IMG/VR virus record: IMGVR_UViG_3300005573_000052
Length of the DNA: 64,000 bases
DNA from: a virus
Reading direction: 5' to 3' (one strand)
Positions 1 to 64,000 of the stretch are shown here, in pieces. Numbering within the stretch: the first letter of the stretch is position 1; each line of letters begins with the position of its first letter. The position numbers and the translations under genes are program-made. The notes beneath the pieces were generated by a model. The model was not told where the DNA came from and did not search any database. It saw nothing but the letters and a program-made list of their open reading frames with translations.

Positions 1-167
1 TTGTTCGCGACCCAAAGGCGGCGGCACGTCTTGCCCAAGTAACCCTCCTTGCGTTTAATGGCTCGGCGACATACGCCGGACAACTCGGTGCGCCGGATGT
101 TCTGTGGGTCAGCAAAGTGGTAGTGGGTGAGTGGGGAGGCGAAAGGGCTTTTGGTGGATGTGCTCAT
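1..167 (-). CDS. hypothetical protein, 5' part (runs off window)
   Basis: ATG at 167, 10 nt downstream of promoter 178-207; frame open to base 1. Confidence 0.5.
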   Translation of the reverse strand, partial: MSTSTKSPFASPLTHYHFADPQNIRRTELSGVCRRAIKRKEGYLGKTCRRLWVAN

Positions 168-177
168 GGTAAAACAG

Positions 178-207
178 AGGTTAGCAGAGTAGCACAGGTG
201 AAGTCAA
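178..207 (-). promoter_or_regulatory. sigma70-like promoter
   Basis: TTGACT-18-TAACCT. Confidence 0.6.
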
Positions 208-224
208 GCCCTAAAATCGCCGTC

Positions 225-725
225 CTACCAAAGCGACTCGGAGAACAGCTCCGTATCCCCCTCGTGCCCGGGGAGCAACTGTCCATTCGCGCGGGCGAGA
301 GCCAGTCCCTCCACCCGGTCAACAAACCGGTTGCGGTTGGTCAGGAATCCCTGCGTGAACCCGGCCCCTACCCGTTTGGCGTTGGTTAACCGGATAACCT
401 CACGGATACAGTCGGGGTGGCGCGACCCGGTAAACAGCGTGTTGTCCGAGTCGCGCCGGATGGCGGCGGACGTAATCAGTTCGACTTGATCGCGCAGAGC
501 CCGATATTGGCCCCAGTTGATTGACTCGGCGATGGCGGAGGCAATACGCAGGTTGTCGGACTCGTCAACGCCCAGCGCGATTTGCTGAACTGGAGTGTCC
601 GCCTGCCCACGCACTAGCCAGACAGAACTCCCGTTGGAGTAATCCTTGCCATCCAATGGGATGCGGAGGACGGAGTAAGGCGACGGGATAGCGGGCGCAC
701 TGGCGGGGGTTATAGTTGAGGTCAT
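225..725 (-). CDS. phage hypothetical protein
   Basis: 166-aa ORF; C-terminal RH..I/QGFLTN..RFVDR.E.L.LA pattern typical of phage hypotheticals. Confidence 0.7.
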   Translation of the reverse strand: MTSTITPASAPAIPSPYSVLRIPLDGKDYSNGSSVWLVRGQADTPVQQIALGVDESDNLRIASAIAESINWGQYRALRDQVELITSAAIRRDSDNTLFTGSRHPDCIREVIRLTNAKRVGAGFTQGFLTNRNRFVDRVEGLALARANGQLLPGHEGDTELFSESLW

Positions 726-751
726 GGGTAAGTGGAGGAGATGACCAAGAG

Positions 752-850
752 TTACAACCCCGTGTAATCATCCGGCCCCGTAAACGGCGCAGCGAAGAAG
801 GTATAAACGCACCAGCCGATGAAGAACAGGAGGGTGAAGAAGTGAATCAT
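752..850 (-). CDS. small membrane peptide (32 aa)
   Basis: MIHFFTLLFFIGWCVYTFFAAPF..., downstream of promoter 902-931. Confidence 0.5.
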   Translation of the reverse strand: MIHFFTLLFFIGWCVYTFFAAPFTGPDDYTGL

Positions 851-901
851 GACGGGATTGGTGTGGATTGGATCGGATGAAATTGACGCAGATGAGCAAC
901 C

Positions 902-931
902 AAGGTAGCATAGCCAGCCTACCCGCGTCAA
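902..931 (-). promoter_or_regulatory. sigma70-like promoter
   Basis: TTGACG-18-TACCTT. Confidence 0.65.
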
Positions 932-942
932 CCCCAAAATCA

Positions 943-1875
943 TCAGCCCCGATTCGTGGCCTCGACGTAATCCAACACCGCTTTGATCTGGTCGCGCGAT
1001 ATGGTCGCGCCGGATGACAGACCAATATACGTCGCGGTCTGATTGCCCGGTTGCGTTTTGTCCATGGCGGAGAGAAAGTTCCGCAGCGCGTCAACCGAAA
1101 GGCTCACCCCGCCGAACATAACGGTATCCCCGCCCGTCTCATACTTGGCTTTCCGACCCCAGATTTCGGGCGTAAGCGGCGTGCTTAGCATACGGGTTAT
1201 TTCGCCAAACTGCGTTTCGGCGGAATAGCGGGGATAGGAGGGATAAACTTGGGGGGAAGGAATGTCCCAGTTGGTCAAGGTCATGGGTTTGAAATGCCCC
1301 GGGACTTCGACACGACAGACGACAATGTGACGGGCTTGCCGGAAAAATACGGGAGCCCCTTCATCTCCAGCCCAAGTAAACCCCTTGGCAAACAGCATGT
1401 TTTGCACCGTCCGGGACAGGGTTGTGTCGCCTTCTTGACTGCCCAGCTCAATGACGAAATTCGGAGGGTTGTTGGGTGGGGTGGGGGCATAGTTACCACA
1501 GGCCTCAACCGCACCATTGCTCTTTGTGACCTCCGCCCCGATAGACAGGGCCGCAGCCGCGTCGCCTGTTTTGGCGTAGTGCTGCATGCGGGCGTAGAGA
1601 ACGGGGTCGTCTTTGATGAGGCGGAGTACGGGAGCGGCAACCCAGCGAACAAGACCCGGAGAAAAAGATAAGGAAGCCGCCGGAGAAACCCATTGGCGTG
1701 TTCCAAATTGATCGGTTATACGGGTGCGAGAGTTCTCAGGCAATGCAAAGCTGTCAGCGGGAACTTGTTTCAGATTCTCGTGGTATCGGACCCCCACACA
1801 TGGATAAGGCGAAAGGTCCGGGTGATAGGGGTGACCGTTGAAGTCGAGAGAAAGGGAAGAGGTGGAAGTGCTCAT
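943..1875 (-). CDS. hypothetical protein (310 aa)
   Basis: long ORF on the majority strand; no motif recognised. Confidence 0.7.
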   Translation of the reverse strand: MSTSTSSLSLDFNGHPYHPDLSPYPCVGVRYHENLKQVPADSFALPENSRTRITDQFGTRQWVSPAASLSFSPGLVRWVAAPVLRLIKDDPVLYARMQHYAKTGDAAAALSIGAEVTKSNGAVEACGNYAPTPPNNPPNFVIELGSQEGDTTLSRTVQNMLFAKGFTWAGDEGAPVFFRQARHIVVCRVEVPGHFKPMTLTNWDIPSPQVYPSYPRYSAETQFGEITRMLSTPLTPEIWGRKAKYETGGDTVMFGGVSLSVDALRNFLSAMDKTQPGNQTATYIGLSSGATISRDQIKAVLDYVEATNRG

Positions 1876-1960
1876 GGGTGAAAGGATTGGATGGGGAGGG
1901 AGTGGAGGGGAGGATAATGGTAGAAAAACGGGTTGGAAATGTCAAGGGCGAATTTGGGAC

Positions 1961-2239
1961 CTATCTCATGTCGGACTCAAATTCCATGATAGCAGCCGAG
2001 TAGTTGACCCAGAGCCAGTCTAGGTCGTCGGGGCCGGTGAACGACTCGTCAATCTCGCAGAGCGGGCAATTGCCTAGGCTGGCCGCATATTCGGCCACCC
2101 GTTTCGCGCGGAAAGCGTCCGACCAGTTGTTGATCCAGCGCAGTATCATGGCGTTGCGATGGGCACGCAGAATGGCGTCTGTCCCGCCAAGGGCATCGGC
2201 GATAAGGCGGCGTTGCTCGTCGGGGTCGAAGGCACTCAT
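1961..2239 (-). CDS. hypothetical protein
   Basis: ATG at 2239 overlaps the upstream stop (ATGA). Confidence 0.6.
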   Translation of the reverse strand: MSAFDPDEQRRLIADALGGTDAILRAHRNAMILRWINNWSDAFRAKRVAEYAASLGNCPLCEIDESFTGPDDLDWLWVNYSAAIMEFESDMR

Positions 2240-2631
2240 ACCACCCTCTCCTTCTCCCACCCCGTCAAATCCTCTGGCACCACCACACCCAGCTCGCGCA
2301 AGGTCTCCGCCGTGACCGTGGAACCAACCGGGTGAACACCCAGCGGGCGAACGAGGTTGAACATGTGGATGATGCGGCGGTGCGACTCGGCAATCTCGGG
2401 TTCGTTGCGCATGTCCCAGCAGCCGAGGTAGGTGGCAGTGGGCTCAAAAGGAGCGGGTGAAGCAGCCAGCAAACGAGCTTCGCGCTCCAGCGCGGCGCGC
2501 TCGGCGGGCGAGTAGCCGTTCATGCGCGAGTCGGATTCGGCAACGGCATCGAGGGCTGATTGAACTAGGGGCGATGAAGCGGGGATGCTCATAGGAAGAT
2601 GACGTAGTTGGAGATTAAGGCTTGACCGCAT
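2236..2631 (-). CDS. hypothetical protein
   Basis: ORF in a tightly packed operon; start uncertain. Confidence 0.6.
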   Translation of the reverse strand: MRSSLNLQLRHLPMSIPASSPLVQSALDAVAESDSRMNGYSPAERAALEREARLLAASPAPFEPTATYLGCWDMRNEPEIAESHRRIIHMFNLVRPLGVHPVGSTVTAETLRELGVVVPEDLTGWEKERVV

Positions 2632-3073
2632 CCTGCATAATTGGGTCCAACTCTAGCGGGGCGACAAAGGCCAATGATGAGTTGTCGTGAAAGGTGGCTG
2701 TAGCAGGCAAGATAACAAACCAGCCACGCAACTTGGTTCCCGCCTTGAGGTCTTGGAGGAATGGGGAGTAGAGGACATACCGAGAGGGGGAACTTGTCAG
2801 ATTCTCCGAGACGACATAGCTGTTGCCACGGATGGTCTTGACATAGTTGTCCGCATGGGTTGCGCCAGCATAAGATATGGACTCCTCCACGACCAGATTG
2901 CGATAGACGGGTTCCTTGGCGTCAACTACCTTGGTCCGGGTTTCGATGACGGGGGAATAGGTAGAGCCGCGCAGAGAGGAGCGGATTTGCCATGCGGTGA
3001 CGAGGCTGACGCCTGCCGAGAGAAGGCACAGGGCGACGGAAAGGTGTTTGAGGAAGAGAGGAGGGGTGCTCAT
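2615..3073 (-). CDS. membrane-anchored hypothetical protein
   Basis: start at 3073 after promoter 3088-3117; N-terminal hydrophobic helix LSVALCLLSAGVSLVTAW. Confidence 0.65.
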   Translation of the reverse strand: MSTPPLFLKHLSVALCLLSAGVSLVTAWQIRSSLRGSTYSPVIETRTKVVDAKEPVYRNLVVEESISYAGATHADNYVKTIRGNSYVVSENLTSSPSRYVLYSPFLQDLKAGTKLRGWFVILPATATFHDNSSLAFVAPLELDPIMQDAVKP

Positions 3074-3087
3074 GAATGATGGGGATG

Positions 3088-3117
3088 AAGGTAACAGATA
3101 GGACGAGGCCATGTCAA
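3088..3117 (-). promoter_or_regulatory. sigma70-like promoter
   Basis: TTGACA-18-TACCTT; TGA in the -35 is the stop of 3114..3512. Confidence 0.7.
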
Positions 3118-3512
3118 CCCAAATCGCTCGGATGGACCCCAAACAACCGGGCCACTGGCTCGCGCAACCCGTCCCTCAGAGCCTTGATTTCCGCCTCCAA
3201 ATGCCGGATGCGGGCGTCTCGCTCGTCTTCGCCCTTGCGAGCCATGCGTTCGGCAGCTCCGTAAGCATCGTCGTCAACGTAGGAGCGCAGTTCGCCGTAA
3301 CCGCTCAGGCTGTAGCCGATAAGCTGCGCGAATTGCTGGCGGTCCTCCTTGGAGAACGGCAGGTCGGCCAGCTCGTTCATGCCGCAGCCACGCGCAAGGG
3401 AGTATTCGTAAAGGTGGCTGACAATGGCGTTCTCACGAAAGCGGAGAACTCCAGCAGAGTCCTTGCAGAGGGGCTGAATAGGATGGCGGGGAAGGGATTT
3501 GGAGGTGCTCAT
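3114..3512 (-). CDS. hypothetical protein with C-terminal coiled coil
   Basis: ATG 10 nt after promoter 3523-3552. Confidence 0.7.
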   Translation of the reverse strand: MSTSKSLPRHPIQPLCKDSAGVLRFRENAIVSHLYEYSLARGCGMNELADLPFSKEDRQQFAQLIGYSLSGYGELRSYVDDDAYGAAERMARKGEDERDARIRHLEAEIKALRDGLREPVARLFGVHPSDLG

Positions 3513-3522
3513 GATAGGGATG

Positions 3523-3552
3523 AAGGTAGCACAGGTGCCCCGGCCTTGTCAA
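3523..3552 (-). promoter_or_regulatory. sigma70-like promoter
   Basis: TTGACA-18-TACCTT; TGA is the stop of 3549..3752. Confidence 0.7.
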
Positions 3553-4470
3553 GCACGAATCTGCGCGGTCAGCGGGGCCAGCCCATACCAGTGCCCATCG
3601 CGCCCGATAACGGCGGTGTCCAGTTTGCGTGCCGTGTCGCCCACGGACCGGTCCCACCGGGTTACGAAGATGGAGCCATCGGTCTCCGTGTAATCATACT
3701 CGTAGCCCATCTCGCACAGTCGCGCATAGGGCTGTTCTTGAGCGGGGGTCATGGCTTGGGTGAGACGACGACCAACCGGCGGCGCAGGTCCTGTTCGCCG
3801 GTCTCCTGCACCTTGAACCGGTAGCCGTTGAGGCAGAGATGGTCGGCGGCGATGCAGACCAGCGCGGCCAGAACATGGGCCGGAAGACCCGACACCGACA
3901 CAACCTGTTCGTCGCTGTAAAGCTGGATGCCGAAGTCGTCAGTGACGAGGTCGTCTATGTTGGAGTAGCCGCCAAAGGTGCCGACACGGATGGGGGATGA
4001 ACCACGAAAGGTGGCGTGGATGGTAGGAGGCAGGAGGAGGGTTTTTACCTCCTCAATCTGGAACATGCCGCCCATGCCATCTTCACAGATGAACTCAAGC
4101 GTGCCTTCAGGGTAGTGCTCACTGGTCTCGGGGCCGACATAGACAGCGCGGCCTTTCCATGGAAGCCCCTTGTCATCAACGGATTCGATGGCGTAGGTTG
4201 CGCCGGGGATGAGGTCGGAGATAGTCATGACCCAATCCAAATGCGGCCCGACAAAACGAGCCAGTAATAGCGGAATGGTGGTGGTGGAAACTGGCTCCCC
4301 CGTTTCCTTTGCCAACGGTTCCGTAGCCAAATGCGCGCGCATTCCCGGAGACGGGCGAAGGGATTGCGTGTTTTGTAGGCCGGTTCAGCGGGGAGATACG
4401 GTCCGGCGGGATGAGTGTGTTTGGTCCATTTCATGGGTGTAGGCGAGACTTGGGAGGGAGATGAGTTCAA
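3549..4470 (-). CDS. three coupled hypothetical CDSs (3549..3752, 3749..4228, 4225..4470)
   Basis: successive ATGA overlaps. Confidence 0.55.
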
Positions 4471-5006
4471 TGGGTCCGATTCTGCGCAGCGGCGTTCATC
4501 AGTCCATCATACAGGTAGTTCCCCCGCATCGGCCCGACCTGTGTCCACCAGCGTGACCAAAACAGCTCTCGCGCGGCCAGCCGATAATCCCGGGCGCGAA
4601 TCGCGGCGCGGAATTTGGTCCACCCAATATAACCGGTTTGCCCGCAGGTCCAAACAAGATGAACCATGGTTAGGCGGACGCCGAAGGGTAGCCGGTCAAA
4701 ATCGGGTTCATCGCGGCGTAGGAAGGCCAAGGTGGACTCCAAGTCCTCGGAGTAGAACTGAGTCACCTCAGCCGTGGTATAGTGCTCCTTGGGTGGGCGG
4801 ATTCCGGCCCCCGTCAGGCGGTGGCCAATCCCGACCGTCCATTGCCGCCCGTTGTCTACATAGGGAACCAATCGGCTGCCCTCATAGACCAGCAGGGAGG
4901 GAAGGTAGTCGTCAGAGGGAGATTGGTTGGATGCCTGTGTCTGTGCGGGTGTAGATAGGGCGGAGAGAATCAGGGTGGCGAGGACTAGGAGGAGAGGGAT
5001 TTTCAT
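4467..5006 (-). CDS. T4-type (GH24) lysozyme with N-terminal signal peptide
   Basis: catalytic E-x8-D-x5-T in YEGSRLVPYVDNGRQWTVGIGH; C-terminal SRWWTQVG..R; leader MKIPLLLVLATLILSALSTPAQT. Confidence 0.85.
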   Translation of the reverse strand: MKIPLLLVLATLILSALSTPAQTQASNQSPSDDYLPSLLVYEGSRLVPYVDNGRQWTVGIGHRLTGAGIRPPKEHYTTAEVTQFYSEDLESTLAFLRRDEPDFDRLPFGVRLTMVHLVWTCGQTGYIGWTKFRAAIRARDYRLAARELFWSRWWTQVGPMRGNYLYDGLMNAAAQNRTH

Positions 5007-5023
5007 GGATGACGATGGAGCCC

Positions 5024-5053
5024 AAGGTAGCATGATTGCTAGGTGCTAGTCAA
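5024..5053 (-). promoter_or_regulatory. sigma70-like promoter of the lysozyme
   Basis: TTGACT-18-TACCTT. Confidence 0.65.
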
Positions 5054-5154
5054 GCAGGAAAAGATAAATTGGGTGGTTAGGCTGAGGCTGCCGGTTTATC
5101 AATCCGATCCTCACCAGCGTTCCTGAGAGAAGCGTCCCTCACCTGACTGCATAC

Positions 5155-5184
5155 ACCCTAGCACACTTGCCCCGCGCCCGTCAA
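5155..5184 (-). promoter_or_regulatory. sigma70-like promoter
   Basis: TTGACG-18-TAGGGT; TGA is the stop of 5181..5390; no ORF longer than 13 aa follows. Confidence 0.65.
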
Positions 5185-5711
5185 GCACTTTTCTGCGTTA
5201 TTTTCGTCCACCCTGCCCAAAACAGCTCCTCGGTCAATGCTGCCGCCTGAGCATCTAGTTCTAGCGCGTGCTCCTCAGCCTCGTGACGGGAGGGACCGGT
5301 GCGACGACTGGGCGAGCGCAACCAGTTCGCCTCGGCCACTAGGGAGTAGAATTGGACGACCGGGAGGGGTTGGGCGGATGGATGAGGCACGGATGGAAGG
5401 ATGGGGCAATCGGGTCACCCAAGTCAAGCCTCAAATGGCGGGGAATCGTCAATTGGCTCCGGGAAGGTCACGGGAGGACCGGCGAAGACAAAGGTGTCAG
5501 TCCATTCGGCTCGGACCACACGGCCCGTCATGGGGTCACGCTCCTTGACGAAGGCCCGGACATACCCGCGCTCCAACTGGGCCAAGTCCTCGGCGTGGCG
5601 GGCGGGCGCATTGGGGGCGTGAACAGCCAACCACTTGGCCAGCCGTTTTGCCCGCTTGGCGCGCGCGGCAGCTAGGCGGTCGTAGTCGTGTTGGGTAAGT
5701 TGGTCGGACAT
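5181..5711 (-). CDS. two small hypothetical CDSs (5181..5390, 5424..5711)
   Basis: ORF track; operon packing. Confidence 0.5.
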
Positions 5712-6154
5712 TGGTTATCACATGCCGAGTTCGCGGCCTCAAGCACCAATGTGTCAATGGCCCATTGGGGCACACGAAGCCCGACATTGCGCAGTTCAAT
5801 CAGCCGCGCGGCGCAGGCTAGAGCGGTCGGGTCGCTATAGGTGGCACAGCCATGGGGACCCGGGATATCCCGGCGAGGCGTATGGCGGATGAGCCAACTG
5901 CGCAATCTGCCATACCAGATCATGATCCACCAGTAGGCATTTGCCGCCAACTCGGCCAGACGGTTGGAATAGACAATGCGAAACGGGTCGCGCTCAACCT
6001 TGGCTCCGAAGGGCAGAGTGATGGGACTAAGGTCCGGGAGAACCGGGAAGAGGAACCGACTGCCCGCGACATGGGTGGTATAGCCGCCATCAACGTGCTC
6101 ATACACGTAGACATCGCACCGGAAATTGTCGGGACTGAAACGGCAGTAGCTCAT
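5672..6154 (-). CDS. phage hypothetical protein
   Basis: MSYCRFS...CDVYVYEHV.GGY.THVA start overlaps the upstream stop. Confidence 0.65.
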   Translation of the reverse strand: MSYCRFSPDNFRCDVYVYEHVDGGYTTHVAGSRFLFPVLPDLSPITLPFGAKVERDPFRIVYSNRLAELAANAYWWIMIWYGRLRSWLIRHTPRRDIPGPHGCATYSDPTALACAARLIELRNVGLRVPQWAIDTLVLEAANSACDNQCPTNLPNTTTTA

Positions 6155-6660
6155 TTGGCCTCCTGTGCCCCGGGCGTGCCTGTCTCGCCCGCCACCCGAT
6201 AAGCAAACAGCCCGCGCCGGATATACTTGCGCTCCACGGTCAACCCACCAAATCGCGGCTTGCGCAAATCGCGCAACCGGGCACTGATGCTGGCCTCGGG
6301 GTCTCCGGTCAGAGCACTGAGTTCGCCCAACGTCCGCCACTGGCCATCGCTCATCAAAGTCCGAACCCGCGCAAGTTGGCGCGCTAGGCGGCTATTGTCG
6401 CGGGCATGGTCCGCGGTGGAACCGTCAAAAACGGCGGGATAGGCTGCGGGCAGCGCGGATTGGGTGAGAGAGGGCTGGGACGTAGACACGGGAAGGGTGG
6501 GAAATAAAGGACCCAAAGAAGACTGGAATAGTGGAGGAACACAGCCCTCTTCGCAATGCCGACAATAGACCACGAGCTGGTCCGGGAACTGGATAGAGGG
6601 GTAGACCTCCAACCACCGGTCGGATTTGCAGGTCGGGCAGAGGGGGCGGGAAGAGGTCAT
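6151..6660 (-). CDS. Zn-ribbon + winged helix-turn-helix protein
   Basis: CPTC...CRHC; WRTLGELSALTGDPEASISARLRDLRK. Confidence 0.65.
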   Translation of the reverse strand: MTSSRPLCPTCKSDRWLEVYPSIQFPDQLVVYCRHCEEGCVPPLFQSSLGPLFPTLPVSTSQPSLTQSALPAAYPAVFDGSTADHARDNSRLARQLARVRTLMSDGQWRTLGELSALTGDPEASISARLRDLRKPRFGGLTVERKYIRRGLFAYRVAGETGTPGAQEAK

Positions 6661-7016
6661 AGGGAATCGTCCCATTTGCCTAGTGCTCTCAGGAAGGCTT
6701 CGGCGCGTTGGGCGGCGGTGGCGTGGCAATAGTCAAACGCTGTTGCCCCATTCCACAGCATGTCACTTCGGTTTAGGTCATTGAGTATATGTCTGAGGCG
6801 TTCAACGAACTCATGGCGTTGTTCCCGCGTCAACACCTTCTCCGCCTCATGCATAGCGTTGAGGTCGGAGAGGTAGTCGGGAGGACCCTTGGACCACATT
6901 TTGTATCCTTCGGGACTTTTCCACTCATAAGGATCGCCACCCCTTGGGTCTATCCAAGTCCAACGACCCAATCCGCACGCCTCCGCAATCGCTATCCGTT
7001 GTGCTTCGGGGGTCAT
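6657..7016 (-). CDS. PEAQRIAIA-family paralogue 1 (ABA-sandwich-like)
   Basis: shares MxPEAQRIAIA..CG, PxY..xLxAMHEAE and ATAAQRAEAFLR..GKW with three genes at 41097-42087. Confidence 0.75.
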   Translation of the reverse strand: MTPEAQRIAIAEACGLGRWTWIDPRGGDPYEWKSPEGYKMWSKGPPDYLSDLNAMHEAEKVLTREQRHEFVERLRHILNDLNRSDMLWNGATAFDYCHATAAQRAEAFLRALGKWDDSL

Positions 7017-8054
7017 GACGATGTCTCCTTAACCAATGCCCGATAAGCCGCCCGTGCCTTGCGACAGGACGGCAGGAAAGACCAGTGGCCACCCCATGGC
7101 TGATTCAGGACAGCGTCAATGGCCTCGTCGGCGGTATAGTGTGGCTTACCTACGGCTTCGTAATCAGATTCCTCGTCCAATCTCATCATCACCCAGCAGA
7201 CTTCCTCGTCACGCGCATGGGCAATATAGGCACTGTGGGCGACCAGCCAGTCCTTGCGGGCAGTGACTTGGGCCAGCTCCCGTTCCAGTTCTCGTGCGAA
7301 ATCGGCCTCAACCCATCCGCCGTCCCGGCACTTGCGCATGGTGGCACCGTTCCATGTGTAGAATAGCTCATGCTCTGCTGCGTCAGTGTGCGGCGTTTGG
7401 CTGGTTCTGGGGGTGTTGGTGTTCATGGAAGGGGAGTTAAGCAGAAAGGCTGGGGTGGAGTCAAGCGCAAAAGGCAAAGATACCGGACTTTGGCTTCCGT
7501 TTTCGCCCGTGCCACGCAGTGCGGGCACACGAAAGATCGGAGATAGTGGAGCGAACCCAAGGTATGCCACTCAGGGTCGCTCGGTATGCACCAATCCACC
7601 CGACCGGCAGAATACAGACGAACGAGTGGGGCGCCCTTCCGCCCAAGGGCCAGCGTATAGCGCCCATGACCCGAATCATCGGGATACCATCTCCACCGCG
7701 CGAACAGGCGGACACGGAGGCGGAAAATGAGACTGGACAAGAACAGGCGGGTTGTCATGGCGCATCGCCCTCCAGCGCGCGAACTGCGGCGAGGCGCAAT
7801 TTTTCATACCTTTCCTCCCTTGCGTCCAACTCGCGCGACAGGGCGGCGTAACGACTTTCCAGCTCATCTCGTTCACGCTGCAACTCGTCCACCGCCCCGA
7901 ACAAGGCCCGATTGGCCCGTGCGTTGGCAATGGAGCTATCCATGCGGGTCATTTCGGCGAAGGTCTCATCCATGTCGGCATGAAGGCCGCGAATGGACCA
8001 TGAGAGGGGCGGAGAAAGGAGGAGGTAGCGGAGGATGGCTAGAAAGGACGACAT
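7013..8054 (-). CDS. three hypothetical CDSs (7013..7426, 7423..7758, 7755..8054)
   Basis: ATGA overlaps; coiled-coil segments. Confidence 0.55.
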
Positions 8055-8077
8055 AGACTGAGATGAGGGCTAGACCG

Positions 8078-8107
8078 ACTCTAGTGCGTTTATGCTACCG
8101 GTGTCAA
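8078..8107 (-). promoter_or_regulatory. sigma70-like promoter
   Basis: TTGACA-18-TAGAGT. Confidence 0.7.
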
Positions 8108-8110
8108 GCT

Positions 8111-8428
8111 TTAATTCGGTCTCGCCCCTTTTAACTCTCTCAACCGCCTGAGACTGCCGGTGCGGGTCACAACCCCGTCTACCACGGCATCAAACTGGTC
8201 AATCCGTCCATGGACAGATCGGCGCAGAGACCAGTGGGTTTCGCCCCGGTCGGCCGAGTAAGTCACGCCTTCACGGACAATTTGCCCACGGGCATCATCA
8301 AGAGCCCGGCGGCGCAATGTGTCGGCATCGGCCCCGTAAGTAGCCACCCGTTTGGCGAACTTGGCGGCGTTCCAATGGCGGGAAACCTTGGAACGCAATG
8401 ACTTAGGGATGTGATTAGGAAGGCTCAT
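8111..8428 (-). CDS. basic hypothetical protein
   Basis: 105-aa ORF; the mini-ORF MTTSTS (8425..8445) overlaps its ATG. Confidence 0.6.
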   Translation of the reverse strand: MSLPNHIPKSLRSKVSRHWNAAKFAKRVATYGADADTLRRRALDDARGQIVREGVTYSADRGETHWSLRRSVHGRIDQFDAVVDGVVTRTGSLRRLRELKGARPN

Positions 8429-8454
8429 GAGGTGCTAGTCGTCATATTCCTTTG

Positions 8455-8688
8455 TTAGCCACTGACTGCCGTGGGCTCTGAAAGAAGTCCTGCGGCATAG
8501 AAGTTGTTGGGGTGTCCCGACACCGTTGCGGCGGTTTCGAGTTTGAATGGCAGTCCGTGCGCGAGCGTAATTATTGTGCCCGGCTGGAGCGTGCATCGCG
8601 CCTCGTGGCTAACAATGGCATCACAGCGCAACGAGGCCGTCCGTCCTGCCGTCGTGCGCTTTTTCGTTTTCGATTGCTTGGTTTTCAT
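8455..8688 (-). CDS. cassette 1 hypothetical protein (77 aa)
   Basis: ATG in the attC loop; stop TAA inside core site GGCTAAC. Confidence 0.6.
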   Translation of the reverse strand: MKTKQSKTKKRTTAGRTASLRCDAIVSHEARCTLQPGTIITLAHGLPFKLETAATVSGHPNNFYAAGLLSEPTAVSG

Positions 8689-8739
8689 GGAGAAAGTTTG
8701 TCCGCGTTCTGGCCTCGTGGCTGACTGCCGAGGTTCGGC
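8607..8739 (+). repeat. attC-like site B
   Basis: GGCTAAC-10-CAGC(G)CA(A)CGAGGCC ... GGCCTCGTGGCTG-9-GTTCGGC. Confidence 0.8.
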
Positions 8740-8960
8740 TTAATCGGGTAGAAGGCAGTCAGGTTCCGCGCCACGGCCCGCCCGAAGTCGTCATTCCGTA
8801 GTTGTCGAAGGGTTTTGGCTCGCAGGTCTCTTTCCGCCGAGCGCGGGAAAAAGTAGAGCCAGCGCCATGCGCGACGAACCGCCGAACCCGCCGCCACTGC
8901 CAATGCAGCAGCGCGACCAACGAGCCTGCGGCGTCCAACGGATTTAGTCAGGGGTGGCAT
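8685..8960 (-). CDS. cassette 2 Arg-rich hypothetical protein (91 aa)
   Basis: ATG at 8960 in the attC C stem; stop overlaps the next ATG (ATGA). Confidence 0.5.
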   Translation of the reverse strand: MPPLTKSVGRRRLVGRAAALAVAAGSAVRRAWRWLYFFPRSAERDLRAKTLRQLRNDDFGRAVARNLTAFYPIKPNLGSQPRGQNADKLSP

Positions 8961-8980
8961 GGCAGGTCTATTTGTTAGCC
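8881..8980 (+). repeat. attC-like site C
   Basis: GCCGAAC-9-CTGCCA(A)TGC ... GCATGGCAG-8-GTTAGCC. Confidence 0.75.
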
Positions 8981-9360
8981 GCCTGAACAGACGCGCCGAC
9001 TTCCAGCGCCTTTCTGGCGATGTCGCCGAAGTCTCGTTGGCTGCTTGCGTCGCCATATTCGGAAAGCTCCGCGATGTCGTCCAGCGCAGCGCGATACTCT
9101 CCAATTGCCGTCACGAGACAGCCGAAGTTTTTCTCGGCCAGTTTTTCCGCCAAGAAGCGGTGCGCGATATTTTCAAGCACGGTGGCGGCTCTGTGCAGTG
9201 TGAGCGTTACAGGGTGGCCTTTCGGCTGAAATTCTTCTCGCGCCCATTCGCGCAGATTTTCTGCGACGTAAGAAGCCTCGGCTAACAAAGCGTCACAGCC
9301 AACGCCCTTGCTTAGGGCTTCGACTTCCGCTGATAGTGTTCCTGTGTTTTGATTGCTCAT
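8968..9360 (-). CDS. cassette 3 hypothetical protein (130 aa)
   Basis: ATG in the attC D loop; N-terminal VGCDALLA is encoded by the attC arm. Confidence 0.65.
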   Translation of the reverse strand: MSNQNTGTLSAEVEALSKGVGCDALLAEASYVAENLREWAREEFQPKGHPVTLTLHRAATVLENIAHRFLAEKLAEKNFGCLVTAIGEYRAALDDIAELSEYGDASSQRDFGDIARKALEVGASVQAANK

Positions 9361-9408
9361 AGAGATTGTCCTTTTCCTGTCGGGCGTGGCTGATCGCTGG
9401 CGTTCGGC
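9280..9408 (+). repeat. attC-like site D
   Basis: GGCTAAC-9-CAGCCA(A)CGCCC ... GGGCGTGGCTG-9-GTTCGGC. Confidence 0.8.
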
Positions 9409-9626
9409 CTGAAGAAAAGCCCTTGAGGGCCGCAGTAATCGCCTCGCGCTTGGTGGATGAGCAGTCCGTAGCCGGCGGCGAAATCAACCTCGCCATCCTC
9501 AAAGCTACGCATCTCGCGCATACATTTTCCCTTGAGGTAATGGGTGCAGTCAACGCACAGCCGAACCAACTCTCCACTGCCAACGCGATTGCGCGGCTTT
9601 TTTGGTTTAGTAGGTGACTTATTCAT
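9357..9626 (-). CDS. cassette 4 Cys-rich hypothetical protein (89 aa)
   Basis: CVDCTHY...C...CG; ATG in attC E; ends NASDQPR...SL inside attC D. Confidence 0.65.
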   Translation of the reverse strand: MNKSPTKPKKPRNRVGSGELVRLCVDCTHYLKGKCMREMRSFEDGEVDFAAGYGLLIHQARGDYCGPQGLFFRPNASDQPRPTGKGQSL

Positions 9627-9652
9627 CGCGTGGCAGATTTCGGACGTTCGAC
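9560..9652 (+). repeat. attC-like site E
   Basis: GCCGAAC-10-CTGCCA(A)CGCGAT ... ATCGCGTGGCAG-9-GTTCGAC. Confidence 0.8.
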
Positions 9653-9777
9653 AAAGAAGGCTCCAGTTCTTGGAGCGCTTGCTCTGGAGTTGGAGTAAAA
9701 CGGTCCAAGCCCATTGGCTCAGCAGAGACCATGGGTGAAACCGTAAAGCCCAAGGGGGTTGAGAGGGAGTCTTTCAT
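9619..9777 (-). CDS. leader ORF (52 aa) reading into the cassette array
   Basis: ATG 9 nt after promoter 9787-9816; stop just past the cassette 4 ATG. Confidence 0.5.
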   Translation of the reverse strand: MKDSLSTPLGFTVSPMVSAEPMGLDRFTPTPEQALQELEPSLSNVRNLPRDE

Positions 9778-9786
9778 ATCGCCCCT

Positions 9787-9816
9787 ACCCTAGCCCATTT
9801 GAGGCGCGCCTGTCAA
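9787..9816 (-). promoter_or_regulatory. sigma70-like promoter upstream of the cassette array
   Basis: TTTCGCGC-TTGACA-18-TAGGGT. Confidence 0.75.
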
Positions 9817-9838
9817 GCGCGAAAATGCGCCTTCTGCC

Positions 9839-10390
9839 TCATTCCAACTCTGATCGCAACATCCACAGGTCCTTGTCGATGGCCCGGAGATAGCCAATCG
9901 TCATGTCTTGGGTCTGCAAATCGCCCGCCGCCGTGCACGCCGCCTGCAAGATGAGCAAATTGGTCTTGACCTGCTCCAGTGCGTCCAACACGCCCGCGAT
10001 CCAGTCGTTCGCGCTGTATGGCGGTATCATCACGGGGAAATTCGCCATGGTTTTGAAGGCCGATAAATCAGCCGGGGCATACATGCCCAGTTGGCGGAGG
10101 CGTTCGGCCAGCTCGTCTACCCGGACAAAGGAATCCTCATACAGATGACCGAACTGCTTGTGCAAGGACCTGAAACTCAGGGTCTTGTCAAGGTTCCAGT
10201 GTGCATTCTGGGCGAAGGCCGCGAAGGAGTAGGAATCGGCGAGACACTGGATAAGGCCGCGCAGCACGTCTTCGCTGGCCCCGGCCAGAGCCTGCTCGGG
10301 GTCCTGAATGACGATGCGGTTGGCGAGGACCGAGTAGGAGGCAAAAGAGGTGTGCTTAGGAGCCGTGGGGGCGGAGACGGGAGTGGACAT
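9839..10390 (-). CDS. dps: Dps / ferritin-like DNA-protection protein
   Basis: AHWNL..TLSFRSLHKQFGHLYE...VDELAERL ferroxidase signature; probable start 10390. Confidence 0.85.
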   Translation of the reverse strand: MSTPVSAPTAPKHTSFASYSVLANRIVIQDPEQALAGASEDVLRGLIQCLADSYSFAAFAQNAHWNLDKTLSFRSLHKQFGHLYEDSFVRVDELAERLRQLGMYAPADLSAFKTMANFPVMIPPYSANDWIAGVLDALEQVKTNLLILQAACTAAGDLQTQDMTIGYLRAIDKDLWMLRSELE

Positions 10391-10472
10391 GGCGGAAGGG
10401 GTGGAGAGAGATGGGGGGATTAGATGGATAGGATATACCCTGCTACCCCCTAATACACCCGTCCATATAGTC

Positions 10473-10649
10473 CTAATCCCGGCGTTCCCGGTTAACAACC
10501 CACCAAAGCAGCGCGAAAGCCCAGATAACCGGGCCATAGACCCACACGGGACACCACTTGGGGGCGGTCCGGGGTGCCACAGCGCGCCAAAAACCGATGA
10601 GAGACCACAGGAGCAGAACTAGGGCGATGTAGGGGAGGTAGGTGGTCAT
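10473..10649 (-). CDS. small two-helix membrane protein (58 aa, not in ORF track)
   Basis: MTTYLPYIALVLLLWSLIGFW...VIWAFALLWWVV; TAATG overlap. Confidence 0.6.
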   Translation of the reverse strand: MTTYLPYIALVLLLWSLIGFWRAVAPRTAPKWCPVWVYGPVIWAFALLWWVVNRERRD

Positions 10650-11563
10650 TATGAGGGCTCTCCGCCTGTCTCGTCCCGCATGACGCTGGTAAGTGCCTTC
10701 CCGATGACCTTCCCACTCGCCTCGGTTACCGTCTTAGTCGTCTCCATCGCCTCCTTGAGTTGCGCCCACGCCTTCTCCGCCGCCGCCTTGGGGTCAATCC
10801 CCGCCGCGCGCAAATCCGCGTCAATCTGTTCCGGGGTCTTGGCATCCACCTCGCGCCAAATCTGCTCGGCCTCGATGTGGAACGACAGGTCCCAGATGAT
10901 GGAGACGAGGTCGGAGATTAGGTTAGAGACCGAGTAGTTGGGGTTGGCGGCGCGACGGCGGGCAAAAACCTCGCGGGGTGACTGCGTCTCGTCAATGTCG
11001 GCGAGAATGGCTAGATGGCCCGGGTCATCCAGAATGCCGGTGCCCTCAAACCGTGCGATGAACTGAGCGCGGGCTTGGGCGAGACGGGCGACATCGTCTG
11101 CCGGGGGTGTCGCAGGAGTGGTAGTGGGAGTAGGATCGGTCATGGGAAAAGGGGATTAGCTGGAGGACCCGTTAAGATTTCCGTCCATCTTAGAAGTGGA
11201 GTCCGGGAAAAGAGGCGGGTGAGGACGATTGGTATAGGCCGAGTCGGATGGGATATTGAAGAACCCGATCCGTTGCCCCATCGCCGCCTCCTCATCTGTC
11301 AACCCATCATACGCCCGTCCGCCCGCGTCGCGCGCCCAGATGGTGCCATCGTTCGTGGGGTTGAGCTTGACGCCCAGTTTGAGGAGGGTGCGGGTGTGAT
11401 CGTTGAAGAGGCTGGTGACGTAGCTCTGCCGTCCATTGGCGTAACGGCGAGCCATCCAATGGAGGTCTTGGGCGATACAGCGCAGGGCATCGTTCTCGGC
11501 ACGGAGGGCGGATAACTCCTTGGTCAGTGCGGTGCGAGATGGGGCGGGAGACTTGGTCGGCAT
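10649..11563 (-). CDS. two hypothetical CDSs (10649..11143, 11156..11563)
   Basis: ORF track; downstream of promoter 11583-11612. Confidence 0.6.
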
Positions 11564-11582
11564 AGTAGTGGCGATAGACAGA

Positions 11583-11612
11583 ACCCTAGCACAGTTGCCC
11601 CGGTCGTGTCAA
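11583..11612 (-). promoter_or_regulatory. sigma70-like promoter
   Basis: TTGACA-18-TAGGGT; TGA is the stop of 11609..11935. Confidence 0.7.
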
Positions 11613-12798
11613 GCCTGTTCCGCCGCAACCAGTGCCGCGAATTTGGCCTTGGCGCGGGGCAAATCGTCCGCCGGGTAGGTCCATCCGTGCGTTCCCCACT
11701 CAGAATTGCTCGGCCCCACCTCCCGCCGTGGCACATCCTTGCCCATGATGGTCGTGGCTTCGGCTACCCGGATGCGGATAACCTCGTAAGCCAGACATCC
11801 CGCGCCCGGGCGCAACCGCTGCTTGAACAGGGCTACATTGCCCTCGCGCATCACCAGCTCGTAGTGAAACCCGTTCTTGGTGAAGGTGGTGCCGAGGGGG
11901 CGGGCGGGGATGGGGGTAGCGAGGGGAGCGATCACAAAATAAGGGGAGGTAGAGTTAAGTGTTCAACCGTCCCATCAGCCGCTTATCCAGCACCGTCACC
12001 ATGTCTTGGCTGAGCCCCAACAGCACGATCAGCTCGGCGAACGAGTCGTAGGGCACCGGTTCGGCGGTCGGGGTGTTGGAGATAGAATCACCTAGGCGGG
12101 TAAACTGGCCTGACGAGTTGGTGTGGGCGATGCCGGGTTGGCTATAGAGCGTGCCCTCAATGAACAACGCGTCAACCGTCAGCTCGCCCGGCACGAACAG
12201 CATCCCGAACGAGCGCGGGTGATAGCGGCGGTCAGGTGGCACGGGCGTGAATTCGGTGGACATGGCAACTGGCCTCCTCAGTGGATATAACCCAGCGCAT
12301 ACCACTCGTCGTAGCAGTGGGGAGCCCGGAAACGGAGGGGAGAGCTATCCAGTGCTTGGGTATCGGGTGGAGCTGGGCCGAGGCCAGACGCGCCGGTTGC
12401 CGTAGCCCGCATTCCAGTAACTCTTTACCGCCAGCCAGCGCGCCTTGGGGGCGGACTCGGCAAAAGCGACGCACGTCATGTCGCCGATGGAGACCTTGAA
12501 GGCGAACAGCGGAGGCTGGGTATCTGCCGGAAGGTCGGGAGGAGGAAGGAGGGGGTCGTTGCTCACGGATAGAGTCTCACCAGAACTTGACGACGAAGTG
12601 GGCTACGACGTAGCCGAGACCGGCAAGGAGAGCTACCTGTGCAAGAATGGCGAGAAGGACGAAGCTAGAGAATAGACTTGGAAGCTTGAACTTGGAGGGA
12701 CGGGAAGAGATGGGGTCCATGGAGAAAAAAAGGCGGGAACAGAAACAGGAGAGAAAATTGGGGCGTTGGGCTTCCGAGGAAGCAATCACGGGAATCAC
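11609..12798 (-). CDS. four small hypothetical CDSs (11609..11935, 11955..12305, 12345..12566, 12577..12798)
   Basis: ORF track; the last has a C-terminal transmembrane helix; starts uncertain. Confidence 0.55.
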
Positions 12799-12918
12799 GC
12801 CCCGAACCCGGTATATGCCAATCTACTTACCCAGTAGTCGGGCAAAGTGGTTGGTTGGACAAGCTGGCGATTCGCGCGGGTGAACAAGGTCACACCCAAG
12901 CAGAACCGCACAGTGCTA

Positions 12919-13017
12919 TCACTGGTTACCAGCGGGAGCGGCAGCCTCGACCTTGGCGGTCTTGGCCTTGGTCGCTTTCGCGGACTTCGTGGTCTTGGTG
13001 GATTTGGATTTGGCCAT
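12919..13017 (-). CDS. Lys/Thr/Ala-rich histone-H1-like micro-protein (32 aa)
   Basis: MAKSKSTKTTKSAKATKAKTAKVEAAAPAGNQ; TGATAG double stop; GC3-rich codons; own promoter. Confidence 0.65.
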   Translation of the reverse strand: MAKSKSTKTTKSAKATKAKTAKVEAAAPAGNQ

Positions 13018-13067
13018 GGGATGGTGTGGGTTGAGTTAGCTAGATGACTAGCGAGGTAACAAGGGAG

Positions 13068-13097
13068 ATAATAGCGCGGTTGGGGCGGGAGTGTCAA
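13068..13097 (-). promoter_or_regulatory. sigma70-like promoter
   Basis: TTGACA-18-TATTAT. Confidence 0.75.
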
Positions 13098-13100
13098 GCC

Positions 13101-13457
13101 TCAATCCGCCACGAGACGCAATTCCTCGGGCGTATATTCGACCTGCCTGAGGGACTCATAATCACCCGGCGGAAACGTGATAGGGGAATGCTCTTGGTGG
13201 GTGAGGGTGGAGCCTTGGGGGGAGATGACGCGAATTGCGTCCGCCACGATTGCCTGTTCATCATCCGCAAAGGCTACCGCGCCGCCATCGGTAAAGGTGT
13301 GGTGATGACCGGTTTTCTCGCCAAGGGCCAGCGTGGGCGATTTGATTTGGCGGGAGGTGGAGGACGGAATAGAGTCAATGCGACGCAGAAGCGTGTCGCC
13401 CTGACGGGCATGGGAGCCGAGGACGGTTAGGGGGAGGGCATTTGGATGGATGTTCAT
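13101..13457 (-). CDS. conserved phage protein (RQGD...LA.GE.TGH.H family, usual neighbour of DUF6745)
   Basis: ARQGDTLL, LALGEKTGHHH, LTHQEH..I, RQVEY. Confidence 0.75.
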   Translation of the reverse strand: MNIHPNALPLTVLGSHARQGDTLLRRIDSIPSSTSRQIKSPTLALGEKTGHHHTFTDGGAVAFADDEQAIVADAIRVISPQGSTLTHQEHSPITFPPGDYESLRQVEYTPEELRLVAD

Positions 13458-13492
13458 GATGGGGGTAGGAGGAGTGGTAATAGATCAGGAGT

Positions 13493-13522
13493 ATAGTAGC
13501 CAGTTTAAGCCTCAAATGTCAA
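13493..13522 (-). promoter_or_regulatory. sigma70-like promoter
   Basis: TTGACA-18-TACTAT; TGA is the stop of 13519..14541. Confidence 0.65.
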
Positions 13523-14541
13523 GACTCAAATGCGGGACAGTAGTCGCGATGATCAGCAAAGGCCAGTTTGCCATCTTTGGTCCGCCAAGTGGATGCAACT
13601 GCCTGCCACGCCGTGCTAACGCCGCCATAAGCCTTGGGGTCAACGCGGATGAAGTAGTCCTTGAAGGACCCGTCTGGCTCGGGTGTGCTATTGACCACCT
13701 TGACCACCACGAGGTCCTCGTCGCCGGGCAGAGACTTGCGGTATAGAGTGCCCCAGTCGTCGCTTTGCACGGGCTTGAGCCCGGATTTCATGATATACCG
13801 CTCCTGTCCATACGACTCAAGCATGACGCGGCGAACCTCGGCATTGGATTGAGCGTCAATGTCACGCCAGTCGAACTGCTTGAACACGATGTCTTCGGTG
13901 ACTTGGACGCCCTTGAGGAAGTAGTATTGGGCGGGGCTATCGGGCCATGACACGGCGGGGCCAGTTTCGCAGTGCAGGCGGTTGTCCTTGATGGATAGAG
14001 AGGGAGATGCGCAGCAGACCACCTCGCGCCCGGTCACCCAATAGAGCCAGAGCCCTGCATCTCGGGCCTTGAGAAAAGGCAACCAGATACCTGCATACTT
14101 AATTGCCTCGGGTTTGGATGAACAATTAAACCATGCTGCGGACCGTGCTGCGGACCGTGCTGCGGACCATGCTGCGGACCATGCTGCGGACTCTGCTGCG
14201 GACTCTGCTGCGGACCGTGCTGCGGACTCTGCTGCGGACCATGCTGCGGACCGTGCTGCGGACTCTGCTGCGGACCATGCTGCGGACTCTGCTGCGGACC
14301 GTGCTGCGGACCGTGCTGCGGACCATGCTGCGGACCGTGCTAACTTAGTGGCATAGGCGTATCCAGCTTGGGCGTCTTCTACCCATTTGATGGGCAACGG
14401 GTCCATCCCTAGCGCCGCGAAATGCTCGGCGAAACACTGCTCAATGACAGCCTTGTCGCAACGGTGCTCGTGTTTAGGGATGCGAGCGAGCGCGTCGATG
14501 ATCTCTTGGGTCTTGGTGGTGAAAATGGGTTTGGTTGACAT
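13519..14541 (-). CDS. DUF6745-like protein with SAAx tetrapeptide repeat
   Basis: RLHCETGPAVSWPD, YFLKGVQV, NAEVRRVMLE.YG, VKVVNSTPEPDG..KDY.I.V. Confidence 0.75.
   Translation of the reverse strand: MSTKPIFTTKTQEIIDALARIPKHEHRCDKAVIEQCFAEHFAALGMDPLPIKWVEDAQAGYAYATKLARSAAWSAARSAARSAAESAAWSAAESAARSAAWSAAESAARSAAESAAESAAWSAAWSAARSAARSAAWFNCSSKPEAIKYAGIWLPFLKARDAGLWLYWVTGREVVCCASPSLSIKDNRLHCETGPAVSWPDSPAQYYFLKGVQVTEDIVFKQFDWRDIDAQSNAEVRRVMLESYGQERYIMKSGLKPVQSDDWGTLYRKSLPGDEDLVVVKVVNSTPEPDGSFKDYFIRVDPKAYGGVSTAWQAVASTWRTKDGKLAFADHRDYCPAFES
14131..14340 (-). repeat. 12-bp tandem repeat, 17 full units plus a partial, TCCGCAGCA(TGG/CGG/GAG)
   Basis: 9 invariant bases plus one variable codon (W, R or E). 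Confidence 0.95.
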
Positions 14542-14548
14542 GAGGAAA

Positions 14549-14578
14549 AGACTAGCAGAGCGAGGGCGGCGGTGTCAA
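14549..14578 (-). promoter_or_regulatory. sigma70-like promoter, probably leaderless
   Basis: TTGACA-18-TAGTCT-7-ATG. Confidence 0.75.
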
Positions 14579-14587
14579 GCCCCAATT

Positions 14588-15486
14588 TCAGGGCTTGTCA
14601 ATCAGGTCAGCAAGAGTGAGAGGACAAAACTGCCCGGCCTTGCGCGCCGCCAGAGCCCGCGACAAGGCAATACGGATGCCCTCGCGCCGGTTGAACTGGT
14701 CCTCAATACTGCAATTGGCGATGCCAGTGTAGGTCTGGCCATCGGGGAATAGCAGAGAGACTTCGGTCTTACCTCCACGAGAGCTGATTGCCTCGTAATC
14801 ACGCCGATTGACTCGGGTAACGGGGAAAAGAGAGTGGGTTAACGAACCGTCTTTCTCTGCCTCTAGCTTGTAGGCGTAACGCGAGTGAGAAATTCTCGCC
14901 TTGACACCCGCGCGGCGCAGATGGGGAAGGATGGTTTTGGTGACGGGGAGGGGAGTGCTCATGGGAAAAGGGGATCAGTTGAGATACTCGCGTTTGATAG
15001 TCTCGGAACCGGTCAGTCGGTCAATGACACGATACTCGATCCAATCTCGCTGATATATCTTGGTCTCACCAACGGTCAATCCTTTCTGGGTAAACGTCTT
15101 GCTCCATTTCTCCTCCCCCCGATCATGAATGACCTTGCGATACCGGTTGAACCAGCGGTCCCAGAGGGACAGTTTTTCGGGGGCGGGCAGAACAGGGGAC
15201 GTAGAGGAGGTTTGCATGGAAAAAATCAAAAAGGCCGGTTAGGGTCGTTGAGAATCAGCGGTTCGTCGCTGCCAACGGGGCACCGAATAGAATCAAGCAT
15301 TAGGGCGCAAAAGTGATAGGAACTAGCAACCCCCTCGGCTTTGGCGCGAGAAGCCTCATCACGACCCAAATCATTGCTCCGCATCGTCGGCGCAATCGCC
15401 ATCCCGCGAAACATGGCGGCGAGAGCCTTGTAGTCCTGTGAGCCAGCAGCAGGGATGGGGTAGCCGTGGATGGGGTCGGTTTGCAT
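14588..15486 (-). CDS. three hypothetical CDSs (14588..14962, 14975..15229, 15226..15486)
   Basis: the first has the phage motif A.CS.ED.F.R..G..IAL.RAL. Confidence 0.6.
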
Positions 15487-15501
15487 GGGAAATTAAACAG
15501 G

Positions 15502-15780
15502 TCAATCCAATCGCACCGTGAATCCGTGGTCTGCGCCCGAGGTAACCGCGCCGGTCACGGTGGACCCATTCAGGGCTTTGGCAGAGAAGCCGGTGGAGAA
15601 CACGTCGCCGTTGCTCCCCATGAACGGACGCCAGCCCGTGATGGTGATGTTGGTGTAGCCTTGGGCCGAGAGGACTCGGGTGGTATCATCGGGCTGGGTG
15701 CAACCAGACGGAAACAGGTAGAGCAGTCCGGCGATGAAAAGGACGAGGAGGATGTAGGGAATGGCGCGACGAGGATTCAT
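15502..15780 (-). CDS. conserved phage membrane/lipoprotein
   Basis: signal-like N-terminus ending SGC; VL..QGYTNI.ITG..F...D.FSTGF.A....G..V.G.V. Confidence 0.7.
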   Translation of the reverse strand: MNPRRAIPYILLVLFIAGLLYLFPSGCTQPDDTTRVLSAQGYTNITITGWRPFMGSNGDVFSTGFSAKALNGSTVTGAVTSGADHGFTVRLD

Positions 15781-15788
15781 GGGAGAGC

Positions 15789-15818
15789 AGGATAGCCGAA
15801 TTGGCGTGGTAGTGTCAA
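15789..15818 (-). promoter_or_regulatory. sigma70-like promoter
   Basis: TTGACA-18-TATCCT-8-ATG. Confidence 0.75.
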
Positions 15819-15836
15819 GCGTGAAATCGGCGCGAC

Positions 15837-16931
15837 TCAAACAAACTTGCCGCCCGCGAGGCGCAAGGCATAGTGCTGGTCCCAGCAAAGCTCTCGATAC
15901 TCTCCCTCAAAATCCAGCCCAATCCGCCCCCAGAACCGCCCCAGTTCGCGCCGCGCAAAGGCCGCGTCCGTGCTAAGGCGTCGGTAATAACCGGGGGTCA
16001 GCGTAAACGGGCTTGAATCACCCTCCCTCAATCCGTCCATCATTTCCGCATTCACCCGGTCCTTCCAGTAGGAGACCCAGTGAGTAAGAAACTTGATTTG
16101 GAGATGGAGTTGGTCTGGCGTCCTCGGCATGTCGAAGAACCGGAACTCGTAGGTGGGATAGACAGTCTTGCCCGTATACGCGAACCGCTGTTGGATGCCG
16201 AGGGAGCCAAACGCCTGACCAACCATGACCGACATGACGGTGTCCGCCCGTGTCTTGGCCTTGGCTATTTCGGTGCGCCATGACCGGACAGCCTTCTCCG
16301 ACCCCACCGCACAGGTGCTGTTGGTGTCATCGAACCACTGGGCGAAAGCCCAGCGAATAAACGGGTGGTTGGCATAGTCGAGACACAGGAAGGCTTCGAG
16401 GTAGTAGAGGGAGAGTAAAAACGTGCTGCCGGAGGGGGCGAGAGAAGAGAGGTCAAGATGAAAATGATTGGCCCCAGTCGGAGATTCCAGCACTGTGCCA
16501 TCGCGCTTGCGGGTCAAAATGCACGGATGGAGGCGTAGCTCCTCGGCTACGGAGTAGACTAGGGCAACCCGGTCCCGGTGATAATCAGACCACGAGTCCA
16601 ACGCCCCCTTAAGCACCCCATTGACCTCGATGCACCATGAGTCAAAGGCCTGACCACACTGGGTGGACCGGAAGGGGTCGGCTTTGGCCGTGAAGGGGAT
16701 GGCAGTATCGCCGGGGAACTGGTCATGGAATCGCTTGGTTAGCAACTGGTTGAATCGCGTGGCGTAGGTCTCGGCCACCGCCTTGTCGCGCCATTCGTGG
16801 TAGCGCGCGCCCCGGATGCGCGGGATGAAGGTGAGTTCGAGACCGAGTGAAAGGCTGTGGGGGACCAACGGGGTGATCTTGGGCGGCTTGACCGACTGGC
16901 GGCGCGGACGGGTGGATGGGGAAGATGACAT
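15837..16931 (-). CDS. putative amidoligase (glutamate-cysteine ligase fold)
   Basis: LGLELT, CIEVN, TGANHFHLD, TYEFRFFD. Confidence 0.55.
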   Translation of the reverse strand: MSSSPSTRPRRQSVKPPKITPLVPHSLSLGLELTFIPRIRGARYHEWRDKAVAETYATRFNQLLTKRFHDQFPGDTAIPFTAKADPFRSTQCGQAFDSWCIEVNGVLKGALDSWSDYHRDRVALVYSVAEELRLHPCILTRKRDGTVLESPTGANHFHLDLSSLAPSGSTFLLSLYYLEAFLCLDYANHPFIRWAFAQWFDDTNSTCAVGSEKAVRSWRTEIAKAKTRADTVMSVMVGQAFGSLGIQQRFAYTGKTVYPTYEFRFFDMPRTPDQLHLQIKFLTHWVSYWKDRVNAEMMDGLREGDSSPFTLTPGYYRRLSTDAAFARRELGRFWGRIGLDFEGEYRELCWDQHYALRLAGGKFV

Positions 16932-16938
16932 GGGTGGT

Positions 16939-16968
16939 AGCGTAGCACGGACGAGGAACTGGTGTCAA
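16939..16968 (-). promoter_or_regulatory. sigma70-like promoter, probably leaderless
   Basis: TTGACA-18-TACGCT-7-ATG. Confidence 0.75.
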
Positions 16969-17015
16969 GCCCTATCATTACTTAGGCCCAAAGAAAAAAG
17001 AGGGACGCTGTTAAC

Positions 17016-18823
17016 CTAGACCTCTTCGGTATAGATGGTATGCCGCCACTTTCTGTCACCCGCCGCGTTTGCGACAATGAATCGGAAGCCTCCGTCTTCC
17101 GTGTTTTTCGGGTCTTCAACTGGCCGGAGTGTTTCGTGGGTTACAGGGTCCTTCAGAAGGAAAGCCGCCATAAAGCGTGCATTCGTCAACTCGGAATCGG
17201 TCTCGTTGCTAATTATCTGCTCACTCCCCTCTTCCATCTCGTCCCCAGCGTCTCCCGCCAACACTAGGAATGGGAATTTTGGCCCGATGGGACCGGAATC
17301 ATCCGCGCCCTGCAAGCGACGCAGTTTGGCAGATTTGACGACAAGAATCGTCCCGTTTTCATTTGCGGCGAAGCTGGCGTGATCTATCGCCACCTCCGCG
17401 TCACCCTGCTTTTTTGCACGGAGGGCGGTCGTGATTTCGTGGAGTTGATTTACGGTCATAAATGGTTGGAAGGTTGAGTTGATCAGATAACTAATCGTGC
17501 ATAGCGTCAGCGGTGGCGTTCATCGGTTGCCCCAAAAATTATGGCAATAATTGCGGTAATCAGGATTTCGACGGCTTCGGCGATACTTGCACACAAGCCG
17601 TTACATAATAAATCCCATCCTGCCACAGCAATATCACGAACGATCCCAACAATTGCCAATGGAACCATAACCAAAAGCCACAGGAATGGACCTAACGTCC
17701 AACGGTAGCGGCGTGGCCAATAGATGAGGGGTTTCACGGAAAAATTGAGTTACCGGCTGATTCAATCAAATTGGCAGAATGCCGCGCACATCCACCAGTC
17801 GGTGAAACAGAGGCCATATCGTGCGCTGGACACCATCCCCAGCCATGGTGCTCTTTGTCCGGCACGCGGAAACTGCATGTCACACAGGTATATCCATGCG
17901 TCCAACCGCCGCTGACAAAGGTATCACAGTTAACACCCATCGTGTCACGCGATGGAATGAGGCAGAGTTCTTGAGGCACGACAGTCACGGTTAATTGCCG
18001 TTAGTGGTCTCACTCCGGCGTGCAATGGCCTTGTGGCATTTCGCGAGGAGCTTTTTGCGGGCGCGGTCCGTTTGTGCCTCAGGCATATAACCCATGACAT
18101 AGCAGCGGTTAATCGCGTCGTTGTCGCGGTCGAGCTGGTCTGCGTCTTCGGTTGAGACGAGACCGGCGAGTTGCTTGCTGATCGACGGGCAAAGCGCGCC
18201 GATTTCTAATGTGCGAGTGCTCATAAGATGTCGTTTGGTAGGGTGCTGTTTGGTGCTACTGGTTCCCGCGTCAGCCCCGACGCATCACCGAGCACCTCGC
18301 GCGCAATGCGGCGCATTTCGGTTAGGACCTCATTCATGTCTCGTGCGTCAAGGGCGCGGCACGAGGCGATGGTATTGGGCCGGAACTCCCGGGTGCCGTC
18401 ATCGTTAGTCTCGACCACTTCCAACAACCGGATAAACGTGGCCGCGTGCTTGGCCAGTTCAGTCAACCGTTCGTGCGCCTCCGCCAGCTCAGCCTCATAG
18501 GTCTTAACCGCCTCCTGTTCGGCCTCCTGCACCACCCGCTCATGCTCGTCAATGATGGTCTGGGCGACGTGATTGGGCTGGCTAAACCGTCCGTTGGAGA
18601 CGTGGGCGTAGACCAGTCCGACCTGCTCCAACATGGTGCGGTAGTCGTGGAGTTCGCGCTGGATGGCGTCGAGATTAGGCGAGCCGTCCCCGTGGGTGCA
18701 GATAGGAGCCCAAAACTGGGTCCATGATTGCTGATAGGACTCAGGAGTGGATTGGACGGAGGAGATAGGATCGGAGGACATAGGATAAAACGGGTCAGTC
18801 CACGTAAACCACTGCGTTGACAT
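17016..18823 (-). CDS. five hypothetical CDSs (17016..17459, 17507..17737 membrane, 17734..17988 Cys-rich, 17991..18224, 18221..18823)
   Basis: ORF track; GTGA/ATGA overlaps. Confidence 0.6.
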
Positions 18824-18977
18824 CTATGGCCCCCTTGAACGCCTGAATCTCGGTGCAGATGCGGGCGAGGGAACCGGGACAGGCGTAGAAAAAGGAAAAA
18901 AATGTCATAAGTGGTTGATGGTCAAGGATGGAGGTTTATGCAGCCACGGAATAAGTCGGGGCGGTGTATATGTAGAC

Positions 18978-19928
18978 ATGCCCCTCCCCATCTCGAAAGA
19001 AGTCGCCTCTGCTATCATCGCCGCTGCCCAAGCAAACCCGGAAACCGAAACGGTTCAGGGGCTCGCTCGTCGCTTTGGAGTAAGTAACCCTACCGTTGGA
19101 AATTATTTGAGAAAGGCCGGGGTTCACCTGACTCATAAAAGACGGTTTCGCCCCGTCTACTCGCTGAACGAGAATTTCTTTGCCGATATTGACTCTCCGG
19201 TCAAGGCCCAAATACTCGGATTCATCTGTGCAGACGGATGCTTGGCAGAAAGCGAAAAAAGAGTAGCAATATCCGTGGCCCAACAAGATGAAGCCTATTT
19301 GGAGGAAATGAATAAGGCAATGGAGCATACAAAACCAATCCATCGCTTTGTGATAGGGATGATGAAAGGGCCGCAGACTGGACGTATGTATCCCGCTCAG
19401 GTCCGGTGCTCTCTGATTTTGGGGCGGGCGAAAATTTACGGAGACCTTCTGAAGTTGGGACTGTGCCCACGAAAAACATGGGTGGACCTCAGTCTTCCCC
19501 CTATCAGAGCTGAGCTGATTCGATGGTTTATCTTGGGGCTGTTTGAGGGGGACGGATGTATCACCTGCTCCAAAAAAAAGACAGGAAGTAGCGTCACCTT
19601 GGAATGGAGCGTTGTTGCGTCTCCCACCATGCTGACCCAGATAGCCAAATATATCGAGCAACACTTGGCTATCCCTGCTCCTAATCTGGCTAAGAAACGA
19701 GGTATTCATGAGTTGCGATACTCTGCCGAAGAGTCTGTGGTGAGGCTCATGGAGTGGCTATATTCCGAACCGACAGGGTTAAGGATGGAGAGGAAATACA
19801 ACAAATGGATGGAAGCGAAAGCAACCAAGGACGCGTCTAGGCTTGGGTGGACAGAAAGGCAGCATCGAGCCTCGCACGCAAAAAAGCACCTGCCCCCAAT
19901 GCCCGTAACGCCCGTAACACCTTCGTAA
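18978..19928 (+). CDS. HTH + double-motif LAGLIDADG homing endonuclease
   Basis: AQILGFICADGC and FILGLFEGDGCI; AT-richer; the only plus-strand gene; probable ATG 18978. Confidence 0.8.
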   Translation: MPLPISKEVASAIIAAAQANPETETVQGLARRFGVSNPTVGNYLRKAGVHLTHKRRFRPVYSLNENFFADIDSPVKAQILGFICADGCLAESEKRVAISVAQQDEAYLEEMNKAMEHTKPIHRFVIGMMKGPQTGRMYPAQVRCSLILGRAKIYGDLLKLGLCPRKTWVDLSLPPIRAELIRWFILGLFEGDGCITCSKKKTGSSVTLEWSVVASPTMLTQIAKYIEQHLAIPAPNLAKKRGIHELRYSAEESVVRLMEWLYSEPTGLRMERKYNKWMEAKATKDASRLGWTERQHRASHAKKHLPPMPVTPVTPS

Positions 19929-19994
19929 ACTGAGCGAACGGCGGTTGGCCGGGCGAAGTGAGCGAGGGCTCACTGGTAAACTCGGGTTCGGTGC

Positions 19995-21065
19995 TCACTT
20001 GCCACCTCCATTGACCGGAGTCGCATCCCCGAAGGTTCCCGCATCCGTGTAAGACGTGGGCGTGTCATCGTCTGCCCGGCGCGAACGGCGGCGATTGTCC
20101 TCCGTCAGCTCCGCCGTGTCAGCGAAATAGTGGAGAGCGTTGCGCTGTTGACGAGACAATCGGCGAGAGTCCCCATGAACCAGCAACCGGTAGGTTGAGG
20201 TTGCCTGAACCATCCGCTTGATGTGTTTGATGTAAACGGGGCTTTGGGTGCGGCGCGCCCAGCTCTCGGGCGAGAGCGGAATGGGCGGGTGCGGGACCTT
20301 GGGGGTCGGCTTAGCCTTGGGCTTGGACGACTTGGTTGGCTTGACTGGGGAGGCAGAGGTAGACATGGATGGGAAAAGGGAAAGATAGATGGATTAGACG
20401 GGAAACACAATAGCTGATTTGGGCGCTGGAGGTCAAGCAAAATATGCGTTGCGAGGCTCAGCCATCACGCCCAATCCGCGCTCGTAGGGTGAACCATACT
20501 CAGCCGGGATGGCGGCGTAGTCGGTGGGGAGGTAATGTTCCATGAAGGACTGGGCGAGGTGCTGGGCTTCCAGTTCCAGCGCGCCCTCGTTGGCATTGGT
20601 CACGCCTATAACATCGCCATCCGTGTCGTAGGTCCAAACGCGCACCGCTTTGGCCTTGGCAAGCTGACAGTAGAAATAGGTCTCAAGGGCCTTGCGCGCG
20701 CGGGCGAGACTCATGCAGAAAAATGCGCAGTCCGGGTGATCAGACTTGTGCACCGTCACAGAATTGCGATCCGGCGTATTGAGACGCGCGGGCGGGGCGA
20801 AGGACGAGAACAGGTTGGAGGCTTGGGCAATGAACTGGGCCGAGCCGCGCAACGTGATGACATTGGAAGCCCCCCAACTGGCTTTGCCGTAACGCCCGAC
20901 CGGGTCGGTGAGGAGGCCGTAGTAGGCATCCGGGGCGTAGCAGGGAGGCGGAGGAGGTGTCGCAGGGACAGATTGAGCGGCGGCAGTTGAGGGTTGGGGG
21001 GTGGAGTCGGATGACGGAGTATTGGACATGGGAAAAGGAGAGTAGAAAAGTCGCTCAAGAAGCAT
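19995..21065 (-). CDS. two hypothetical CDSs (19995..20366, 20433..21065)
   Basis: ORF track. Confidence 0.6.
20407..20436 (-). promoter_or_regulatory. sigma70-like promoter
   Basis: TTGACC-18-TATTGT; TGA is the stop of 20433..21065. Confidence 0.65.
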
Positions 21066-21459
21066 TCGGCGCGAACTGGGCGAAGGAGCGGGGAAGAACC
21101 ACGTTGGCCGGGATGGGAAAGGCGTAGAATAACGGGGCGACCTCGGCAGGAATGAGGGCCGCCAATCCGCAGCCCACTTCAGTGGTCAGAAACACAAGGT
21201 CCGGGTGCTGTTCGGCGCACTTGAGATACCGGCCAATGTGGATGCTTATCTCGCCCAGAGCCAGAGTGCGAAGCCGCTCATCCTTGGTGGGAAGGGCGTA
21301 AGTCTGACCCATCAGTCCCTCACCATGCCCGTAAACAGCACCCCATTTGAGGGCGGTTCGCGCGGCACCTGCGCCATGTCGTCCGGCCCGGTTCGAGCCA
21401 AACGTAAAGATTTCGTTCGGGGCTAGTTGGGTGATGTGGTCGGGAGTGAAGTCGTGCAT
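21055..21459 (-). CDS. A1S_2505-family phage non-structural protein
   Basis: FTPDHITQL.PNEIF.FGSN..G.HG.GAA..A..WGA.YG.GEG..GQTYALPT. Confidence 0.8.
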   Translation of the reverse strand: MHDFTPDHITQLAPNEIFTFGSNRAGRHGAGAARTALKWGAVYGHGEGLMGQTYALPTKDERLRTLALGEISIHIGRYLKCAEQHPDLVFLTTEVGCGLAALIPAEVAPLFYAFPIPANVVLPRSFAQFAPNAS

Positions 21460-21468
21460 GAGGACAAC

Positions 21469-21498
21469 ACCCTAGCACAGCACCCATCCATCCGTCAA
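21469..21498 (-). promoter_or_regulatory. sigma70-like promoter
   Basis: TTGACG-18-TAGGGT-9-ATG. Confidence 0.7.
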
Positions 21499-21742
21499 GC
21501 GGAAAAGTGAGGGAATCGCTCAAAAACGAGCAATCGCCCCTAGAGCCGGAAACAGTCCAGCGCCAGCTTGAACGCCGCCAAATCGCCCGCCTCGCGGAAC
21601 TCAATCACGTAGTCCTCGTCATCACCGCCCGCGACTTGGACCATGGTGCCATAGAACTCAGCCGCGAACAGCTCCATTTGCTCGGGCTTGAGGGTCACGA
21701 TGCGGCGCGGGATGGTGAAGGTGACAGGGGCGGACATAGAAA

Positions 21743-22075
21743 TTAGGACTGAACTTGCAAAACGCGCTGGCAGACCAGCTTGACCAGCACTTCGCAATGA
21801 CAACGCTTAGGCGAGCAGAAACATCCAAGTCGCTGGCCCACCAACTCAGGCAGTGCGGCAAGTAGCTCAGGCTCCCGGTTAATCCACTCCTCATACCGGT
21901 CTATCACCTCGTCCCGGGTGCCGTCCTTGCCCACTACGAACGGGTTGCCCCATTTGCTGGGACGGCCACAGTAGAGATAAGTGCCTGCGGGCTCGCGGTT
22001 AACGTGGACGACCACAGGGACAGGAGAAGATTGATCCATTGGAGCCGCCTCAGTCACCAAACCCGCCGTCTTCAC
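21743..22075 (-). CDS. DUF4326 protein
   Basis: VVH......Y.GRPSKWGNPF....DG.RDEVI..YEEW...L.G..LGCFC.PK.CHCEVL. Confidence 0.85.
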   Translation of the reverse strand: MKTAGLVTEAAPMDQSSPVPVVVHVNREPAGTYLYCGRPSKWGNPFVVGKDGTRDEVIDRYEEWINREPELLAALPELVGQRLGCFCSPKRCHCEVLVKLVCQRVLQVQS

Positions 22076-24711
22076 CCTGCTCGACTCCGAGTAGGTCTCG
22101 GTGGGTCTTCAGCTCCCGGTCAATCCGCAGCTTGGTCTGCTTGAGCCGCGCCCGGCATTCGGCCTGTCGCCGGTCCAAGTCGCGGTTGACCTTGCGCTGC
22201 CTCATGCCCAGTATCCGCAGTTCCGCCTGTTCGGCGATGCACTGCCGGGTGAGCTGCCTGAGAGTGGAGATGACTATCTGGCGGGCGGAGGACATGGGAG
22301 GGTGGAAAGAGGGGTAGAGAGAACCAACGGGTAATACACCCGGCGCACTGACCCAAAATCAGCCCGCGAACGGCCCACCACTATCACGCCTGGTCTTGCC
22401 CTCGTGTTCAGCCCCGTCACCCTTGTCATCATCATCCCCATTGCGCTCCGAAGACGTAGCCGGAACAACCGGCCCGCTGGGGTAGCCCCGGACGAGCAGA
22501 AGAACAAAATTGAGGAGCTGGAGGACGATATTGGACCCCAGTGTCACGGTATTGTCAACGACCCGGGTGAGAGACCAGCATACTGACACGATGATCAGTC
22601 CGGTTGGGAAAGACATCAGGAATGAAATCCATGGGTAGGTGGCGATGAACTGGAGAACGGGATAGGAGGAGAAATCGGGCATAGAGGGGGGGTTGGGTGG
22701 ATTGGGTTGGACGAAATGGAGGACGGAGACTGCCTAACACCAGAGCATACCCCGGTTAGTGACGATCCAAACGAGATAACTGGTCTCCTTGGCCTCAAAC
22801 TCAGCCTCCAGTTCCTCCACCCGGTTATAAGCGGCGTCACGAGCCGAGTCTTCCCGGTTCAACCACTCGGTCCACTTGTCATAGGTGTCTCCCACCTTAG
22901 GGGTAAGGCCAAGAGGCGGATAAGCTTCCTCGATCTGCTTGAGGAACGCGGCGCGACCAGTGCGATACCACTCGTCAATCTCCCGCAGCATAGCGGTTTG
23001 CTCGGGGGTATGCTCGACCACGTTAAGTGCGTCCTCGCCATCAGCCGCGACATAGTGGTGGGCAATGAGGAGGAGGAGGTCCGGGATGAGTTCGGTCTTG
23101 TCGGTCCAAGTGCGCGGGACGGCGCGAGTCAGCCACCTCTGCCTCGGGAACACCCGGCTTGACACCTGCTCATACCACCAGTGCTTGACCCGGTAAATGC
23201 CAACATCGAGCCATGAGGGCACGAACCGATACCAGATGCGGGTCTCAAACCAGAAAGCGAAATCGAGCCACTTGGTTCGGAACGGCGACAATTCGCGCGG
23301 CGCGGGGGAGCGAATGGCTTTGACAGAGTTGATGAAGGAGGACATGGTAGGAAGGGAGGTGGAACGACGGGAGAGAATATAACCCAGTTAACCCCGCCAA
23401 GTCAAGCCCTAAAACAAGTTCGCGCGCTTGAGGCGTTCGGCGCGAATCAGGGCTTTGGACAACTCCTCGTTAGCCTCGTCCCGCTGCTTGACCAGTTCCG
23501 CTATCTCGGCGGTCGCGAACTCGACATCGCGGCGGAGAGACTCGTTCTCGGCGCGGAGGGCGGAGTAGGCGAGTTGTTGGTCGTCTATTCTGCCGATCAA
23601 GTTAAAACTGACAATGGCGAAAACACCGAGGAGAAGGGCGAAGATGAAAACGAGCACGCGCGTGGCCTTGAGTTCGGTCATGACTCGCCCTCCGGTTCCT
23701 TGGGTAAATCCGCCACCGGAACATATCCCCGGCTCACGCAAAAAGGGTCCGTGCGCGCGAACTCCCGGTTCAGGGTCATAAGATAGCCGGTCCGGGAGCC
23801 GCCACTGACATGCAGCTCGCCCCGTTGACCGGTGAACTCGCAGGTGCGGGCGGAGAGAATCTCGGCGTGATGGACGATGCCGTAGATGTAATAGGAGTAT
23901 TCGGAGATGACCTGATGAGCCTCGACGTTCGTTTTGGCTAGCTTCAACAGGGCCGGGTCGAAAACGAGCTTGTAGTAGAAACGGAGGATGCCAAGCTTTT
24001 GCTTCACCGTCGTCGCAACGACTTGGGGAGGGTTTACCCGAATATAGGGACAATCTCCGGTCCCCGCGTTTATCCCGGTTAGATAGAGATTGGCAAGCGA
24101 CTCGCACAATCCGTCAATCAGGTTATACCAACCGTCATTGCACTGAAACCCCCAGCACATCGCGGTTTCGCGCATGAAGGCATGGCGGTCGGTAAAAATG
24201 CCGGGATATTTGGCACAGAGCTTGGCGTCGAGTTCGGGGGACATGATTAAGAGGTGTCCTTGGGCGGTTCGGTGGCTGACTCAGCCGTGGGACAGCCGAG
24301 TGCCTCCATGGCGCGGATGGTGGGGGCGGCAAGGGTTTGACGCCGTTTCATGAGAAAATCGAAGATAGCGTCCTTATCGGCCTTGGTTACAGATAGACAG
24401 TTGGGACCGACCTTTATACACCAACTGGAGTCGTCCATCGTGATGTCTAAGGTTGAGTTTTGGAACAATATCCATTTGAAGCCAGACTCAAAGTCAAGTT
24501 TCCACTGCTCCGGGTTCAGTTCAATGCTCTTGAGCACGCCTTTGATGAAGCAGCTCGGTTCCTGAGGCGGCGGTGGGGTCGGGGGTTGGGCCGGGGGTAG
24601 AACCGAATCAGCCTCGGGCGGTTTGGTCTGAGGCGTAGCGTCGGAGGGGAGGTTGACCGAGTCAGTCCCGGAGAACAAGTTATGCCAGAGGGTCTTGAAG
24701 GAGAAGGACAT
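22050..24711 (-). CDS. hypothetical CDSs 22050..22295, 22359..22682 (membrane), 22734..23345, 23409..23681 (TM + coiled coil), 23678..24244, 24247..24711
   Basis: ORF track; 23678..24244 has the common phage motifs GF.C.DGW and VKQKLG.LRFY. Confidence 0.6.
23376..23405 (-). promoter_or_regulatory. sigma70-like promoter
   Basis: TTGACT-18-TATATT. Confidence 0.7.
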
Positions 24712-24718
24712 GGGTGGG

Positions 24719-25201
24719 TTAGGAGTGGGTCAGCACGTAGCGCGCAAGCTCATACTTGGTCTGCATGGCCTTACGGCGACCGGCGGAGGGGATGTTGGAC
24801 AAATCGGCGAGGTTCGACGCCATATCGCACAACTTGACATCCAGCGCGAGTCGGTTGCCCGAACGGCGGAGGCGGAGCAGGTAATCGAGATAACTGGTCC
24901 CGTCAAACTTGGTCAACAGCTCCAGCTCGGGGATGATGGACTCGAAGCCCGCATCCGAGAGCTGGGCAAAGGTAACGTCTTGATCCTCCGCGACATCGTG
25001 AAGCGCGGCAAGAGCGCGACCTCGGTAAAGGTCCTCGAACGAGTAGGTGGGACTGTCCGCGTAATAGCCCTCAAACCGGCTCATCACGTCGAGCGGATGA
25101 GTGATATAAGGAGTTTCGCCATTCGCGCGGGACTGGTTGCGATGGGCTTCGGTAGCGTATGCGACGGCTTTGTCAACAAGGGTCTGTCCAGTGAGAATCA
25201 T
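24719..25201 (-). CDS. HD-domain small alarmone hydrolase (SpoT/Mesh1-like)
   Basis: A..YA..AH..Q.R..GE.PYI.HP..V, ALLHD-like ALHDVAED, LTK, VKLCD..SNL. Confidence 0.8.
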   Translation of the reverse strand: MILTGQTLVDKAVAYATEAHRNQSRANGETPYITHPLDVMSRFEGYYADSPTYSFEDLYRGRALAALHDVAEDQDVTFAQLSDAGFESIIPELELLTKFDGTSYLDYLLRLRRSGNRLALDVKLCDMASNLADLSNIPSAGRRKAMQTKYELARYVLTHS

Positions 25202-25215
25202 GAGTAGTATGTCGT

Positions 25216-28200
25216 CTAGCTTAGCCCGTTTACCCGGGCCTTGTCAAGCGCGGAATCGCCCAATATCTCATACTCGATATGGGCCGGGATGATGTGCTGG
25301 GTCGCCACCCATGCGCCGGAGAACGAAAAAACACCGGCCTCCAGCGCGCTGGTAGTATAGCCGTTGCCACCCGGACGCCAATACGCGCCACCATGTTCGC
25401 TGGTCCAAATGCGGCACTGGCGGGGCGGATTGCTCTCCAGCAGCGATGCCAGCAGCCCGCCGTTCGCGCCCGCTTTAAGCAACTCGGCCTGAGTTACCAC
25501 CTCGTGCCGCCGCACCATGGCGCGGAGAACCGTGGCGGCAGGGACGTAGCCCTCAGCCTCCAGCCATTTGGCCACCTGAGCCGTGTGATTGTCGGCCTCG
25601 GTCACAGGGGCATAGCGGGGCGGGCGGCTGAGGACGAGGGGAGGGGGAATGCTCATGGGGTATTGTCGCCCTTGCCAACCCAGCGATGGAGGGGGTAGGA
25701 GGTCAACCCGACCAAGAATCCCCAACCAATTACTACAAGGTCGTTCGTTGCGAACATTGCGACAAACATGCTACCCGCTATAACGGATAGAGCGACAAGA
25801 CCAGCACGAAGATCGGTAGCGAGTTTCATGAGCGGATTGGAGGCAGGCAGCTCAAATCGTTTCCTCGCTCACCACGACGACCTCGACCGCCTCGCGCGTC
25901 TTGATGGCGACCTTGCCCACCTCGGCCTTCTTGAAGGCCCCGGCCTTGAGTTGCCCCATGGCTTGAACAAAGGTGCGGATGGTGCGATCACCCCGCTTGC
26001 GCTTGAGCGAATCGTTGAAGACCCGGACTGCCGCTTTCACCCGGTCGAGGATGGGGGTGGAGTCGGCGGGGGAGGGGTTCTCCTCGTCGGGCTCGGGTGC
26101 GGCGACGACGAAGGCACCCCCGGCAGTGAGAGTGCGGAGTTGGGAGGCGGCTTCTTCGCCGTCCGTGCGGACTAGGACTGTGAACCGGGTCTTGGCTTTC
26201 TTGGCGGGCTTGTCGGCGGCACGGGCGTCTTTCAGCTCCTGTTCGACTGCGAGCAGGGCCTTCACGATTTTGGTAAGGCTTTCGCCAGTTATGGAATGCT
26301 GGCGCAGCACCTCGGAAACGTCTTCGACGGGAATGGGCATGGATGGGATGGGTTAGGTATTGGGTTGGGTCTAGGCGAGAAAGACAGTTTACCCCACTTG
26401 GTCGCCCGAAGTCAAGGAAGAAGGAGCAATGGAGTGCTCAGGGGGTAGGATAGAGGGGAGGGATTCAACCGCCACGGATGATACCGGCCTGACAGCCAGC
26501 TTCGCCCGAAACCGCGCGACCAATTCGTCGTGCTTGGCGGGGGAGACCGGGAGATACCACTCCTGATTGCTCCAGTTACCCGTGTCTCCATCTGGAACAA
26601 ACCAACCGATGACAGTGTGGTCAGCTTCGGTGTCACGCTCGATGGAAAAGACCTCGCGGCCTTCGATATCGAACTCGCCGTCCGAGTAGGGCTTGGGGGA
26701 GGCTGCGGGGGAGGCTTTACGCCGCCAGAAAAGCAGGGTGGATAGGAAGCTCATGACTGAACGGCCTCCGATGCAAGTACCTCCGGGAACGGCGTGTTGC
26801 CCTGAGTCTTACCCCAGAAGGCGCGCGCAATGGCCTCGTCCCCATTGGCCAAAGCCAGAAACTCGGCGCGTTTGACTTGAAGCACCCGGCGGTTGTAGTC
26901 GTCCTGCCGGACCTTGCTCAAATCGTCACGGCACTCCTCCGCGACCTTGTCGAAGGCCTCGGTGTCCTGTTGGTAGGCCTCCAGCTTAGACCAGTAGCCG
27001 AACGACTTGTTGAGCCCAATCCAGCGGATGGCCACGCCCAGTTTATTGGGATCGCCCATTTTCCAGTAGGCCTCGGCGTCGTAGCCCTCCTTGCAGACGT
27101 TGAACGCGCCTTTGAGCGCGGCCTCAGCCTCCTCTCGGGTGCGAAACGCGATACCGGTGGGTTCCGGGTTACCATAGTTGCTCGTAGCTGCGAGCAGCTC
27201 GTAAAACTGGGTCATGCCAGAGTCAAGACTGAACCCCTGAGCATCAGCCTGACGCAACGCGTTGTCAAGGGTGATGGGTGGTTCAACGCCGCGCTCGATG
27301 GCTTCGAGTTTGACGGCGGTGGCGAGCTGCTCACTGGTCAGAGCGAGTTTCTCGGCGGAGGACAGGGCAAAATAGCGGGTCGTAGGAGACATGGTATGGA
27401 ATTGGGTTAAGATTGGGGATTAGAGGAAACCGGGGAAGATTCGGGGGTGTCCGATGAAACAACCGCGCCCTTGGCCTGTCGCCCGCGCTGGAACATCTCC
27501 TCCTCACGGAGCATCTGCTCAATGGCACTCACGTTGTCGAGAAACGCCTCGCGGGCGCGGCCTCCCGGCAACTTGGCGAAACGCCGCTTGATGGCGCGAT
27601 ATTGGTGGCGCTCATGGGCGTCCATGGTCTTGGGAATGCGCTTGAAGCCGAGGATACGGCGGAGAAATTTGGTTTGGTGGCCATTCATAGTAGAGCTGTG
27701 TGAGTGTGCAACCGTGAGGTTATGGGGTTGTGCGATAGTGTGGGTGAACAGAACGGGACCAGAATCAGCGGCGGCGCGCCCCGCCAAACGCCCCGGCACA
27801 AGCACCCCGGTTCTTGCGAGTGGTGAACCGACCGCGCCGCCGGGCAGCCTGCAACTGGGCGAGCTGCTCGGAGAACAGGCGGACGGAGTCAGGAACGGCA
27901 ACGGTCTCGGTCCCGGCCACCACGCCATCAGGGATGGTGTTGGTGTCCGGGGCGGTGGGGAGGATGGAAGTAGGAACGAGGTCGGGTGACATGGGAAGCA
28001 ATAGGTGAAAGAAAAATGAAGAACTCAGGCGCGGTCGCGGAACTTGGCCCAAAGGCGAAACCCGCTGCCGATTCGGGTGCGATTCGGGACCGCAAACCAC
28101 TCAGGATAGGAAATTTTGCCTTCGCGTCGAAGCTTGTCTGCGCGAAAATAGAAGAAGAGGTCAAACCAAATGAAAAACAGGAGGAATAGTGGCCCAGCGA

Positions 28201-28228
28201 AGAGCAGGATGAGAGGGATGTTCGTCAT
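25216..28228 (-). CDS. hypothetical CDS run: 25216..25656, 25653..25829 (58-aa membrane peptide), 25852..26340, 26389..26754, 26751..27392, small ORFs to 28228
   Basis: ORF track plus manual translation; ATGA overlaps. Confidence 0.55.
25218..25247 (-). promoter_or_regulatory. sigma70-like promoter
   Basis: TTCCGCGC-TTGACA-18-TAAGCT. Confidence 0.65.
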
Positions 28229-28235
28229 GGGAAGC

Positions 28236-28265
28236 AATATAGCGCAGTTGGGTAGGGGAAGTCAA
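28236..28265 (-). promoter_or_regulatory. sigma70-like promoter, probably leaderless
   Basis: TTGACT-18-TATATT-7-ATG. Confidence 0.7.
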
Positions 28266-28274
28266 GGAGGAAAA

Positions 28275-29195
28275 TCAGTCGCGGAAGAAAGAGATAACCG
28301 CATTGTAGCCCAGCACGGTATCCCACTGCGCAATAAACGTGGTCCATTCGCCGGGGCCATAGGCGGGAGACTCCCCGCGCCGCGCCCGCAAGTCATTATC
28401 CGCCTCCATCATGCGCATCTCGGCCTGCATCATGGCGGTTTGGGCGTTGATGAACGCGGCTTTCTGGTCAGGGGTCATAGGAAAAATCGGTTAACCAGTC
28501 CAACCGGACGGTAACAGTGAACGACTTGGCCTTAGGCTTGGCCCGTAGCTGCTTAGCTAGCTCAGCGATTCTGCGATTCTGCTCTTCCCAACCGGACTGG
28601 GACAAAAGATCACAGGCTACCGCCTTGGCCTCCCAGTCAAGTAACTCGTCCTCGGACATATCCTCCCATGGCACATCGCTGCGGCGACCGTCATAAGGAC
28701 CGGAACGATAGGGGCAACAAATGAGAGCCTCTTCCCGCATGCGCGGACTCTTGACGTAGTGAAGGACCTCATCGGTGCCCTTGTGGTGATCGACATAGGG
28801 CTCAATCTTGAACCTCCAACCGAGAGACTTGTAGCGTTTGATGGGAGCAGTGGTCATAGAGGGGTGTCTTCGCCCGCGTCCGGGCACAAAAACGTGAGTG
28901 CATAGGTGCTATTGGCCGTCTCAAACACGATAGTCTCCACGTTGTCGGCTCCATGGGTGAGAATAGCCTCAACCGGGCTGGTGGAAAAGATGCCGGGAAC
29001 GAGAACCCCATTACGCACCGTCCTGAAAAAGGTGAACGGGGCTCCTACCCGTGGTCCGTCCGTGGGGTTGAAGAGAAAGCCCTCGGTGGTATACCCGGTG
29101 AAGATGGGGTGGATGCCGGTCTTGGGGTCCCGGTAAGTGCCCTTGTCGCCGGTTTTGACGAGGCGGATGGGGCGGGCGGAATGGGAGGGGATCAT
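28275..29195 (-). CDS. three hypothetical CDSs (28275..28478, 28468..28887, 28854..29195)
   Basis: ORF track. Confidence 0.55.
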
Positions 29196-29205
29196 GCTGG
29201 TAGCT

Positions 29206-29235
29206 AAGCTACCGCATTTGCCCCGTCCACGTCAA
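29206..29235 (-). promoter_or_regulatory. sigma70-like promoter
   Basis: TTGACG-18-TAGCTT. Confidence 0.65.
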
Positions 29236-29238
29236 GCC

Positions 29239-30063
29239 TTAAATGGAGGAATCTGAAGGGTGGGGTATTGGTCTGGACCTAAGACGAAAACGTCGATTGG
29301 CAACGCTTGATTCTGAACGCCCGAGAAGGGTCGCCGCCTTAGCCACACTATGTGAGCGCACTATCTGGTCTTCGTCGGTCGTCCACGCCTTGGAGGAGAC
29401 CACCACTCGCATTGTGGCGGGTCGAGTCCATGCCATTATTTCCGTAGCCTTCTTGCGTTTGCGCTCAAGAGCCAAACATCCCTCCGAGTAGAGGACATTC
29501 GCGACCTTGACCGCGTCCTCGCAGAAAACAACGATGTTGTAGGCTCGGTCTCGGACGTTACGATTCAGGACTTTGGTCTTCCCTGTCAAACCGTGGAGAA
29601 AGCGTTCGTAAGCCACCGCCATGTCTTCGCTTGTTGTCACCAAGGATAGGTAAGGGATTCCGACAGCGGTAAAACCGAGAGACCCATCTGCGTCAAAAAA
29701 CCCCCTCCAATAATCGGGGGCAGAAAAGGGAACCGTAGGTGGACTAACTGTCAAAGATTTCTTGCCAGCGGGCACTCCAAGTGCTTCGATCTGTTCTCGA
29801 AAGCCCTGACGACACATGCGCCACGTTATGCTGTCGTAAGCCTCGGAAAAATTGGTCGAACGATGACGATAGGTGAGACTACCTTCGGGGAACATCGCAT
29901 GGAATCGGTGAAGGATATCCTCATCTCGAACGTTAAGCTCGATTTCTAGCTTGCCCTTGTTAGGATTGTCCTTCTGCCGGTAGAGGTGTCCGTCTCCTTG
30001 GATGAAGCCGAAAAAATAAGCGTGAGCGGGATTGGTGAGGTCAATGACGTGAGGTGTCTCCAT
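29239..30063 (-). CDS. double-motif LAGLIDADG homing endonuclease, free-standing downstream of rtcB
   Basis: AYFFGFIQGDGHL and YWRGFFDADGSL; AT-richer. Confidence 0.85.
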   Translation of the reverse strand: METPHVIDLTNPAHAYFFGFIQGDGHLYRQKDNPNKGKLEIELNVRDEDILHRFHAMFPEGSLTYRHRSTNFSEAYDSITWRMCRQGFREQIEALGVPAGKKSLTVSPPTVPFSAPDYWRGFFDADGSLGFTAVGIPYLSLVTTSEDMAVAYERFLHGLTGKTKVLNRNVRDRAYNIVVFCEDAVKVANVLYSEGCLALERKRKKATEIMAWTRPATMRVVVSSKAWTTDEDQIVRSHSVAKAATLLGRSESSVANRRFRLRSRPIPHPSDSSI

Positions 30064-30104
30064 AATGGGATAGATACACCACTATGGAGAGGGTTTGTGA
30101 AAAC

Positions 30105-31295
30105 CTAGTCCTTGAATGGGTCATAGTCGCCCTCTCCCGCCATCGCAACTCCCACGGGAGTAAGGATATGCACGATTCGGAGGGTATTGGAGTGTGCAGC
30201 GAGAACATCAGTCAGCCGCTTGTAGCAGTGCGGGGACTCATCCACGCCAGCTCCGCGCAGCTCGACGCCCGCCTTAGTAACCCAATCGGTCATCATTTGC
30301 TGACTGACCTTGCCCTCGGACACTCGGGTCTTGACCCCCTTCTTCCACTTGACCTTGCCAGCCGCCTCGGTGCGCGACATTGCGCGGCCCGCGCCGTGAG
30401 GGGCGGAATAGAGAGACAAACGGGCCTCCTCCGAGTCAACTCCCTCGATGATGACCGAGGGCTCGCCCATAGAAGCTCCCACGAATCCGCGCTGACCCGG
30501 AAAGGCCGGAGTAGCACCCTTGCGCACCACCCATAGCTTCTCTCCGTCGTGCTCCTCCAGCCACGCGAAATTGTGGTGGTTGTGGATGGACTCGACAATG
30601 GGTGCACCGATGAGGCTCGCGACCTTATCGCAAACCCAATCGCGCCCGGCGTAAGCGTAGCGTCCGGCCAGAGTCATGCAGGCAAGGTAGTCCTGACCGA
30701 GCTGGGTATCGGTGCTTAGCACCACAGGGTCAACATTGATGCCGTCTTTGCCTCCGCCCGCCTTGATGAAGTGGGTAGCGAGCTTGTGCCCTAGTCCGCG
30801 CGAACCGAAATGGTTGGCGACCCAGACACGACCCCGCTCGTCATGAGTGATGATAACATGATGATTACCGCCGCCAATGCTGCCCAAGCTGTTGCATGCC
30901 AACGACTTAAGCTCGGCAGCAACAGGAAGTGACCATGCTGGGTCGTCATGGAACAAAGGGTGGTCAACATCCTCATTGGACTTGCGTCCCACGCCGAAAG
31001 AGATATTACGCCACACGTCATCCATGATGGACTTGATGTGAGGACGGACGGCGTCAATGTGGACATCCAACCTGACTGCCTTGTTGCCGCAAGCGATGTC
31101 GAAACCGACAGCGGACGGACTGACAGCACCCCGGTAAGCCAGCACACCACCGATTGGAACAGCATAACCCAAGTGGTGGTCCGCGCAAAGGGCGGCTCGA
31201 CAGGCCCCAACACGCTTGCAGTTGCTCATCTGCTCGACGGCATTGGAAAAGGGGTCGCCCCAAACGGGGATATCGTTGATGACTTGGTAGCTCAT
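30105..31295 (-). CDS. rtcB: RNA-splicing/repair ligase RtcB
   Basis: DHHLGYAVPIGGV, GFDIACG, GGGNH, H.GSRGLGH, HNHHNFA, RKGAT, HGAGR.MSR, DESP..YK. Confidence 0.92.
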   Translation of the reverse strand: MSYQVINDIPVWGDPFSNAVEQMSNCKRVGACRAALCADHHLGYAVPIGGVLAYRGAVSPSAVGFDIACGNKAVRLDVHIDAVRPHIKSIMDDVWRNISFGVGRKSNEDVDHPLFHDDPAWSLPVAAELKSLACNSLGSIGGGNHHVIITHDERGRVWVANHFGSRGLGHKLATHFIKAGGGKDGINVDPVVLSTDTQLGQDYLACMTLAGRYAYAGRDWVCDKVASLIGAPIVESIHNHHNFAWLEEHDGEKLWVVRKGATPAFPGQRGFVGASMGEPSVIIEGVDSEEARLSLYSAPHGAGRAMSRTEAAGKVKWKKGVKTRVSEGKVSQQMMTDWVTKAGVELRGAGVDESPHCYKRLTDVLAAHSNTLRIVHILTPVGVAMAGEGDYDPFKD

Positions 31296-31302
31296 GCCCG
31301 CC

Positions 31303-31332
31303 ATCCTACCCGGTTTACCGTCCCCATGTCAA
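31303..31332 (-). promoter_or_regulatory. sigma70-like promoter, probably leaderless rtcB
   Basis: TTCGCGC-TTGACA-18-TAGGAT-7-ATG. Confidence 0.75.
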
Positions 31333-31344
31333 GCGCGAACTGGC

Positions 31345-31572
31345 CTAACCGCGCGTTTTCTGCCTCATTCGCCTCACCAGCACCAGCAATAGGCACAGTC
31401 CCACCAACGCCACCCCATAGGTGCCCGGTTCTGGCACGACAGGATGAGGATGACCGTGCCCGTGCCCATTGCCGCCATGTCCGTTGTAGAAAGATTCGTT
31501 ATCATAGTTGTCCCATGAGTCGCGAGAAGACGTGGCTAGGTAGGGCTGGAAAGCTGGGATAGAGGAGAGCAT
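31345..31572 (-). CDS. PEP-CTERM-type sorting-signal micro-protein (75 aa)
   Basis: VPEPGTYGVALVGLCLLLVLV followed by RRMRQK; TGATG overlap with the upstream gene. Confidence 0.8.
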   Translation of the reverse strand: MLSSIPAFQPYLATSSRDSWDNYDNESFYNGHGGNGHGHGHPHPVVPEPGTYGVALVGLCLLLVLVRRMRQKTRG

Positions 31573-32516
31573 CAGGAAGAGCCCGGGAATGCAGAATAGG
31601 CATCAAGCACTATGCCGTCTAGCCAGTCTTGGGAAACCCTCTGAGGCAACGAGGAGGCATCGGAAAGCTGTTCAACCCGAGCGATCAACTCATTCAGCCT
31701 GTTATCAAGCTGGTCTGCGAGATAGTCCTTCCGCCCCTCCTTGACGGCCCGGATAAAATCCGACTCAGGCAACGGATACTCGAATCCACCATCCTGATAG
31801 ACGTGCAGAAGCTGGTAACCGACCCGGAACGAATGACTCAGGGCCTTGTAGTCCTTCCCGTCCATGTTCTTGGCGGCGCGGACCCGGTCTCCATAGTTGT
31901 CGCGCAGCTTACAAAGGATGTCAAGAGCATACGCGGGAGTGATGGTGGCGGGGAGCTGCTTGCCAGCCACGTCTAGCACCCGTTTGTCCGCTCCTCGGTC
32001 ATTGACGCTTAGGGTCTTGACAACATGCTCCCCCTCGGTCAAGTCGTCCCAACACTGGGCAAGACGACCGACCCCTTGAGCCTGAGCCATTTCCAACAGC
32101 CCAATAACGCGCTCCACCGCCGCCATCCGGTCAGCGCGCAACGCATATTTCGCAGACTGGCTCTTGGCGTATCCAAGTGAACCAACCATCCGCTTGGTGT
32201 AGAACCGGGAACGCTCGCGCCGCAGGTGCCGATAGACCTCCGAGTCGATAACTACATCCTGATCCGCCGCATGCAACATGGTGATGATGAGGTCCTCCCC
32301 GTTGGCCGCGAGCTTGAGGAACTCTTGAAGGGCGAAAGACTCGTGTTCTACCTTGGCCGCACCTTCGCCGGTCTTCTGTTGGATGTTGCGAGGGGCGCAC
32401 AGAAGCAGGCAGTCTTCGCGGGAGGGCAGAAAAATACCCTTGTAATCCGTGTCGGATTTGGGGTTGTCCAGTCGATAGAGCTTGGACCCGGCGAGAACCT
32501 TGGCTAGTGTGGTCAT
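31572..32516 (-). CDS. Pol-beta superfamily nucleotidyltransferase (RlaP / T4 NrdC.11-like)
   Basis: GS.LY.L....SD.DYKGIF; GYA..QA-like GYAKSQS; K..SH..RV. Confidence 0.8.
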   Translation of the reverse strand: MTTLAKVLAGSKLYRLDNPKSDTDYKGIFLPSREDCLLLCAPRNIQQKTGEGAAKVEHESFALQEFLKLAANGEDLIITMLHAADQDVVIDSEVYRHLRRERSRFYTKRMVGSLGYAKSQSAKYALRADRMAAVERVIGLLEMAQAQGVGRLAQCWDDLTEGEHVVKTLSVNDRGADKRVLDVAGKQLPATITPAYALDILCKLRDNYGDRVRAAKNMDGKDYKALSHSFRVGYQLLHVYQDGGFEYPLPESDFIRAVKEGRKDYLADQLDNRLNELIARVEQLSDASSLPQRVSQDWLDGIVLDAYSAFPGSS

Positions 32517-33892
32517 GGGATGAAGGTTTTGGCGTAGGCAACCGCCTCGTCAAGGGTGGTAATGTCGCCATCCAACTGCTTCTCCAGCGTGGCAGTCAAG
32601 ATGGTCTTGAATAGGATGCTAGGCTGGAGCCCAAGTTCGATCAGGTGACGACCCATGAGAATCGGCACGGGTCCCTCCTTCGCCACGCTCAGGTTAGCGG
32701 CGCGATCCAGCAGCCATTCAGCTTCGGGGGCGATTTGCGGCTTGGGCGGACGACCGCTCTTATCAGCCAGCACAACGCGGGCGAGTCTGTCCAAACGAAC
32801 CCTGCGTGCCAGACGACGCACCGAGCGATTCATCTGCTTAACCGTCTCACCCCGTGTTGCCTCCTTGTAGAGGTGGGTGGGAATCATGTGGGTGGTAACC
32901 AGTGCGACCACGTCATCAATGAAGTCGGTCTGATTGGTCAGACGACCAAGAAACGCGCGGGTGGGTGCCTCGCCTGCTTCCTCGTGGCCGTAGGCGTGAA
33001 TACCGCGTTCATCACGGGTCGTGGTCGTAGCCTTGCCCATGTCATGGCAAAGCACGGCAAAGCCTACTACGAGGTCCTCATAGTCGTCCCCCGTGCGACG
33101 CGCGGCAAAGGCATCCATGCAGTGCTCAACATGTCGATGAACCGGACCCTCGGGATGGTGACCCGCGTCCTGTGGCACGTCAACCAGCGCCGCCAGCTCA
33201 GGAAAATGAGCCAGCCAGCCGGTCCCCCGCAAAAAGTGCAGGCCCAACGACGGCTTAGCACCCTTGAGAATCAGTTTGACCCATTCGTCCCACAGCCGTT
33301 CAGTCGAGAGGTGCTCAGGCGTAAGAGTGCGACACAGGGCGACCGTGTCGGGATGAGCGGTCAAGTTGAACCGGGCACAGAACTGAGCCCCGCGCAGGAC
33401 ACGGAGAGGGTCCTCGGCGAAATGATGCGAGACGTGGCGTAGAGTCTTAGTGCGGATGTCTTCCCTGCCGCTATGCGGGTCCAGCACTTCGCCGGTGAGA
33501 GGGTCAAGGCCGATGGCGTTGATGGTAAAATCTCGCCTTAGAGCGGCGTCGGCGAAGGTCATATTGGGGTCCAAGATGACCTCGAAATCAGTGTGGTTAA
33601 GCCCCATCTTGACCTCGCGCCGGGGTAGAGCTACGTCCACCGCTTCACTTTCACTCCCCTCAAACGGCCAGACCTTCCAGACCGGAAACGAACGACCAAC
33701 CCGGCGAGCTTGGCCGCAGTGAAGCAGAATACCCTCTACCTCGTCAGCAGGGACGCCAAAGACCTCCAAATCGTAATCCTTGGGGTCGAGGCCAAGCAGT
33801 TCATCCCGGACACAACCGCCCACCAACAGTGCGCGGCCACGGGCAGCGCGAACAGTTTCGGCGATGGTGAGGATGATAGGGGGAACGGGCAT
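32513..33892 (-). CDS. cca: class II CCA-adding enzyme / tRNA nucleotidyltransferase with HD domain
   Basis: [47 protein letters not shown]. Confidence 0.88.
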
Positions 33893-33951
33893 GATGAGGC
33901 GAAGTATGACACAAGTGGGGCGCGGAAGTCAAGACCCAAATGATAGCCGTG

Positions 33952-34593
33952 TCACAAACGATAGAGAACCCGGTCGGTCAGGTTGAAGTGGTAGGCGGGC
34001 AGCGGTTCGGGGTATTGAACTTCCCCTCCAGCGTTAACCATGGGCTCACGCTCCATCAGGGCGCTGCTTCGGGCGAGAAACTTGGCCACGGTATTCGCCG
34101 TCCCCCCATCCTTCAGCCCCGGTTGCCCTGCCTCCCCAAAAGTAAACGCCAGCAATGCCTCCGCCTCATTCGCCACATCACTATTCCGGGCCTTGAAGCC
34201 GCCCGGATTCACCTTGACAATCGCACCCTTGGTCATGGCTTCGGCTAACTGGGCAAGTGAGTCCTGTCCGGTCGCAGCAGAAAACAGGCGATGATAGTAG
34301 CTGGCAGTCCGACCGGGACAGAACTTGTCGAATGACTCAACGAAGCCCTTACCATCCGCGCGGAAAGGGCAGGGGAAGTGAAGACTCAGGTCCTTGACGG
34401 CTCCGGCTAGATAGAGTTGGACTGCGAGGTGGTCCGAGAAAGCCGCTCCCCCGGACACGAGTCGGGTAGGCTGAATCACACAGGTGACCGTCTGAGCAAT
34501 TACACTCATCATGCGCCAATAGGCGGGGTTGGTGCGGAGTTTGTCTCCGTCGCTTCCCCGGCCCGCAGAACCGATAATAGCCAAGGTGCTCAT
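33952..34593 (-). CDS. SLOG-superfamily (DprA/YspA-like) nucleotide-binding protein
   Basis: LAIIGSAGR, LVSGGAAFSDH.A, GF.ARN..VA..A..LLAF. Confidence 0.6.
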   Translation of the reverse strand: MSTLAIIGSAGRGSDGDKLRTNPAYWRMMSVIAQTVTCVIQPTRLVSGGAAFSDHLAVQLYLAGAVKDLSLHFPCPFRADGKGFVESFDKFCPGRTASYYHRLFSAATGQDSLAQLAEAMTKGAIVKVNPGGFKARNSDVANEAEALLAFTFGEAGQPGLKDGGTANTVAKFLARSSALMEREPMVNAGGEVQYPEPLPAYHFNLTDRVLYRL

Positions 34594-35069
34594 ATCGCCC
34601 CTCTCGGCCCCTTAAGTGCCCGTCTCACCCGCGCTATGACATTAGGTGCCCAATACGGGTTGAGAGACTCCAGCCCCTTCGCCCGGGCTTGGGTGACCAA
34701 CCCATCCATCCATTCCTTGTCCAGCCGGTCCAGATGATCCTGATTGTCCAGCACAATCTGGTATCGCGCGACCGGGTTGTCCCGGTAATCCGCTGCGAAC
34801 GCAGTCTTGAACGACGTTATCTGCGGTACGCCGGGGCCAAGGAGATACATGGGGTAATCGGTAAAGCGACAGAAGTATTCAAGGTCGTAATTGCGCCCGC
34901 GCACGGACACGCGCTTGATGCCAAGCTGCTTGGCCATGGCGAAGGCCCGGGCGTCGGTGTCCTTGACCATCTGTTTGCACTCGGCCTTGTGGTCACGCCA
35001 GTAGGACCATGAGACAGTGCAAGTTTCACGGATGACGTGGGGGTAGGGAAGAGAGGGCGTGCAGCTCAT
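34590..35069 (-). CDS. hypothetical protein
   Basis: ATGA overlaps on both sides. Confidence 0.6.
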   Translation of the reverse strand: MSCTPSLPYPHVIRETCTVSWSYWRDHKAECKQMVKDTDARAFAMAKQLGIKRVSVRGRNYDLEYFCRFTDYPMYLLGPGVPQITSFKTAFAADYRDNPVARYQIVLDNQDHLDRLDKEWMDGLVTQARAKGLESLNPYWAPNVIARVRRALKGPRGAI

Positions 35070-36391
35070 AACCCCTTAAACTCCCGGTCCTTATAAGCGG
35101 ACCCACGAGATACAATCCCGATGGGCACACCAAGTTGAGCGGAGATATAAGATGGAACCCATTCCGCCGCAACCATCTCACACCGTCTATTTACGTTGTC
35201 CCTTACCTCACCTAACGCCGCCGTCAGCCGTTCGCGCTTGCTGAAATCACCCGGGTCAACACGACAAGAAAGCAAGTCTGCCCCGGGGTAATCCACGATC
35301 ATCGGCCACGTCGAACGCTTGCTCAACTGGTCCAAATGGGTAAGAGCCAACTGGTGAATGGGTTGACCTACTGCCACCGCATATTTGGCCAACACCGTAT
35401 CAAACCAACCCGCGCGGAATCCATGCTGCCATTCGTTGGTTCCGTTATGGGGTTCGGAGACAAGGGACTTGACAACGGGGTCTTCGCCGGGAAAGGGTCC
35501 GGCCCCATGGCGATGCCCGTAAACCCGCAAAACGCCCACGTTCGTTACATCCGTAACCCCAGCCTGAACTAACATCTCGCCCGCGTTACGATGGGTCACG
35601 CGCGACCAAGTGGTGTGAGGATGAAAGCCATAATCCTCGTCCAGCAACACCCCTTGAGACCCTTCCCAGACAGTGTCTTGGGTTGACACCATATCCATCA
35701 TCTCGTCTTCGCCCACAAGACGAACCTGCTTGGTGAAATTGCCATAACGGAAGACCAAGGTGTCGAGAAGCAGGTCATCAGCGAACAGGTTCATGTCGTC
35801 TTGGGCACCCCTCGCGCCCGCATCCTTGACCCGATCCCAAGCAATTCGAGCCTGAGGAAGCAAATGCTTGCGAAGACGATCCAACCTGTAACCGGTAGAA
35901 TGGCCGTTTTCAAGGTCACCGATGGTTAAGATGTCTTGTCCACCTGCCTCTCTCCGCTCCAACGCATATCTGACCGTCTCCCCTATCCCGACTCCACAAG
36001 ACCCATGCCGGTCCAACCCTCGCGCTCGCTCCTTGAGCCGATTAAGGGCGGCATGATATGGGGTCGTGACCAGAGCATCCTTGTGAATGGTGATGATGGG
36101 AAGGTGACCGATCACCTTGGGAACGAGAACCTCTTGCTCGCGCATTAGACGCAGAGGGTCAACCAAAACGTGCTGAGTCAACAGAGTTGCTGCTCCGGCC
36201 AAAGACCCACTTCCCCATTGGGCGAAGGTGTGATGGATACCGGCATCGGTTATGACGTTGTGGGCGCACTGGCACCCACCAGAAAATCGAACGACCAGCT
36301 TGATTCCGTGATGGCGCACCAAAGCGTCCACCGTAGCGCCCTTGGCCTCGTCACCAAAGTGTAGTCCTGTGACAGTGAAAGCCTTGGGCAT
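35066..36391 (-). CDS. adenylosuccinate-synthetase-like ligase (divergent PurA; not PurZ)
   Basis: FGDEAKG, GG.Q.AHNV, GSCGVGIG, EGSQG.LLD...GFHP.TT.S, R.G.GPFP.E, R.GWFD, THLD. Confidence 0.85.
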   Translation of the reverse strand: MPKAFTVTGLHFGDEAKGATVDALVRHHGIKLVVRFSGGCQCAHNVITDAGIHHTFAQWGSGSLAGAATLLTQHVLVDPLRLMREQEVLVPKVIGHLPIITIHKDALVTTPYHAALNRLKERARGLDRHGSCGVGIGETVRYALERREAGGQDILTIGDLENGHSTGYRLDRLRKHLLPQARIAWDRVKDAGARGAQDDMNLFADDLLLDTLVFRYGNFTKQVRLVGEDEMMDMVSTQDTVWEGSQGVLLDEDYGFHPHTTWSRVTHRNAGEMLVQAGVTDVTNVGVLRVYGHRHGAGPFPGEDPVVKSLVSEPHNGTNEWQHGFRAGWFDTVLAKYAVAVGQPIHQLALTHLDQLSKRSTWPMIVDYPGADLLSCRVDPGDFSKRERLTAALGEVRDNVNRRCEMVAAEWVPSYISAQLGVPIGIVSRGSAYKDREFKGL

Positions 36392-36437
36392 GGGTTGGAA
36401 TCAAGCTGGTCGGTTAGGACAGGAACTGCAACTTGGC

Positions 36438-37460
36438 TTAGAGCCTCGTCACGGTGTCAGAACCCCCAACCATCAAAGCTCCCTCTACTGTCGCTGCTTT
36501 CTTGGCCAAGGAGGACGAAGCCGAGTAAACAGCGATTGCTCCCGTCGCCCGCTTGGCGGCTGAGGCGCTGAGACCCGAGTCAACAAGGTCGGTGACAATG
36601 TCCTTAGGGTTGAACCCTTGACTGACACCGATGGCGGCAGCAATGACCTCGGCGATTTCCTCGATCTTCTCCAGCCGGACGAAGTTTTGGCCAAAGGTGG
36701 CTTCCAACGGTTCGGCGGTAATGGTCTCAGTATAGTAAGAGGAGCAGTTGGGGAACAGCCAGATGACCTCGTAGTGTTCGCGCAGTTCCTCCAAGATGGT
36801 TGAAGTCGGAATGTCGGCCTCAAGCGTGTCGCCGATGAGGCGTTCAACTGCCCCCCGACTCACCTTGGCCCGGAACATCTCGTCGCCCACGATGAACAAG
36901 TAGCCCTTCTGACCCCGCTTTTCCCAGCAGTCAGCAGACGTGTGGCGAGCCATGAAATACATGGCAAGTTCGTAGGACTCGTAGTGTTGGCCTCCGCCAC
37001 CGCCCTCCACATAGACCTTACTCAACGCCTGATCCATCTCATTGCCAGACTCGAACTGGCCGATTTGGAGGGGAACGCGGTCGCTCGTTTCGTCGCCGAT
37101 GGCACCGAAGAGGAGCTGGGGGTCGGCAAGGTAGCCCTTCTTGACGATGAGGCTCATGAGGGGACCGAGTTTCTCGATGAAAACGCGAGGGCCTCGGCCA
37201 ACACTGCCTGTAATGTCGAACAAAACCGCGATGGCTACTGAGTTTGGATGGGCGTCGCTGTCACGCGATTCACGCATGACCTTACCCGCGTAGGGGCTGG
37301 TGGGGCCAGCGACCAACTTGGGGTCAAGGGTGGGGTGAACGGCTACTGGTGCGGTTCCTGCCCTGATGTCTGCATCATAAGCAAACGAGGAACCTCCAGC
37401 GGCAGCCGTAGCCCCAATGGTGGAGTCAAAAACGCTCCGTGAATAGGTTGATCCGCCCAT
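36438..37460 (-). CDS. von Willebrand factor A domain protein
   Basis: MIDAS-like DITGS, GAIGD, EGGGGG..ESY, F.VGDE. Confidence 0.8.
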   Translation of the reverse strand: MGGSTYSRSVFDSTIGATAAAGGSSFAYDADIRAGTAPVAVHPTLDPKLVAGPTSPYAGKVMRESRDSDAHPNSVAIAVLFDITGSVGRGPRVFIEKLGPLMSLIVKKGYLADPQLLFGAIGDETSDRVPLQIGQFESGNEMDQALSKVYVEGGGGGQHYESYELAMYFMARHTSADCWEKRGQKGYLFIVGDEMFRAKVSRGAVERLIGDTLEADIPTSTILEELREHYEVIWLFPNCSSYYTETITAEPLEATFGQNFVRLEKIEEIAEVIAAAIGVSQGFNPKDIVTDLVDSGLSASAAKRATGAIAVYSASSSLAKKAATVEGALMVGGSDTVTRL

Positions 37461-37462
37461 GG

Positions 37463-37600
37463 TCAGTTGGTTACCGAAGTCGAAGCAACGGCAGGCTGAG
37501 GGTTAATGGTTGCTGTGGTGGGAACAGTCTCGGCGGGAGCTGAGACCGGAATGCTCGGAACGGACGCCGAAGCTTCGTCATCGTATGATGGTTGACCCAT
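37463..37600 (-). CDS. Ser/Thr/Pro-rich micro-protein (45 aa, not in ORF track)
   Basis: MGQPSYDDEASASVPSIPVSAPAETVPTTATINPQPAVASTSVTN fills the kinase-vWA gap. Confidence 0.5.
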   Translation of the reverse strand: MGQPSYDDEASASVPSIPVSAPAETVPTTATINPQPAVASTSVTN

Positions 37601-37639
37601 GGTGATGATGGATTGGGGGTTAACGGTTGATGGCAAAAA

Positions 37640-38710
37640 TTAGGAAGAGGCAGAAGGAAGAGAGAAAGGACGAAAAGCACTGGACCATCCCAAAGCCTTG
37701 CGAACGTCCTTGAACTCGGCGTGAAGCTGACGGGCGGAATGGGACCGATGGGCCTGCCCCAACCAGCACGACTTCATTAATCCGGCCAGTGCCAGCGGGA
37801 CGCCGTTGGGGACGGTGGACAGGGAAGACGGAGACGCTCCAAGGAGGTAATTCATGCAATATCCCACCATACAGATGTCACTGGAAAAGTCAAGCGGTTT
37901 TTTTGCCAATACCTCGGGTGGGTAGAACCCATTCCACGCTAGATTGATGGCCTTGGCCGTCTGCCCGGTCTTGCGCGCACAGCAGAAGTCAATAAGGACG
38001 CCTTGATGCGTGTCTGGCACGATTAAGAAATTGTCGGGCGTGAGGTTGGCATGAACGATGCCTTGAATATGGAGCAAGTGCAGGGCTTCCAACATCCGAT
38101 TCCACATCCATGCCGCGTCCTTGGGGTCAAGACCCTTGGGATAGGCGTTACGAACCTCGGCCAGTGACACCGCCCCAGTCATGAAAGAAAACACGTTGGT
38201 TCGGACTTTGATCCTGCCGTTCTGGGTCTCGAAGGAGTCGAGGAGGTTGGAAAAATAAGCACAGTGCTTGGGGTCCAACGTCGCGGGCAACTTGGCCAGC
38301 AGATCAGCCTCCGCCTTCATCAAGTCGTTATTGGCGGGAGAGCGACACACCTTGACCACCACGGGAACCCCTTTGTCGCTCACTCCCTCATACAGACAGG
38401 CTATATCCTGCTCTTTCAGCAGGTTTGTCAGGTCATATACTGCCGTTTTGGTGCGGAGGGTGGCAAAGATGGCGGGGCGGTTGTCTCCATAGGTGCCTCG
38501 CGCAACCTTGGCCTCAGCCTGTTCACGCCATTTGGTCAATAGGAGGAAGGCTTCGTGGGCGGCAGGCTTGTCGGCGACAGGAACAAGGTCTTCGTGAACC
38601 AGTTTGGCCCATTCCCGGTAAGAAGACTCAATGGCGGACTGGTCGGGGCCGAAGATGGCCTCGGGCCAACGAGCGGATTTAAGAGTGGATAGGGCGATAG
38701 AGAGAGTCAT
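37640..38710 (-). CDS. protein-kinase-fold protein with J-domain-like N-terminus, probable pseudokinase
   Basis: VVVK...E present; catalytic loop HANLTPDN instead of HRDLKPEN; DFC instead of DFG; LAKLVHPD-like WAKLVHED. Confidence 0.75.
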   Translation of the reverse strand: MTLSIALSTLKSARWPEAIFGPDQSAIESSYREWAKLVHEDLVPVADKPAAHEAFLLLTKWREQAEAKVARGTYGDNRPAIFATLRTKTAVYDLTNLLKEQDIACLYEGVSDKGVPVVVKVCRSPANNDLMKAEADLLAKLPATLDPKHCAYFSNLLDSFETQNGRIKVRTNVFSFMTGAVSLAEVRNAYPKGLDPKDAAWMWNRMLEALHLLHIQGIVHANLTPDNFLIVPDTHQGVLIDFCCARKTGQTAKAINLAWNGFYPPEVLAKKPLDFSSDICMVGYCMNYLLGASPSSLSTVPNGVPLALAGLMKSCWLGQAHRSHSARQLHAEFKDVRKALGWSSAFRPFSLPSASS

Positions 38711-39314
38711 GACCGTCCCTCCCGTTCGCGCCGAGCCAATTCATCAACCATGTCATAGTAGGTGCTGGGCAACACGCCTTCCCAACCGTCCTCCTCTAAC
38801 GCATCCAGCCCGTTCTCGATGTCCATTGTGGCCATCTCGCCCTGCACGAAGCTTAACGCAGAATAACCCGCGCTGATAATCTCAGGATAATGCTCTTGAG
38901 CCTTCCGCTCCAGCAGGGCGATGGAGTTGCGAAGGTGCAAGTCAGTCATGTCCTCCAGCCTCATCTTGGTGCCGTCGCGCATGGTCCAGTGCAGATAGCG
39001 GGACCGGCCCTTGGAAGGAAGGTAGGAGGATTTGGGGGTGGAGCGGCTAATCATGACTGGTGATTGGTTGACTCTGTCGGTTCATCCAATCCATCCACAG
39101 GCGGCAAACTGCCCCGATGCGCACGAAACACATCCGCCCAGTTGACGTGGCTGGGCACCAGTGGAAGCACCTCCTCGTCCCATTTGACATCGCGTAAGGG
39201 CAACACGCGACTCCTCAGCCATTTGGCTGCGTCAGCGTAACCGGCGTGGTCCAATTCAAGGGCGATGGTTAGCCGGGCTTGATCGTGGGAGGAGAGTTCA
39301 ATGGTGCCGCTCAT
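38707..39314 (-). CDS. two hypothetical CDSs (38707..39054, 39051..39314)
   Basis: the first has the phage motif W...DG....I.DM...HL.N. Confidence 0.6.
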
Positions 39315-39340
39315 GGGGAGATGGGGATTGGTTATGGGGG

Positions 39341-39370
39341 AGTATAAGGGATTTGGGGTGATGGTGTCAA
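39341..39370 (-). promoter_or_regulatory. sigma70-like promoter
   Basis: TTGACA-18-TATACT; TGA is the stop of the AAA gene. Confidence 0.75.
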
Positions 39371-40941
39371 GCCTTTGATATGCCGCCGCGCCAGACGTTC
39401 CCTTGCGCGTCCTTGACCATACCCAGTTCCATTATGGCCGTAGCCTGATCAACTGACCCGTATTTCACCTGTAGCTCGTGGACATAAGACCGGCGCGCAA
39501 GGTGTTGTTCGGTCAGACCCGCATCGCGCTCGGGCGGTGGCTCAACCGGCTTAACCACCCCGCTCCCCCAAAATTTAATCAGTGCCAACTGTGCGCACCG
39601 CTCTTGAAACTGCGCTGCCGTCTCGCCTTCGCCCGCGCGAACAGCCTCGTCAACCAGCTCGGGCCAGTCGGACAGGATAAGCCCCGCCAGCTTGCGCCGC
39701 TCCGGCTCACCCATAGGACCTACATAGACCGCCTTGCTGATTCGTCCCGGCCTCGTGGTTCTCCCGTGCCCATTATCCGGGATGCCCAACGCCGGGTCGA
39801 TCTTGTCCAGATGGTTGGTCGTGACGAACAGCAGAATACCGTCCGACGAACCCACGCCCGAAATGGTGTTAAGCAGGCAGTCGAAGGTCAGACAATCACG
39901 GGTCTTGCCCTTGGCCGACAAATTCTCGCGCAGGTTGAACTGGCAGTCCAAGTCCTCCAGCAGCACTATTGCGGGCACATTCTGAAGCGCGATCTTCCAG
40001 TCGGACGCGAACGACCGGTTGTCGTAGGTGGATAGGTCAAAGACGTAGATAGGCAGGTCGTGACGCTGGGCGAGGTTGCGCACGATGGTGCTTTTGCCGC
40101 TGCCCGATTCGCCCCAAATCAGGTAACCGCGAAACCACGGAACCGAGCGCGACCGGAACCAAGTCTCGTGAGAGAGGAAGGTCTCGATCTCATCAAACTG
40201 GCCGAGGACTTCCGGTGCAACCGGATGGTTGACAAAGGGAGCGATGTCATTTGCCCGCTCCACCAACTCCTCCGGTTTCCACACGAGCGACCGTAGCTCA
40301 CCCTGCTGGAGCTTGACCATGATGTCGCCGCTATCCCTGTTGCCATGAAGAGAAGCGGAAGTGGGATTATCGGCCCGGACGCCCTGATCCGCACCTGTCA
40401 TCGGGCCATACATCCTGATGACGTTGAACCGCCGGGTCTTAGTCTGCCCCATTTCGCGCGACTGGCGCAAGGCGTTATAGGCCGCAATGGACTCAGCCAG
40501 AAAGGTGTCGATGTCAAGGGTGCCCCGAAAATAGCGGAGAGTGACCGGCTGGTTGTTACCCCCGTAATCGCCCACGTTAGGCTGGCTGTTTGCCCCCAAT
40601 GTGAACCCTTGGCCGACTAGAAGGGGAACTCGACCCAGCCAGAAGAGCAGGGCCTCGGAGGTCAGGCCCTCGTACCCCACGCCCTCTCCCCGCCGTTTTG
40701 GAGCCACGAACCCCTGAATGCCGCCGAACATGCGAAGGCCAAACGGGCTGCGCTGCCCCTTTTGCCAGACCTGATTCATGATGGCCCGGGCGGCATCCTC
40801 CTTGACCACCACGCGGCACACGATTAGGCTGGAGACCCAAGTGAAGAAGGAGAGGAACTGACGCCAGAAACCTCCAACGACGGCAAAAGCGGCGGTGATA
40901 CCGGCCCACGAGGCAAGGGAGAGGTTGGATAGATCGGGCAT
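39367..40941 (-). CDS. membrane-anchored BCS1-like AAA+ ATPase
   Basis: N-terminal TM; RGYL.WG..GSGKS; LLEDLD; LLN.I.GV...G...F.TTNH...IDPAL; RPGRI. Confidence 0.8.
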   Translation of the reverse strand: MPDLSNLSLASWAGITAAFAVVGGFWRQFLSFFTWVSSLIVCRVVVKEDAARAIMNQVWQKGQRSPFGLRMFGGIQGFVAPKRRGEGVGYEGLTSEALLFWLGRVPLLVGQGFTLGANSQPNVGDYGGNNQPVTLRYFRGTLDIDTFLAESIAAYNALRQSREMGQTKTRRFNVIRMYGPMTGADQGVRADNPTSASLHGNRDSGDIMVKLQQGELRSLVWKPEELVERANDIAPFVNHPVAPEVLGQFDEIETFLSHETWFRSRSVPWFRGYLIWGESGSGKSTIVRNLAQRHDLPIYVFDLSTYDNRSFASDWKIALQNVPAIVLLEDLDCQFNLRENLSAKGKTRDCLTFDCLLNTISGVGSSDGILLFVTTNHLDKIDPALGIPDNGHGRTTRPGRISKAVYVGPMGEPERRKLAGLILSDWPELVDEAVRAGEGETAAQFQERCAQLALIKFWGSGVVKPVEPPPERDAGLTEQHLARRSYVHELQVKYGSVDQATAIMELGMVKDAQGNVWRGGISKA

Positions 40942-40990
40942 ATAGAGTAAATGACTGAGTAGATGAGATAGAGTTGATGACGAAGGACCT

Positions 40991-41020
40991 AGTCTAGTCC
41001 ACTTAGCCTCTGCCTGTCAA
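40991..41020 (-). promoter_or_regulatory. sigma70-like promoter
   Basis: TTTCGCGC-TTGACA-18-TAGACT. Confidence 0.75.
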
Positions 41021-41096
41021 GCGCGAAATCGGCGCGAAAGGGTGTTGTGCCAGTCTGTCAGTCCATCCCCTCCGCTAAGCAGACTCAATCACCCAA

Positions 41097-42087
41097 TCAA
41101 TCCACCCACCGCCTGAACGTGCGCAGAAACGCCTCGGCTCGTTGAGGAGCAGTGGCTGGCGCGAACCTGTGGTCAACCCGGGTTCGCAAAAGGTCATAGT
41201 AAACGGCTCTAAATTCCGGTCCCCACGAAAGAAGAGCCCATTCCGCCTCGTGCATGGCGTTGAGGTCGGTGAGGTAATGCGGCACCTCCATCTCCTCCGA
41301 TTTCATGGTCCCAAGGGTCTTGGCCCCCCAAAGCATGTTCGGGTCAATCAGATCACGGCGGAAATCAGACCACCCGCACAATTTGGCGATAGCAATTCGT
41401 TGGGCTTCGGGGTTCACAGAGAGTCATCCTTCCATTTACCGATTGTGCGTAGAAATGCTTCCGCACGTTGGGCAGCAGTGGCACGGATGACCGGAAGCCA
41501 CTGCTGGTGACGGAGAGACATCATGCCCTTGTGCAATATGGCGTGCAGCTCGCGGTAATAATCGGCCTGCTGTTGTGGTGTTAGCACGTTCTCCGCCTCG
41601 TGCATGGCGTCAAGACTGGCGGGGTAATTGGGGACCTCAAATTCCTCACAGCCTATGTGGCCAAATGACTTGGTTCCCAATAACAGACTGGGGTTCGTCA
41701 AGTCTCGACGGAAATCAAACCACCCGCACACTTCGGCGATGGCAATGCGCTGGGCCTCGGGGTTCATGGGGAGTCATCCTTCCATTTGCCGAGAGTGCGC
41801 AGGAAGGCCTCGGCGCGTTGGGCGGCGGTGGCGTGACAAACTGTCCAATCGGCATCGAAATGATGCTGGTGTTTGTCGGGGTGAAGCAGCCGCACAAACT
41901 CGCGGCGTTGGATCGCATCCAGCACTTGTTCGGCCTCATACATGGCATCGAGACTGGTGGAGTAAGAAGGGATAAAAACAGACGACCAATCATAGCCCCG
42001 CGTCCCGGGTCGCTTCCAATAGCCCTTGGCGTTTCGCTCCCACCCGCATATCTCGGCTATCGCAATTCGTTGTGCCTCTGGTGTCAT
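41097..42087 (-). CDS. three tandem PEAQRIAIA-family paralogues (41097..41417, 41414..41767, 41764..42087)
   Basis: conserved ends and variable middle; junction DNA GAGTCATCCTTCCATTT repeated at about 41421 and 41772. Confidence 0.8.
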
Positions 42088-42461
42088 GGCGGTATCAAAT
42101 CTCCCCCTTGAGCTTCCGCCAATACTTGCGGGGCAGAGCGACCAGCACCGTCAGCCACGCGCGCAAACTGGCGGGGCGGCGAAAGTGCGAGAGGCCCGGG
42201 TTGGCAAAGTGCTCGGAAGTGAAGTAGGCCGACAACTGCCAGCCCACGCGAGGGTGCAGGCGATAGACTTGGTCGGTCGTGCGGACAAGGACGTTGGTGC
42301 CGACTGAAGTCCATCCGGTGCCCGGGCCGGTTTCGCCGGGGCCGAGGTTGAAGACCGGGAGGTTCTTGGGGATGTCGGAGGGGGATCGGGGGGTAGAGAA
42401 AGTGCCGGGTTGCATGGGTAAAACTGTGTGAATTAGATGGCGAGATGAAGGAGAATGGAAA

Positions 42462-43970
42462 TTAGAGCGACGCCGCCACCCGGGCACGAATTTCGGCCAA
42501 GGTAGGCTCAATCAAGATGGTCCCGTTGAGGAAAATGGGTTTCAGCTCAGACGCTTCCTCCTGCTCAGGCGTGACACAGTCATTCAAAACCAGTCCGCCC
42601 GGCGTCTTGACCACCTGCAAAAGGCCCTTGGCCGACTTCTTCATCCCATCGTCAGTCACCGGGTCCTTGAATATCTCACGGGCGACCCCGTTCACCACTC
42701 CATACGTGGCTTTGACGGCGAAGCCAAAGGTATCGCGGGTGTTATACTGGTAGGTGTAGCTGCCAATCCCGGCCACCCAGTTGGTCGAGGCGAAGCCCTT
42801 GTCCTTGAGGCGCAGGTGGATGCGCTGCTGACGGTCCAGCGAAATGGAGTCGCCATAGATGGTTCCGATGCACGGGGACAACATCTTGTAGCCCAAGGCG
42901 TTGACGGTGCCACCGAAGATATCCCAGAGGGCCTCGATGACCCCCTTGCGAGTGACAGCCTTGCCCGCCGCGTCCAGCTTCTCCATCTGGGGGTGATAGC
43001 CGTCAAACCCGCAGAGACAGTCAACTGGATCGGTCCAGAACGAGTCGGGACGGATGACAACCTTGCCCTTGCGGGCGGCGATTTTGGTCTTGAGTGCCGG
43101 GAGGATGACGGTCAAAACGCGCTGAAGACTCCATGTGTCGGACACAATGCTAATAATGGCGTCGTCTGGCGTATTGTCAATCAGGCGCTCGAACGTGCCT
43201 ATCTCGTCCTGCTGGCCGCTGAGAGCCATGATGGAGTGTTCGGTAGCACGGACCGATGCCCCAACCAGCTCCTTGCGGGCGTCCGTCCGGTAGTAAAGCT
43301 CCAGAAACCGGATGGCAGGGACTGTGTCGGTCCCGGTGAAGCCAACCGCAAGGTGCGCCGCACCACTGGTGCAAGCTGACTCAAGACTACTCATCCCACG
43401 CATGGAGAAATCATGGCCCTGCCACTGACAGAATCCTGTATCTCCGGTCGTCTCCAATGCGGCCCGCCGGAACTCGCGCAAGAACTCGCGGGCAAGAGTG
43501 GCCGTGGTATACGGCTGCCACAGCGTAGTGCTGAGGATGGTTTCGAGGAAATTGACCAGCCAGTAAGCATGGTCAACCGTATTGGTGATGGTGAGGGACG
43601 GGACACGAATGGGACAAAGCGACCCTTCCGGGAGAGCCTTGATGAGAAGGGGAAGGTAGCCCAAGTCATGCAACGACTTGATATGGGCGAGGGTCACCGC
43701 TCCCGGTCCCAAGGTAGAATCCATGAGGGACTGATAAGGGGCTGACACTTCCTCCCACGGGCGCGAAAAAAACTCGCGGTTCCACTGGTTGACCAGATAC
43801 TCGCGGAGAAAGTAGGTGTGACCGAACACCACTACCTGATTGATGCCTTCAACCCGGCTCTTGCGCGGGGTCAAGTTGGAGTAGATGCGGGTCGTGCCGG
43901 GTTCATACATGGCGTAGTGACCCTGCTTGTAGAAGTCGGTTTGGATGAGGGGAGATATGGAGATGTTCAT
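42462..43970 (-). CDS. nadV: nicotinamide phosphoribosyltransferase (NadV / Namat-like)
   Basis: TDFYK.GH, HDF..RG, A.EHS, SIVSDT, IRPDS, YGDSI, GIGS.TY, RDT.GFA.KAT, K.P.TD.G.KKSAKG. Confidence 0.92.
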   Translation of the reverse strand: MNISISPLIQTDFYKQGHYAMYEPGTTRIYSNLTPRKSRVEGINQVVVFGHTYFLREYLVNQWNREFFSRPWEEVSAPYQSLMDSTLGPGAVTLAHIKSLHDLGYLPLLIKALPEGSLCPIRVPSLTITNTVDHAYWLVNFLETILSTTLWQPYTTATLAREFLREFRRAALETTGDTGFCQWQGHDFSMRGMSSLESACTSGAAHLAVGFTGTDTVPAIRFLELYYRTDARKELVGASVRATEHSIMALSGQQDEIGTFERLIDNTPDDAIISIVSDTWSLQRVLTVILPALKTKIAARKGKVVIRPDSFWTDPVDCLCGFDGYHPQMEKLDAAGKAVTRKGVIEALWDIFGGTVNALGYKMLSPCIGTIYGDSISLDRQQRIHLRLKDKGFASTNWVAGIGSYTYQYNTRDTFGFAVKATYGVVNGVAREIFKDPVTDDGMKKSAKGLLQVVKTPGGLVLNDCVTPEQEEASELKPIFLNGTILIEPTLAEIRARVAASL

Positions 43971-44395
43971 GAAGAAGGGGCTGCTTGGGTGGGAGAAAAA
44001 AGATAAGAGGCCAAAGCCTCGCGGAGAATGGTATAAGCTTGGCCTAGTCCCGCCCGGTCGTCAAGCAGGATGTTGTAATACATCTTGCCGTGGTTGCCGA
44101 AAGGCATGGGGAACGGATTGGTGTTGATGGAAGCCACAGGGATACCGAGAGACTCGACGTAAGCCTTGATGGCGGGGTATTTGTCAGGCGGCGAACCGGT
44201 AAAAATGCAAACGTAAGCCCCGACCTCTGCACAGCGGTGAACCAGCGAAATGACAGCGGGATAGGCGAATCCCCGCGAATGGTAGTCAAAAATCGTGTCG
44301 TCGTAGTCCAGCGCGATGATGATTTTGCCGTGCTTCCGCCATTCCTGAAACAGGCGGTCGGCGGCGACGTGGGTATCGAAGTAGGGGTCGTTCAT
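43967..44395 (-). CDS. small HAD-family hydrolase
   Basis: IALDYDDT motif I, FTG, K.YY...LDDRA. Confidence 0.7.
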   Translation of the reverse strand: MNDPYFDTHVAADRLFQEWRKHGKIIIALDYDDTIFDYHSRGFAYPAVISLVHRCAEVGAYVCIFTGSPPDKYPAIKAYVESLGIPVASINTNPFPMPFGNHGKMYYNILLDDRAGLGQAYTILREALASYLFSPTQAAPSS

Positions 44396-45252
44396 CGAGA
44401 GAACACCTCATCCAAATCCAGAGTGACCACCCGGTCGTCAATCCCGGCGGGCCAGACGGCATGATACGAGTTGGTGGTATAAATCTCGTCAATGCCTCCG
44501 GTGTAAAGTGGTCCAGTTCCCTTGGTGAATAAACCATGAGTGACGTAGAGCACGATTTTGCCTGCGTTCTTGGTCTTGAGGACCTTGGCCAACTCCACGA
44601 AAGTGCGGCCTCCATCACACAGGTCATCAACAATGATGATATCGCGTCCGCCCAAGTCGGATGCATAGACCACCGTCTCCTTGATCTGTCCCGTGGCCAA
44701 ATCGCGCAGTTTGTCAGCGCGGATGAATTCGGAGTGCCCAAAATAGGCGGCGAGTGTGGCGATCTTCTTGTTCGCCCCCGCGTCCGGGCTGATGAAAAGA
44801 CCGCCGGAGGTGGCGATGCGTTTGGTCAAAGCATCAAATCGTCCGATGATATCGACTTGGGAGCAGACGCGCAAACGGTCGATGACCGCCCCGGTTACGT
44901 CACTGTGGGGGTCAAAGGTGATGACTTCAGCAAACCCCATGGCGTTGATGAGGTTGCCAAAGACCTTGAGGCTGAAAGCTTCGCCCGGAACACAAACACG
45001 GTCTTGGCGTCCATAGGGGACGTAGGGCAGCACCAGTGAGATGGGACGGTTATCAAGCCGGGCAAGCGCATCCTTCACCATGGCCAGCTCAATGATGTCG
45101 TTAGCACTCTGGAGACGAGCGGTGATATACTGGGTGCCAGCCTCAGCCAGATAGCGAAGGTTGGACGTGTCAAGCTTCACGCCGATTTCGCCGCCGGGGA
45201 AGAGAAAGGTCTGGAGGTTGAGCGATTGTGTTCCCTTGGAGATTTTAATCAT
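44392..45252 (-). CDS. ribose-phosphate pyrophosphokinase-like protein (Prs / Adps-like)
   Basis: FPGGE, LPY.PY.RQDR....GE.FSLK, DPHS, SPDAGA.KK, K.RD..TG, IVDDLCDGGRTF, VTHG.F. Confidence 0.9.
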   Translation of the reverse strand: MIKISKGTQSLNLQTFLFPGGEIGVKLDTSNLRYLAEAGTQYITARLQSANDIIELAMVKDALARLDNRPISLVLPYVPYGRQDRVCVPGEAFSLKVFGNLINAMGFAEVITFDPHSDVTGAVIDRLRVCSQVDIIGRFDALTKRIATSGGLFISPDAGANKKIATLAAYFGHSEFIRADKLRDLATGQIKETVVYASDLGGRDIIIVDDLCDGGRTFVELAKVLKTKNAGKIVLYVTHGLFTKGTGPLYTGGIDEIYTTNSYHAVWPAGIDDRVVTLDLDEVFSR

Positions 45253-45258
45253 GGAGGT

Positions 45259-45288
45259 ATGATAGCCCAATTGAGTCGCCGCTGTCAA
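45259..45288 (-). promoter_or_regulatory. sigma70-like promoter of the NAD operon
   Basis: TTGACA-18-TATCAT-6-ATG; TGA is the stop of 45285..45659. Confidence 0.75.
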
Positions 45289-46478
45289 GCCGAAACCTGC
45301 CCGTCGCGCACGAACCGGTAAGACCGACCCATCAGGTAGTTCTCGACTTCTACGGGGTCAGTTACGACATGTGTAGCGTAACGATCCGCCTGCTCAGGGG
45401 TCAAGCCTTCATCCACCGCCCAAGCCCACCTCGCCGGGTCTATGACCTCGGCCCGAAAAAATACATCCGACTCGGACTCGATATGCCCAAAGTGAAGAGT
45501 GGCCTGTCGCGGCACGTCATCATGGCGCGGGCCGGTCGGAGCCCAATGAAGGAGGACGCTGGACCCAGTGAACTCCATTTGGGTGTGGAGGCTCAGCTCT
45601 GCGCCGGTTTCGCGCGCGAGGGAGGACAGGTGGGAGGTCAGGGTGGAGAGGGTGGTCATGGAAAGGGGTCAGACAAACATGGCAAGAGAATCCGTTCCAG
45701 AGTCGTATCTGACCCCGCACCGAATCAGTTCGACAATCTGGTCTTCCGTCGCCACCTTGGCCAGTTCGTCGGGAGGGATATCCAGCCATATCTCGTCATG
45801 CTCGGCAGCACTGACCATGTCTCGTTTGCCGGGAACCAGACGGTCGAGCAGGTTGAAGGCGTGAAGGTCGGAGCGGTTGGACGTGCGAGTCAGAACCCGA
45901 TCAAAGCGCAGGTATTCGTCGGAGTAGCGTTCGTATTGGTCGTGGGTCATGGATGGGGGTGAGTTAGGGATTGGGCTGAGGAGGATAGAGCATTGCACCT
46001 TGCAGCGCCCACAGAATGGCGAAACGGACCGGTTTATAGGCACTGTCCGGGCACCAGCCAGCCACGGCGTAAAGACCGTCCGGGGCCATCACAGTGCAAT
46101 ACCAGTCGCTGGATTTGTCGTCCCGTTCGGCGCAGATAAAATGGCCCTTGTAGCGCCCGTAGAAGTGACGGGGGCCTTGGTCATCGCAGCGAAGACGGGG
46201 AGCGGAGGACAGATGGCTCATGACTTGAACGGCTTCCACCAGTTCGCGCGGTCGGCCCACCACTCCCCGTAGCTGTTGTAAAACGCGGGCGGGCGACTCA
46301 TGAAAAGGCTGATAACCAAGATGATGAGCCAAAGATGGGCCAAGACACTAGCCGTGGTATGAGACCACCGGTTGATGAGCAAGGCACAGATGGGAAGAGA
46401 GAAGATGATGGCCCAGTTACGAAGCATCCGCCCGAGAACGCGCGGGATGCTGTTGGGATTGGAAGATGGAGTGGGCAT
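45285..46478 (-). CDS. small hypothetical CDSs (45285..45659, 45669..about 45950, 45964..46332, 46218..46478 membrane)
   Basis: ORF track; starts uncertain. Confidence 0.5.
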
Positions 46479-46492
46479 AGGTGAAAGGTGGA

Positions 46493-49400
46493 TTAGATGA
46501 CAACCGTTCCGGGGTCGGACCGCTTGAGTTTGACAGAAATCGGTTGAATGATAAGGCTGTCAGCGAAGAGTATGCCCCCATCGCGCGCGAACGTGGCAGT
46601 GACAATGACCAAGTCGCCCTCCTTGGGCAGCCCGCCGTTAAACGAGCGACAGGCCTCCACCCGCTCGGACCCATGGAGCATAGCCTTGATTGAGCCGGTA
46701 TCATCCGAGAGCACCAGCTTGATGTAGGGCTCCTTGGACTTCTGACTGACGCACGACTTGGCCTCGTCCACAAAACAAACCAGTTTCACGGGGTCCTGTC
46801 GCGCCGGTTTCGGGGGGGTCGTCCCCTTGAGCGCGTGCTCGGCCACCACCTTAGCCCGCTCCTCAGCCGCGATCCGCCCCTTGTCTAGAACCTGAACGAC
46901 AGAGAGCAGTCCCACCACGCGGGTGGAAAAGATTTGGTGCAAGGAGCCCGAATAGCTGAACCCAAGCAGATGCCTCTCCATGACGTAAGCGCACAGCTCC
47001 TCGTTCTTCGCGTTCGCCACATACTGGTCCCAATAGGGCTGGTAGTTGCGGCGGAGAGTATCGAGCTGGGAAGCTGGGAGCAGAACCTTCCCCTTCTCAT
47101 CCTTGCGGTCAGCCAGCCCCTTAATCGTGGCGGTAAGGTCCCAGTCGTGTTCGGGCGCGAACTGGGTGACCAGCCGTTTCTGCCTATCGCTCTTGGAAAG
47201 CAGGTTGTAGAGCTGGGCTTCGAGGGCCAGTTTGGTGCGCGGCACGCCGGGCCATTCGAGGCAACCCGAGTAGATGAGGCTAGTAAGCACCGCTATGTTA
47301 ATACCCGCCGCCTTCGCGGCCTCGAACATATCGAATTTGGTGGTGAAGGAGCGGTTGAACCCGGCGAGTTTCGCCATGGTTGAGTCCGAGATGCCTTTAA
47401 CCGAAGCCAGCCCAAACCGAATGGAGGTTTCGCCGGTCGCCTCGTCTCGCTCCAGAGAAAAGTCGGACTGGGACTTGATGATGCTAGGTGGGAGCAGCTT
47501 GACCCCAGTCTGCTTCATCTCGGCAATAATGGAGTTCATATACTCCGTGGGGTTGGGCTCCTCGCGCGCCAACCGGAGCATGGTCAGATAGAAGGCTTGC
47601 GGGTGCTTGGCCTTGAGGTAAATCGTTGCGGCGGATAGGTATGCGTAGGAAAAAGCGTGCGAGTTGCTCACGACGATGCCGTTGGCAAAAAAAAGATGAT
47701 CGAAATGGTCAACCTCCAAATCAAGCGTAAGTTCTGGCTGATTGCTCCCCGTCCAGTGCTCAATGATAGGAGAAGTGTTGTCCTCGGTGAGCAACGGACA
47801 GGTCGGATGCCGAAGCAATTCGCGCAAGGTTCGCATCGCCCCGTCCACGCATTTCAACTTGTGGTCAAGAGAACAGGTAATCTGTCTCCCGTTAGACAGA
47901 AAAGCAGTGTAGAGTGGACGGTATCCCGTGTGAACAGCAACCACGCGCACAAAACCCGAAGGAGCGAGAACGGAATCACCCGGTTGAATCGCATCCAAAC
48001 GACGAGGCCCATCTGGCGTGGTGACTAGCGTAGCGGGATGAAGGCACTTGACGAACAGGTAGTCCGCGCTGGCGTTACACACATCCCAGAAATACTTGAT
48101 GACTACGTCGGGAACTCCACGAGCGCGTCCATTCTCGTAAAGGACGGCTTCCCATTTCGCCATCTCCTCCCGTTTTTTCTTAGACACCGCATACCGGACG
48201 CTATCAGCGTCGATAGGACTCATGCCAAAAACACTGATGCAAACCGCTGTGATCTGCTCCTGAAATACTAGCACGTTACCAGTTGGCTTGAGCACCTCGT
48301 CAACGGGCGGATAGATGGTTTTTAGCAGTCCCTTGTTTGTGTAGTCGGCGAACTGCTTCAATCCGGCCAAGGCTCCGGGGCGGGAAATGGCCACTGCGGC
48401 ACTCAGGTCATCAATATTGCGCGGCTTGATTTGCAGAACTGCCTCCTTGGTTGTCCCCTCTTCAATCTGGAACAGACCCATGTAAGTAGAACACCTGTTG
48501 AGGTAATCATAGATAACGGGGGAGTTCACGTCGATGTCTTCTACCCTCTCACCCGCCAATGCGGCGGTTTGGGCCACAATATCGGCGCTCCTCAGACCGA
48601 GAAGATCAATCTTGATCGCAAGCCCGGCCACGGTTTCCATGTCAAACGACGACACTACGTCGCCCGTCTTGGACAACTCGGTGGGAATGTTACCGTCAAG
48701 CGGGTCATAAGCGACGAGAACACCACTAGGGTGTTGTCCTTTTGCTACAGGAGCCCCCTCAATAGCCATGGCCAGCGCGAATATCTCGGCGTTGCGCGGG
48801 TCCAGCGTCAGCCACTTCTTCACGTCCTCGTTCTTCTCCCGCGCCTCGTGCAACGATTGGACTTTGCCAAAGCGGGCCTCAATCATACCACCCACCGCCT
48901 TGGCCTCTTCTTCGTCGTAGCCTGCGTAGACCTTGAGGACATCCTTGAGGGCCGTCTTGCCGGTCAATTCGAGTCTCGTGCTGATTTTAGACGTGCGACC
49001 CACATACTTGGTTTCGACATACTTGACTACGTCTGCACGACGGAGATACTCATAGTCACAGTCGATGTCGGGTGCGGCCTTGCCATCCACGTAAACCACC
49101 CCGTCCTTGACGACCGGTTTCATACGTGCTTCGGAGATAAATCGCTGGAAATTAAGACCATGACGAATCGGGTTAACGCGAGTAATACCAAGGCAATAAT
49201 TCGTCAAACTGGACGCCGCGCTCCCGCGTCCGTAGCCACGAATGATACCCTGTTTATCCGCCCACCTGTTTATGTCGTGGACCAAAAGCAAATATGGAAT
49301 CACGCCGGTCTTGTCGAACGTGACGAACTCAGCCTTGAACTGGGCGATAACCGTCTCCCGATTTATCCCAGCAAACGCCCCCTTCGCCTCCAGCTCCAAA

Positions 49401-49570
49401 AACCCTTTCCACGCCAGTGTGCGAAGCACATCGCGGTCGGTCGCGGTCGGCTTAACACCCAGCGCCACGCGCTCCTCGGGCGAGATGGTCAGAGAAGGGA
49501 AGCGAACCAACCCGAGGTTCGGGAAGGACAGGGGGGTGAACTGGCTGAGAAAGGGGTTGGTTGGGGCCAT
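46493..49570 (-). CDS. dnaE: DNA polymerase III alpha (C-family) catalytic subunit lacking the PHP domain, intein-containing
   Basis: GRGSAASSL..Y.LGIT, PDIDCD, K.DLLGL, G.FQIE, A..RPG, FQEQ, F.KSHA.SY, C-terminal OB-like fold. Confidence 0.92.
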   Translation of the reverse strand: MAPTNPFLSQFTPLSFPNLGLVRFPSLTISPEERVALGVKPTATDRDVLRTLAWKGFLELEAKGAFAGINRETVIAQFKAEFVTFDKTGVIPYLLLVHDINRWADKQGIIRGYGRGSAASSLTNYCLGITRVNPIRHGLNFQRFISEARMKPVVKDGVVYVDGKAAPDIDCDYEYLRRADVVKYVETKYVGRTSKISTRLELTGKTALKDVLKVYAGYDEEEAKAVGGMIEARFGKVQSLHEAREKNEDVKKWLTLDPRNAEIFALAMAIEGAPVAKGQHPSGVLVAYDPLDGNIPTELSKTGDVVSSFDMETVAGLAIKIDLLGLRSADIVAQTAALAGERVEDIDVNSPVIYDYLNRCSTYMGLFQIEEGTTKEAVLQIKPRNIDDLSAAVAISRPGALAGLKQFADYTNKGLLKTIYPPVDEVLKPTGNVLVFQEQITAVCISVFGMSPIDADSVRYAVSKKKREEMAKWEAVLYENGRARGVPDVVIKYFWDVCNASADYLFVKCLHPATLVTTPDGPRRLDAIQPGDSVLAPSGFVRVVAVHTGYRPLYTAFLSNGRQITCSLDHKLKCVDGAMRTLRELLRHPTCPLLTEDNTSPIIEHWTGSNQPELTLDLEVDHFDHLFFANGIVVSNSHAFSYAYLSAATIYLKAKHPQAFYLTMLRLAREEPNPTEYMNSIIAEMKQTGVKLLPPSIIKSQSDFSLERDEATGETSIRFGLASVKGISDSTMAKLAGFNRSFTTKFDMFEAAKAAGINIAVLTSLIYSGCLEWPGVPRTKLALEAQLYNLLSKSDRQKRLVTQFAPEHDWDLTATIKGLADRKDEKGKVLLPASQLDTLRRNYQPYWDQYVANAKNEELCAYVMERHLLGFSYSGSLHQIFSTRVVGLLSVVQVLDKGRIAAEERAKVVAEHALKGTTPPKPARQDPVKLVCFVDEAKSCVSQKSKEPYIKLVLSDDTGSIKAMLHGSERVEACRSFNGGLPKEGDLVIVTATFARDGGILFADSLIIQPISVKLKRSDPGTVVI
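47663..48046 (-). mobile_element. 128-aa mini-intein in DnaE
   Basis: FVK/CLHPATLV...TCSLDHKL...LDLEVDHFDHLFFANGIVVSN/SHA; blocks A, B, F, G; no endonuclease. Confidence 0.9.
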
Positions 49571-49840
49571 GCGAGAGAGCGGTATTGTAGTCTGATTGGG
49601 TCCCACTAGTCAATCCCTAACCCGCGCCCGCGCCCAGACGTTATCTGGGGTCGCGCCGATGGGGAAGTGGCCAAGGTAAATCCAATGCTCGTCACGCATT
49701 CTCTCATACAGGCCAATGGGAGCGTTCCTCATGCTACCCCTCTCATCGCAAACTACCGTAAATCGGTCATACCAACCGTCAACCGGAACGCTTTGAGGCT
49801 GGTAGAAGTAGGCGAGATAGATGGGCGGAAAAATCATGGC

Positions 49841-50491
49841 TTAGCACTCCACTCGCTTGACCAGCTCCCTGAGCACGCCGCCCATGCGCGTGATATCGTA
49901 GGTGGCTGAGTGTGCCTCATTGGCCGAGTAGTCTATCCCAAACTCCTGACACATCGCGCCCAAGTTGGTCTTCATGCCCTTCTCATAGTAGTCGGAGCAC
50001 TGGTATTGGAAGCGGAGGAAGGCTTCTGGTGACGACAGATCGGGCACAAAGCCCTTACGGTAGGCCTTGGAGATGGCCAAGGTGTCAAGACACGGGCGGT
50101 AGAGATAGCTGTAGTTGGGAGTGGTGCCCATCAGGCGCTGCCACGTTGCCAGCATCGCAAAATCAAACCCGAGCAAGTTATGGGCCACGGCCCGGTAATC
50201 GGGCGAGAACAGAAGCGGCGCAAACTCGGCCCACACCTCGTGCGGGTCGCGCGCATTGGCGTCGTATTCGGCCCGGTCAAAATGGACCTTGCGAGCCAGC
50301 TCGGGATCAATGGTGAAATTGGGCCAGCGGATGAGCACCCGCTTCGTCCACCGCATGCCGTCGCGGAGAGTAAACTCGCCGTAGGCCAGTTCCCATGGGA
50401 GGGAGTAGCAACCGTTCAATCCGTTCGACTCGGTGTCGAGCAGAAGAAACTTCTGGTCCATTGCGTAACGCGTGAGTCCGCCGAATATCAT
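49841..50491 (-). CDS. DEDDh 3'-5' exonuclease (DnaQ-like)
   Basis: LDTE, HN..GFD, LDTL, HSA.YD. Confidence 0.85.
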   Translation of the reverse strand: MIFGGLTRYAMDQKFLLLDTESNGLNGCYSLPWELAYGEFTLRDGMRWTKRVLIRWPNFTIDPELARKVHFDRAEYDANARDPHEVWAEFAPLLFSPDYRAVAHNLLGFDFAMLATWQRLMGTTPNYSYLYRPCLDTLAISKAYRKGFVPDLSSPEAFLRFQYQCSDYYEKGMKTNLGAMCQEFGIDYSANEAHSATYDITRMGGVLRELVKRVEC

Positions 50492-50515
50492 AGAGGGGTG
50501 TCGGGTAACAGTGCC

Positions 50516-50545
50516 AGTATAGCCCGGTTAAGGCGCGGGTGTCAA
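50516..50545 (-). promoter_or_regulatory. sigma70-like promoter
   Basis: TTGACA-18-TATACT. Confidence 0.75.
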
Positions 50546-50884
50546 GGTGGATTGCTCGGGCAGCGAAACAAATGGAAACAACCTATAGCCCATGCTATCC
50601 ACCCATCCTGACGAGTAATCGTGCTTGTAGTCCCATGGACGAACCTCGTAAAGCCCGGGGGAGCAATCGGTTAGATTGATGATCTGGGACACAACATTGA
50701 CGGCCCCCGTGTCGCGCAGGTCATCCCAGAAAAACTGAACTCCCCAGCTTAACGACTCTACAGACAGAATCCGATAGAGCCAAGACACCACCTCGGGGCT
50801 AGTTTCGTCATTAACCTCAAGCCTGACGACACAGAAGTTCAAAGGTTCCCCGGGAGGGACGGAAGATGGATCAGGGTATTTCAT
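50528..50884 (-). CDS. hypothetical protein
   Basis: ATGA overlap. Confidence 0.55.
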   Translation of the reverse strand: MKYPDPSSVPPGEPLNFCVVRLEVNDETSPEVVSWLYRILSVESLSWGVQFFWDDLRDTGAVNVVSQIINLTDCSPGLYEVRPWDYKHDYSSGWVDSMGYRLFPFVSLPEQSTLTPAP

Positions 50885-51519
50885 GGGGAAACAGCGGTTT
50901 TAGCCACCAGCACGACCTTCTTGGTGCTCGCCCGTCCCTTGGCCCGGTGCTCCTCATAGGCCCGCTCGTAATCATCCCTCAACCCCGGTGCGAACAGCCG
51001 CCCCGCCGCACACTCCAGCATATCGGGATCAATGCCATAGGTTTGATGAATGTGAGCCAACTCGGCCCCTGTGACGGTCGCCCAGTCAAGGCTGTCTGCG
51101 ATAGGCTTGGCACGTTCCATATTCTGGGCAAGCTTGGCCTCCTCTGCGCGAATAACGCCTCGGATATCCGGCGCAGTCTTGGCCTGCTCCTCCGCCACTA
51201 GGCAGTGCATGGGTTGATTGTCCCATCGAACCTGTTCACGCGAACGGTTGCACTGGGTGCAGCGAGCTTGCCGGTCAGCATGGAGGAAGTGATGCGGATA
51301 GGAGAGGTTGGGAAACTCCACATCGTGATAAGCGTAGGTGGCACGTTGCACCCCGTCCCACGCCTCCGGGTTAGCCGCCATATGGTCGGCTACGATGGAC
51401 TTGGGAGACCGAGGGGGCGGCGGCGGAAGAGACAAAGGGACAGAAACCGCTCGCGCGGACCGGGCGAAAAAACGACGGATTCGGTTGATGAGGGGATAAA
51501 AGATGGAAAACGGATTCAT
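50881..51519 (-). CDS. hypothetical protein with Cys/His cluster and C-terminal alanyl-tRNA-synthetase helical-domain fragment
   Basis: VIRAEEAKLAQNMER...TVTGAEL..IHQTYGIDPD...YERAYEEHR resembles AlaRS EE..F..TLERG...L.G...F.LYDTYGFP.D...FE.AMEEQR. Confidence 0.6.
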   Translation of the reverse strand: MNPFSIFYPLINRIRRFFARSARAVSVPLSLPPPPPRSPKSIVADHMAANPEAWDGVQRATYAYHDVEFPNLSYPHHFLHADRQARCTQCNRSREQVRWDNQPMHCLVAEEQAKTAPDIRGVIRAEEAKLAQNMERAKPIADSLDWATVTGAELAHIHQTYGIDPDMLECAAGRLFAPGLRDDYERAYEEHRAKGRASTKKVVLVAKTAVSP

Positions 51520-52325
51520 GAGAGAACGGCAGAAGGTGTTTGGGCGGCAGTTCGGACCAGCTCCTGATACGCCGCGAACGAGAACAGCGGTGAGGACAGG
51601 TGGGGGACCTCGGGCTTGTCGAATGAGGACTTTTCGGCGAGGCACCGCAGAACCATCAGAGCCTTGAAATCGCCCGGTTCCGCATACCTGACACTCTTGA
51701 CCGGCCAGACCTCCGCCAATCCACCACTGTCCTTGACGTAGCCCTGCACGGCGGCGCGAATGAGGGGCGAGAATGGCAGTCCACCCCCATCCACCTCGTC
51801 ACACACCCAGTGCTTGATGCCGGATGGCAACTGGGGAACCACCCGGTTGAAAGTCAGGGTGTTGACGGCGAGGAACGAGGAGAAGAACGGGAGGGCTAGG
51901 ACGAGGTTATCAGTCCACAACTCCCTCACCATCGCCCAGTCCGCGCGGGCGCGCCCATCATAGTGGCCAATGGTGGCTGCACGGGACCACAGGCGCAACA
52001 AGTCGTGATAGCCTTGGGTGTTGCGACAGAACACGCTGATTGCACTCTCGGTCTTGGCGCTGGCCGGGTCCTTCTGGGCGGCGTCGGCACACACGGTCAG
52101 GCGCAAGCCGTAGATGAGCTGGACCTTGGCGGCTTTGGCGGACTTGTAGGCTTGCAAAAAACCATCAATCTTTCTGTCCTCTAGCACGACTTGGGTCAAG
52201 TTGCCTCGTTTAGTCAAGTCAAAGACAGATAACGCCCCACCGGGTTTGCTTTTCTCTGGCTCATCAAGAGTGAGTAATGAGTGTCCACCAATAGAGTAAG
52301 TAGAGGTAAAAACTGGAGTAATCAT
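51516..52325 (-). CDS. stand-alone PHP domain of the split DnaE
   Basis: P.F.S.YSIG..LL.L, K.I.GL.., F..N..GY.DL.RL.S, V.Y; the metal-binding HxH is absent. Confidence 0.8.
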   Translation of the reverse strand: MITPVFTSTYSIGGHSLLTLDEPEKSKPGGALSVFDLTKRGNLTQVVLEDRKIDGFLQAYKSAKAAKVQLIYGLRLTVCADAAQKDPASAKTESAISVFCRNTQGYHDLLRLWSRAATIGHYDGRARADWAMVRELWTDNLVLALPFFSSFLAVNTLTFNRVVPQLPSGIKHWVCDEVDGGGLPFSPLIRAAVQGYVKDSGGLAEVWPVKSVRYAEPGDFKALMVLRCLAEKSSFDKPEVPHLSSPLFSFAAYQELVRTAAQTPSAVLS

Positions 52326-53278
52326 AATTTGAGCTTCCATCCGTTAATGGTTCCGCCTGCCAACATAAATTGAAAATAGGTTCCCTGTTGCTTGCACCAT
52401 GCATTAAGATTTGTAATCACGACCTCGTTACCATTTGGGTCAATCATCACCCAATCTTTAACACTGCGCGAGCGATAATGAGAAACGTCCTTTCCGGGTA
52501 TTCTCCACCCTTGAGAAGTTTTGGTTATCCCGGCTAACAGATGATATATCGGCCCAGCTTTCAACCCGTGCTCCTTGCAAAAGGCCCGCAAACCGACTCC
52601 GCGATAGACGGTGCCATCTGGAGACTGCAAACAAAACTCCCTCTTGACGTTATCTTTTCGGTCAGGATGAGTCTTCCACCCTTCATATTCAATCGCTCGA
52701 CCAATAGCTACAGCGTGCAATCGCCCATAGTTTAATCCCATTTCGTGACAAAACGCCTTTAGGTTGACTATCTCCCTTTTGCTCCCGAGGGGGTCGTAAA
52801 GAACATAAGCCTTTGGGCCGCTAAACCCGTTTTGTATGGCTTTCTCTCTTGCTTTCTTTGCTTTCTCACGGTTGTTGGGGTCTGAGAAGTATTTTTTAAG
52901 CCATTCTGATTGGGCTTGTGTCTGTTTTTTTGTTCGTTTCGCTCCAAGCGTCCCTTTTGTTGGCTTCGGAGCGAGATTAAAGCCATATCGGCGGATTGCG
53001 CTTCGATAAGATTTAATCCAATGCTCCTCCCGTTCTAGCAGGTAAGACTCCCCCAATGAAGGGTCTATGTCTTCCACGATTTCGATAGACATTCCTTGGT
53101 CTCCGTATTTATCAAACGCTCGTTGAAGGTAAGAATTATCATGCTTCCCGGCTTCTAATTGGCCAAGATGATGTGTGGCTCGTAAGGGCCAGCGCGCGGT
53201 TGAACCCACGTAAACCTTGGGTGAAGCCATAAAACGGATAACGTAAATGCAAGACGAAAAGGAAGATTGAGAACGCAT
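52322..53278 (-). CDS. GIY-YIG homing endonuclease with C-terminal repeats
   Basis: CIYVI......YVGS....R...H..L..GKH.N..LQ.AF.KYG...E..E.WI...FN; AT-rich. Confidence 0.85.
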   Translation of the reverse strand: MRSQSSFSSCIYVIRFMASPKVYVGSTARWPLRATHHLGQLEAGKHDNSYLQRAFDKYGDQGMSIEIVEDIDPSLGESYLLEREEHWIKSYRSAIRRYGFNLAPKPTKGTLGAKRTKKQTQAQSEWLKKYFSDPNNREKAKKAREKAIQNGFSGPKAYVLYDPLGSKREIVNLKAFCHEMGLNYGRLHAVAIGRAIEYEGWKTHPDRKDNVKREFCLQSPDGTVYRGVGLRAFCKEHGLKAGPIYHLLAGITKTSQGWRIPGKDVSHYRSRSVKDWVMIDPNGNEVVITNLNAWCKQQGTYFQFMLAGGTINGWKLKL

Positions 53279-53334
53279 ACCCTCCAATACACCTAGAGAG
53301 TAGAGGATTTGATACAATCCTACAAAAATCTTCA

Positions 53335-53429
53335 CCCGCCTTTTCCTTGCCGGGCTCGTCAAGGTTGAGCAGAGACGCGCCTCCGATGCTGTAGGTGCTG
53401 GTGAAGACGGGGGTGACGGAGGATGTCAT
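53335..53429 (-). pseudogene. orphaned original 5' end of the PHP gene
   Basis: MTSSVTPVFTSTYSIGGASLLNLDEPGKEK, GC3-rich, versus the AT-rich MITPVFTSTYSIGGHSLLTLDEPEKSK at 52325. Confidence 0.8.
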
Positions 53430-54738
53430 GGAGAGTTGTCCTGAAGAATCCGCACCGCGCCGCGCATGGTGGACAGGGCTGTTTCGGCGTCCCTAATCTG
53501 GGCAAACAACTCGTCCAGTGAGAAGGTAGGACGCGAACCAAGCGCGGAAAAGTAGACCTCGCCCGAATCGGTGATGGTGAAGCGACCAAGGCAATTATAC
53601 ATGCCGAAAAGGTCAAGACCGCGACGGCCAAGGTGATAACCCGAATCGGTTTTCACCATAACCCGTTCGCAGTTCGCGCGGATAGATTCGAGGATGGCGG
53701 GGTCAATGTCGGCAGTGGTCATCATACCAGTGAATCCGTTCCCACCCACCCCAGTACCTCGTCATACTGTTTCTTGATCTCAGGTGGCACGAGGGCGAAA
53801 ATAGCGTCATAACTCCACTCACCATCCCTGAACACGCGCCCGTCGCCGTCCCAGTCGGTAATACTGGGCTCGATGGCCGCGACGATGCTACGATCAACAT
53901 CCGTCTCGACTGAAAACCCGTTGAGCCCGGCTTCGGCCAGTGACGGGCCATCTGCCCAACTGCACCGGTTGAGGTAGAGGTAGTGGGCGAGGCGAAGGTG
54001 ACGGTTGAGACTTAGAACATGGTCAAGCACGTCGTGCGGAGTGGCGGTCACGGGCAATCCGTAGCGCCCTTGATAGACACCCAGCAGCCGGACCTTTTCG
54101 GTCTTCGCAGCCTCCTCGTCCGCCTTGCGCTTTGCCTCCGCCTCTTCGGCGCGCTTGCAGGTGACGTAGGTCTGGATGTCGGCCAAGAACCGCTTGTAGT
54201 CGGACTCAACCGATGCATAACCGTCATCGGTGCGAATCTCACGCTGGATATCGTCTATCCAGCCCGCGTTAACCGAGTAGCTTCGCTGGGTTCGGGCGCG
54301 CCCCGTGGCTCCGTAGTCTCTCTTGGTCCACTTGGACGGCATCTTGATAGACCCCATCAGCGCGGTCAGGGCGGCAATCAAGCGCTGGTTGGATTCGATG
54401 GCGGGGACGTTCTTGGCGTGAATCTCCTCCGCCTTAGCCTTCATCTCCTCGGCTAGCTTCTTGCAATACGCCTCGACTTGGTCGGCGGTCCGCTTAGACC
54501 CATAACGGCGTTCATAGTCACTGCCGCCGTAGTAGTAGCTCTCGTAATCCGAGATGGAGATTTGACGACGCCCAAAGCCGTTGCACTGCTCGACTGGTTG
54601 GATGGGCGGGTAGTTGTTGACCGCGACGGTCTCAATCCGCTTATACTCAGCCTCAGTCTTGGTCAGGGCCTCGTTCAACACTTCGCGCAGACGGTCAGTC
54701 GGAGATTCCTTGGAGGAGGAGACGGATAGGTAGGGCAT
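53426..54738 (-). CDS. two hypothetical CDSs (53426..53749, 53722..54738)
   Basis: ORF track; promoter 54746-54775. Confidence 0.65.
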
Positions 54739-54745
54739 GGGGAGG

Positions 54746-54775
54746 AGGATAGCAGAGTTGGGGCGCGCCTGTCAA
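54746..54775 (-). promoter_or_regulatory. sigma70-like promoter, probably leaderless
   Basis: TTTCGCGC-TTGACA-18-TATCCT-7-ATG; TGA is the stop of 54772..55242. Confidence 0.78.
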
Positions 54776-56400
54776 GCGCGAAACACATCCCCCGCATATC
54801 GCGTGCCCGCCTCGTGAGCCGACATGCGCTCGCCCTTGTAGGTCGGAACCCCGCCAAGCCGCGTGACAAGATTGAAATGGCGAACGGCTTGCCCCTTGGC
54901 CGACCCGACACACCTCGTGCACACCAGTCTGCCGGGACTTAACTCGTGCAGTATGACAGGGACCGAAGCCGATTCGTAGGCGTAGCCCATGCCTTGGCGG
55001 TAGTGGCTCTTGCCGCAGTGCGCGCAGATGGGGTAACGGCTGAGCTTCTTGCGGTCGATGGGGCGGAGAAACACGTTACCGGCGGCGATATCACCCGGTT
55101 GAATAACGTCGTAGCGAGCCGTGGACCAGCCGGTCGCGGGCCTGCGCCAGTTACGCCAAGCCAAGTCGCCCGGTTTGCACTGGGTGCCTACACGAGTAAG
55201 CGGGCGGTAACCTTGGGGGACTGGGGGAGGGGTGCGGTTCATGCCTTGGCCTCCGTAAACCGCTCGGCCAGCTTGGTCAGCGTGGCGCGCAATGACACTA
55301 CCTCAGGATGGTCCTTGAGACCCTCGCTCTCCAGCTTGCGCAGAAACTCAACCGATTCCTCAACCGCCTGAACCATGAACGGCGAGAGCACCTTGATGAC
55401 CCCACGCAGCCTCAGCACCTCAGCCAAGTCGCCCACGACCGGGTCGGGGACAGCGGGTAGTTTGGCGGCTATCCGGTCCGCGCGAATCTGGGCATCCGCC
55501 TGACGCGGCGGCTTGACGGGCGGCATGGGCACCTTGGCGCAAGTGCGAGGAAGATGATCGAAGTCGCTCATTGCTCAATTGTCTCCTCCGTGCCTAACCG
55601 GGCAATCACCTCACGCACTCGGGCAAGCTGCCTCTCCAGTTCGACCTCCTGTTCCCGGTAATTCTTCAGTATCTCCTTTAGGGCTTCGTCCATGGTTAGA
55701 TGGCACGAATAACCGGACGCACGCAAGGGAAACGCGCATTCGACAATGGTTTCATTGCCTCGGGCGTAAGCGAAAGTATCATCAACCCGGGAAACAATTA
55801 GCTCTTGGGGGTTAGGGTCGAGTCGGGAAACCCGATAAAGCGTTATCATACCCACTCCTCCCTCACCGTCCCCGCCGGTTTCCATGTCTTGCCTTGGTCA
55901 ACCGAGCACTCCATCGCATCCATTACGTAGGAGTAGTCAAGGAACTCATTGTCTCTTGCATCGACCCGAAATCCACCATAAGCCACGCTGGTAATGAGAT
56001 AGGAGGCGCTGGGATGATCTTTCCATCTGACCCAACCACCCAATGGGGCAGTTTCAGCCGTCCACGGTTTGACCCGACGCCTGCTCAGCTCATCCACAAA
56101 CGGTTTGACCACACGGTCGCGGACAATCTCCCGGGTAAAATTACCCATAATGTGCTTGAATTCCTTGTCGGCCGGGACAGAGGGGAGGGGCATCCAGTAA
56201 AGGGGTTCCGATCCACCATCTGTAAAATGGTCGTGGGCATGATCGCGCCAAGTGCCTTCTACCCAGCAACACGCCTGATAGCGCAGCGGGGTAGAAGTGT
56301 AGCCCGACTCGCCCGCGACAAGGATATAAGTGCCGTCGCGCGGCGCAGTGGCGATGGGTTGGAGGACGGGGGTGAGGATCGGGGCGGATGAGGAGGACAT
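54772..56400 (-). CDS. four hypothetical CDSs (54772..55242, 55239..55571, 55568..about 55850, 55846..56400 DUF551-like)
   Basis: the last has QPIATAPRDGT.IL and P..WMPLP. Confidence 0.55.
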
Positions 56401-56407
56401 GGGTGGC

Positions 56408-56437
56408 ATCATAGCCCAGTTACCCCACGCTTGTCAA
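56408..56437 (-). promoter_or_regulatory. sigma70-like promoter, probably leaderless
   Basis: TTTCGCGC-TTGACA-18-TATGAT-7-ATG. Confidence 0.78.
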
Positions 56438-56464
56438 GCGCGAAATGCGCCCGGTCCGCGCGGC

Positions 56465-57279
56465 TCAGTTCTCCCGCGCCCCGTGCAACGCCTTGGCCGT
56501 TTCGCGCGGACTATCGGCGATCAACCGACCTGTTAACTTGCCCACGCCCACCGCAACCAAATCGGCCAACTCAGTAGTGCGACCCTCATCAACCAGCCGG
56601 TTGACAAAGGATGTGGTCTTGAGCCAATGGCCCCGGTCCTTGATATACAGGATGGACTCGCTCGCGCGGACGGGGTATTCGCGACCGGCGAGGAAGATGG
56701 TGGGAGGACTAGACTGGGAGGTCTTGGTTGACATCAGCGGGACTCGCTAACCTCGGAAAACAGAGGAGGAAGCCATCCGCCCCCACCCCGGATAAAAGCC
56801 GCCTCGGTCTGCTCGGGCAGTTCTGCGTCACACCCATCCGCGCCCATTCCAATGCGCCGACGTGACACGATGCCGACGCGGCAGGTTTCGGCGGGGATGG
56901 TGTGGTAGATGTCGCCCCGTGGGGTCCTCAGTGGATAGGGGGCAAATTCAACGAGGAAGGCGGAGGAGGTTTGTGAAGTGGGCATGGAAAATCAGTTGTC
57001 GTCCGACTCAGGCCCATAGATGTAGTCAAGGATGCGCCGCGCCATCCAGTTCTGGACCGTGCCGGTCAGAGTCTGCTCCCGGTGCAAGTATACCGCCACG
57101 ATTTGATCGCGGCCATAGAGTGCCCAAAGCAAATGGCTCCACCACTGATAGGCCTTGGCAGAAACAAAAGTTCCAATTGAGCACTCGTTATACCGGTAAC
57201 GCTGATAACCGTGCAGGTTGGGACTGGCGGGGTCGAAGATGCGAGAGTCAGACATGGGGTTGGGAGACAGGTCCATCAT
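56465..57279 (-). CDS. three small hypothetical CDSs (56465..56734, 56734..56985, 56992..57279)
   Basis: ORF track. Confidence 0.5.
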
Positions 57280-57304
57280 AGGAGGATTGGGGTGAGAATG
57301 TCAA
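57275..57304 (-). promoter_or_regulatory. sigma70-like promoter
   Basis: TTGACA-18-TATGAT; TGA is the stop of the nuclease. Confidence 0.7.
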
Positions 57305-58287
57305 GTCGCCGGTTCGCGCCAACGGAGGGTGCACCCCTTGTGTGCCCGCTCCACCACCCGTTCACCCGGTTTCAGGGCCTTGTTCGCGGCTTCGGGACTC
57401 AGGTGAGAGGAGACAGGGGTGAGTCCCTCGGGGTCGGTGGGGGCTAGGACGACCCAGTATGGGTGCGGTGCATAGTGGGAGCACACCCGTTGGCAGAAGC
57501 CCAAGTCAGAGCACGGCGACACGTAGGCGTCATCCAGTCCGAAAGTCTTGAGCCGCTGGGACATGGAACATAGATAGGCCTCCAACCCGGCGAGAACCTC
57601 GGGCGACGAAGGCTCAACCACCATCAAGTGCTTCTCCGGGGTCCGTTTAGTTGGTCCATGCCTCAGATAGACAAACTCGACCCGGGCGAGCTTGCAAAAA
57701 TGCTTCCAGACGTAAAGTTGATACACCATCCCCTGAATGGAATTGACGGTGTCGGCTACGGTGGGCTTGGACCCGGCCGACTTGAAGTCCCGTATCACCA
57801 TGATATCGCCCTCCTCCGCCATGTCGTCAATGAAGCCACGCACGATGGTGCCGTCCTCCAGCACGAGATTGAACTCGTGTTCCGGGCCGTGGGTGATAGG
57901 CTCCCCCGTCTTCTCGTCCTTGTTCGCGCCGGTCCAGTGGAAGTCGATGCAGAGGAGGCCGACATAGAGCATGCCATCCAACTCGTCAATCAGCTTCTGC
58001 TCGATGCCATGTTTGTCCTGCCACATGCGCACAAGGCGCGCGACGGCGGGAGAGGCCCGGTGGTTCACACTGGTCTTGGGTGCAGTGATGGTATCGAAGT
58101 GGTGGCGGTGACGGGGGTGGCGGAGACACTCAAAGATGGAGTGGCAAAGGCTGCCCATCACGGTCTTGGCCCACGTCTTCTCGGGCAGCTTGAGCACCCG
58201 GGAGTAGTAGAACGCCAAGGAGCAGTCAATGAGCGCGCGAACGGACGACGCGCTGAGGCGGGAATAGGAGGGGGCGGGAGTGCTCAT
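57301..58287 (-). CDS. PD-(D/E)xK RecB/Cas4-like nuclease
   Basis: LSASS......C...Y, RG.ID, I.DFKS, Q..VY, C...FC..C. Confidence 0.8.
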   Translation of the reverse strand: MSTPAPSYSRLSASSVRALIDCSLAFYYSRVLKLPEKTWAKTVMGSLCHSIFECLRHPRHRHHFDTITAPKTSVNHRASPAVARLVRMWQDKHGIEQKLIDELDGMLYVGLLCIDFHWTGANKDEKTGEPITHGPEHEFNLVLEDGTIVRGFIDDMAEEGDIMVIRDFKSAGSKPTVADTVNSIQGMVYQLYVWKHFCKLARVEFVYLRHGPTKRTPEKHLMVVEPSSPEVLAGLEAYLCSMSQRLKTFGLDDAYVSPCSDLGFCQRVCSHYAPHPYWVVLAPTDPEGLTPVSSHLSPEAANKALKPGERVVERAHKGCTLRWREPAT

Positions 58288-58637
58288 GACTCGTCCTCCT
58301 GCTCCAACTCCAACAGCTCCACCGTCTGTCCCCGCAACTCGTGAGTGCAGTCGTCAAGGAACTGGACTATGCCGTCATTGAGCCAGACGTGGCAGACTAT
58401 CTCCGCTCCGCCCTCTCCATGCGTTGTTGTCTTGATGGACGGTTTGAGGGTAGGTTTATCCACGTCGCCGTTCCAAGTCCAGTTGGGTGTTCCGGCTCTG
58501 CTACCCCCAATCATCACGGGGAGGAGCAGCGTGCCTACGGGGCCGGGCAAGCGAAACTTGAGATGAGTGGCCACGGCGGGTTCACACGGGGTGAACGTGG
58601 AGTCGGCGTCCGACCAGAGATAGGGGCGGGATTTCAT
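58284..58637 (-). CDS. DUF6527-like protein
   Basis: W.WNGD..KPTL.PSI, CH....DG..QFL.DCTH.L.GQTV.L. Confidence 0.75.
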   Translation of the reverse strand: MKSRPYLWSDADSTFTPCEPAVATHLKFRLPGPVGTLLLPVMIGGSRAGTPNWTWNGDVDKPTLKPSIKTTTHGEGGAEIVCHVWLNDGIVQFLDDCTHELRGQTVELLELEQEDES

Positions 58638-58971
58638 GATTTGGCGGGGTTGCTGCCCCACAGTCCGTGCTTGGCCACGCGACGTTTTGGAGATGAAGTT
58701 CGGAATATCCAGCTCCAGAGGGTATACCCCGCTTGGTGCCACCGCTCCGCGTAATAGCGTTCCACCATGCGCCAGAGAGGGGGGTGCCACGCATATCCGT
58801 TACCAGTGTCCCAAGTGCCGCCGATGAAAAAAACAAGCCCGGCGGGTAGACACCACTGGGTCTTGCTTCGAGTGCGATGTGGGAAATTGCGACGGAAAAA
58901 CACCTTGGTTCGGAACCAAGGCTCGGGAGGCAAGAGAGGATGGGGCTGTGGGTAGGACATGATGAGGAAAA

Positions 58972-59937
58972 TCAGGTAATGGGTGTAGTCATCCGCGCCA
59001 CAAAGTCGCGCAATTCGTCAGGGTTCTTCTGGTGGACCAAGTTCCAGTCCTTGAACGACTTGGGCAGGTCTATGATGACCCGGTCCTCGCCAAAATAGGG
59101 GACCAGTTTGGCTCGCAACCGATTCGCGGCGAGATTACCCTCGTCTTTGGGCTTACCGGTCTTGGGGTTGACCGTCAGCGCATCGTTGTTGGTGGAGATA
59201 ACCAGTTGGCGTGGATTGAGGGCGACCAACTTGCCAATGATGCGGCTGTTGAGGTTGAGGCCGAAAAGAAGGAGCCAGTTCCACATGCCACACGAAGCCC
59301 ACGATAATCCGTCTCCGGTCCCCTCAGTGAAAACCACCCGCCCGGTGCGCCGAATCTCGGCCTCGGCCTGTGCGAACGGGTAGATGGCACGGCTAGACCG
59401 GACAAGATGCTTGTGTTTGGGGCGGAACGAGTTCTCCTCGGTGTTGCGACCCGTCCACCCCATGATGCGCCCAGCCTCGTCGCGCACGGGAAAGACGAAA
59501 TAGCCCGACAACTTGTTGAATGGGGTAGCCGGGACAAGCCCGCCCTCAAGCCTCCTGAGCACGTCCTCACTGACCCCGCGCCCGGTCCAATAGCGATAGT
59601 CGGGCAGGAGCTTCTTGAGCGAGTCCTCCGGGTAGACCTTGTCCACGTCAAGACGGGGTTCGGGGTCCACGATCTGGATTTCCAAGCTGGCCAGCGTGGG
59701 CGAGTCAATCCCATCGTAGATGAAAGCCCTGATAGCTTGGTTGTGGGTTGATATTTCGCCGGGCGTCTTGCGGAACTTCGCGCACGAAAAAGCCGAGGTA
59801 GCGCGCCAGATTTTCAAATGGTCGCGATTAGAGTCGCAGCCTTCGGAACGGCAGATCGGGCAAGCGGCAGTCCAACCGTCAGCCGTGGGCTTCAGGTTCT
59901 CCAGCCGGGAAACGAGGAGGTCTTGGAGGGAGGCCAT
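58972..59937 (-). CDS. DNA primase (Zn finger + TOPRIM)
   Basis: CPIC...C...H...C; FP.RD..G...G..GR; TEG..D; P..KDWN. Confidence 0.85.
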   Translation of the reverse strand: MASLQDLLVSRLENLKPTADGWTAACPICRSEGCDSNRDHLKIWRATSAFSCAKFRKTPGEISTHNQAIRAFIYDGIDSPTLASLEIQIVDPEPRLDVDKVYPEDSLKKLLPDYRYWTGRGVSEDVLRRLEGGLVPATPFNKLSGYFVFPVRDEAGRIMGWTGRNTEENSFRPKHKHLVRSSRAIYPFAQAEAEIRRTGRVVFTEGTGDGLSWASCGMWNWLLLFGLNLNSRIIGKLVALNPRQLVISTNNDALTVNPKTGKPKDEGNLAANRLRAKLVPYFGEDRVIIDLPKSFKDWNLVHQKNPDELRDFVARMTTPIT

Positions 59938-59940
59938 GGG

Positions 59941-61452
59941 TTAGATGGGCGCTGCCCCGTTGCTAGCCAGACTACCGCCCAACGTAACCGGCGCATGACC
60001 GAGAGTCTCCAGCATATAGCGCAAGTCACCCTTCTCGGTGAAGTGGAACCCCTCGTTTTCGAGGTTGTAGGCGTTGGTGACAAAGCGTCCGTTGGGCAGC
60101 TTGACCGGGCGAAGCGCCTTGGCAAACTCCTTACCCATCGCCTCGCGCGATTTGACGCAGGTCAATTTCATGTTGCCGAACAGCCCCTTCTCCGCCGCGA
60201 TCTCCTCGGGCACCTTGAACCGGAGAATGAAGCCCCAGTCGGACTGCTGGATGATGCGGTCAGACAACCCCATCTGGTCCTCGCTGTCCACGATGTCGCC
60301 CGCCTTCTTGCCCTGATACGAGCCGGTGCGGTTGTTTTGCACGGAGGTCCAGAAGGATGCTGGTATCTCGTTGGTGATGAGGTTCTTAACATCCTCGACG
60401 TAGTAACCGATGGACTGGTATTCGGCGGTGTTTTTGCCCAGTGCCTCGATACCCTTGAGGTAGTCGTCCAAAATGCAGAACGACTGGCCGCGTCCAACCT
60501 TGTTGTAGGCGTAGCGACGAATCAGCTTGATCTTCTCACGGGGAGACAACCCGCCGATGTTGATGTGGTCGATGCGCAACCTGTCGGCACGGGGGTAGCA
60601 CTCCTCCCTCATGATACGCGCCCACTCCTTGTTCTGAACCCATTCGCCGCTCTTGATGGCCCAAAGAGGGATGCGTCCCTTAGAGAGACAACAGGCGGCG
60701 CGATCCCGGATGCGTTCGCGGGTCATTTCGCCGCAGTCAAGCAGGAGCACCGGCATACCATAGGTTTCAGCCAGATGGACGTGATAGGAGAAACCGAGAG
60801 AGGATTTCGCATTTCCGGTGCGCGCCCCGACACATACGAACAAAGATTCAGCCGTGAGGGCTCCCAGAGTGCGGTTGATGGTTGGAAACGGCCCCATCCA
60901 GCCCATCGTCGCCGCATCAATTGGATTGGCGGCGCGGCGCTCGTTCTCCTCCCGGAACCCGTCAAACACGTTGATGAACTGGTCCGATTGATGATATTCG
61001 GTGGTGATGGAGGTGAGGTTGCGCTCCACAATAGCCGTCATGTCCTCAAAGGTCGCGTTGCCGTCCTGCAACAGTGCCTTCTTGGCCTCGTCCATCTTGG
61101 CAATCAGTTCACGGCGCACAGCCAGCCGCTTCAGCTCTCGGGCATAGGCCGGGGCCTCCTTCTTTTCCGCGAAACGGCAACGCAAGCCACTGAGATAGTC
61201 AAAAATTTCCACGCCGCCAACCAACTGGGTAATCCCAATCGCCTTCATGCGCTCAGTCAACAACATGGGGTCGAGTGAGCCGGGCGGCGTGGCGTTGAGC
61301 TGCAACGCGATGATATCGAACACCGGGCGGTTGGCCTCGCTGAAATCGTCCCGGCCTATCAGATGGAAATCGGCCCAGACGGTCGGGTCTTTGAGGAGAA
61401 TGGCTAGGGCACTGGACTCGACTTCGACGTTGTAGAGGGCGGTGGTGGCCAT
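59941..61452 (-). CDS. dnaB: replicative DnaB-like helicase
   Basis: GART..AKS Walker A, EM....I..R, .DDYL, S.Q.NR, SDRI.Q..D, K.R; start at 61452 by TAATG overlap. Confidence 0.85.
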   Translation of the reverse strand: MATTALYNVEVESSALAILLKDPTVWADFHLIGRDDFSEANRPVFDIIALQLNATPPGSLDPMLLTERMKAIGITQLVGGVEIFDYLSGLRCRFAEKKEAPAYARELKRLAVRRELIAKMDEAKKALLQDGNATFEDMTAIVERNLTSITTEYHQSDQFINVFDGFREENERRAANPIDAATMGWMGPFPTINRTLGALTAESLFVCVGARTGNAKSSLGFSYHVHLAETYGMPVLLLDCGEMTRERIRDRAACCLSKGRIPLWAIKSGEWVQNKEWARIMREECYPRADRLRIDHINIGGLSPREKIKLIRRYAYNKVGRGQSFCILDDYLKGIEALGKNTAEYQSIGYYVEDVKNLITNEIPASFWTSVQNNRTGSYQGKKAGDIVDSEDQMGLSDRIIQQSDWGFILRFKVPEEIAAEKGLFGNMKLTCVKSREAMGKEFAKALRPVKLPNGRFVTNAYNLENEGFHFTEKGDLRYMLETLGHAPVTLGGSLASNGAAPI

Positions 61453-61922
61453 TAGAGGTAAAACGAGGAGAACTTGGTAGAGGCGGCTTTGTGAAACACG
61501 ACTAACACCAATGGTTGAGGCAACCCATGCGCGCTGTCGCCGAACTTGGGACGCCCGCAGATGAACCTGACCTCTGCCGCCGTCATACAATATCGGTGGA
61601 ACCAGCGCGTATTGGTGCGGGCCGGGACAAGCATCACGACCGTCAGCGACTCGTCTGACTGGGACAACTCCCAAGCGCGTTTGATCCAGTCAACCATTTT
61701 GGACTGCCGGTCCCCATAGGGAGGGTTACACCAACAAGTGCCGGTCCACGGTTGGGCGAGCCCATCATCGGCAGAGGTGTAATAGCGCACACACAGGGCG
61801 TTATCGGGGCTTGCGGCTAGATCGGTGGTAAAATGGAACTCAGCATCCAGCTTGGCAAACAGAGACTTGGGTGTGGTCCAGTCCTGTCGGACTGACTGGA
61901 ACTTGTTCTGGAAGGTGGCCAT
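61452..61922 (-). CDS. phage DNA N6-adenine methyltransferase (Dam-type)
   Basis: W.TP...F..L..EF.F..D.AA...NA.C, DGL...W, WCNPPY, V.L.PART.T.WF. Confidence 0.85.
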   Translation of the reverse strand: MATFQNKFQSVRQDWTTPKSLFAKLDAEFHFTTDLAASPDNALCVRYYTSADDGLAQPWTGTCWCNPPYGDRQSKMVDWIKRAWELSQSDESLTVVMLVPARTNTRWFHRYCMTAAEVRFICGRPKFGDSAHGLPQPLVLVVFHKAASTKFSSFYL

Positions 61923-61967
61923 GAAGGGGGTTGGGTAGGTAGAAGGAGACAGCAAAGCGGTCTGCCC

Positions 61968-61997
61968 AGTATAGCCCGGTTGGGGCGGGGGTGTCAA
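61968..61997 (-). promoter_or_regulatory. sigma70-like promoter
   Basis: TTGACA-18-TATACT. Confidence 0.75.
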
Positions 61998-62022
61998 GAC
62001 GAGAATGGGCGGATCAGAGCCT

Positions 62023-62997
62023 CTACTCCCATGTAGCTCGAAGAGTTTCAAGAATCCTAGCCTGAACTCCGTCCGGGTCTTTTTTGATGTCGTTCTCCCA
62101 CAGAAATAGCAAACGGAATCCGTGCTTAGCTGCCAACTTCGCCTTCGTCAAATCCCGCGCACGGGAAGAGCGCTGGGTCTTGTCAAGGTCGGAGTCCTTG
62201 TAAAACAGAGGATTTCCGTGCCAATAGTCGCCATTAGTCTCAATGAGCAGTCCATAATCAGGAAGCCCAATATCAAAAAACTTGATTTCAAGCGGAAACT
62301 GCTTTCGGTAGCCAACCGCCAATTCATCTAACATAGCCGCGACCGCCCTCTCGATAGAGGTGTTCCCAACCGTCATATCACGGGTTTTCCATTTCCACTC
62401 ACGGAATTTATTGGATAGACACGAAATACTGATACCATATTCGTCGGCAATCTCCTGAAGACTAAATGTCCTTTTGTAGTATAGTTCGTGAATCCGATCC
62501 TTCTCTCGATAGACTTTTTTTACTGGCTCGTCAGCAATAGAAGCGACTCCGTGTTTTCTGAATAAGGTCCGAAGAGTAACATCGGTGACTCCGTAAAATT
62601 TGGCCGTTTCGTTAATATCCCCTAGCTCTGCATATTTTTTGACAACGTCCTCTTCCTGTATCCCAAAGCGATGGATAAAATATCTGCGTTTTGAACCATT
62701 AAGAGGAACACCCCAGTTCTTCATCTTGCGAGATACTGTCCATGGCGTTATGCCGAAACGTTCAGCGATTTCATCCAGCGGAACATGCCCCTCATACATC
62801 CTCATCATTTCAGCCTTGTCCTCTTCGGACATCTTGTTCCTGTCAGGATCAAACCTGCCCGCTTTCTTAAGCTGGTATTTAATGGTCGTTCCACTAACCC
62901 CAAACAGCTTTCCTATGTCGCTAAGGGTCTCACCCTTACCGCTGAGTTCGATAATTTTATCTATCTCCTCTTTCGTGAATCCTCTTGACGGTGCCAT
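62023..62997 (-). CDS. multi-HTH protein with Vsr/DUF559-like endonuclease domain, putative homing endonuclease
   Basis: four HTH-like segments; T.IE, FD, IE.NGDYWHG, D..K...A...G..L..LWE.D; AT-rich. Confidence 0.7.
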   Translation of the reverse strand: MAPSRGFTKEEIDKIIELSGKGETLSDIGKLFGVSGTTIKYQLKKAGRFDPDRNKMSEEDKAEMMRMYEGHVPLDEIAERFGITPWTVSRKMKNWGVPLNGSKRRYFIHRFGIQEEDVVKKYAELGDINETAKFYGVTDVTLRTLFRKHGVASIADEPVKKVYREKDRIHELYYKRTFSLQEIADEYGISISCLSNKFREWKWKTRDMTVGNTSIERAVAAMLDELAVGYRKQFPLEIKFFDIGLPDYGLLIETNGDYWHGNPLFYKDSDLDKTQRSSRARDLTKAKLAAKHGFRLLFLWENDIKKDPDGVQARILETLRATWE

Positions 62998-62999
62998 TC

Positions 63000-63998
63000 T
63001 CAGTTCTCCGGCTCAGACTGAAAGATGGTCTCCAGTCCGTTCTCCCCGTAAAGGAACGCCATCGCGCACCGGACAGCTCCGACATACCCGTTAGACTGGT
63101 GATAATTGTCACTCCCAGACAAAGACGGGAGAATCCACACTTGCACTCCAACATACTCCTTTAAACTGAGATGGTGAAAATGACCAAGAAACCACACCCG
63201 GCGCTTGCATTTAGCCCAAAGGTCGGCACGCTCGTTGGCTCCAAGCAGGGGAAGTTGATCTTGCTTGATAGTGTCACCATGGGTCAGACCGAAAACAGTG
63301 TTACCAAAGCTGTAGTATTTGCGAGGCTTAAACTGGTTGTCGATGGTCACATTGGTGTCAGCGTGATACCAGCACTCCAAGGCGTCACCTAAATGAAACA
63401 TGCTTTCCCGTTCATGGTTGCCGCAGATAACAATTACGTCCACCGGAGCAATCTGCCGGAGATAGTCAATGGCCTCGACCAGTAGTTTTCTTGCCTCACG
63501 GAAAATCTTGGGGAAACGCCCATCAACTGATTGCGGCGTCCCGGCGCTGGTCTCGTGGTCGTCTCCGTCGCAAGTAAGGTAATCGTTACCTACCGGGAAA
63601 AGTATTCGTGAGATATTGCCTTGAACCTTGGCCTTTGCCACCAAGTCATACAACGCCCGCATAAACATGGTTTTGGCAATCTTGAGGTCGTAATTCTCTC
63701 CGTCCTGCTCGGCCCATGATAGCTTACCCAAATGGGCGTCGAAAATGCTAACAACCAACAGTTTACCCTCGGACGGAGAAGGGGTGTATTTCACCGGTTT
63801 GTATTCCGGGGCGAAGGCTTGCAAATCCGCTTTCAGGTCCGCCGCGAGAACAGTATCAATCGCAATTTCCCGCTTGGCGAATCGAGCATTCCATGAGAAT
63901 CCCTTCGCCCCGCGTCTGATGGAAAATCCCCGACTCTCCCATTGATTGGTGTCAACGGAGCACAGAGAAATGACCTCCTCAATCGTCGCGGCCTTGGA
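63000..63998 (-). CDS. calcineurin-like metallophosphoesterase (5' end outside window)
   Basis: DAH.G, GND, GNHE, HGD, GH.HH; frame stays open to the window edge. Confidence 0.8.
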   Translation of the reverse strand, partial: SKAATIEEVISLCSVDTNQWESRGFSIRRGAKGFSWNARFAKREIAIDTVLAADLKADLQAFAPEYKPVKYTPSPSEGKLLVVSIFDAHLGKLSWAEQDGENYDLKIAKTMFMRALYDLVAKAKVQGNISRILFPVGNDYLTCDGDDHETSAGTPQSVDGRFPKIFREARKLLVEAIDYLRQIAPVDVIVICGNHERESMFHLGDALECWYHADTNVTIDNQFKPRKYYSFGNTVFGLTHGDTIKQDQLPLLGANERADLWAKCKRRVWFLGHFHHLSLKEYVGVQVWILPSLSGSDNYHQSNGYVGAVRCAMAFLYGENGLETIFQSEPEN

Positions 63999-64000
63999 TG

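Follow-up and report, generated by a model that had tools for sequence, protein, structure and literature searches.

INTRODUCTION

Integrons are considered a bacterial system, and in phages the single published survey found few and sparse examples. That survey (Qi et al. 2023; PMC9892861) described integrons together with 17 integrase-less attC clusters in phages, both temperate and virulent. It found 21 isolated phages with such sites, mostly 2–3 each, and five of the six phage attC sites tested were recombined by IntI1. Phage-borne attC clusters are therefore already known. In the published definition, the attC site has a conserved T at position 23 or 24, a 6-bp stem between extrahelical bases and a length of 57–141 nt, and RYYYAAC/GTTRRRY represents a consensus, not a requirement (PMC5027507). 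Another described system is that of the PeSL (promoter-early stem-loop) modules of T4-type phages (Arbiol, Comeau and Krisch, 2010), in which repeats reportedly flank small accessory ORFs.

Here, we analyzed a stretch of 64,000 nucleotides from a large phage (IMG/VR record IMGVR_UViG_3300005573_000052), referred to below as the window. Positions 8454–9652 most likely constitute a four-cassette integron array of the CALIN type that lacks an integrase of its own. The definition of a CALIN (at least two attC sites and no intI nearby) is met, with four sites within 1.2 kb and no tyrosine recombinase found across the 64 kb. A complete integron has a TIGR02249 intI beside attI at the end of the array, which is the case neither in the window nor in eight relatives of the g0 type, named after the conserved gene that follows the array. 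Because no intI was found in the window or in these relatives, the array is classed as a CALIN and not as a complete integron. Cassette mobility in this phage is unproven.

RESULTS

Four palindromes of one repeat family in a large phage

Almost all genes of the window lie on the minus strand. Their products include a PolIII alpha subunit, a DnaB-like helicase, a PurZ-like adenylosuccinate synthetase, NAMPT, RtcB and a CCA-adding enzyme. Over positions 1–14258, the window shares 99.96% identity with a public 15-kb contig (L002), and the protein of the third cassette is recorded on a 181-kb contig.

Four imperfect palindromes, at positions 8607–8739, 8881–8980, 9280–9408 and 9560–9652, form a single repeat family. 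Each of the four heptamer types occurs in 4 to 12 copies across the 64 kb, with two copies apiece within the 1.2-kb array, and a search of the entire 64 kb with the inner-arm motifs placed 3/4 and 3/3 of the matches in the array. With a strict structural detector, the window yields these four elements and no others, each on the minus strand, and the opposite strand gave no element at any locus; by this detector, the elements are confined to the sense strand and to arrays. The four window elements can be aligned with one another across different reading frames, so their likeness resides at the nucleotide level and not at the protein level. As a positive control, the same detector was run on the In2 integron of plasmid R100. 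It recovered the aadA1 attC, whose layout is that of the phage elements, and did so on the bottom strand alone. This control identifies the minus strand of the window as the attC bottom strand.

An Rfam scan of the window matched no family, blastn of the array region against INPHARED phages gave no match, and an exact-word search of the window in viral contigs found none. When both strands of the four isolated sites were folded as single strands, they were no more stable than dinucleotide shuffles (z from −1.0 to +0.85). We did not count this result against the sites, since their loops consist of 35–74 nt of coding sequence.

Cassettes, sites and genes of the window array

All features of the array lie on the minus strand and are given here in order from the end nearest g0. 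Cassette 1 (8455–8733, 279 bp) is the cassette closest to the attI-like site and is bounded by the G^TT positions 8454|8455 and 8733|8734. Its site, attC1 (8607–8739, 133 nt; R'' 8607–8613, R' 8733–8739), has an 8-bp inner stem and a 4-bp outer stem with a 3-nt bulge whose first minus-strand base is T; the whole site is 74% identical to positions 430–560 of the related contig L003. The gene g1 (8455–8688, 77 aa), which is also a public gene call, starts at an ATG in the attC1 loop and stops at a TAA on the crossover heptamer. Cassette 2 (8734–8974, 241 bp) carries attC2 (8881–8980, 100 nt; R'' 8881–8887, R' 8974–8980), the weakest of the four sites, with a 6-bp stem, a bulged T and a short inner stem of 3 bp. 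The ORF g2 (8685–8960, 91 aa) is a doubtful gene; its ATG lies within the 5' arm of attC2 and its end 48 nt inside cassette 1. It was not predicted by the public gene caller.

Cassette 3 (8975–9402, 428 bp) shows body homology to L003 and L008 that stops exactly at 8974. Its site, attC3 (9280–9408, 129 nt; R'' 9280–9286, R' 9402–9408), is built from arms at 9296–9307 and 9382–9392 with one bulged base, and its stem shows compensatory changes in the L003 copy. The gene g3 (8968–9360, 130 aa) has its ATG and ribosome-binding site in the attC3 loop, and its homologues share 87% identity in L001 and 69–70% in L003 and L008. Cassette 4 (9403–9646, 244 bp), the farthest from the attI-like site, contains attC4 (9560–9652, 93 nt; R'' 9560–9566, R' 9646–9652), with a 6-bp stem, a bulged T and a 6-bp inner stem; this site is 80% identical to the first attC of L011. 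The gene g4 (9357–9626) encodes 89 aa from the ATG at 9626 or 54 aa from the ATG at 9521, of which the latter has a ribosome-binding site and is the start in the public gene call. The R' heptamer of cassette 4 (9646–9652) has no complementary partner further on, and the array is therefore taken to end at 9652.

The elements have the anatomy of attC sites

The anatomy of the family was derived from 38 parsed elements, read on the sense (minus) strand. On the 5' side, each consists of a heptamer ending in AAC, a spacer of 8–10 nt, a 6-bp stem, an inner stem of 3–11 bp and a loop; on the 3' side follow the return arm (bulged, with T as the first bulged base in most elements), a spacer of 8–10 nt and a heptamer starting with GTT. 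The R box is 7 nt long, and one subtype has a 4-bp stem and a 3–4-nt bulge in place of the 6-bp stem. The arrangement of heptamer, 9–10 nt, 6 bp and T was present in 20/38 elements, and 12 more had a T-initial bulge of 3–4 nt after a 4-bp stem. The bulged T, which corresponds to an A on the plus strand, occupies position 23 or 24 counted from the 3' heptamer, past the 6-bp stem, on the minus strand. All four window sites, and 36 of the 38 parsed elements, have AAC and GTT triplets at their outer ends. Both stems vary with compensatory changes, and there are twelve G.T pairs on the sense strand. By hand reading, the spacers of 8–10 nt hold a covarying mini-helix of 4 bp flanked by 2–3 unpaired bases. 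The total distance is canonical; its partition is not clearly so when compared with the unpaired 5–6 nt per arm of the attC definition.

The window sites measure 93–133 nt. Across the family, lengths range from 58 to 197 nt and loops from 3 to 141 nt, so that the longest sites exceed the published range. The compact copies in L003 (58–65 nt, with loops of 3–12 nt) lack any gene start. None of the window heptamers fits the full GTTRRRY/RYYYAAC consensus; only the GTT and AAC triplets agree. The objection that the bulge lies too far from GTT was considered and dropped, as the conserved T of published attC sites sits at 23/24 (PMC5027507). The match between the element geometry and that of published attC sites supports the identification of the sites as attC. 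Each window cassette thus carries one attC of canonical geometry, with the minus strand as the recombining bottom strand; this is shown at the level of geometry only.

Cassette ends record recombination at G^TT

We curated 39 junctions from their coordinates in eight arrays. In 33/39, the heptamer at the 3' end of one element is an exact reverse complement of the heptamer that opens the following element or, at the array end, of the terminal site; in the remaining six the two match at 6 of 7 positions. Within the same curated set, only two of the R''/R' pairs are exact in place. When partners were shuffled, the mean number of exact matches was 4.9 and the maximum was 14 in 200,000 trials, and none reached the observed 33. 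In the window, the first heptamer of each cassette is the exact complement of that cassette's own R'' in 4/4 cases. Complementarity of the ends extends outward into the cassette body by 0–6 nt and stops at the inner edge of the triplet. The end pairing also covaries: one pair in L014 has its triplets changed to GAT/ATC, and in the homologous last cassettes of L014, L018 and L011 a 12-bp helix is kept, with different sequences and compensatory changes. The cassette ends therefore preserve a record of recombination at AA^C, which is G^TT when read on the plus strand.

These comparisons bear directly on the initial annotation, which had been made from sequence alone and had read the locus as cassettes recombined at G^TT. 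All nine heptamers were found at the coordinates that it gave, and the four matched pairs held (GTTAGCC at 8454 with GGCTAAC at 8607, GTTCGGC at 8733 with GCCGAAC at 8881, GTTAGCC at 8974 with GGCTAAC at 9280, and GTTCGGC at 9402 with GCCGAAC at 9560). Its description of the geometry held as well (the analysis gives a 6-bp stem, a spacer of 8–10 nt and one unpaired A on the plus strand, equivalent to T on the minus strand), as did its assignment of the bottom strand and its claim that the R''/R' pairs are mismatched in place, where 5–6 of 7 positions match. The ends fit the pattern left by circular cassettes recombining between G and TT, so the recognition of this pattern was correct, and the recombination reading is supported by the matched ends at 33/39 junctions.

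The array abuts a conserved site upstream of g0

On its g0 side, the array ends in an attI-like terminal junction (8429–8460, minus strand) composed of a variable heptamer (8454–8460) and a conserved non-hairpin sequence (8429–8453) that extends to the start codon of g0. The first six bases of the heptamer derive from cassette 1, and the whole heptamer is the exact complement of the attC1 R''. The gene g0 itself (8111–8428, minus strand) encodes a conserved protein of 105 aa directly after the array and occupies the place and orientation of intI in complete integrons of the same attC family.

A search for relatives with the ferritin-like neighbor as a synteny anchor yielded none in viral contigs. 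The g3 homologue led to L003, in which ten elements of the same type occupy 4 kb, each around a gene start, alongside the compact copies; like that of the window, this array ends upstream of a g0 homologue. With g0 as the anchor, eleven more loci were recovered, most of them with arrays, and a two-arm pattern search independent of g0 found 24 further viral loci, many with 3–7 elements. Arrays of these elements, with 3 to 10 or more cassettes, are present in more than 20 further contigs of viral or metagenomic origin. Evidence for phage carriers includes TerL and portal in L017, TerL in G022 and tail proteins in G021. The phage nature of G009 and G012 rests on the IMG/VR classification only, and searches of G009, G012 and G021 for the Terminase_6N, Phage_portal and HK97 capsid families found no member.

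In nine phages, the conserved non-hairpin sequence upstream of g0 starts exactly at AAC, and the sequences before AAC cannot be aligned. The four bases immediately before AAC differ among the nine phages, and these variable bases match the R'' of the last cassette in all curated arrays except L011, where one of the four differs at a G.T position. The window array therefore abuts a conserved non-hairpin site upstream of g0 that stands in the place of attI.

Closely related phages differ by whole cassettes. L015 and L017 have flanks with 96–98% protein identity, and their terminase, portal and upstream genes are 91–98% identical, yet the two have no cassette in common. One cassette body is common to L003 and L018, with 89% identity that runs to the final base of the cassette; in L018 one more cassette sits between this L003-like cassette and g0, as expected if insertion occurs at the attI-proximal end. 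Cassette 3 of the window has a body that resembles L003 and an attC that resembles L015, which shows, for this cassette, that attC cores and cassette bodies reassort independently between phages. Such reassortment is not explained by crossovers at R' alone; therefore, exchanges near R'' or homologous recombination between conserved arms must contribute.

Integron integrases follow arrays of the same family in other viral contigs

No tyrosine recombinase was detected among the scanned ORFs of the window, nor by tblastn of the 64 kb with IntI1. The eight related g0-type records, of which four are at least 90% complete, likewise yielded no integrase. Mobility of the cassettes in this phage consequently remains unproven. 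Among fifteen records found by the element pattern, five contain a tyrosine recombinase. In three of the viral contigs (L047, L046 and L051), the recombinase lies on the sense strand directly past the array, ~40 nt beyond a terminal heptamer that is complementary to the last R''. These three proteins match TIGR02249, the NCBIfam model of the integron integrase, over its full length with 312, 274 and 267 bits, respectively (cut-off, 265 bits; IntI1 control, 509 bits), and score only 100–135 bits as Xer. In L051, tail and virion proteins adjoin intI. A fourth recombinase, in L050, is an IntI truncated at its 5' end, where an attC-like element overlaps the start; this contig has a GpA terminase. 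Three viral contigs with the same attC family thus encode true IntI exactly where the window has g0. Since IntI directly follows arrays of the same type, the element family is an attC family of real integrons on viral contigs.

Of the checks put forward in the initial annotation, the three that could be made all favored its reading, the matched cassette ends described above being one of them. Variation among relatives at the G^TT/AA^C position was favorable to its reading, with nine phages conserved from AAC onward and wholly different cassettes in L015 and L017. The search for IntI gave none in the window or its nearest relatives, and true TIGR02249 integrases after same-family arrays in three other viral contigs. 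Its guess that an integrase is supplied from elsewhere is plausible and has not been shown.

Other candidate movers were also considered. A Y1 HUH transposase is absent, and a serine recombinase was present in one relative only, far from the array.

The conserved gene g0 belongs to no recognized family

Homologues of g0 with 44–59% identity follow the terminal site in L003, L009–L011, L013–L018, L032 and L043. The neighbors of g0 vary between phages, and some arrays lack it. The g0 protein had no match in Pfam, PHROG or PDB sequences and no relative in 185,579 prokaryote genomes, and for the latter reason no host could be identified. In its AF2 model (pLDDT 72), two helices precede a sheet of four strands, after which comes a further helix; a fold search returned nothing significant, the best of the weak matches being PC4/Pur-alpha-like (Z 3.8–4.7), folds that bind single strands. 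A role as a recombinase was rejected because g0 has no family or solved relative by sequence and no significant fold match, and because arrays exist without it. A role as a small terminase was rejected because g0 precedes TerL only in the L017 group and has other neighbors elsewhere. Any role of g0 in the cassette system is speculation, and it is kept here only as a possible accessory.

Most cassette genes start inside attC, on the bottom strand

A feature that the initial annotation had omitted is that the genes lie on the attC bottom strand, start in the attC loop and usually end in the attC of the neighboring cassette. The cassette ORFs are co-directional with the leftward transcription of the phage. 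In 27/39 cassettes, a long ORF starts inside the attC loop, 40–60 nt after the 5' heptamer; such ORFs read through L'' and R'', and most of them stop 12–69 nt into the next element. Neighboring ORFs often overlap as ATGA, and most of the cassette genes have both a ribosome-binding site and an ATG inside the attC loop. The classical layout, in which the ORF lies on the top strand and ends before or in its own attC, is not met; it is a usual feature of integrons and not a defining one. It may be added that ORFs crossing cassette boundaries are awkward for independently mobile units.

Because the genes start within attC, the site supplies them with a generic leader at the N terminus. In g1, only the first 33 residues are shared with two other proteins, and this attC-encoded segment is all that the relatives of g1 have in common with it, except for one full-length homologue. 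Likewise, the methyltransferase of L009 has an attC-encoded extension of 28 residues that its relative in L016 lacks. From these observations we infer that attC may also act as a portable translation-start module.

DISCUSSION

Based on these data, we propose a plausible mechanism for the assembly of the array. Cassettes would have entered one by one in circular form, through an integron integrase that acts on their folded bottom strand, and the newest cassette would be the one nearest the attI-like site. For this phage, the enzyme may come in trans from a co-infecting phage, from a prophage or from a host integron; alternatively, intI may reside in unseen parts of the ~181-kb genome or may have been lost. 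Each of these steps is inferred. Several observations speak against this reading, namely that no integrase was found, that the heptamers are off-consensus outside the triplets, that isolated sites fold about as well as shuffles, that ORFs cross cassette boundaries and that cores and bodies reassort; on balance, we still consider it the likely one.

The most serious rival is that the array is a relic, which remains possible. An integrase would have built it in an ancestor or in another genome, the cassettes would no longer be moved site-specifically in the g0 lineage, and present turnover would reflect ordinary homologous recombination between conserved attC arms. The absence of an integrase from the window and from eight g0-type records favors this explanation, as do the breakpoints of core/body reassortment, which fall within the conserved L''–R'' segment, the g3 homologue without any attC in L001, and degenerate elements such as those with GAT and TTT triplets in L014. 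However, the cassette ends are still perfectly matched at 33/39 junctions and have changed in a compensatory way, an argument for ongoing selection on R-box pairing; phages that are nearly identical differ in whole cassettes, exactly at AAC; and an integrase acting in trans cannot be excluded.

A different proposal dispenses with integron recombination altogether and takes the elements as regulatory hairpins of mRNA or single strands at translation starts, serving coupling or processing, with the genes shuffled homologously in the manner of PeSL. In its favor, start codons and the first 15–25 codons lie in the loops, ATGA overlaps join neighboring ORFs, 12 G.T pairs fall on the sense strand, and cores and bodies reassort. 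We nevertheless judge it very unlikely, as it leaves unexplained the invariant AAC/GTT triplets, the bulged T at 23/24 and the private complementary ends, the compact 58–65-nt copies without a gene start, and the true integron integrases that follow arrays at a matched terminal heptamer. Chance palindromes noticed post hoc in GC-rich coding DNA could be invoked because fold energies are no better than those of shuffles and very many windows were scanned; yet the motifs are confined to 1.2 kb, the same family recurs in over 20 other contigs and no shuffle reached the junction count, so that chance is all but excluded.

A bolder interpretation is possible, although less likely than not. A broad family of uncultured phages, from lambda-like phages of ~40 kb to the ~181-kb phage studied here, may run its own mirror-image integrons for swapping accessory genes, with attC as the translation-start module and expression by read-through phage transcription. 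In lineages without intI, g0, possibly a PC4-like binder of single-stranded DNA, might be a dedicated partner through which the attI-like site stays available to an integrase acting in trans.

Long arrays occur here across a whole family of environmental phages, and intI itself is present on some of the contigs. The system gives part of the mosaicism of small genes in phage genomes a concrete site-specific mechanism, and it opens a route by which cassettes can move between phages and bacterial integrons. The design predicts that the bottom strand is the coding strand, that mutations in attC affect both recombination and translation, and that new cassettes appear beside g0. In the literature that we searched, no integron is described with this reversed polarity, in which the recombination site contains the start codon. 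In that literature and in PMC9892861, we found no description of a family of this size, of a fixed locus with a conserved terminal site, of complete phage versions with intI, or of mirror polarity with a start codon in attC.

Comparison with known systems

Among described systems, PeSL modules resemble the present arrays in being structured repeats beside small accessory ORFs in hyperplastic phage regions, in being shuffled by recombination between repeats and in supplying expression signals with the module. They differ in that they are not known to have AAC/GTT crossover triplets, private complementary ends or a linked tyrosine recombinase, and their exchange is homologous, not site-specific.

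The phage CALINs of Qi et al. are a second related system. They likewise comprise at least two attC sites without an integrase and include DNA methyltransferase cassettes, represented here by the N6_N4 methylase of L009. Unlike those clusters, the arrays described here belong to a whole family of uncultured phages, hold up to 10 or more cassettes and occupy a fixed locus. They also have a conserved terminal site, complete intI–attI–array versions and mirror polarity, which are absent from the relevant section of PMC9892861.

A third comparison is with classical integrons, especially the sedentary chromosomal ones. In comparison with classical integrons, the phage arrays differ in their carrier, in the presence of g0 in the place of intI in the window array and in heptamers that depart from RYYYAAC/GTTRRRY outside the triplets. 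Their genes lie on the bottom strand, co-directional with intI and opposite to the usual polarity, with starts and N-terminal codons in the attC loop and ORF ends in the neighboring attC. Shared with classical and sedentary chromosomal integrons are the R box, a spacer whose total distance is canonical and whose partition is not clearly so, the 6-bp stem, the extrahelical T at 23/24 and the variable loop. Like classical integrons, the arrays also have sites in one orientation, complementary cassette ends and a terminal non-hairpin site, and their attC sites are similar to one another, as in chromosomal integron arrays. In the phage relatives only, the correspondence extends to a TIGR02249 integrase just beyond the terminal site, on the bottom-sense strand, as in classical integrons.

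Cassette reading frames in the array and on related contigs

Similar C-terminal tails that fit the pattern (P/S)-N-x-x-x-(Q/L)-P-R were found on the minus-strand ORFs g2 (itself doubtful) and g4 of the cassette array and on the putative g5 (window 8716-8739, 9385-9408, and 9629-9652). These tails resemble one another because each attC, through its 5' half and always in the same frame, encodes the C-terminal end of the ORF upstream. The immediate upstream neighbour of the array is a minus-strand gene (window 9839-10537) for a ferritin/Dps-like protein, which matches Pfam Ferritin and a PHROG annotated as "DNA binding protein"; its length is 183 aa in the public gene call, against 232 aa here.

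On two other contigs, the cassette adjacent to g0, the conserved small gene that directly follows the array, carries an N6_N4 DNA methyltransferase (L009, 7122-7964; L016, 538-1245). Both ORFs cross the AAC junction and continue into the conserved terminal site, the attI-like non-hairpin sequence upstream of g0. The L009 enzyme has an N-terminal extension encoded by attC, and the L016 cassette is without a hairpin. A third contig, L025, harbors six elements of 89 nt at a spacing of ~430 nt (10626-12855); they are nearly identical to one another, and their heptamers do not differ at all. As this sub-array is homogeneous, pairing of heptamers in place cannot be distinguished there from pairing with the neighbouring element.

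A g3 homologue without attC arms and an apparently truncated integrase

A homologue of the array gene g3, with 87% amino acid identity, lies at 6001-6390 of L001, a complete 44-kb phage contig. The homology runs from ATG to stop; the contig has no attC arms, and the flanks of the gene are unrelated. The L001 gene is either a cassette gene residing outside any cassette or a representative of the state before capture.

An integron integrase was identified at 32.5-33.3 kb of L050 (IMGVR_UViG_3300044612_003464), with a match limited to model positions 99-315. The start of its ORF is overlapped by an attC-like element, and the gene has the appearance of an intI that a cassette site has cut short or to which such a site has become joined.

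Other genes of the window

Two minus-strand ORFs with LAGLIDADG-like and GIY-YIG domain matches (window 29239-30063 and 52322-53362) are interspersed with replication and RNA-repair genes and are likely to be homing endonucleases. In another ORF a helix-turn-helix was strongly indicated, of the kind seen in resolvases or in sigma-70 region 4; no recombinase catalytic domain is present in this ORF. Finally, an adenylosuccinate-synthetase homologue (window 35066-36391, minus strand) matches a PHROG annotated as a PurZ-type enzyme, and genes for PolIII alpha and a PHP-domain protein lie nearby. Given this match and these neighbours, it may be asked whether the DNA of this phage contains 2-aminoadenine.

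Follow-up and report, generated by a model that had tools for sequence, protein, structure and literature searches.

Do the small genes at one locus of a viral genome form an integron-type cassette array, and how is such an array organised when its genes lie on the attC strand that is folded and cut? The question arises from a stretch of 64,000 nucleotides (IMG/VR record IMGVR_UViG_3300005573_000052), the whole of which we refer to as the window. From 9777 down to 8455, five small minus-strand ORFs (52, 89, 130, 91, and 77 aa) follow one another and lead into a conserved gene for a protein of 105 aa. An initial annotation had read this region as an inverted cassette design, in which each gene starts in its own attC hairpin and ends in that of its neighbour. 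The coordinates that it gave for the array features all hold.

Layout of the array

The region 8454-9652 is composed of four attC-type hairpin sites (j1 to j4) and a lone terminal core box, giving four cassettes that encode the last four of the five ORFs (Table 1). The AAC triplets of j1 to j4 are located at 9648-9646, 9404-9402, 8976-8974, and 8735-8733. We consider it highly probable that this region is a real integron-type cassette array without an integrase of its own (CALIN), carried by a jumbo-phage-like genome in reverse polarity. The conserved flank that adjoins the array may serve as a secondary or attI-like site of insertion.

Table 1 Features of the cassette array and its borders, as positions in the window
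Feature	Position	Strand	Remarks
52-aa ORF, upstream flank	9619..9777	-	crosses the first crossover point and ends inside j1
attC-type site j1	9560..9652	-	R' GTCGAAC, R'' GTTCGGC; bulged T at position 24; ATG 9626 at the edge of the 5' stem
Cassette with 89-aa ORF (9626-9357)	9403..9646	-	last 15 codons and stop inside the next cassette
attC-type site j2	9280..9408	-	R' GCCGAAC, R'' GTTAGCC; bulged T at position 23; ATG 9360 in the 74-nt loop
Cassette with 130-aa ORF (9360-8968)	8975..9402	-	under purifying selection in the minus-strand frame
attC-type site j3	8881..8980	-	R' GGCTAAC, R'' GTTCGGC; bulged T at position 23; ATG 8960 in the 5' stem
Cassette with 91-aa ORF (8960-8685)	8734..8974	-	last 16 codons and stop inside the next cassette
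attC-type site j4	8607..8739	-	R' GCCGAAC, R'' GTTAGCC; extra C in the 6-bp stem; ATG 8688 in the loop
Cassette with 77-aa ORF (8688-8455)	8455..8733	-	TAA stop within the terminal core box
Lone terminal core box GGCTAA|C	8454..8460	-	without hairpin; array end; the conserved flank begins at the C of the box
Conserved flank AAAGGAATATGACGACTAGC...	8425..8453	-	adjoins the array; common to about 15 related contigs
Conserved 105-aa gene	8111..8428	-	downstream of the array; directly before the large terminase gene in relatives

Directly before the first core box, a terminator-like hairpin (9660-9676) is followed by a T-rich run. The reconstructed empty site, CTTTGTCGAACAAAG, is itself palindromic. 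A feature of this kind was remarked on beside the array of phage TJE1 by Qi et al. (PMC9892861).

Genome context and related arrays

The genes of the window lie nearly all on the minus strand and include those for DNA polymerase III alpha, an NAMPT-like protein, RtcB, a CCA-adding enzyme, a PurA-like protein, lysozyme, and homing endonucleases. Proteins with a LAGLIDADG-like domain (29239-30063) and a GIY-YIG domain (52322-53362) are probably such endonucleases, and the GIY-YIG gene adjoins PHP and polymerase III genes. A metagenome contig of 151 kb matches the window, and the 105-aa protein is encoded unchanged by a 181-kb contig; the source genome looks like that of a jumbo phage. Two further repeats were observed elsewhere in the window. 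At the junction of the PurA-like gene and the next gene (36290-36413), a perfect 16-bp inverted repeat (CGACCAGCTTGATTCC / GGAATCAAGCTGGTCG) has its arms about 90 nt apart. A 12-nt tandem repeat in the DUF6745 gene (14185-14290) differs in copy number and a few bases from two other assemblies of the same phage.

About 15 contigs carry the flank AACAARGnnRATAYGMCGACTWGC together with the 105-aa gene, each with differing cassettes. Among the cassettes are a methyltransferase-like gene with an NPPY motif (L016) and one for a DUF551 protein, and related cassettes occupy different array positions (L010 vs L019). The 105-aa protein has no family match and no match to solved structures, and prophage copies of its family were absent from bacterial species genomes. 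In smaller related phages (L008/L009), its gene and the start of the large terminase gene overlap, an arrangement expected of a small terminase gene. The cassette proteins of the window have no match in Pfam or PHROGs, the 89-aa protein has no relatives besides itself, and the window DNA has no match in the phage collection. The ferritin-like neighbour has no viral relatives and its exact protein is not on record; an exact 40-mer used as neighbouring-gene bait is absent from viral contigs.

About 4-5 kb past the window, the same genome contains at least one more pair of sites that agree with the array in family and polarity (L013:2869-2973 and L013:3166-3284, some 4.9-5.3 kb from the window's end). 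The two sites lie between two paralogous genes, and the boxes of one close on those of the other (TCCTAAC...GTTCGGC and GCCGAAC...GTTAGGA). The AAC is in frame at both sites, with an ATGA overlap at the second.

attC geometry of the sites

On the minus strand, the 5' half of each junction consists of an nnnnAAC box, 8-9 nt, a 6-bp stem (CTGCCA or CAGCCA), a variable inner stem, and a loop of 35-74 nt. The 3' half continues with the inner stem, one bulged T, the 6-bp stem, 9-10 nt, and a GTTnnnn box. The inner stems (CGCGAT/ATCGCG, CGCCC/GGGCG, TGC/GCA, and CGAGGCC/GGCCTCG) are wholly different in sequence and always keep their pairing, i.e., they covary. In the j3 stem, CTGCCATGC/GCAT[T]GGCAG, the conserved part has a compensatory C>T/G>A change as well.

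In the folded bottom strand of an attC site, the AAC is part of R' and the extrahelical bases are on the opposite arm (Nivina et al. 2016; PMC5027507). A conserved T occupies position 23 or 24, and a 6-bp stem separates the first and the last extrahelical base (PMC5027507). Counted from the 3' end, the bulged T that follows the 6-bp stem falls on these positions in j1 to j3 (Table 1), and the stem of j4 is longer by one base. As a control, the same detector was applied to the class 1 integron of plasmid R100, where it returned the aadA1 attC with the layout 7 + 9 + 6 + T and the T at position 23.

The sites were identified with detectors built for this analysis, which require AAC and GTT as box ends. 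AAC and GTT end all four window sites and 26 of 26 non-redundant sites, a count that is not an independent test because the detector demands both. The variable bases of the core boxes (GCCGAAC, GGCTAAC, GTCGAAC) fit RYYYAAC/GTTRRRY only loosely, and GCCGAAC has a purine at position 4. The sizes of j1 to j4 (93, 129, 100, and 133 nt) are within the 57-141 bp taken as the attC criterion; some sites of relatives measure 185-205 nt.

When both strands of the 64 kb were searched (128 kb in total), the family pattern matched j1, j2, and j4 only. A generic structural scan of the window returned j1 and j2 only, and a relaxed detector (bulge, score ≥ 9.5) j1 to j3 only. The hairpin free energies of j1 to j4 were no better than those of shuffles on either strand, with unremarkable z-scores, and folding energy was therefore left out of the evidence. 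A MAFFT alignment was rejected as the base for a covariance model, as it misaligned the sites because their loops vary.

A stronger inverted repeat, CCAACGAG...CTCGTTGG (8915-9042; 17 nt, 88% complementary), extends across j3. It was rejected as the true j3 site: it has no bulge geometry, it breaks the chain of complementary boxes, and the homology to L001 runs through its AAC.

Reversed polarity

In the R100 integron, the strand with the bulge opposite the AAC is antisense to aadA1, and the site is 3' of the gene. Phage TJE1, a published CALIN with a site at the end of a methylase gene, has this strand antisense to the gene too. In the window and at 26 sites from 12 related contigs, by contrast, the bulge-opposite-AAC (bottom) strand is the coding strand, and the detector scans found no bulged sites in antisense orientation. 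The inverted design, with the genes on the attC bottom strand, is thus borne out. The canonical cassette has a promoterless top-strand ORF followed by its attC; here, the ORFs are on the bottom strand and the attC precedes and overlaps the ORF. The cassette genes are read toward the conserved flank, not away from it.

Judged from its substitution pattern, the 130-aa gene appears to be truly coding on the minus strand. Compared in the minus-strand frame with the 85%-identical homologue in L001, it has 41 synonymous and 15 non-synonymous codon changes, and third positions hold 44 of the 60 differences. One L005 cassette has, on the same strand, a gene for a phage PAPS reductase (phrog_424, E 6e-31). 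Codon statistics on the short ORFs did not distinguish the strands.

Starts, stops, and reading frames

Every cassette start codon had been assigned to the loop, or the edge of the loop, of its own attC. All four cassette genes of the window do start in or at their own attC, but the loop is not always the place: two start codons fall within the loop, and the other two within the 5' stem or at its edge (Table 1). Of the starts at the non-redundant sites of relatives (n = 26), 14 fall within the loop, 5 within the 5' stem, and 2 within the 5' spacer; 3 come after R''. Loop sequence is rich in A and poor in T (A 31% and T 13%, compared with 20% and 22% in the genome). As proposed, one arm, the 3' arm, encodes the N-termini. 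They share no peptide, however, since the 3' arms are read in different frames (GTT GGC vs TTG GCA, GTT AGC vs TTA GCC); hence, the conservation is at the DNA level.

In agreement with the initial annotation, the upstream ORF runs in frame through the core AAC, as Asn, at four of the five junctions in the window, and the fifth reads GGC TAA. The tail peptides read from the array ORFs are NVRNLPRDE, NASDQPRPTGKGQSL, and NLGSQPRGQNADKLSP. In the relatives, the AAC frame is the long open upstream frame at about 18 of 23 judgeable sites. The first stop in this frame lies between -14 and +37 nt from the next start (22 cleanly measured sites), with a distance within 15 nt in 18 of the 22. The claim that an upstream gene ends in the attC of its neighbour, near the next start, is upheld for many of the genes.

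The ATGA overlaps reported for the array (9357-9360 and 8685-8688) are real, and such overlaps occur at 8 of the 26 non-redundant sites. They had been taken as part of the special design, as had the missing Shine-Dalgarno sites, and neither turned out to be particular to the array. ATGA overlaps are found in 18 of 77 gene pairs genome-wide and are as common outside the array. A Shine-Dalgarno-like 4-mer precedes 22 of the 78 genes in the whole window (28%, against a background of 19%), and one of the four cassette genes, that for 130 aa, has such a motif (AAGGA). Because rare Shine-Dalgarno motifs and ATGA overlaps are phage-wide, the cassettes follow the ordinary gene-junction style of the phage and put nothing special in its place. 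The low use of these motifs hints at a host that employs them little. Promoter and terminator scans gave results at chance level.

Crossover and cassette exchange

At all four links in the window, the R'' box of a site complements the R' box of the next exactly (GTTCGGC/GCCGAAC or GTTAGCC/GGCTAAC), and the boxes inside one site match each other less well than those of neighbouring sites. Walking this chain from the conserved flank, we rebuilt arrays of one to five cassettes in 12 contigs. Of their links, 27 of 28 are exact, and these use at least eight different 7-mers. Exact complementarity is the pattern that cassette circles cut at AA|C would leave.

Direct and decisive evidence of exchange comes from L022 and L023, which share 98% identity across 1 kb of adjoining DNA; L022 carries a further 784 bp, which is exactly two cassettes. 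This insertion is bordered by AAC triplets and begins with an attC 5' arm. One gene has two tails in this pair, ending in ...HNKADMPTCSK in L023 and in ...HNVEISHDRNVKSSTKNHHA in L022, where its neighbour is different; the tail of the gene is thus supplied by the neighbour. Between the window and L004, whose 105-aa protein is 87% identical, homology begins at the terminal AAC, and the box of L004 at this position is GTCGAAC, the same as in j1. With L001, the window shares homology in the 130-aa gene alone, and this homology breaks off 2 nt away from the AAC of j3. L001 has kept the 3' arm within the coding sequence and has no 5' arm, from which it follows that cassette genes also occur outside arrays.

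No variants of the window's own array were found; the sole other copy (L003) is identical, so that the array is the same in two independent assemblies. From the comparison of relatives, we infer that crossover in this array takes place at AA|C as well.

Integrase and array class

No tyrosine recombinase or Phage_integrase domain was detected among the scanned ORFs of the window or in the domain lists, whose coverage takes in parts of the window and some 8 kb past its end. Neither integrases nor serine recombinases nor Y1 transposases turned up in four related viral records, of which two are ≥ 90% complete. A complete integron has intI beside attI and a Pc directed into the cassettes, an arrangement that was not seen here. 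The locus has four sites within 1.1 kb and no integrase among the scanned ORFs of the 64-kb window, and the array is therefore assigned to the CALIN type, which is defined by at least two attC sites and the absence of a nearby integron integrase. We infer that the sites are cut by an IntI-type tyrosine recombinase acting in trans.

A model for reverse-polarity cassettes

Taken along the mRNA strand, a cassette runs from the C of the core AAC through its own attC hairpin and the gene body to nnnnAA. The hairpin holds the translation start and the first ~15-25 codons. As the coding strand is the folded and cut attC bottom strand, the crossover AA|C is inside or just past the gene end, and many genes therefore borrow their last codons and stop from the next attC, which in one conserved frame has a stop close to, or at, the codon where its own gene begins. 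The promoterless cassettes would be transcribed by read-through from upstream in the phage and not from an integron Pc, and their translation would be coupled. Cutting in trans would be done by the IntI-type recombinase of the host or of another element.

A wider reading is a serious possibility that we put forward tentatively. Phages may keep their own class of integron cassettes, selected for reverse polarity, in which the attC bottom strand is the mRNA strand and a single element acts as the site of recombination, the untranslated leader, the start region, and a stop module shared between genes. Any cassette order would then form a readable operon under phage transcription, and transcription could favour folding of the sites on the non-template strand. 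Such cassettes would be traded among phages via integrases met in infected cells. The interpretation of the initial annotation is partly supported by these results.

Alternative explanations

The sites might instead be cut by another, unrecognised recombinase that is phage-encoded or phage-specific, and their likeness to attC would then be convergent or distant. The near-complete related phages lack tyrosine recombinases, serine recombinases, and Y1 transposases, as this explanation would have it, and a conserved protein of unmatched fold, that of 105 aa, is encoded beside every array found. However, the 105-aa gene served as the bait for those arrays, and its constant presence is hence an ascertainment effect. 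The other array of the same genome has different neighbours, and in relatives, the 105-aa gene directly precedes the large terminase gene, like that of a small terminase. In addition, the geometry of the sites is the same as in attC sites that IntI1 is known to use. We therefore regard a recombinase of this kind as unlikely.

Another view would be that the hairpins act mainly as RNA, in translation coupling or processing around the starts, and that the mosaicism results from ordinary homologous recombination between repeats. A similar role has been described for the promoter-stem-loop repeats of T4-type phages. The position of the sites on the mRNA-sense strand, the start codons in A-rich loops, the stops adjoining the starts, and the lack of a detected recombinase all suit a function in RNA. 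Yet homologous exchange would neither preserve the exact 7-mer complementarity of neighbouring boxes (27/28) nor set the ends of indels on the AAC triplet, and the geometry to which integrases bind in attC is just this one, a 6-bp stem followed by a bulged T at position 23 or 24. A role as RNA is compatible with recombination and does not replace it. As a full explanation, it is very unlikely.

That the pattern reflects palindromes arisen by chance in GC-rich DNA, or faulty assembly, is next to impossible. One could cite for it the other inverted repeats of similar energy in the window and the unremarkable folding z-scores, but it is refuted by the pattern scan (no family pattern elsewhere in the 128 kb searched), the covarying site architecture that recurs in a dozen other contigs, the L022/L023 indel, and the box chain, as well as by the identical array in two independent assemblies.

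Comparison with known systems

An integron-type array, presumably cut in trans, remains the preferred reading, and its relation to described systems is as follows.

Toxin-antitoxin cassettes: In sedentary chromosomal integrons, these cassettes do without Pc, and some are placed on the opposite strand of the array (Sci Adv 2024, PMC13108822), which is comparable to the present genes. They differ in having their own promoter and in occurring singly among canonical cassettes (PMC13108822). Here, whole arrays are reversed, promoterless, and chained by overlapping stops and starts.

Phage CALINs: Phage CALINs with working attC sites have been published (Qi, Rajabal et al. 2023, Front Microbiol; PMC9892861), and the arrays of TJE1 and PH101 were called typical of bacterial arrays (PMC9892861). 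In common with these (PMC9892861), the present arrays are integrase-less attC arrays in virulent or uncharacterised phages and have small genes and DNA methyltransferases as cassettes, here the NPPY gene of L016. In TJE1, the one site recovered by our detector is 3' of its gene with the bottom strand antisense, whereas every site found here is reversed, stands before its gene, and overlaps the start of that gene.

R100 aadA1 cassette: The 59-base element of this cassette has the identical hairpin architecture, the AA|C crossover, and complementary neighbouring boxes. The R100 gene occupies the top strand and is followed by its attC, with intI1, attI1, and Pc beside the array. In contrast, the phage genes are on the bottom strand, the attC precedes and overlaps them with coding loops of 35-135 nt, and no integrase was found.

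PeSL repeats: The promoter-early stem-loop (PeSL) repeats are stem-loops that border small accessory genes in the variable regions of T4-type phages and support modular gene exchange. This exchange goes through homology between the repeats, whereas in the arrays described here, a fixed triplet marks the point of exchange and the site geometry is that of integrons.

The supposition that the layout had not been described before is in line with full-text literature searches, which returned no description of reversed, start-in-site cassettes.

Biological meaning

Selection of the bottom strand is held to orient cassette genes correctly for the Pc promoter. If phage arrays are oppositely polarised, the same recombination chemistry would support a second cassette architecture, one fitted to phage read-through transcription. 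The C-terminus of a protein could then change with the neighbour of its gene. Accessory genes of phages, such as those for methyltransferases and PAPS reductases, may in that case spread as cassettes moved site-specifically, and illegitimate recombination would not be their only route.
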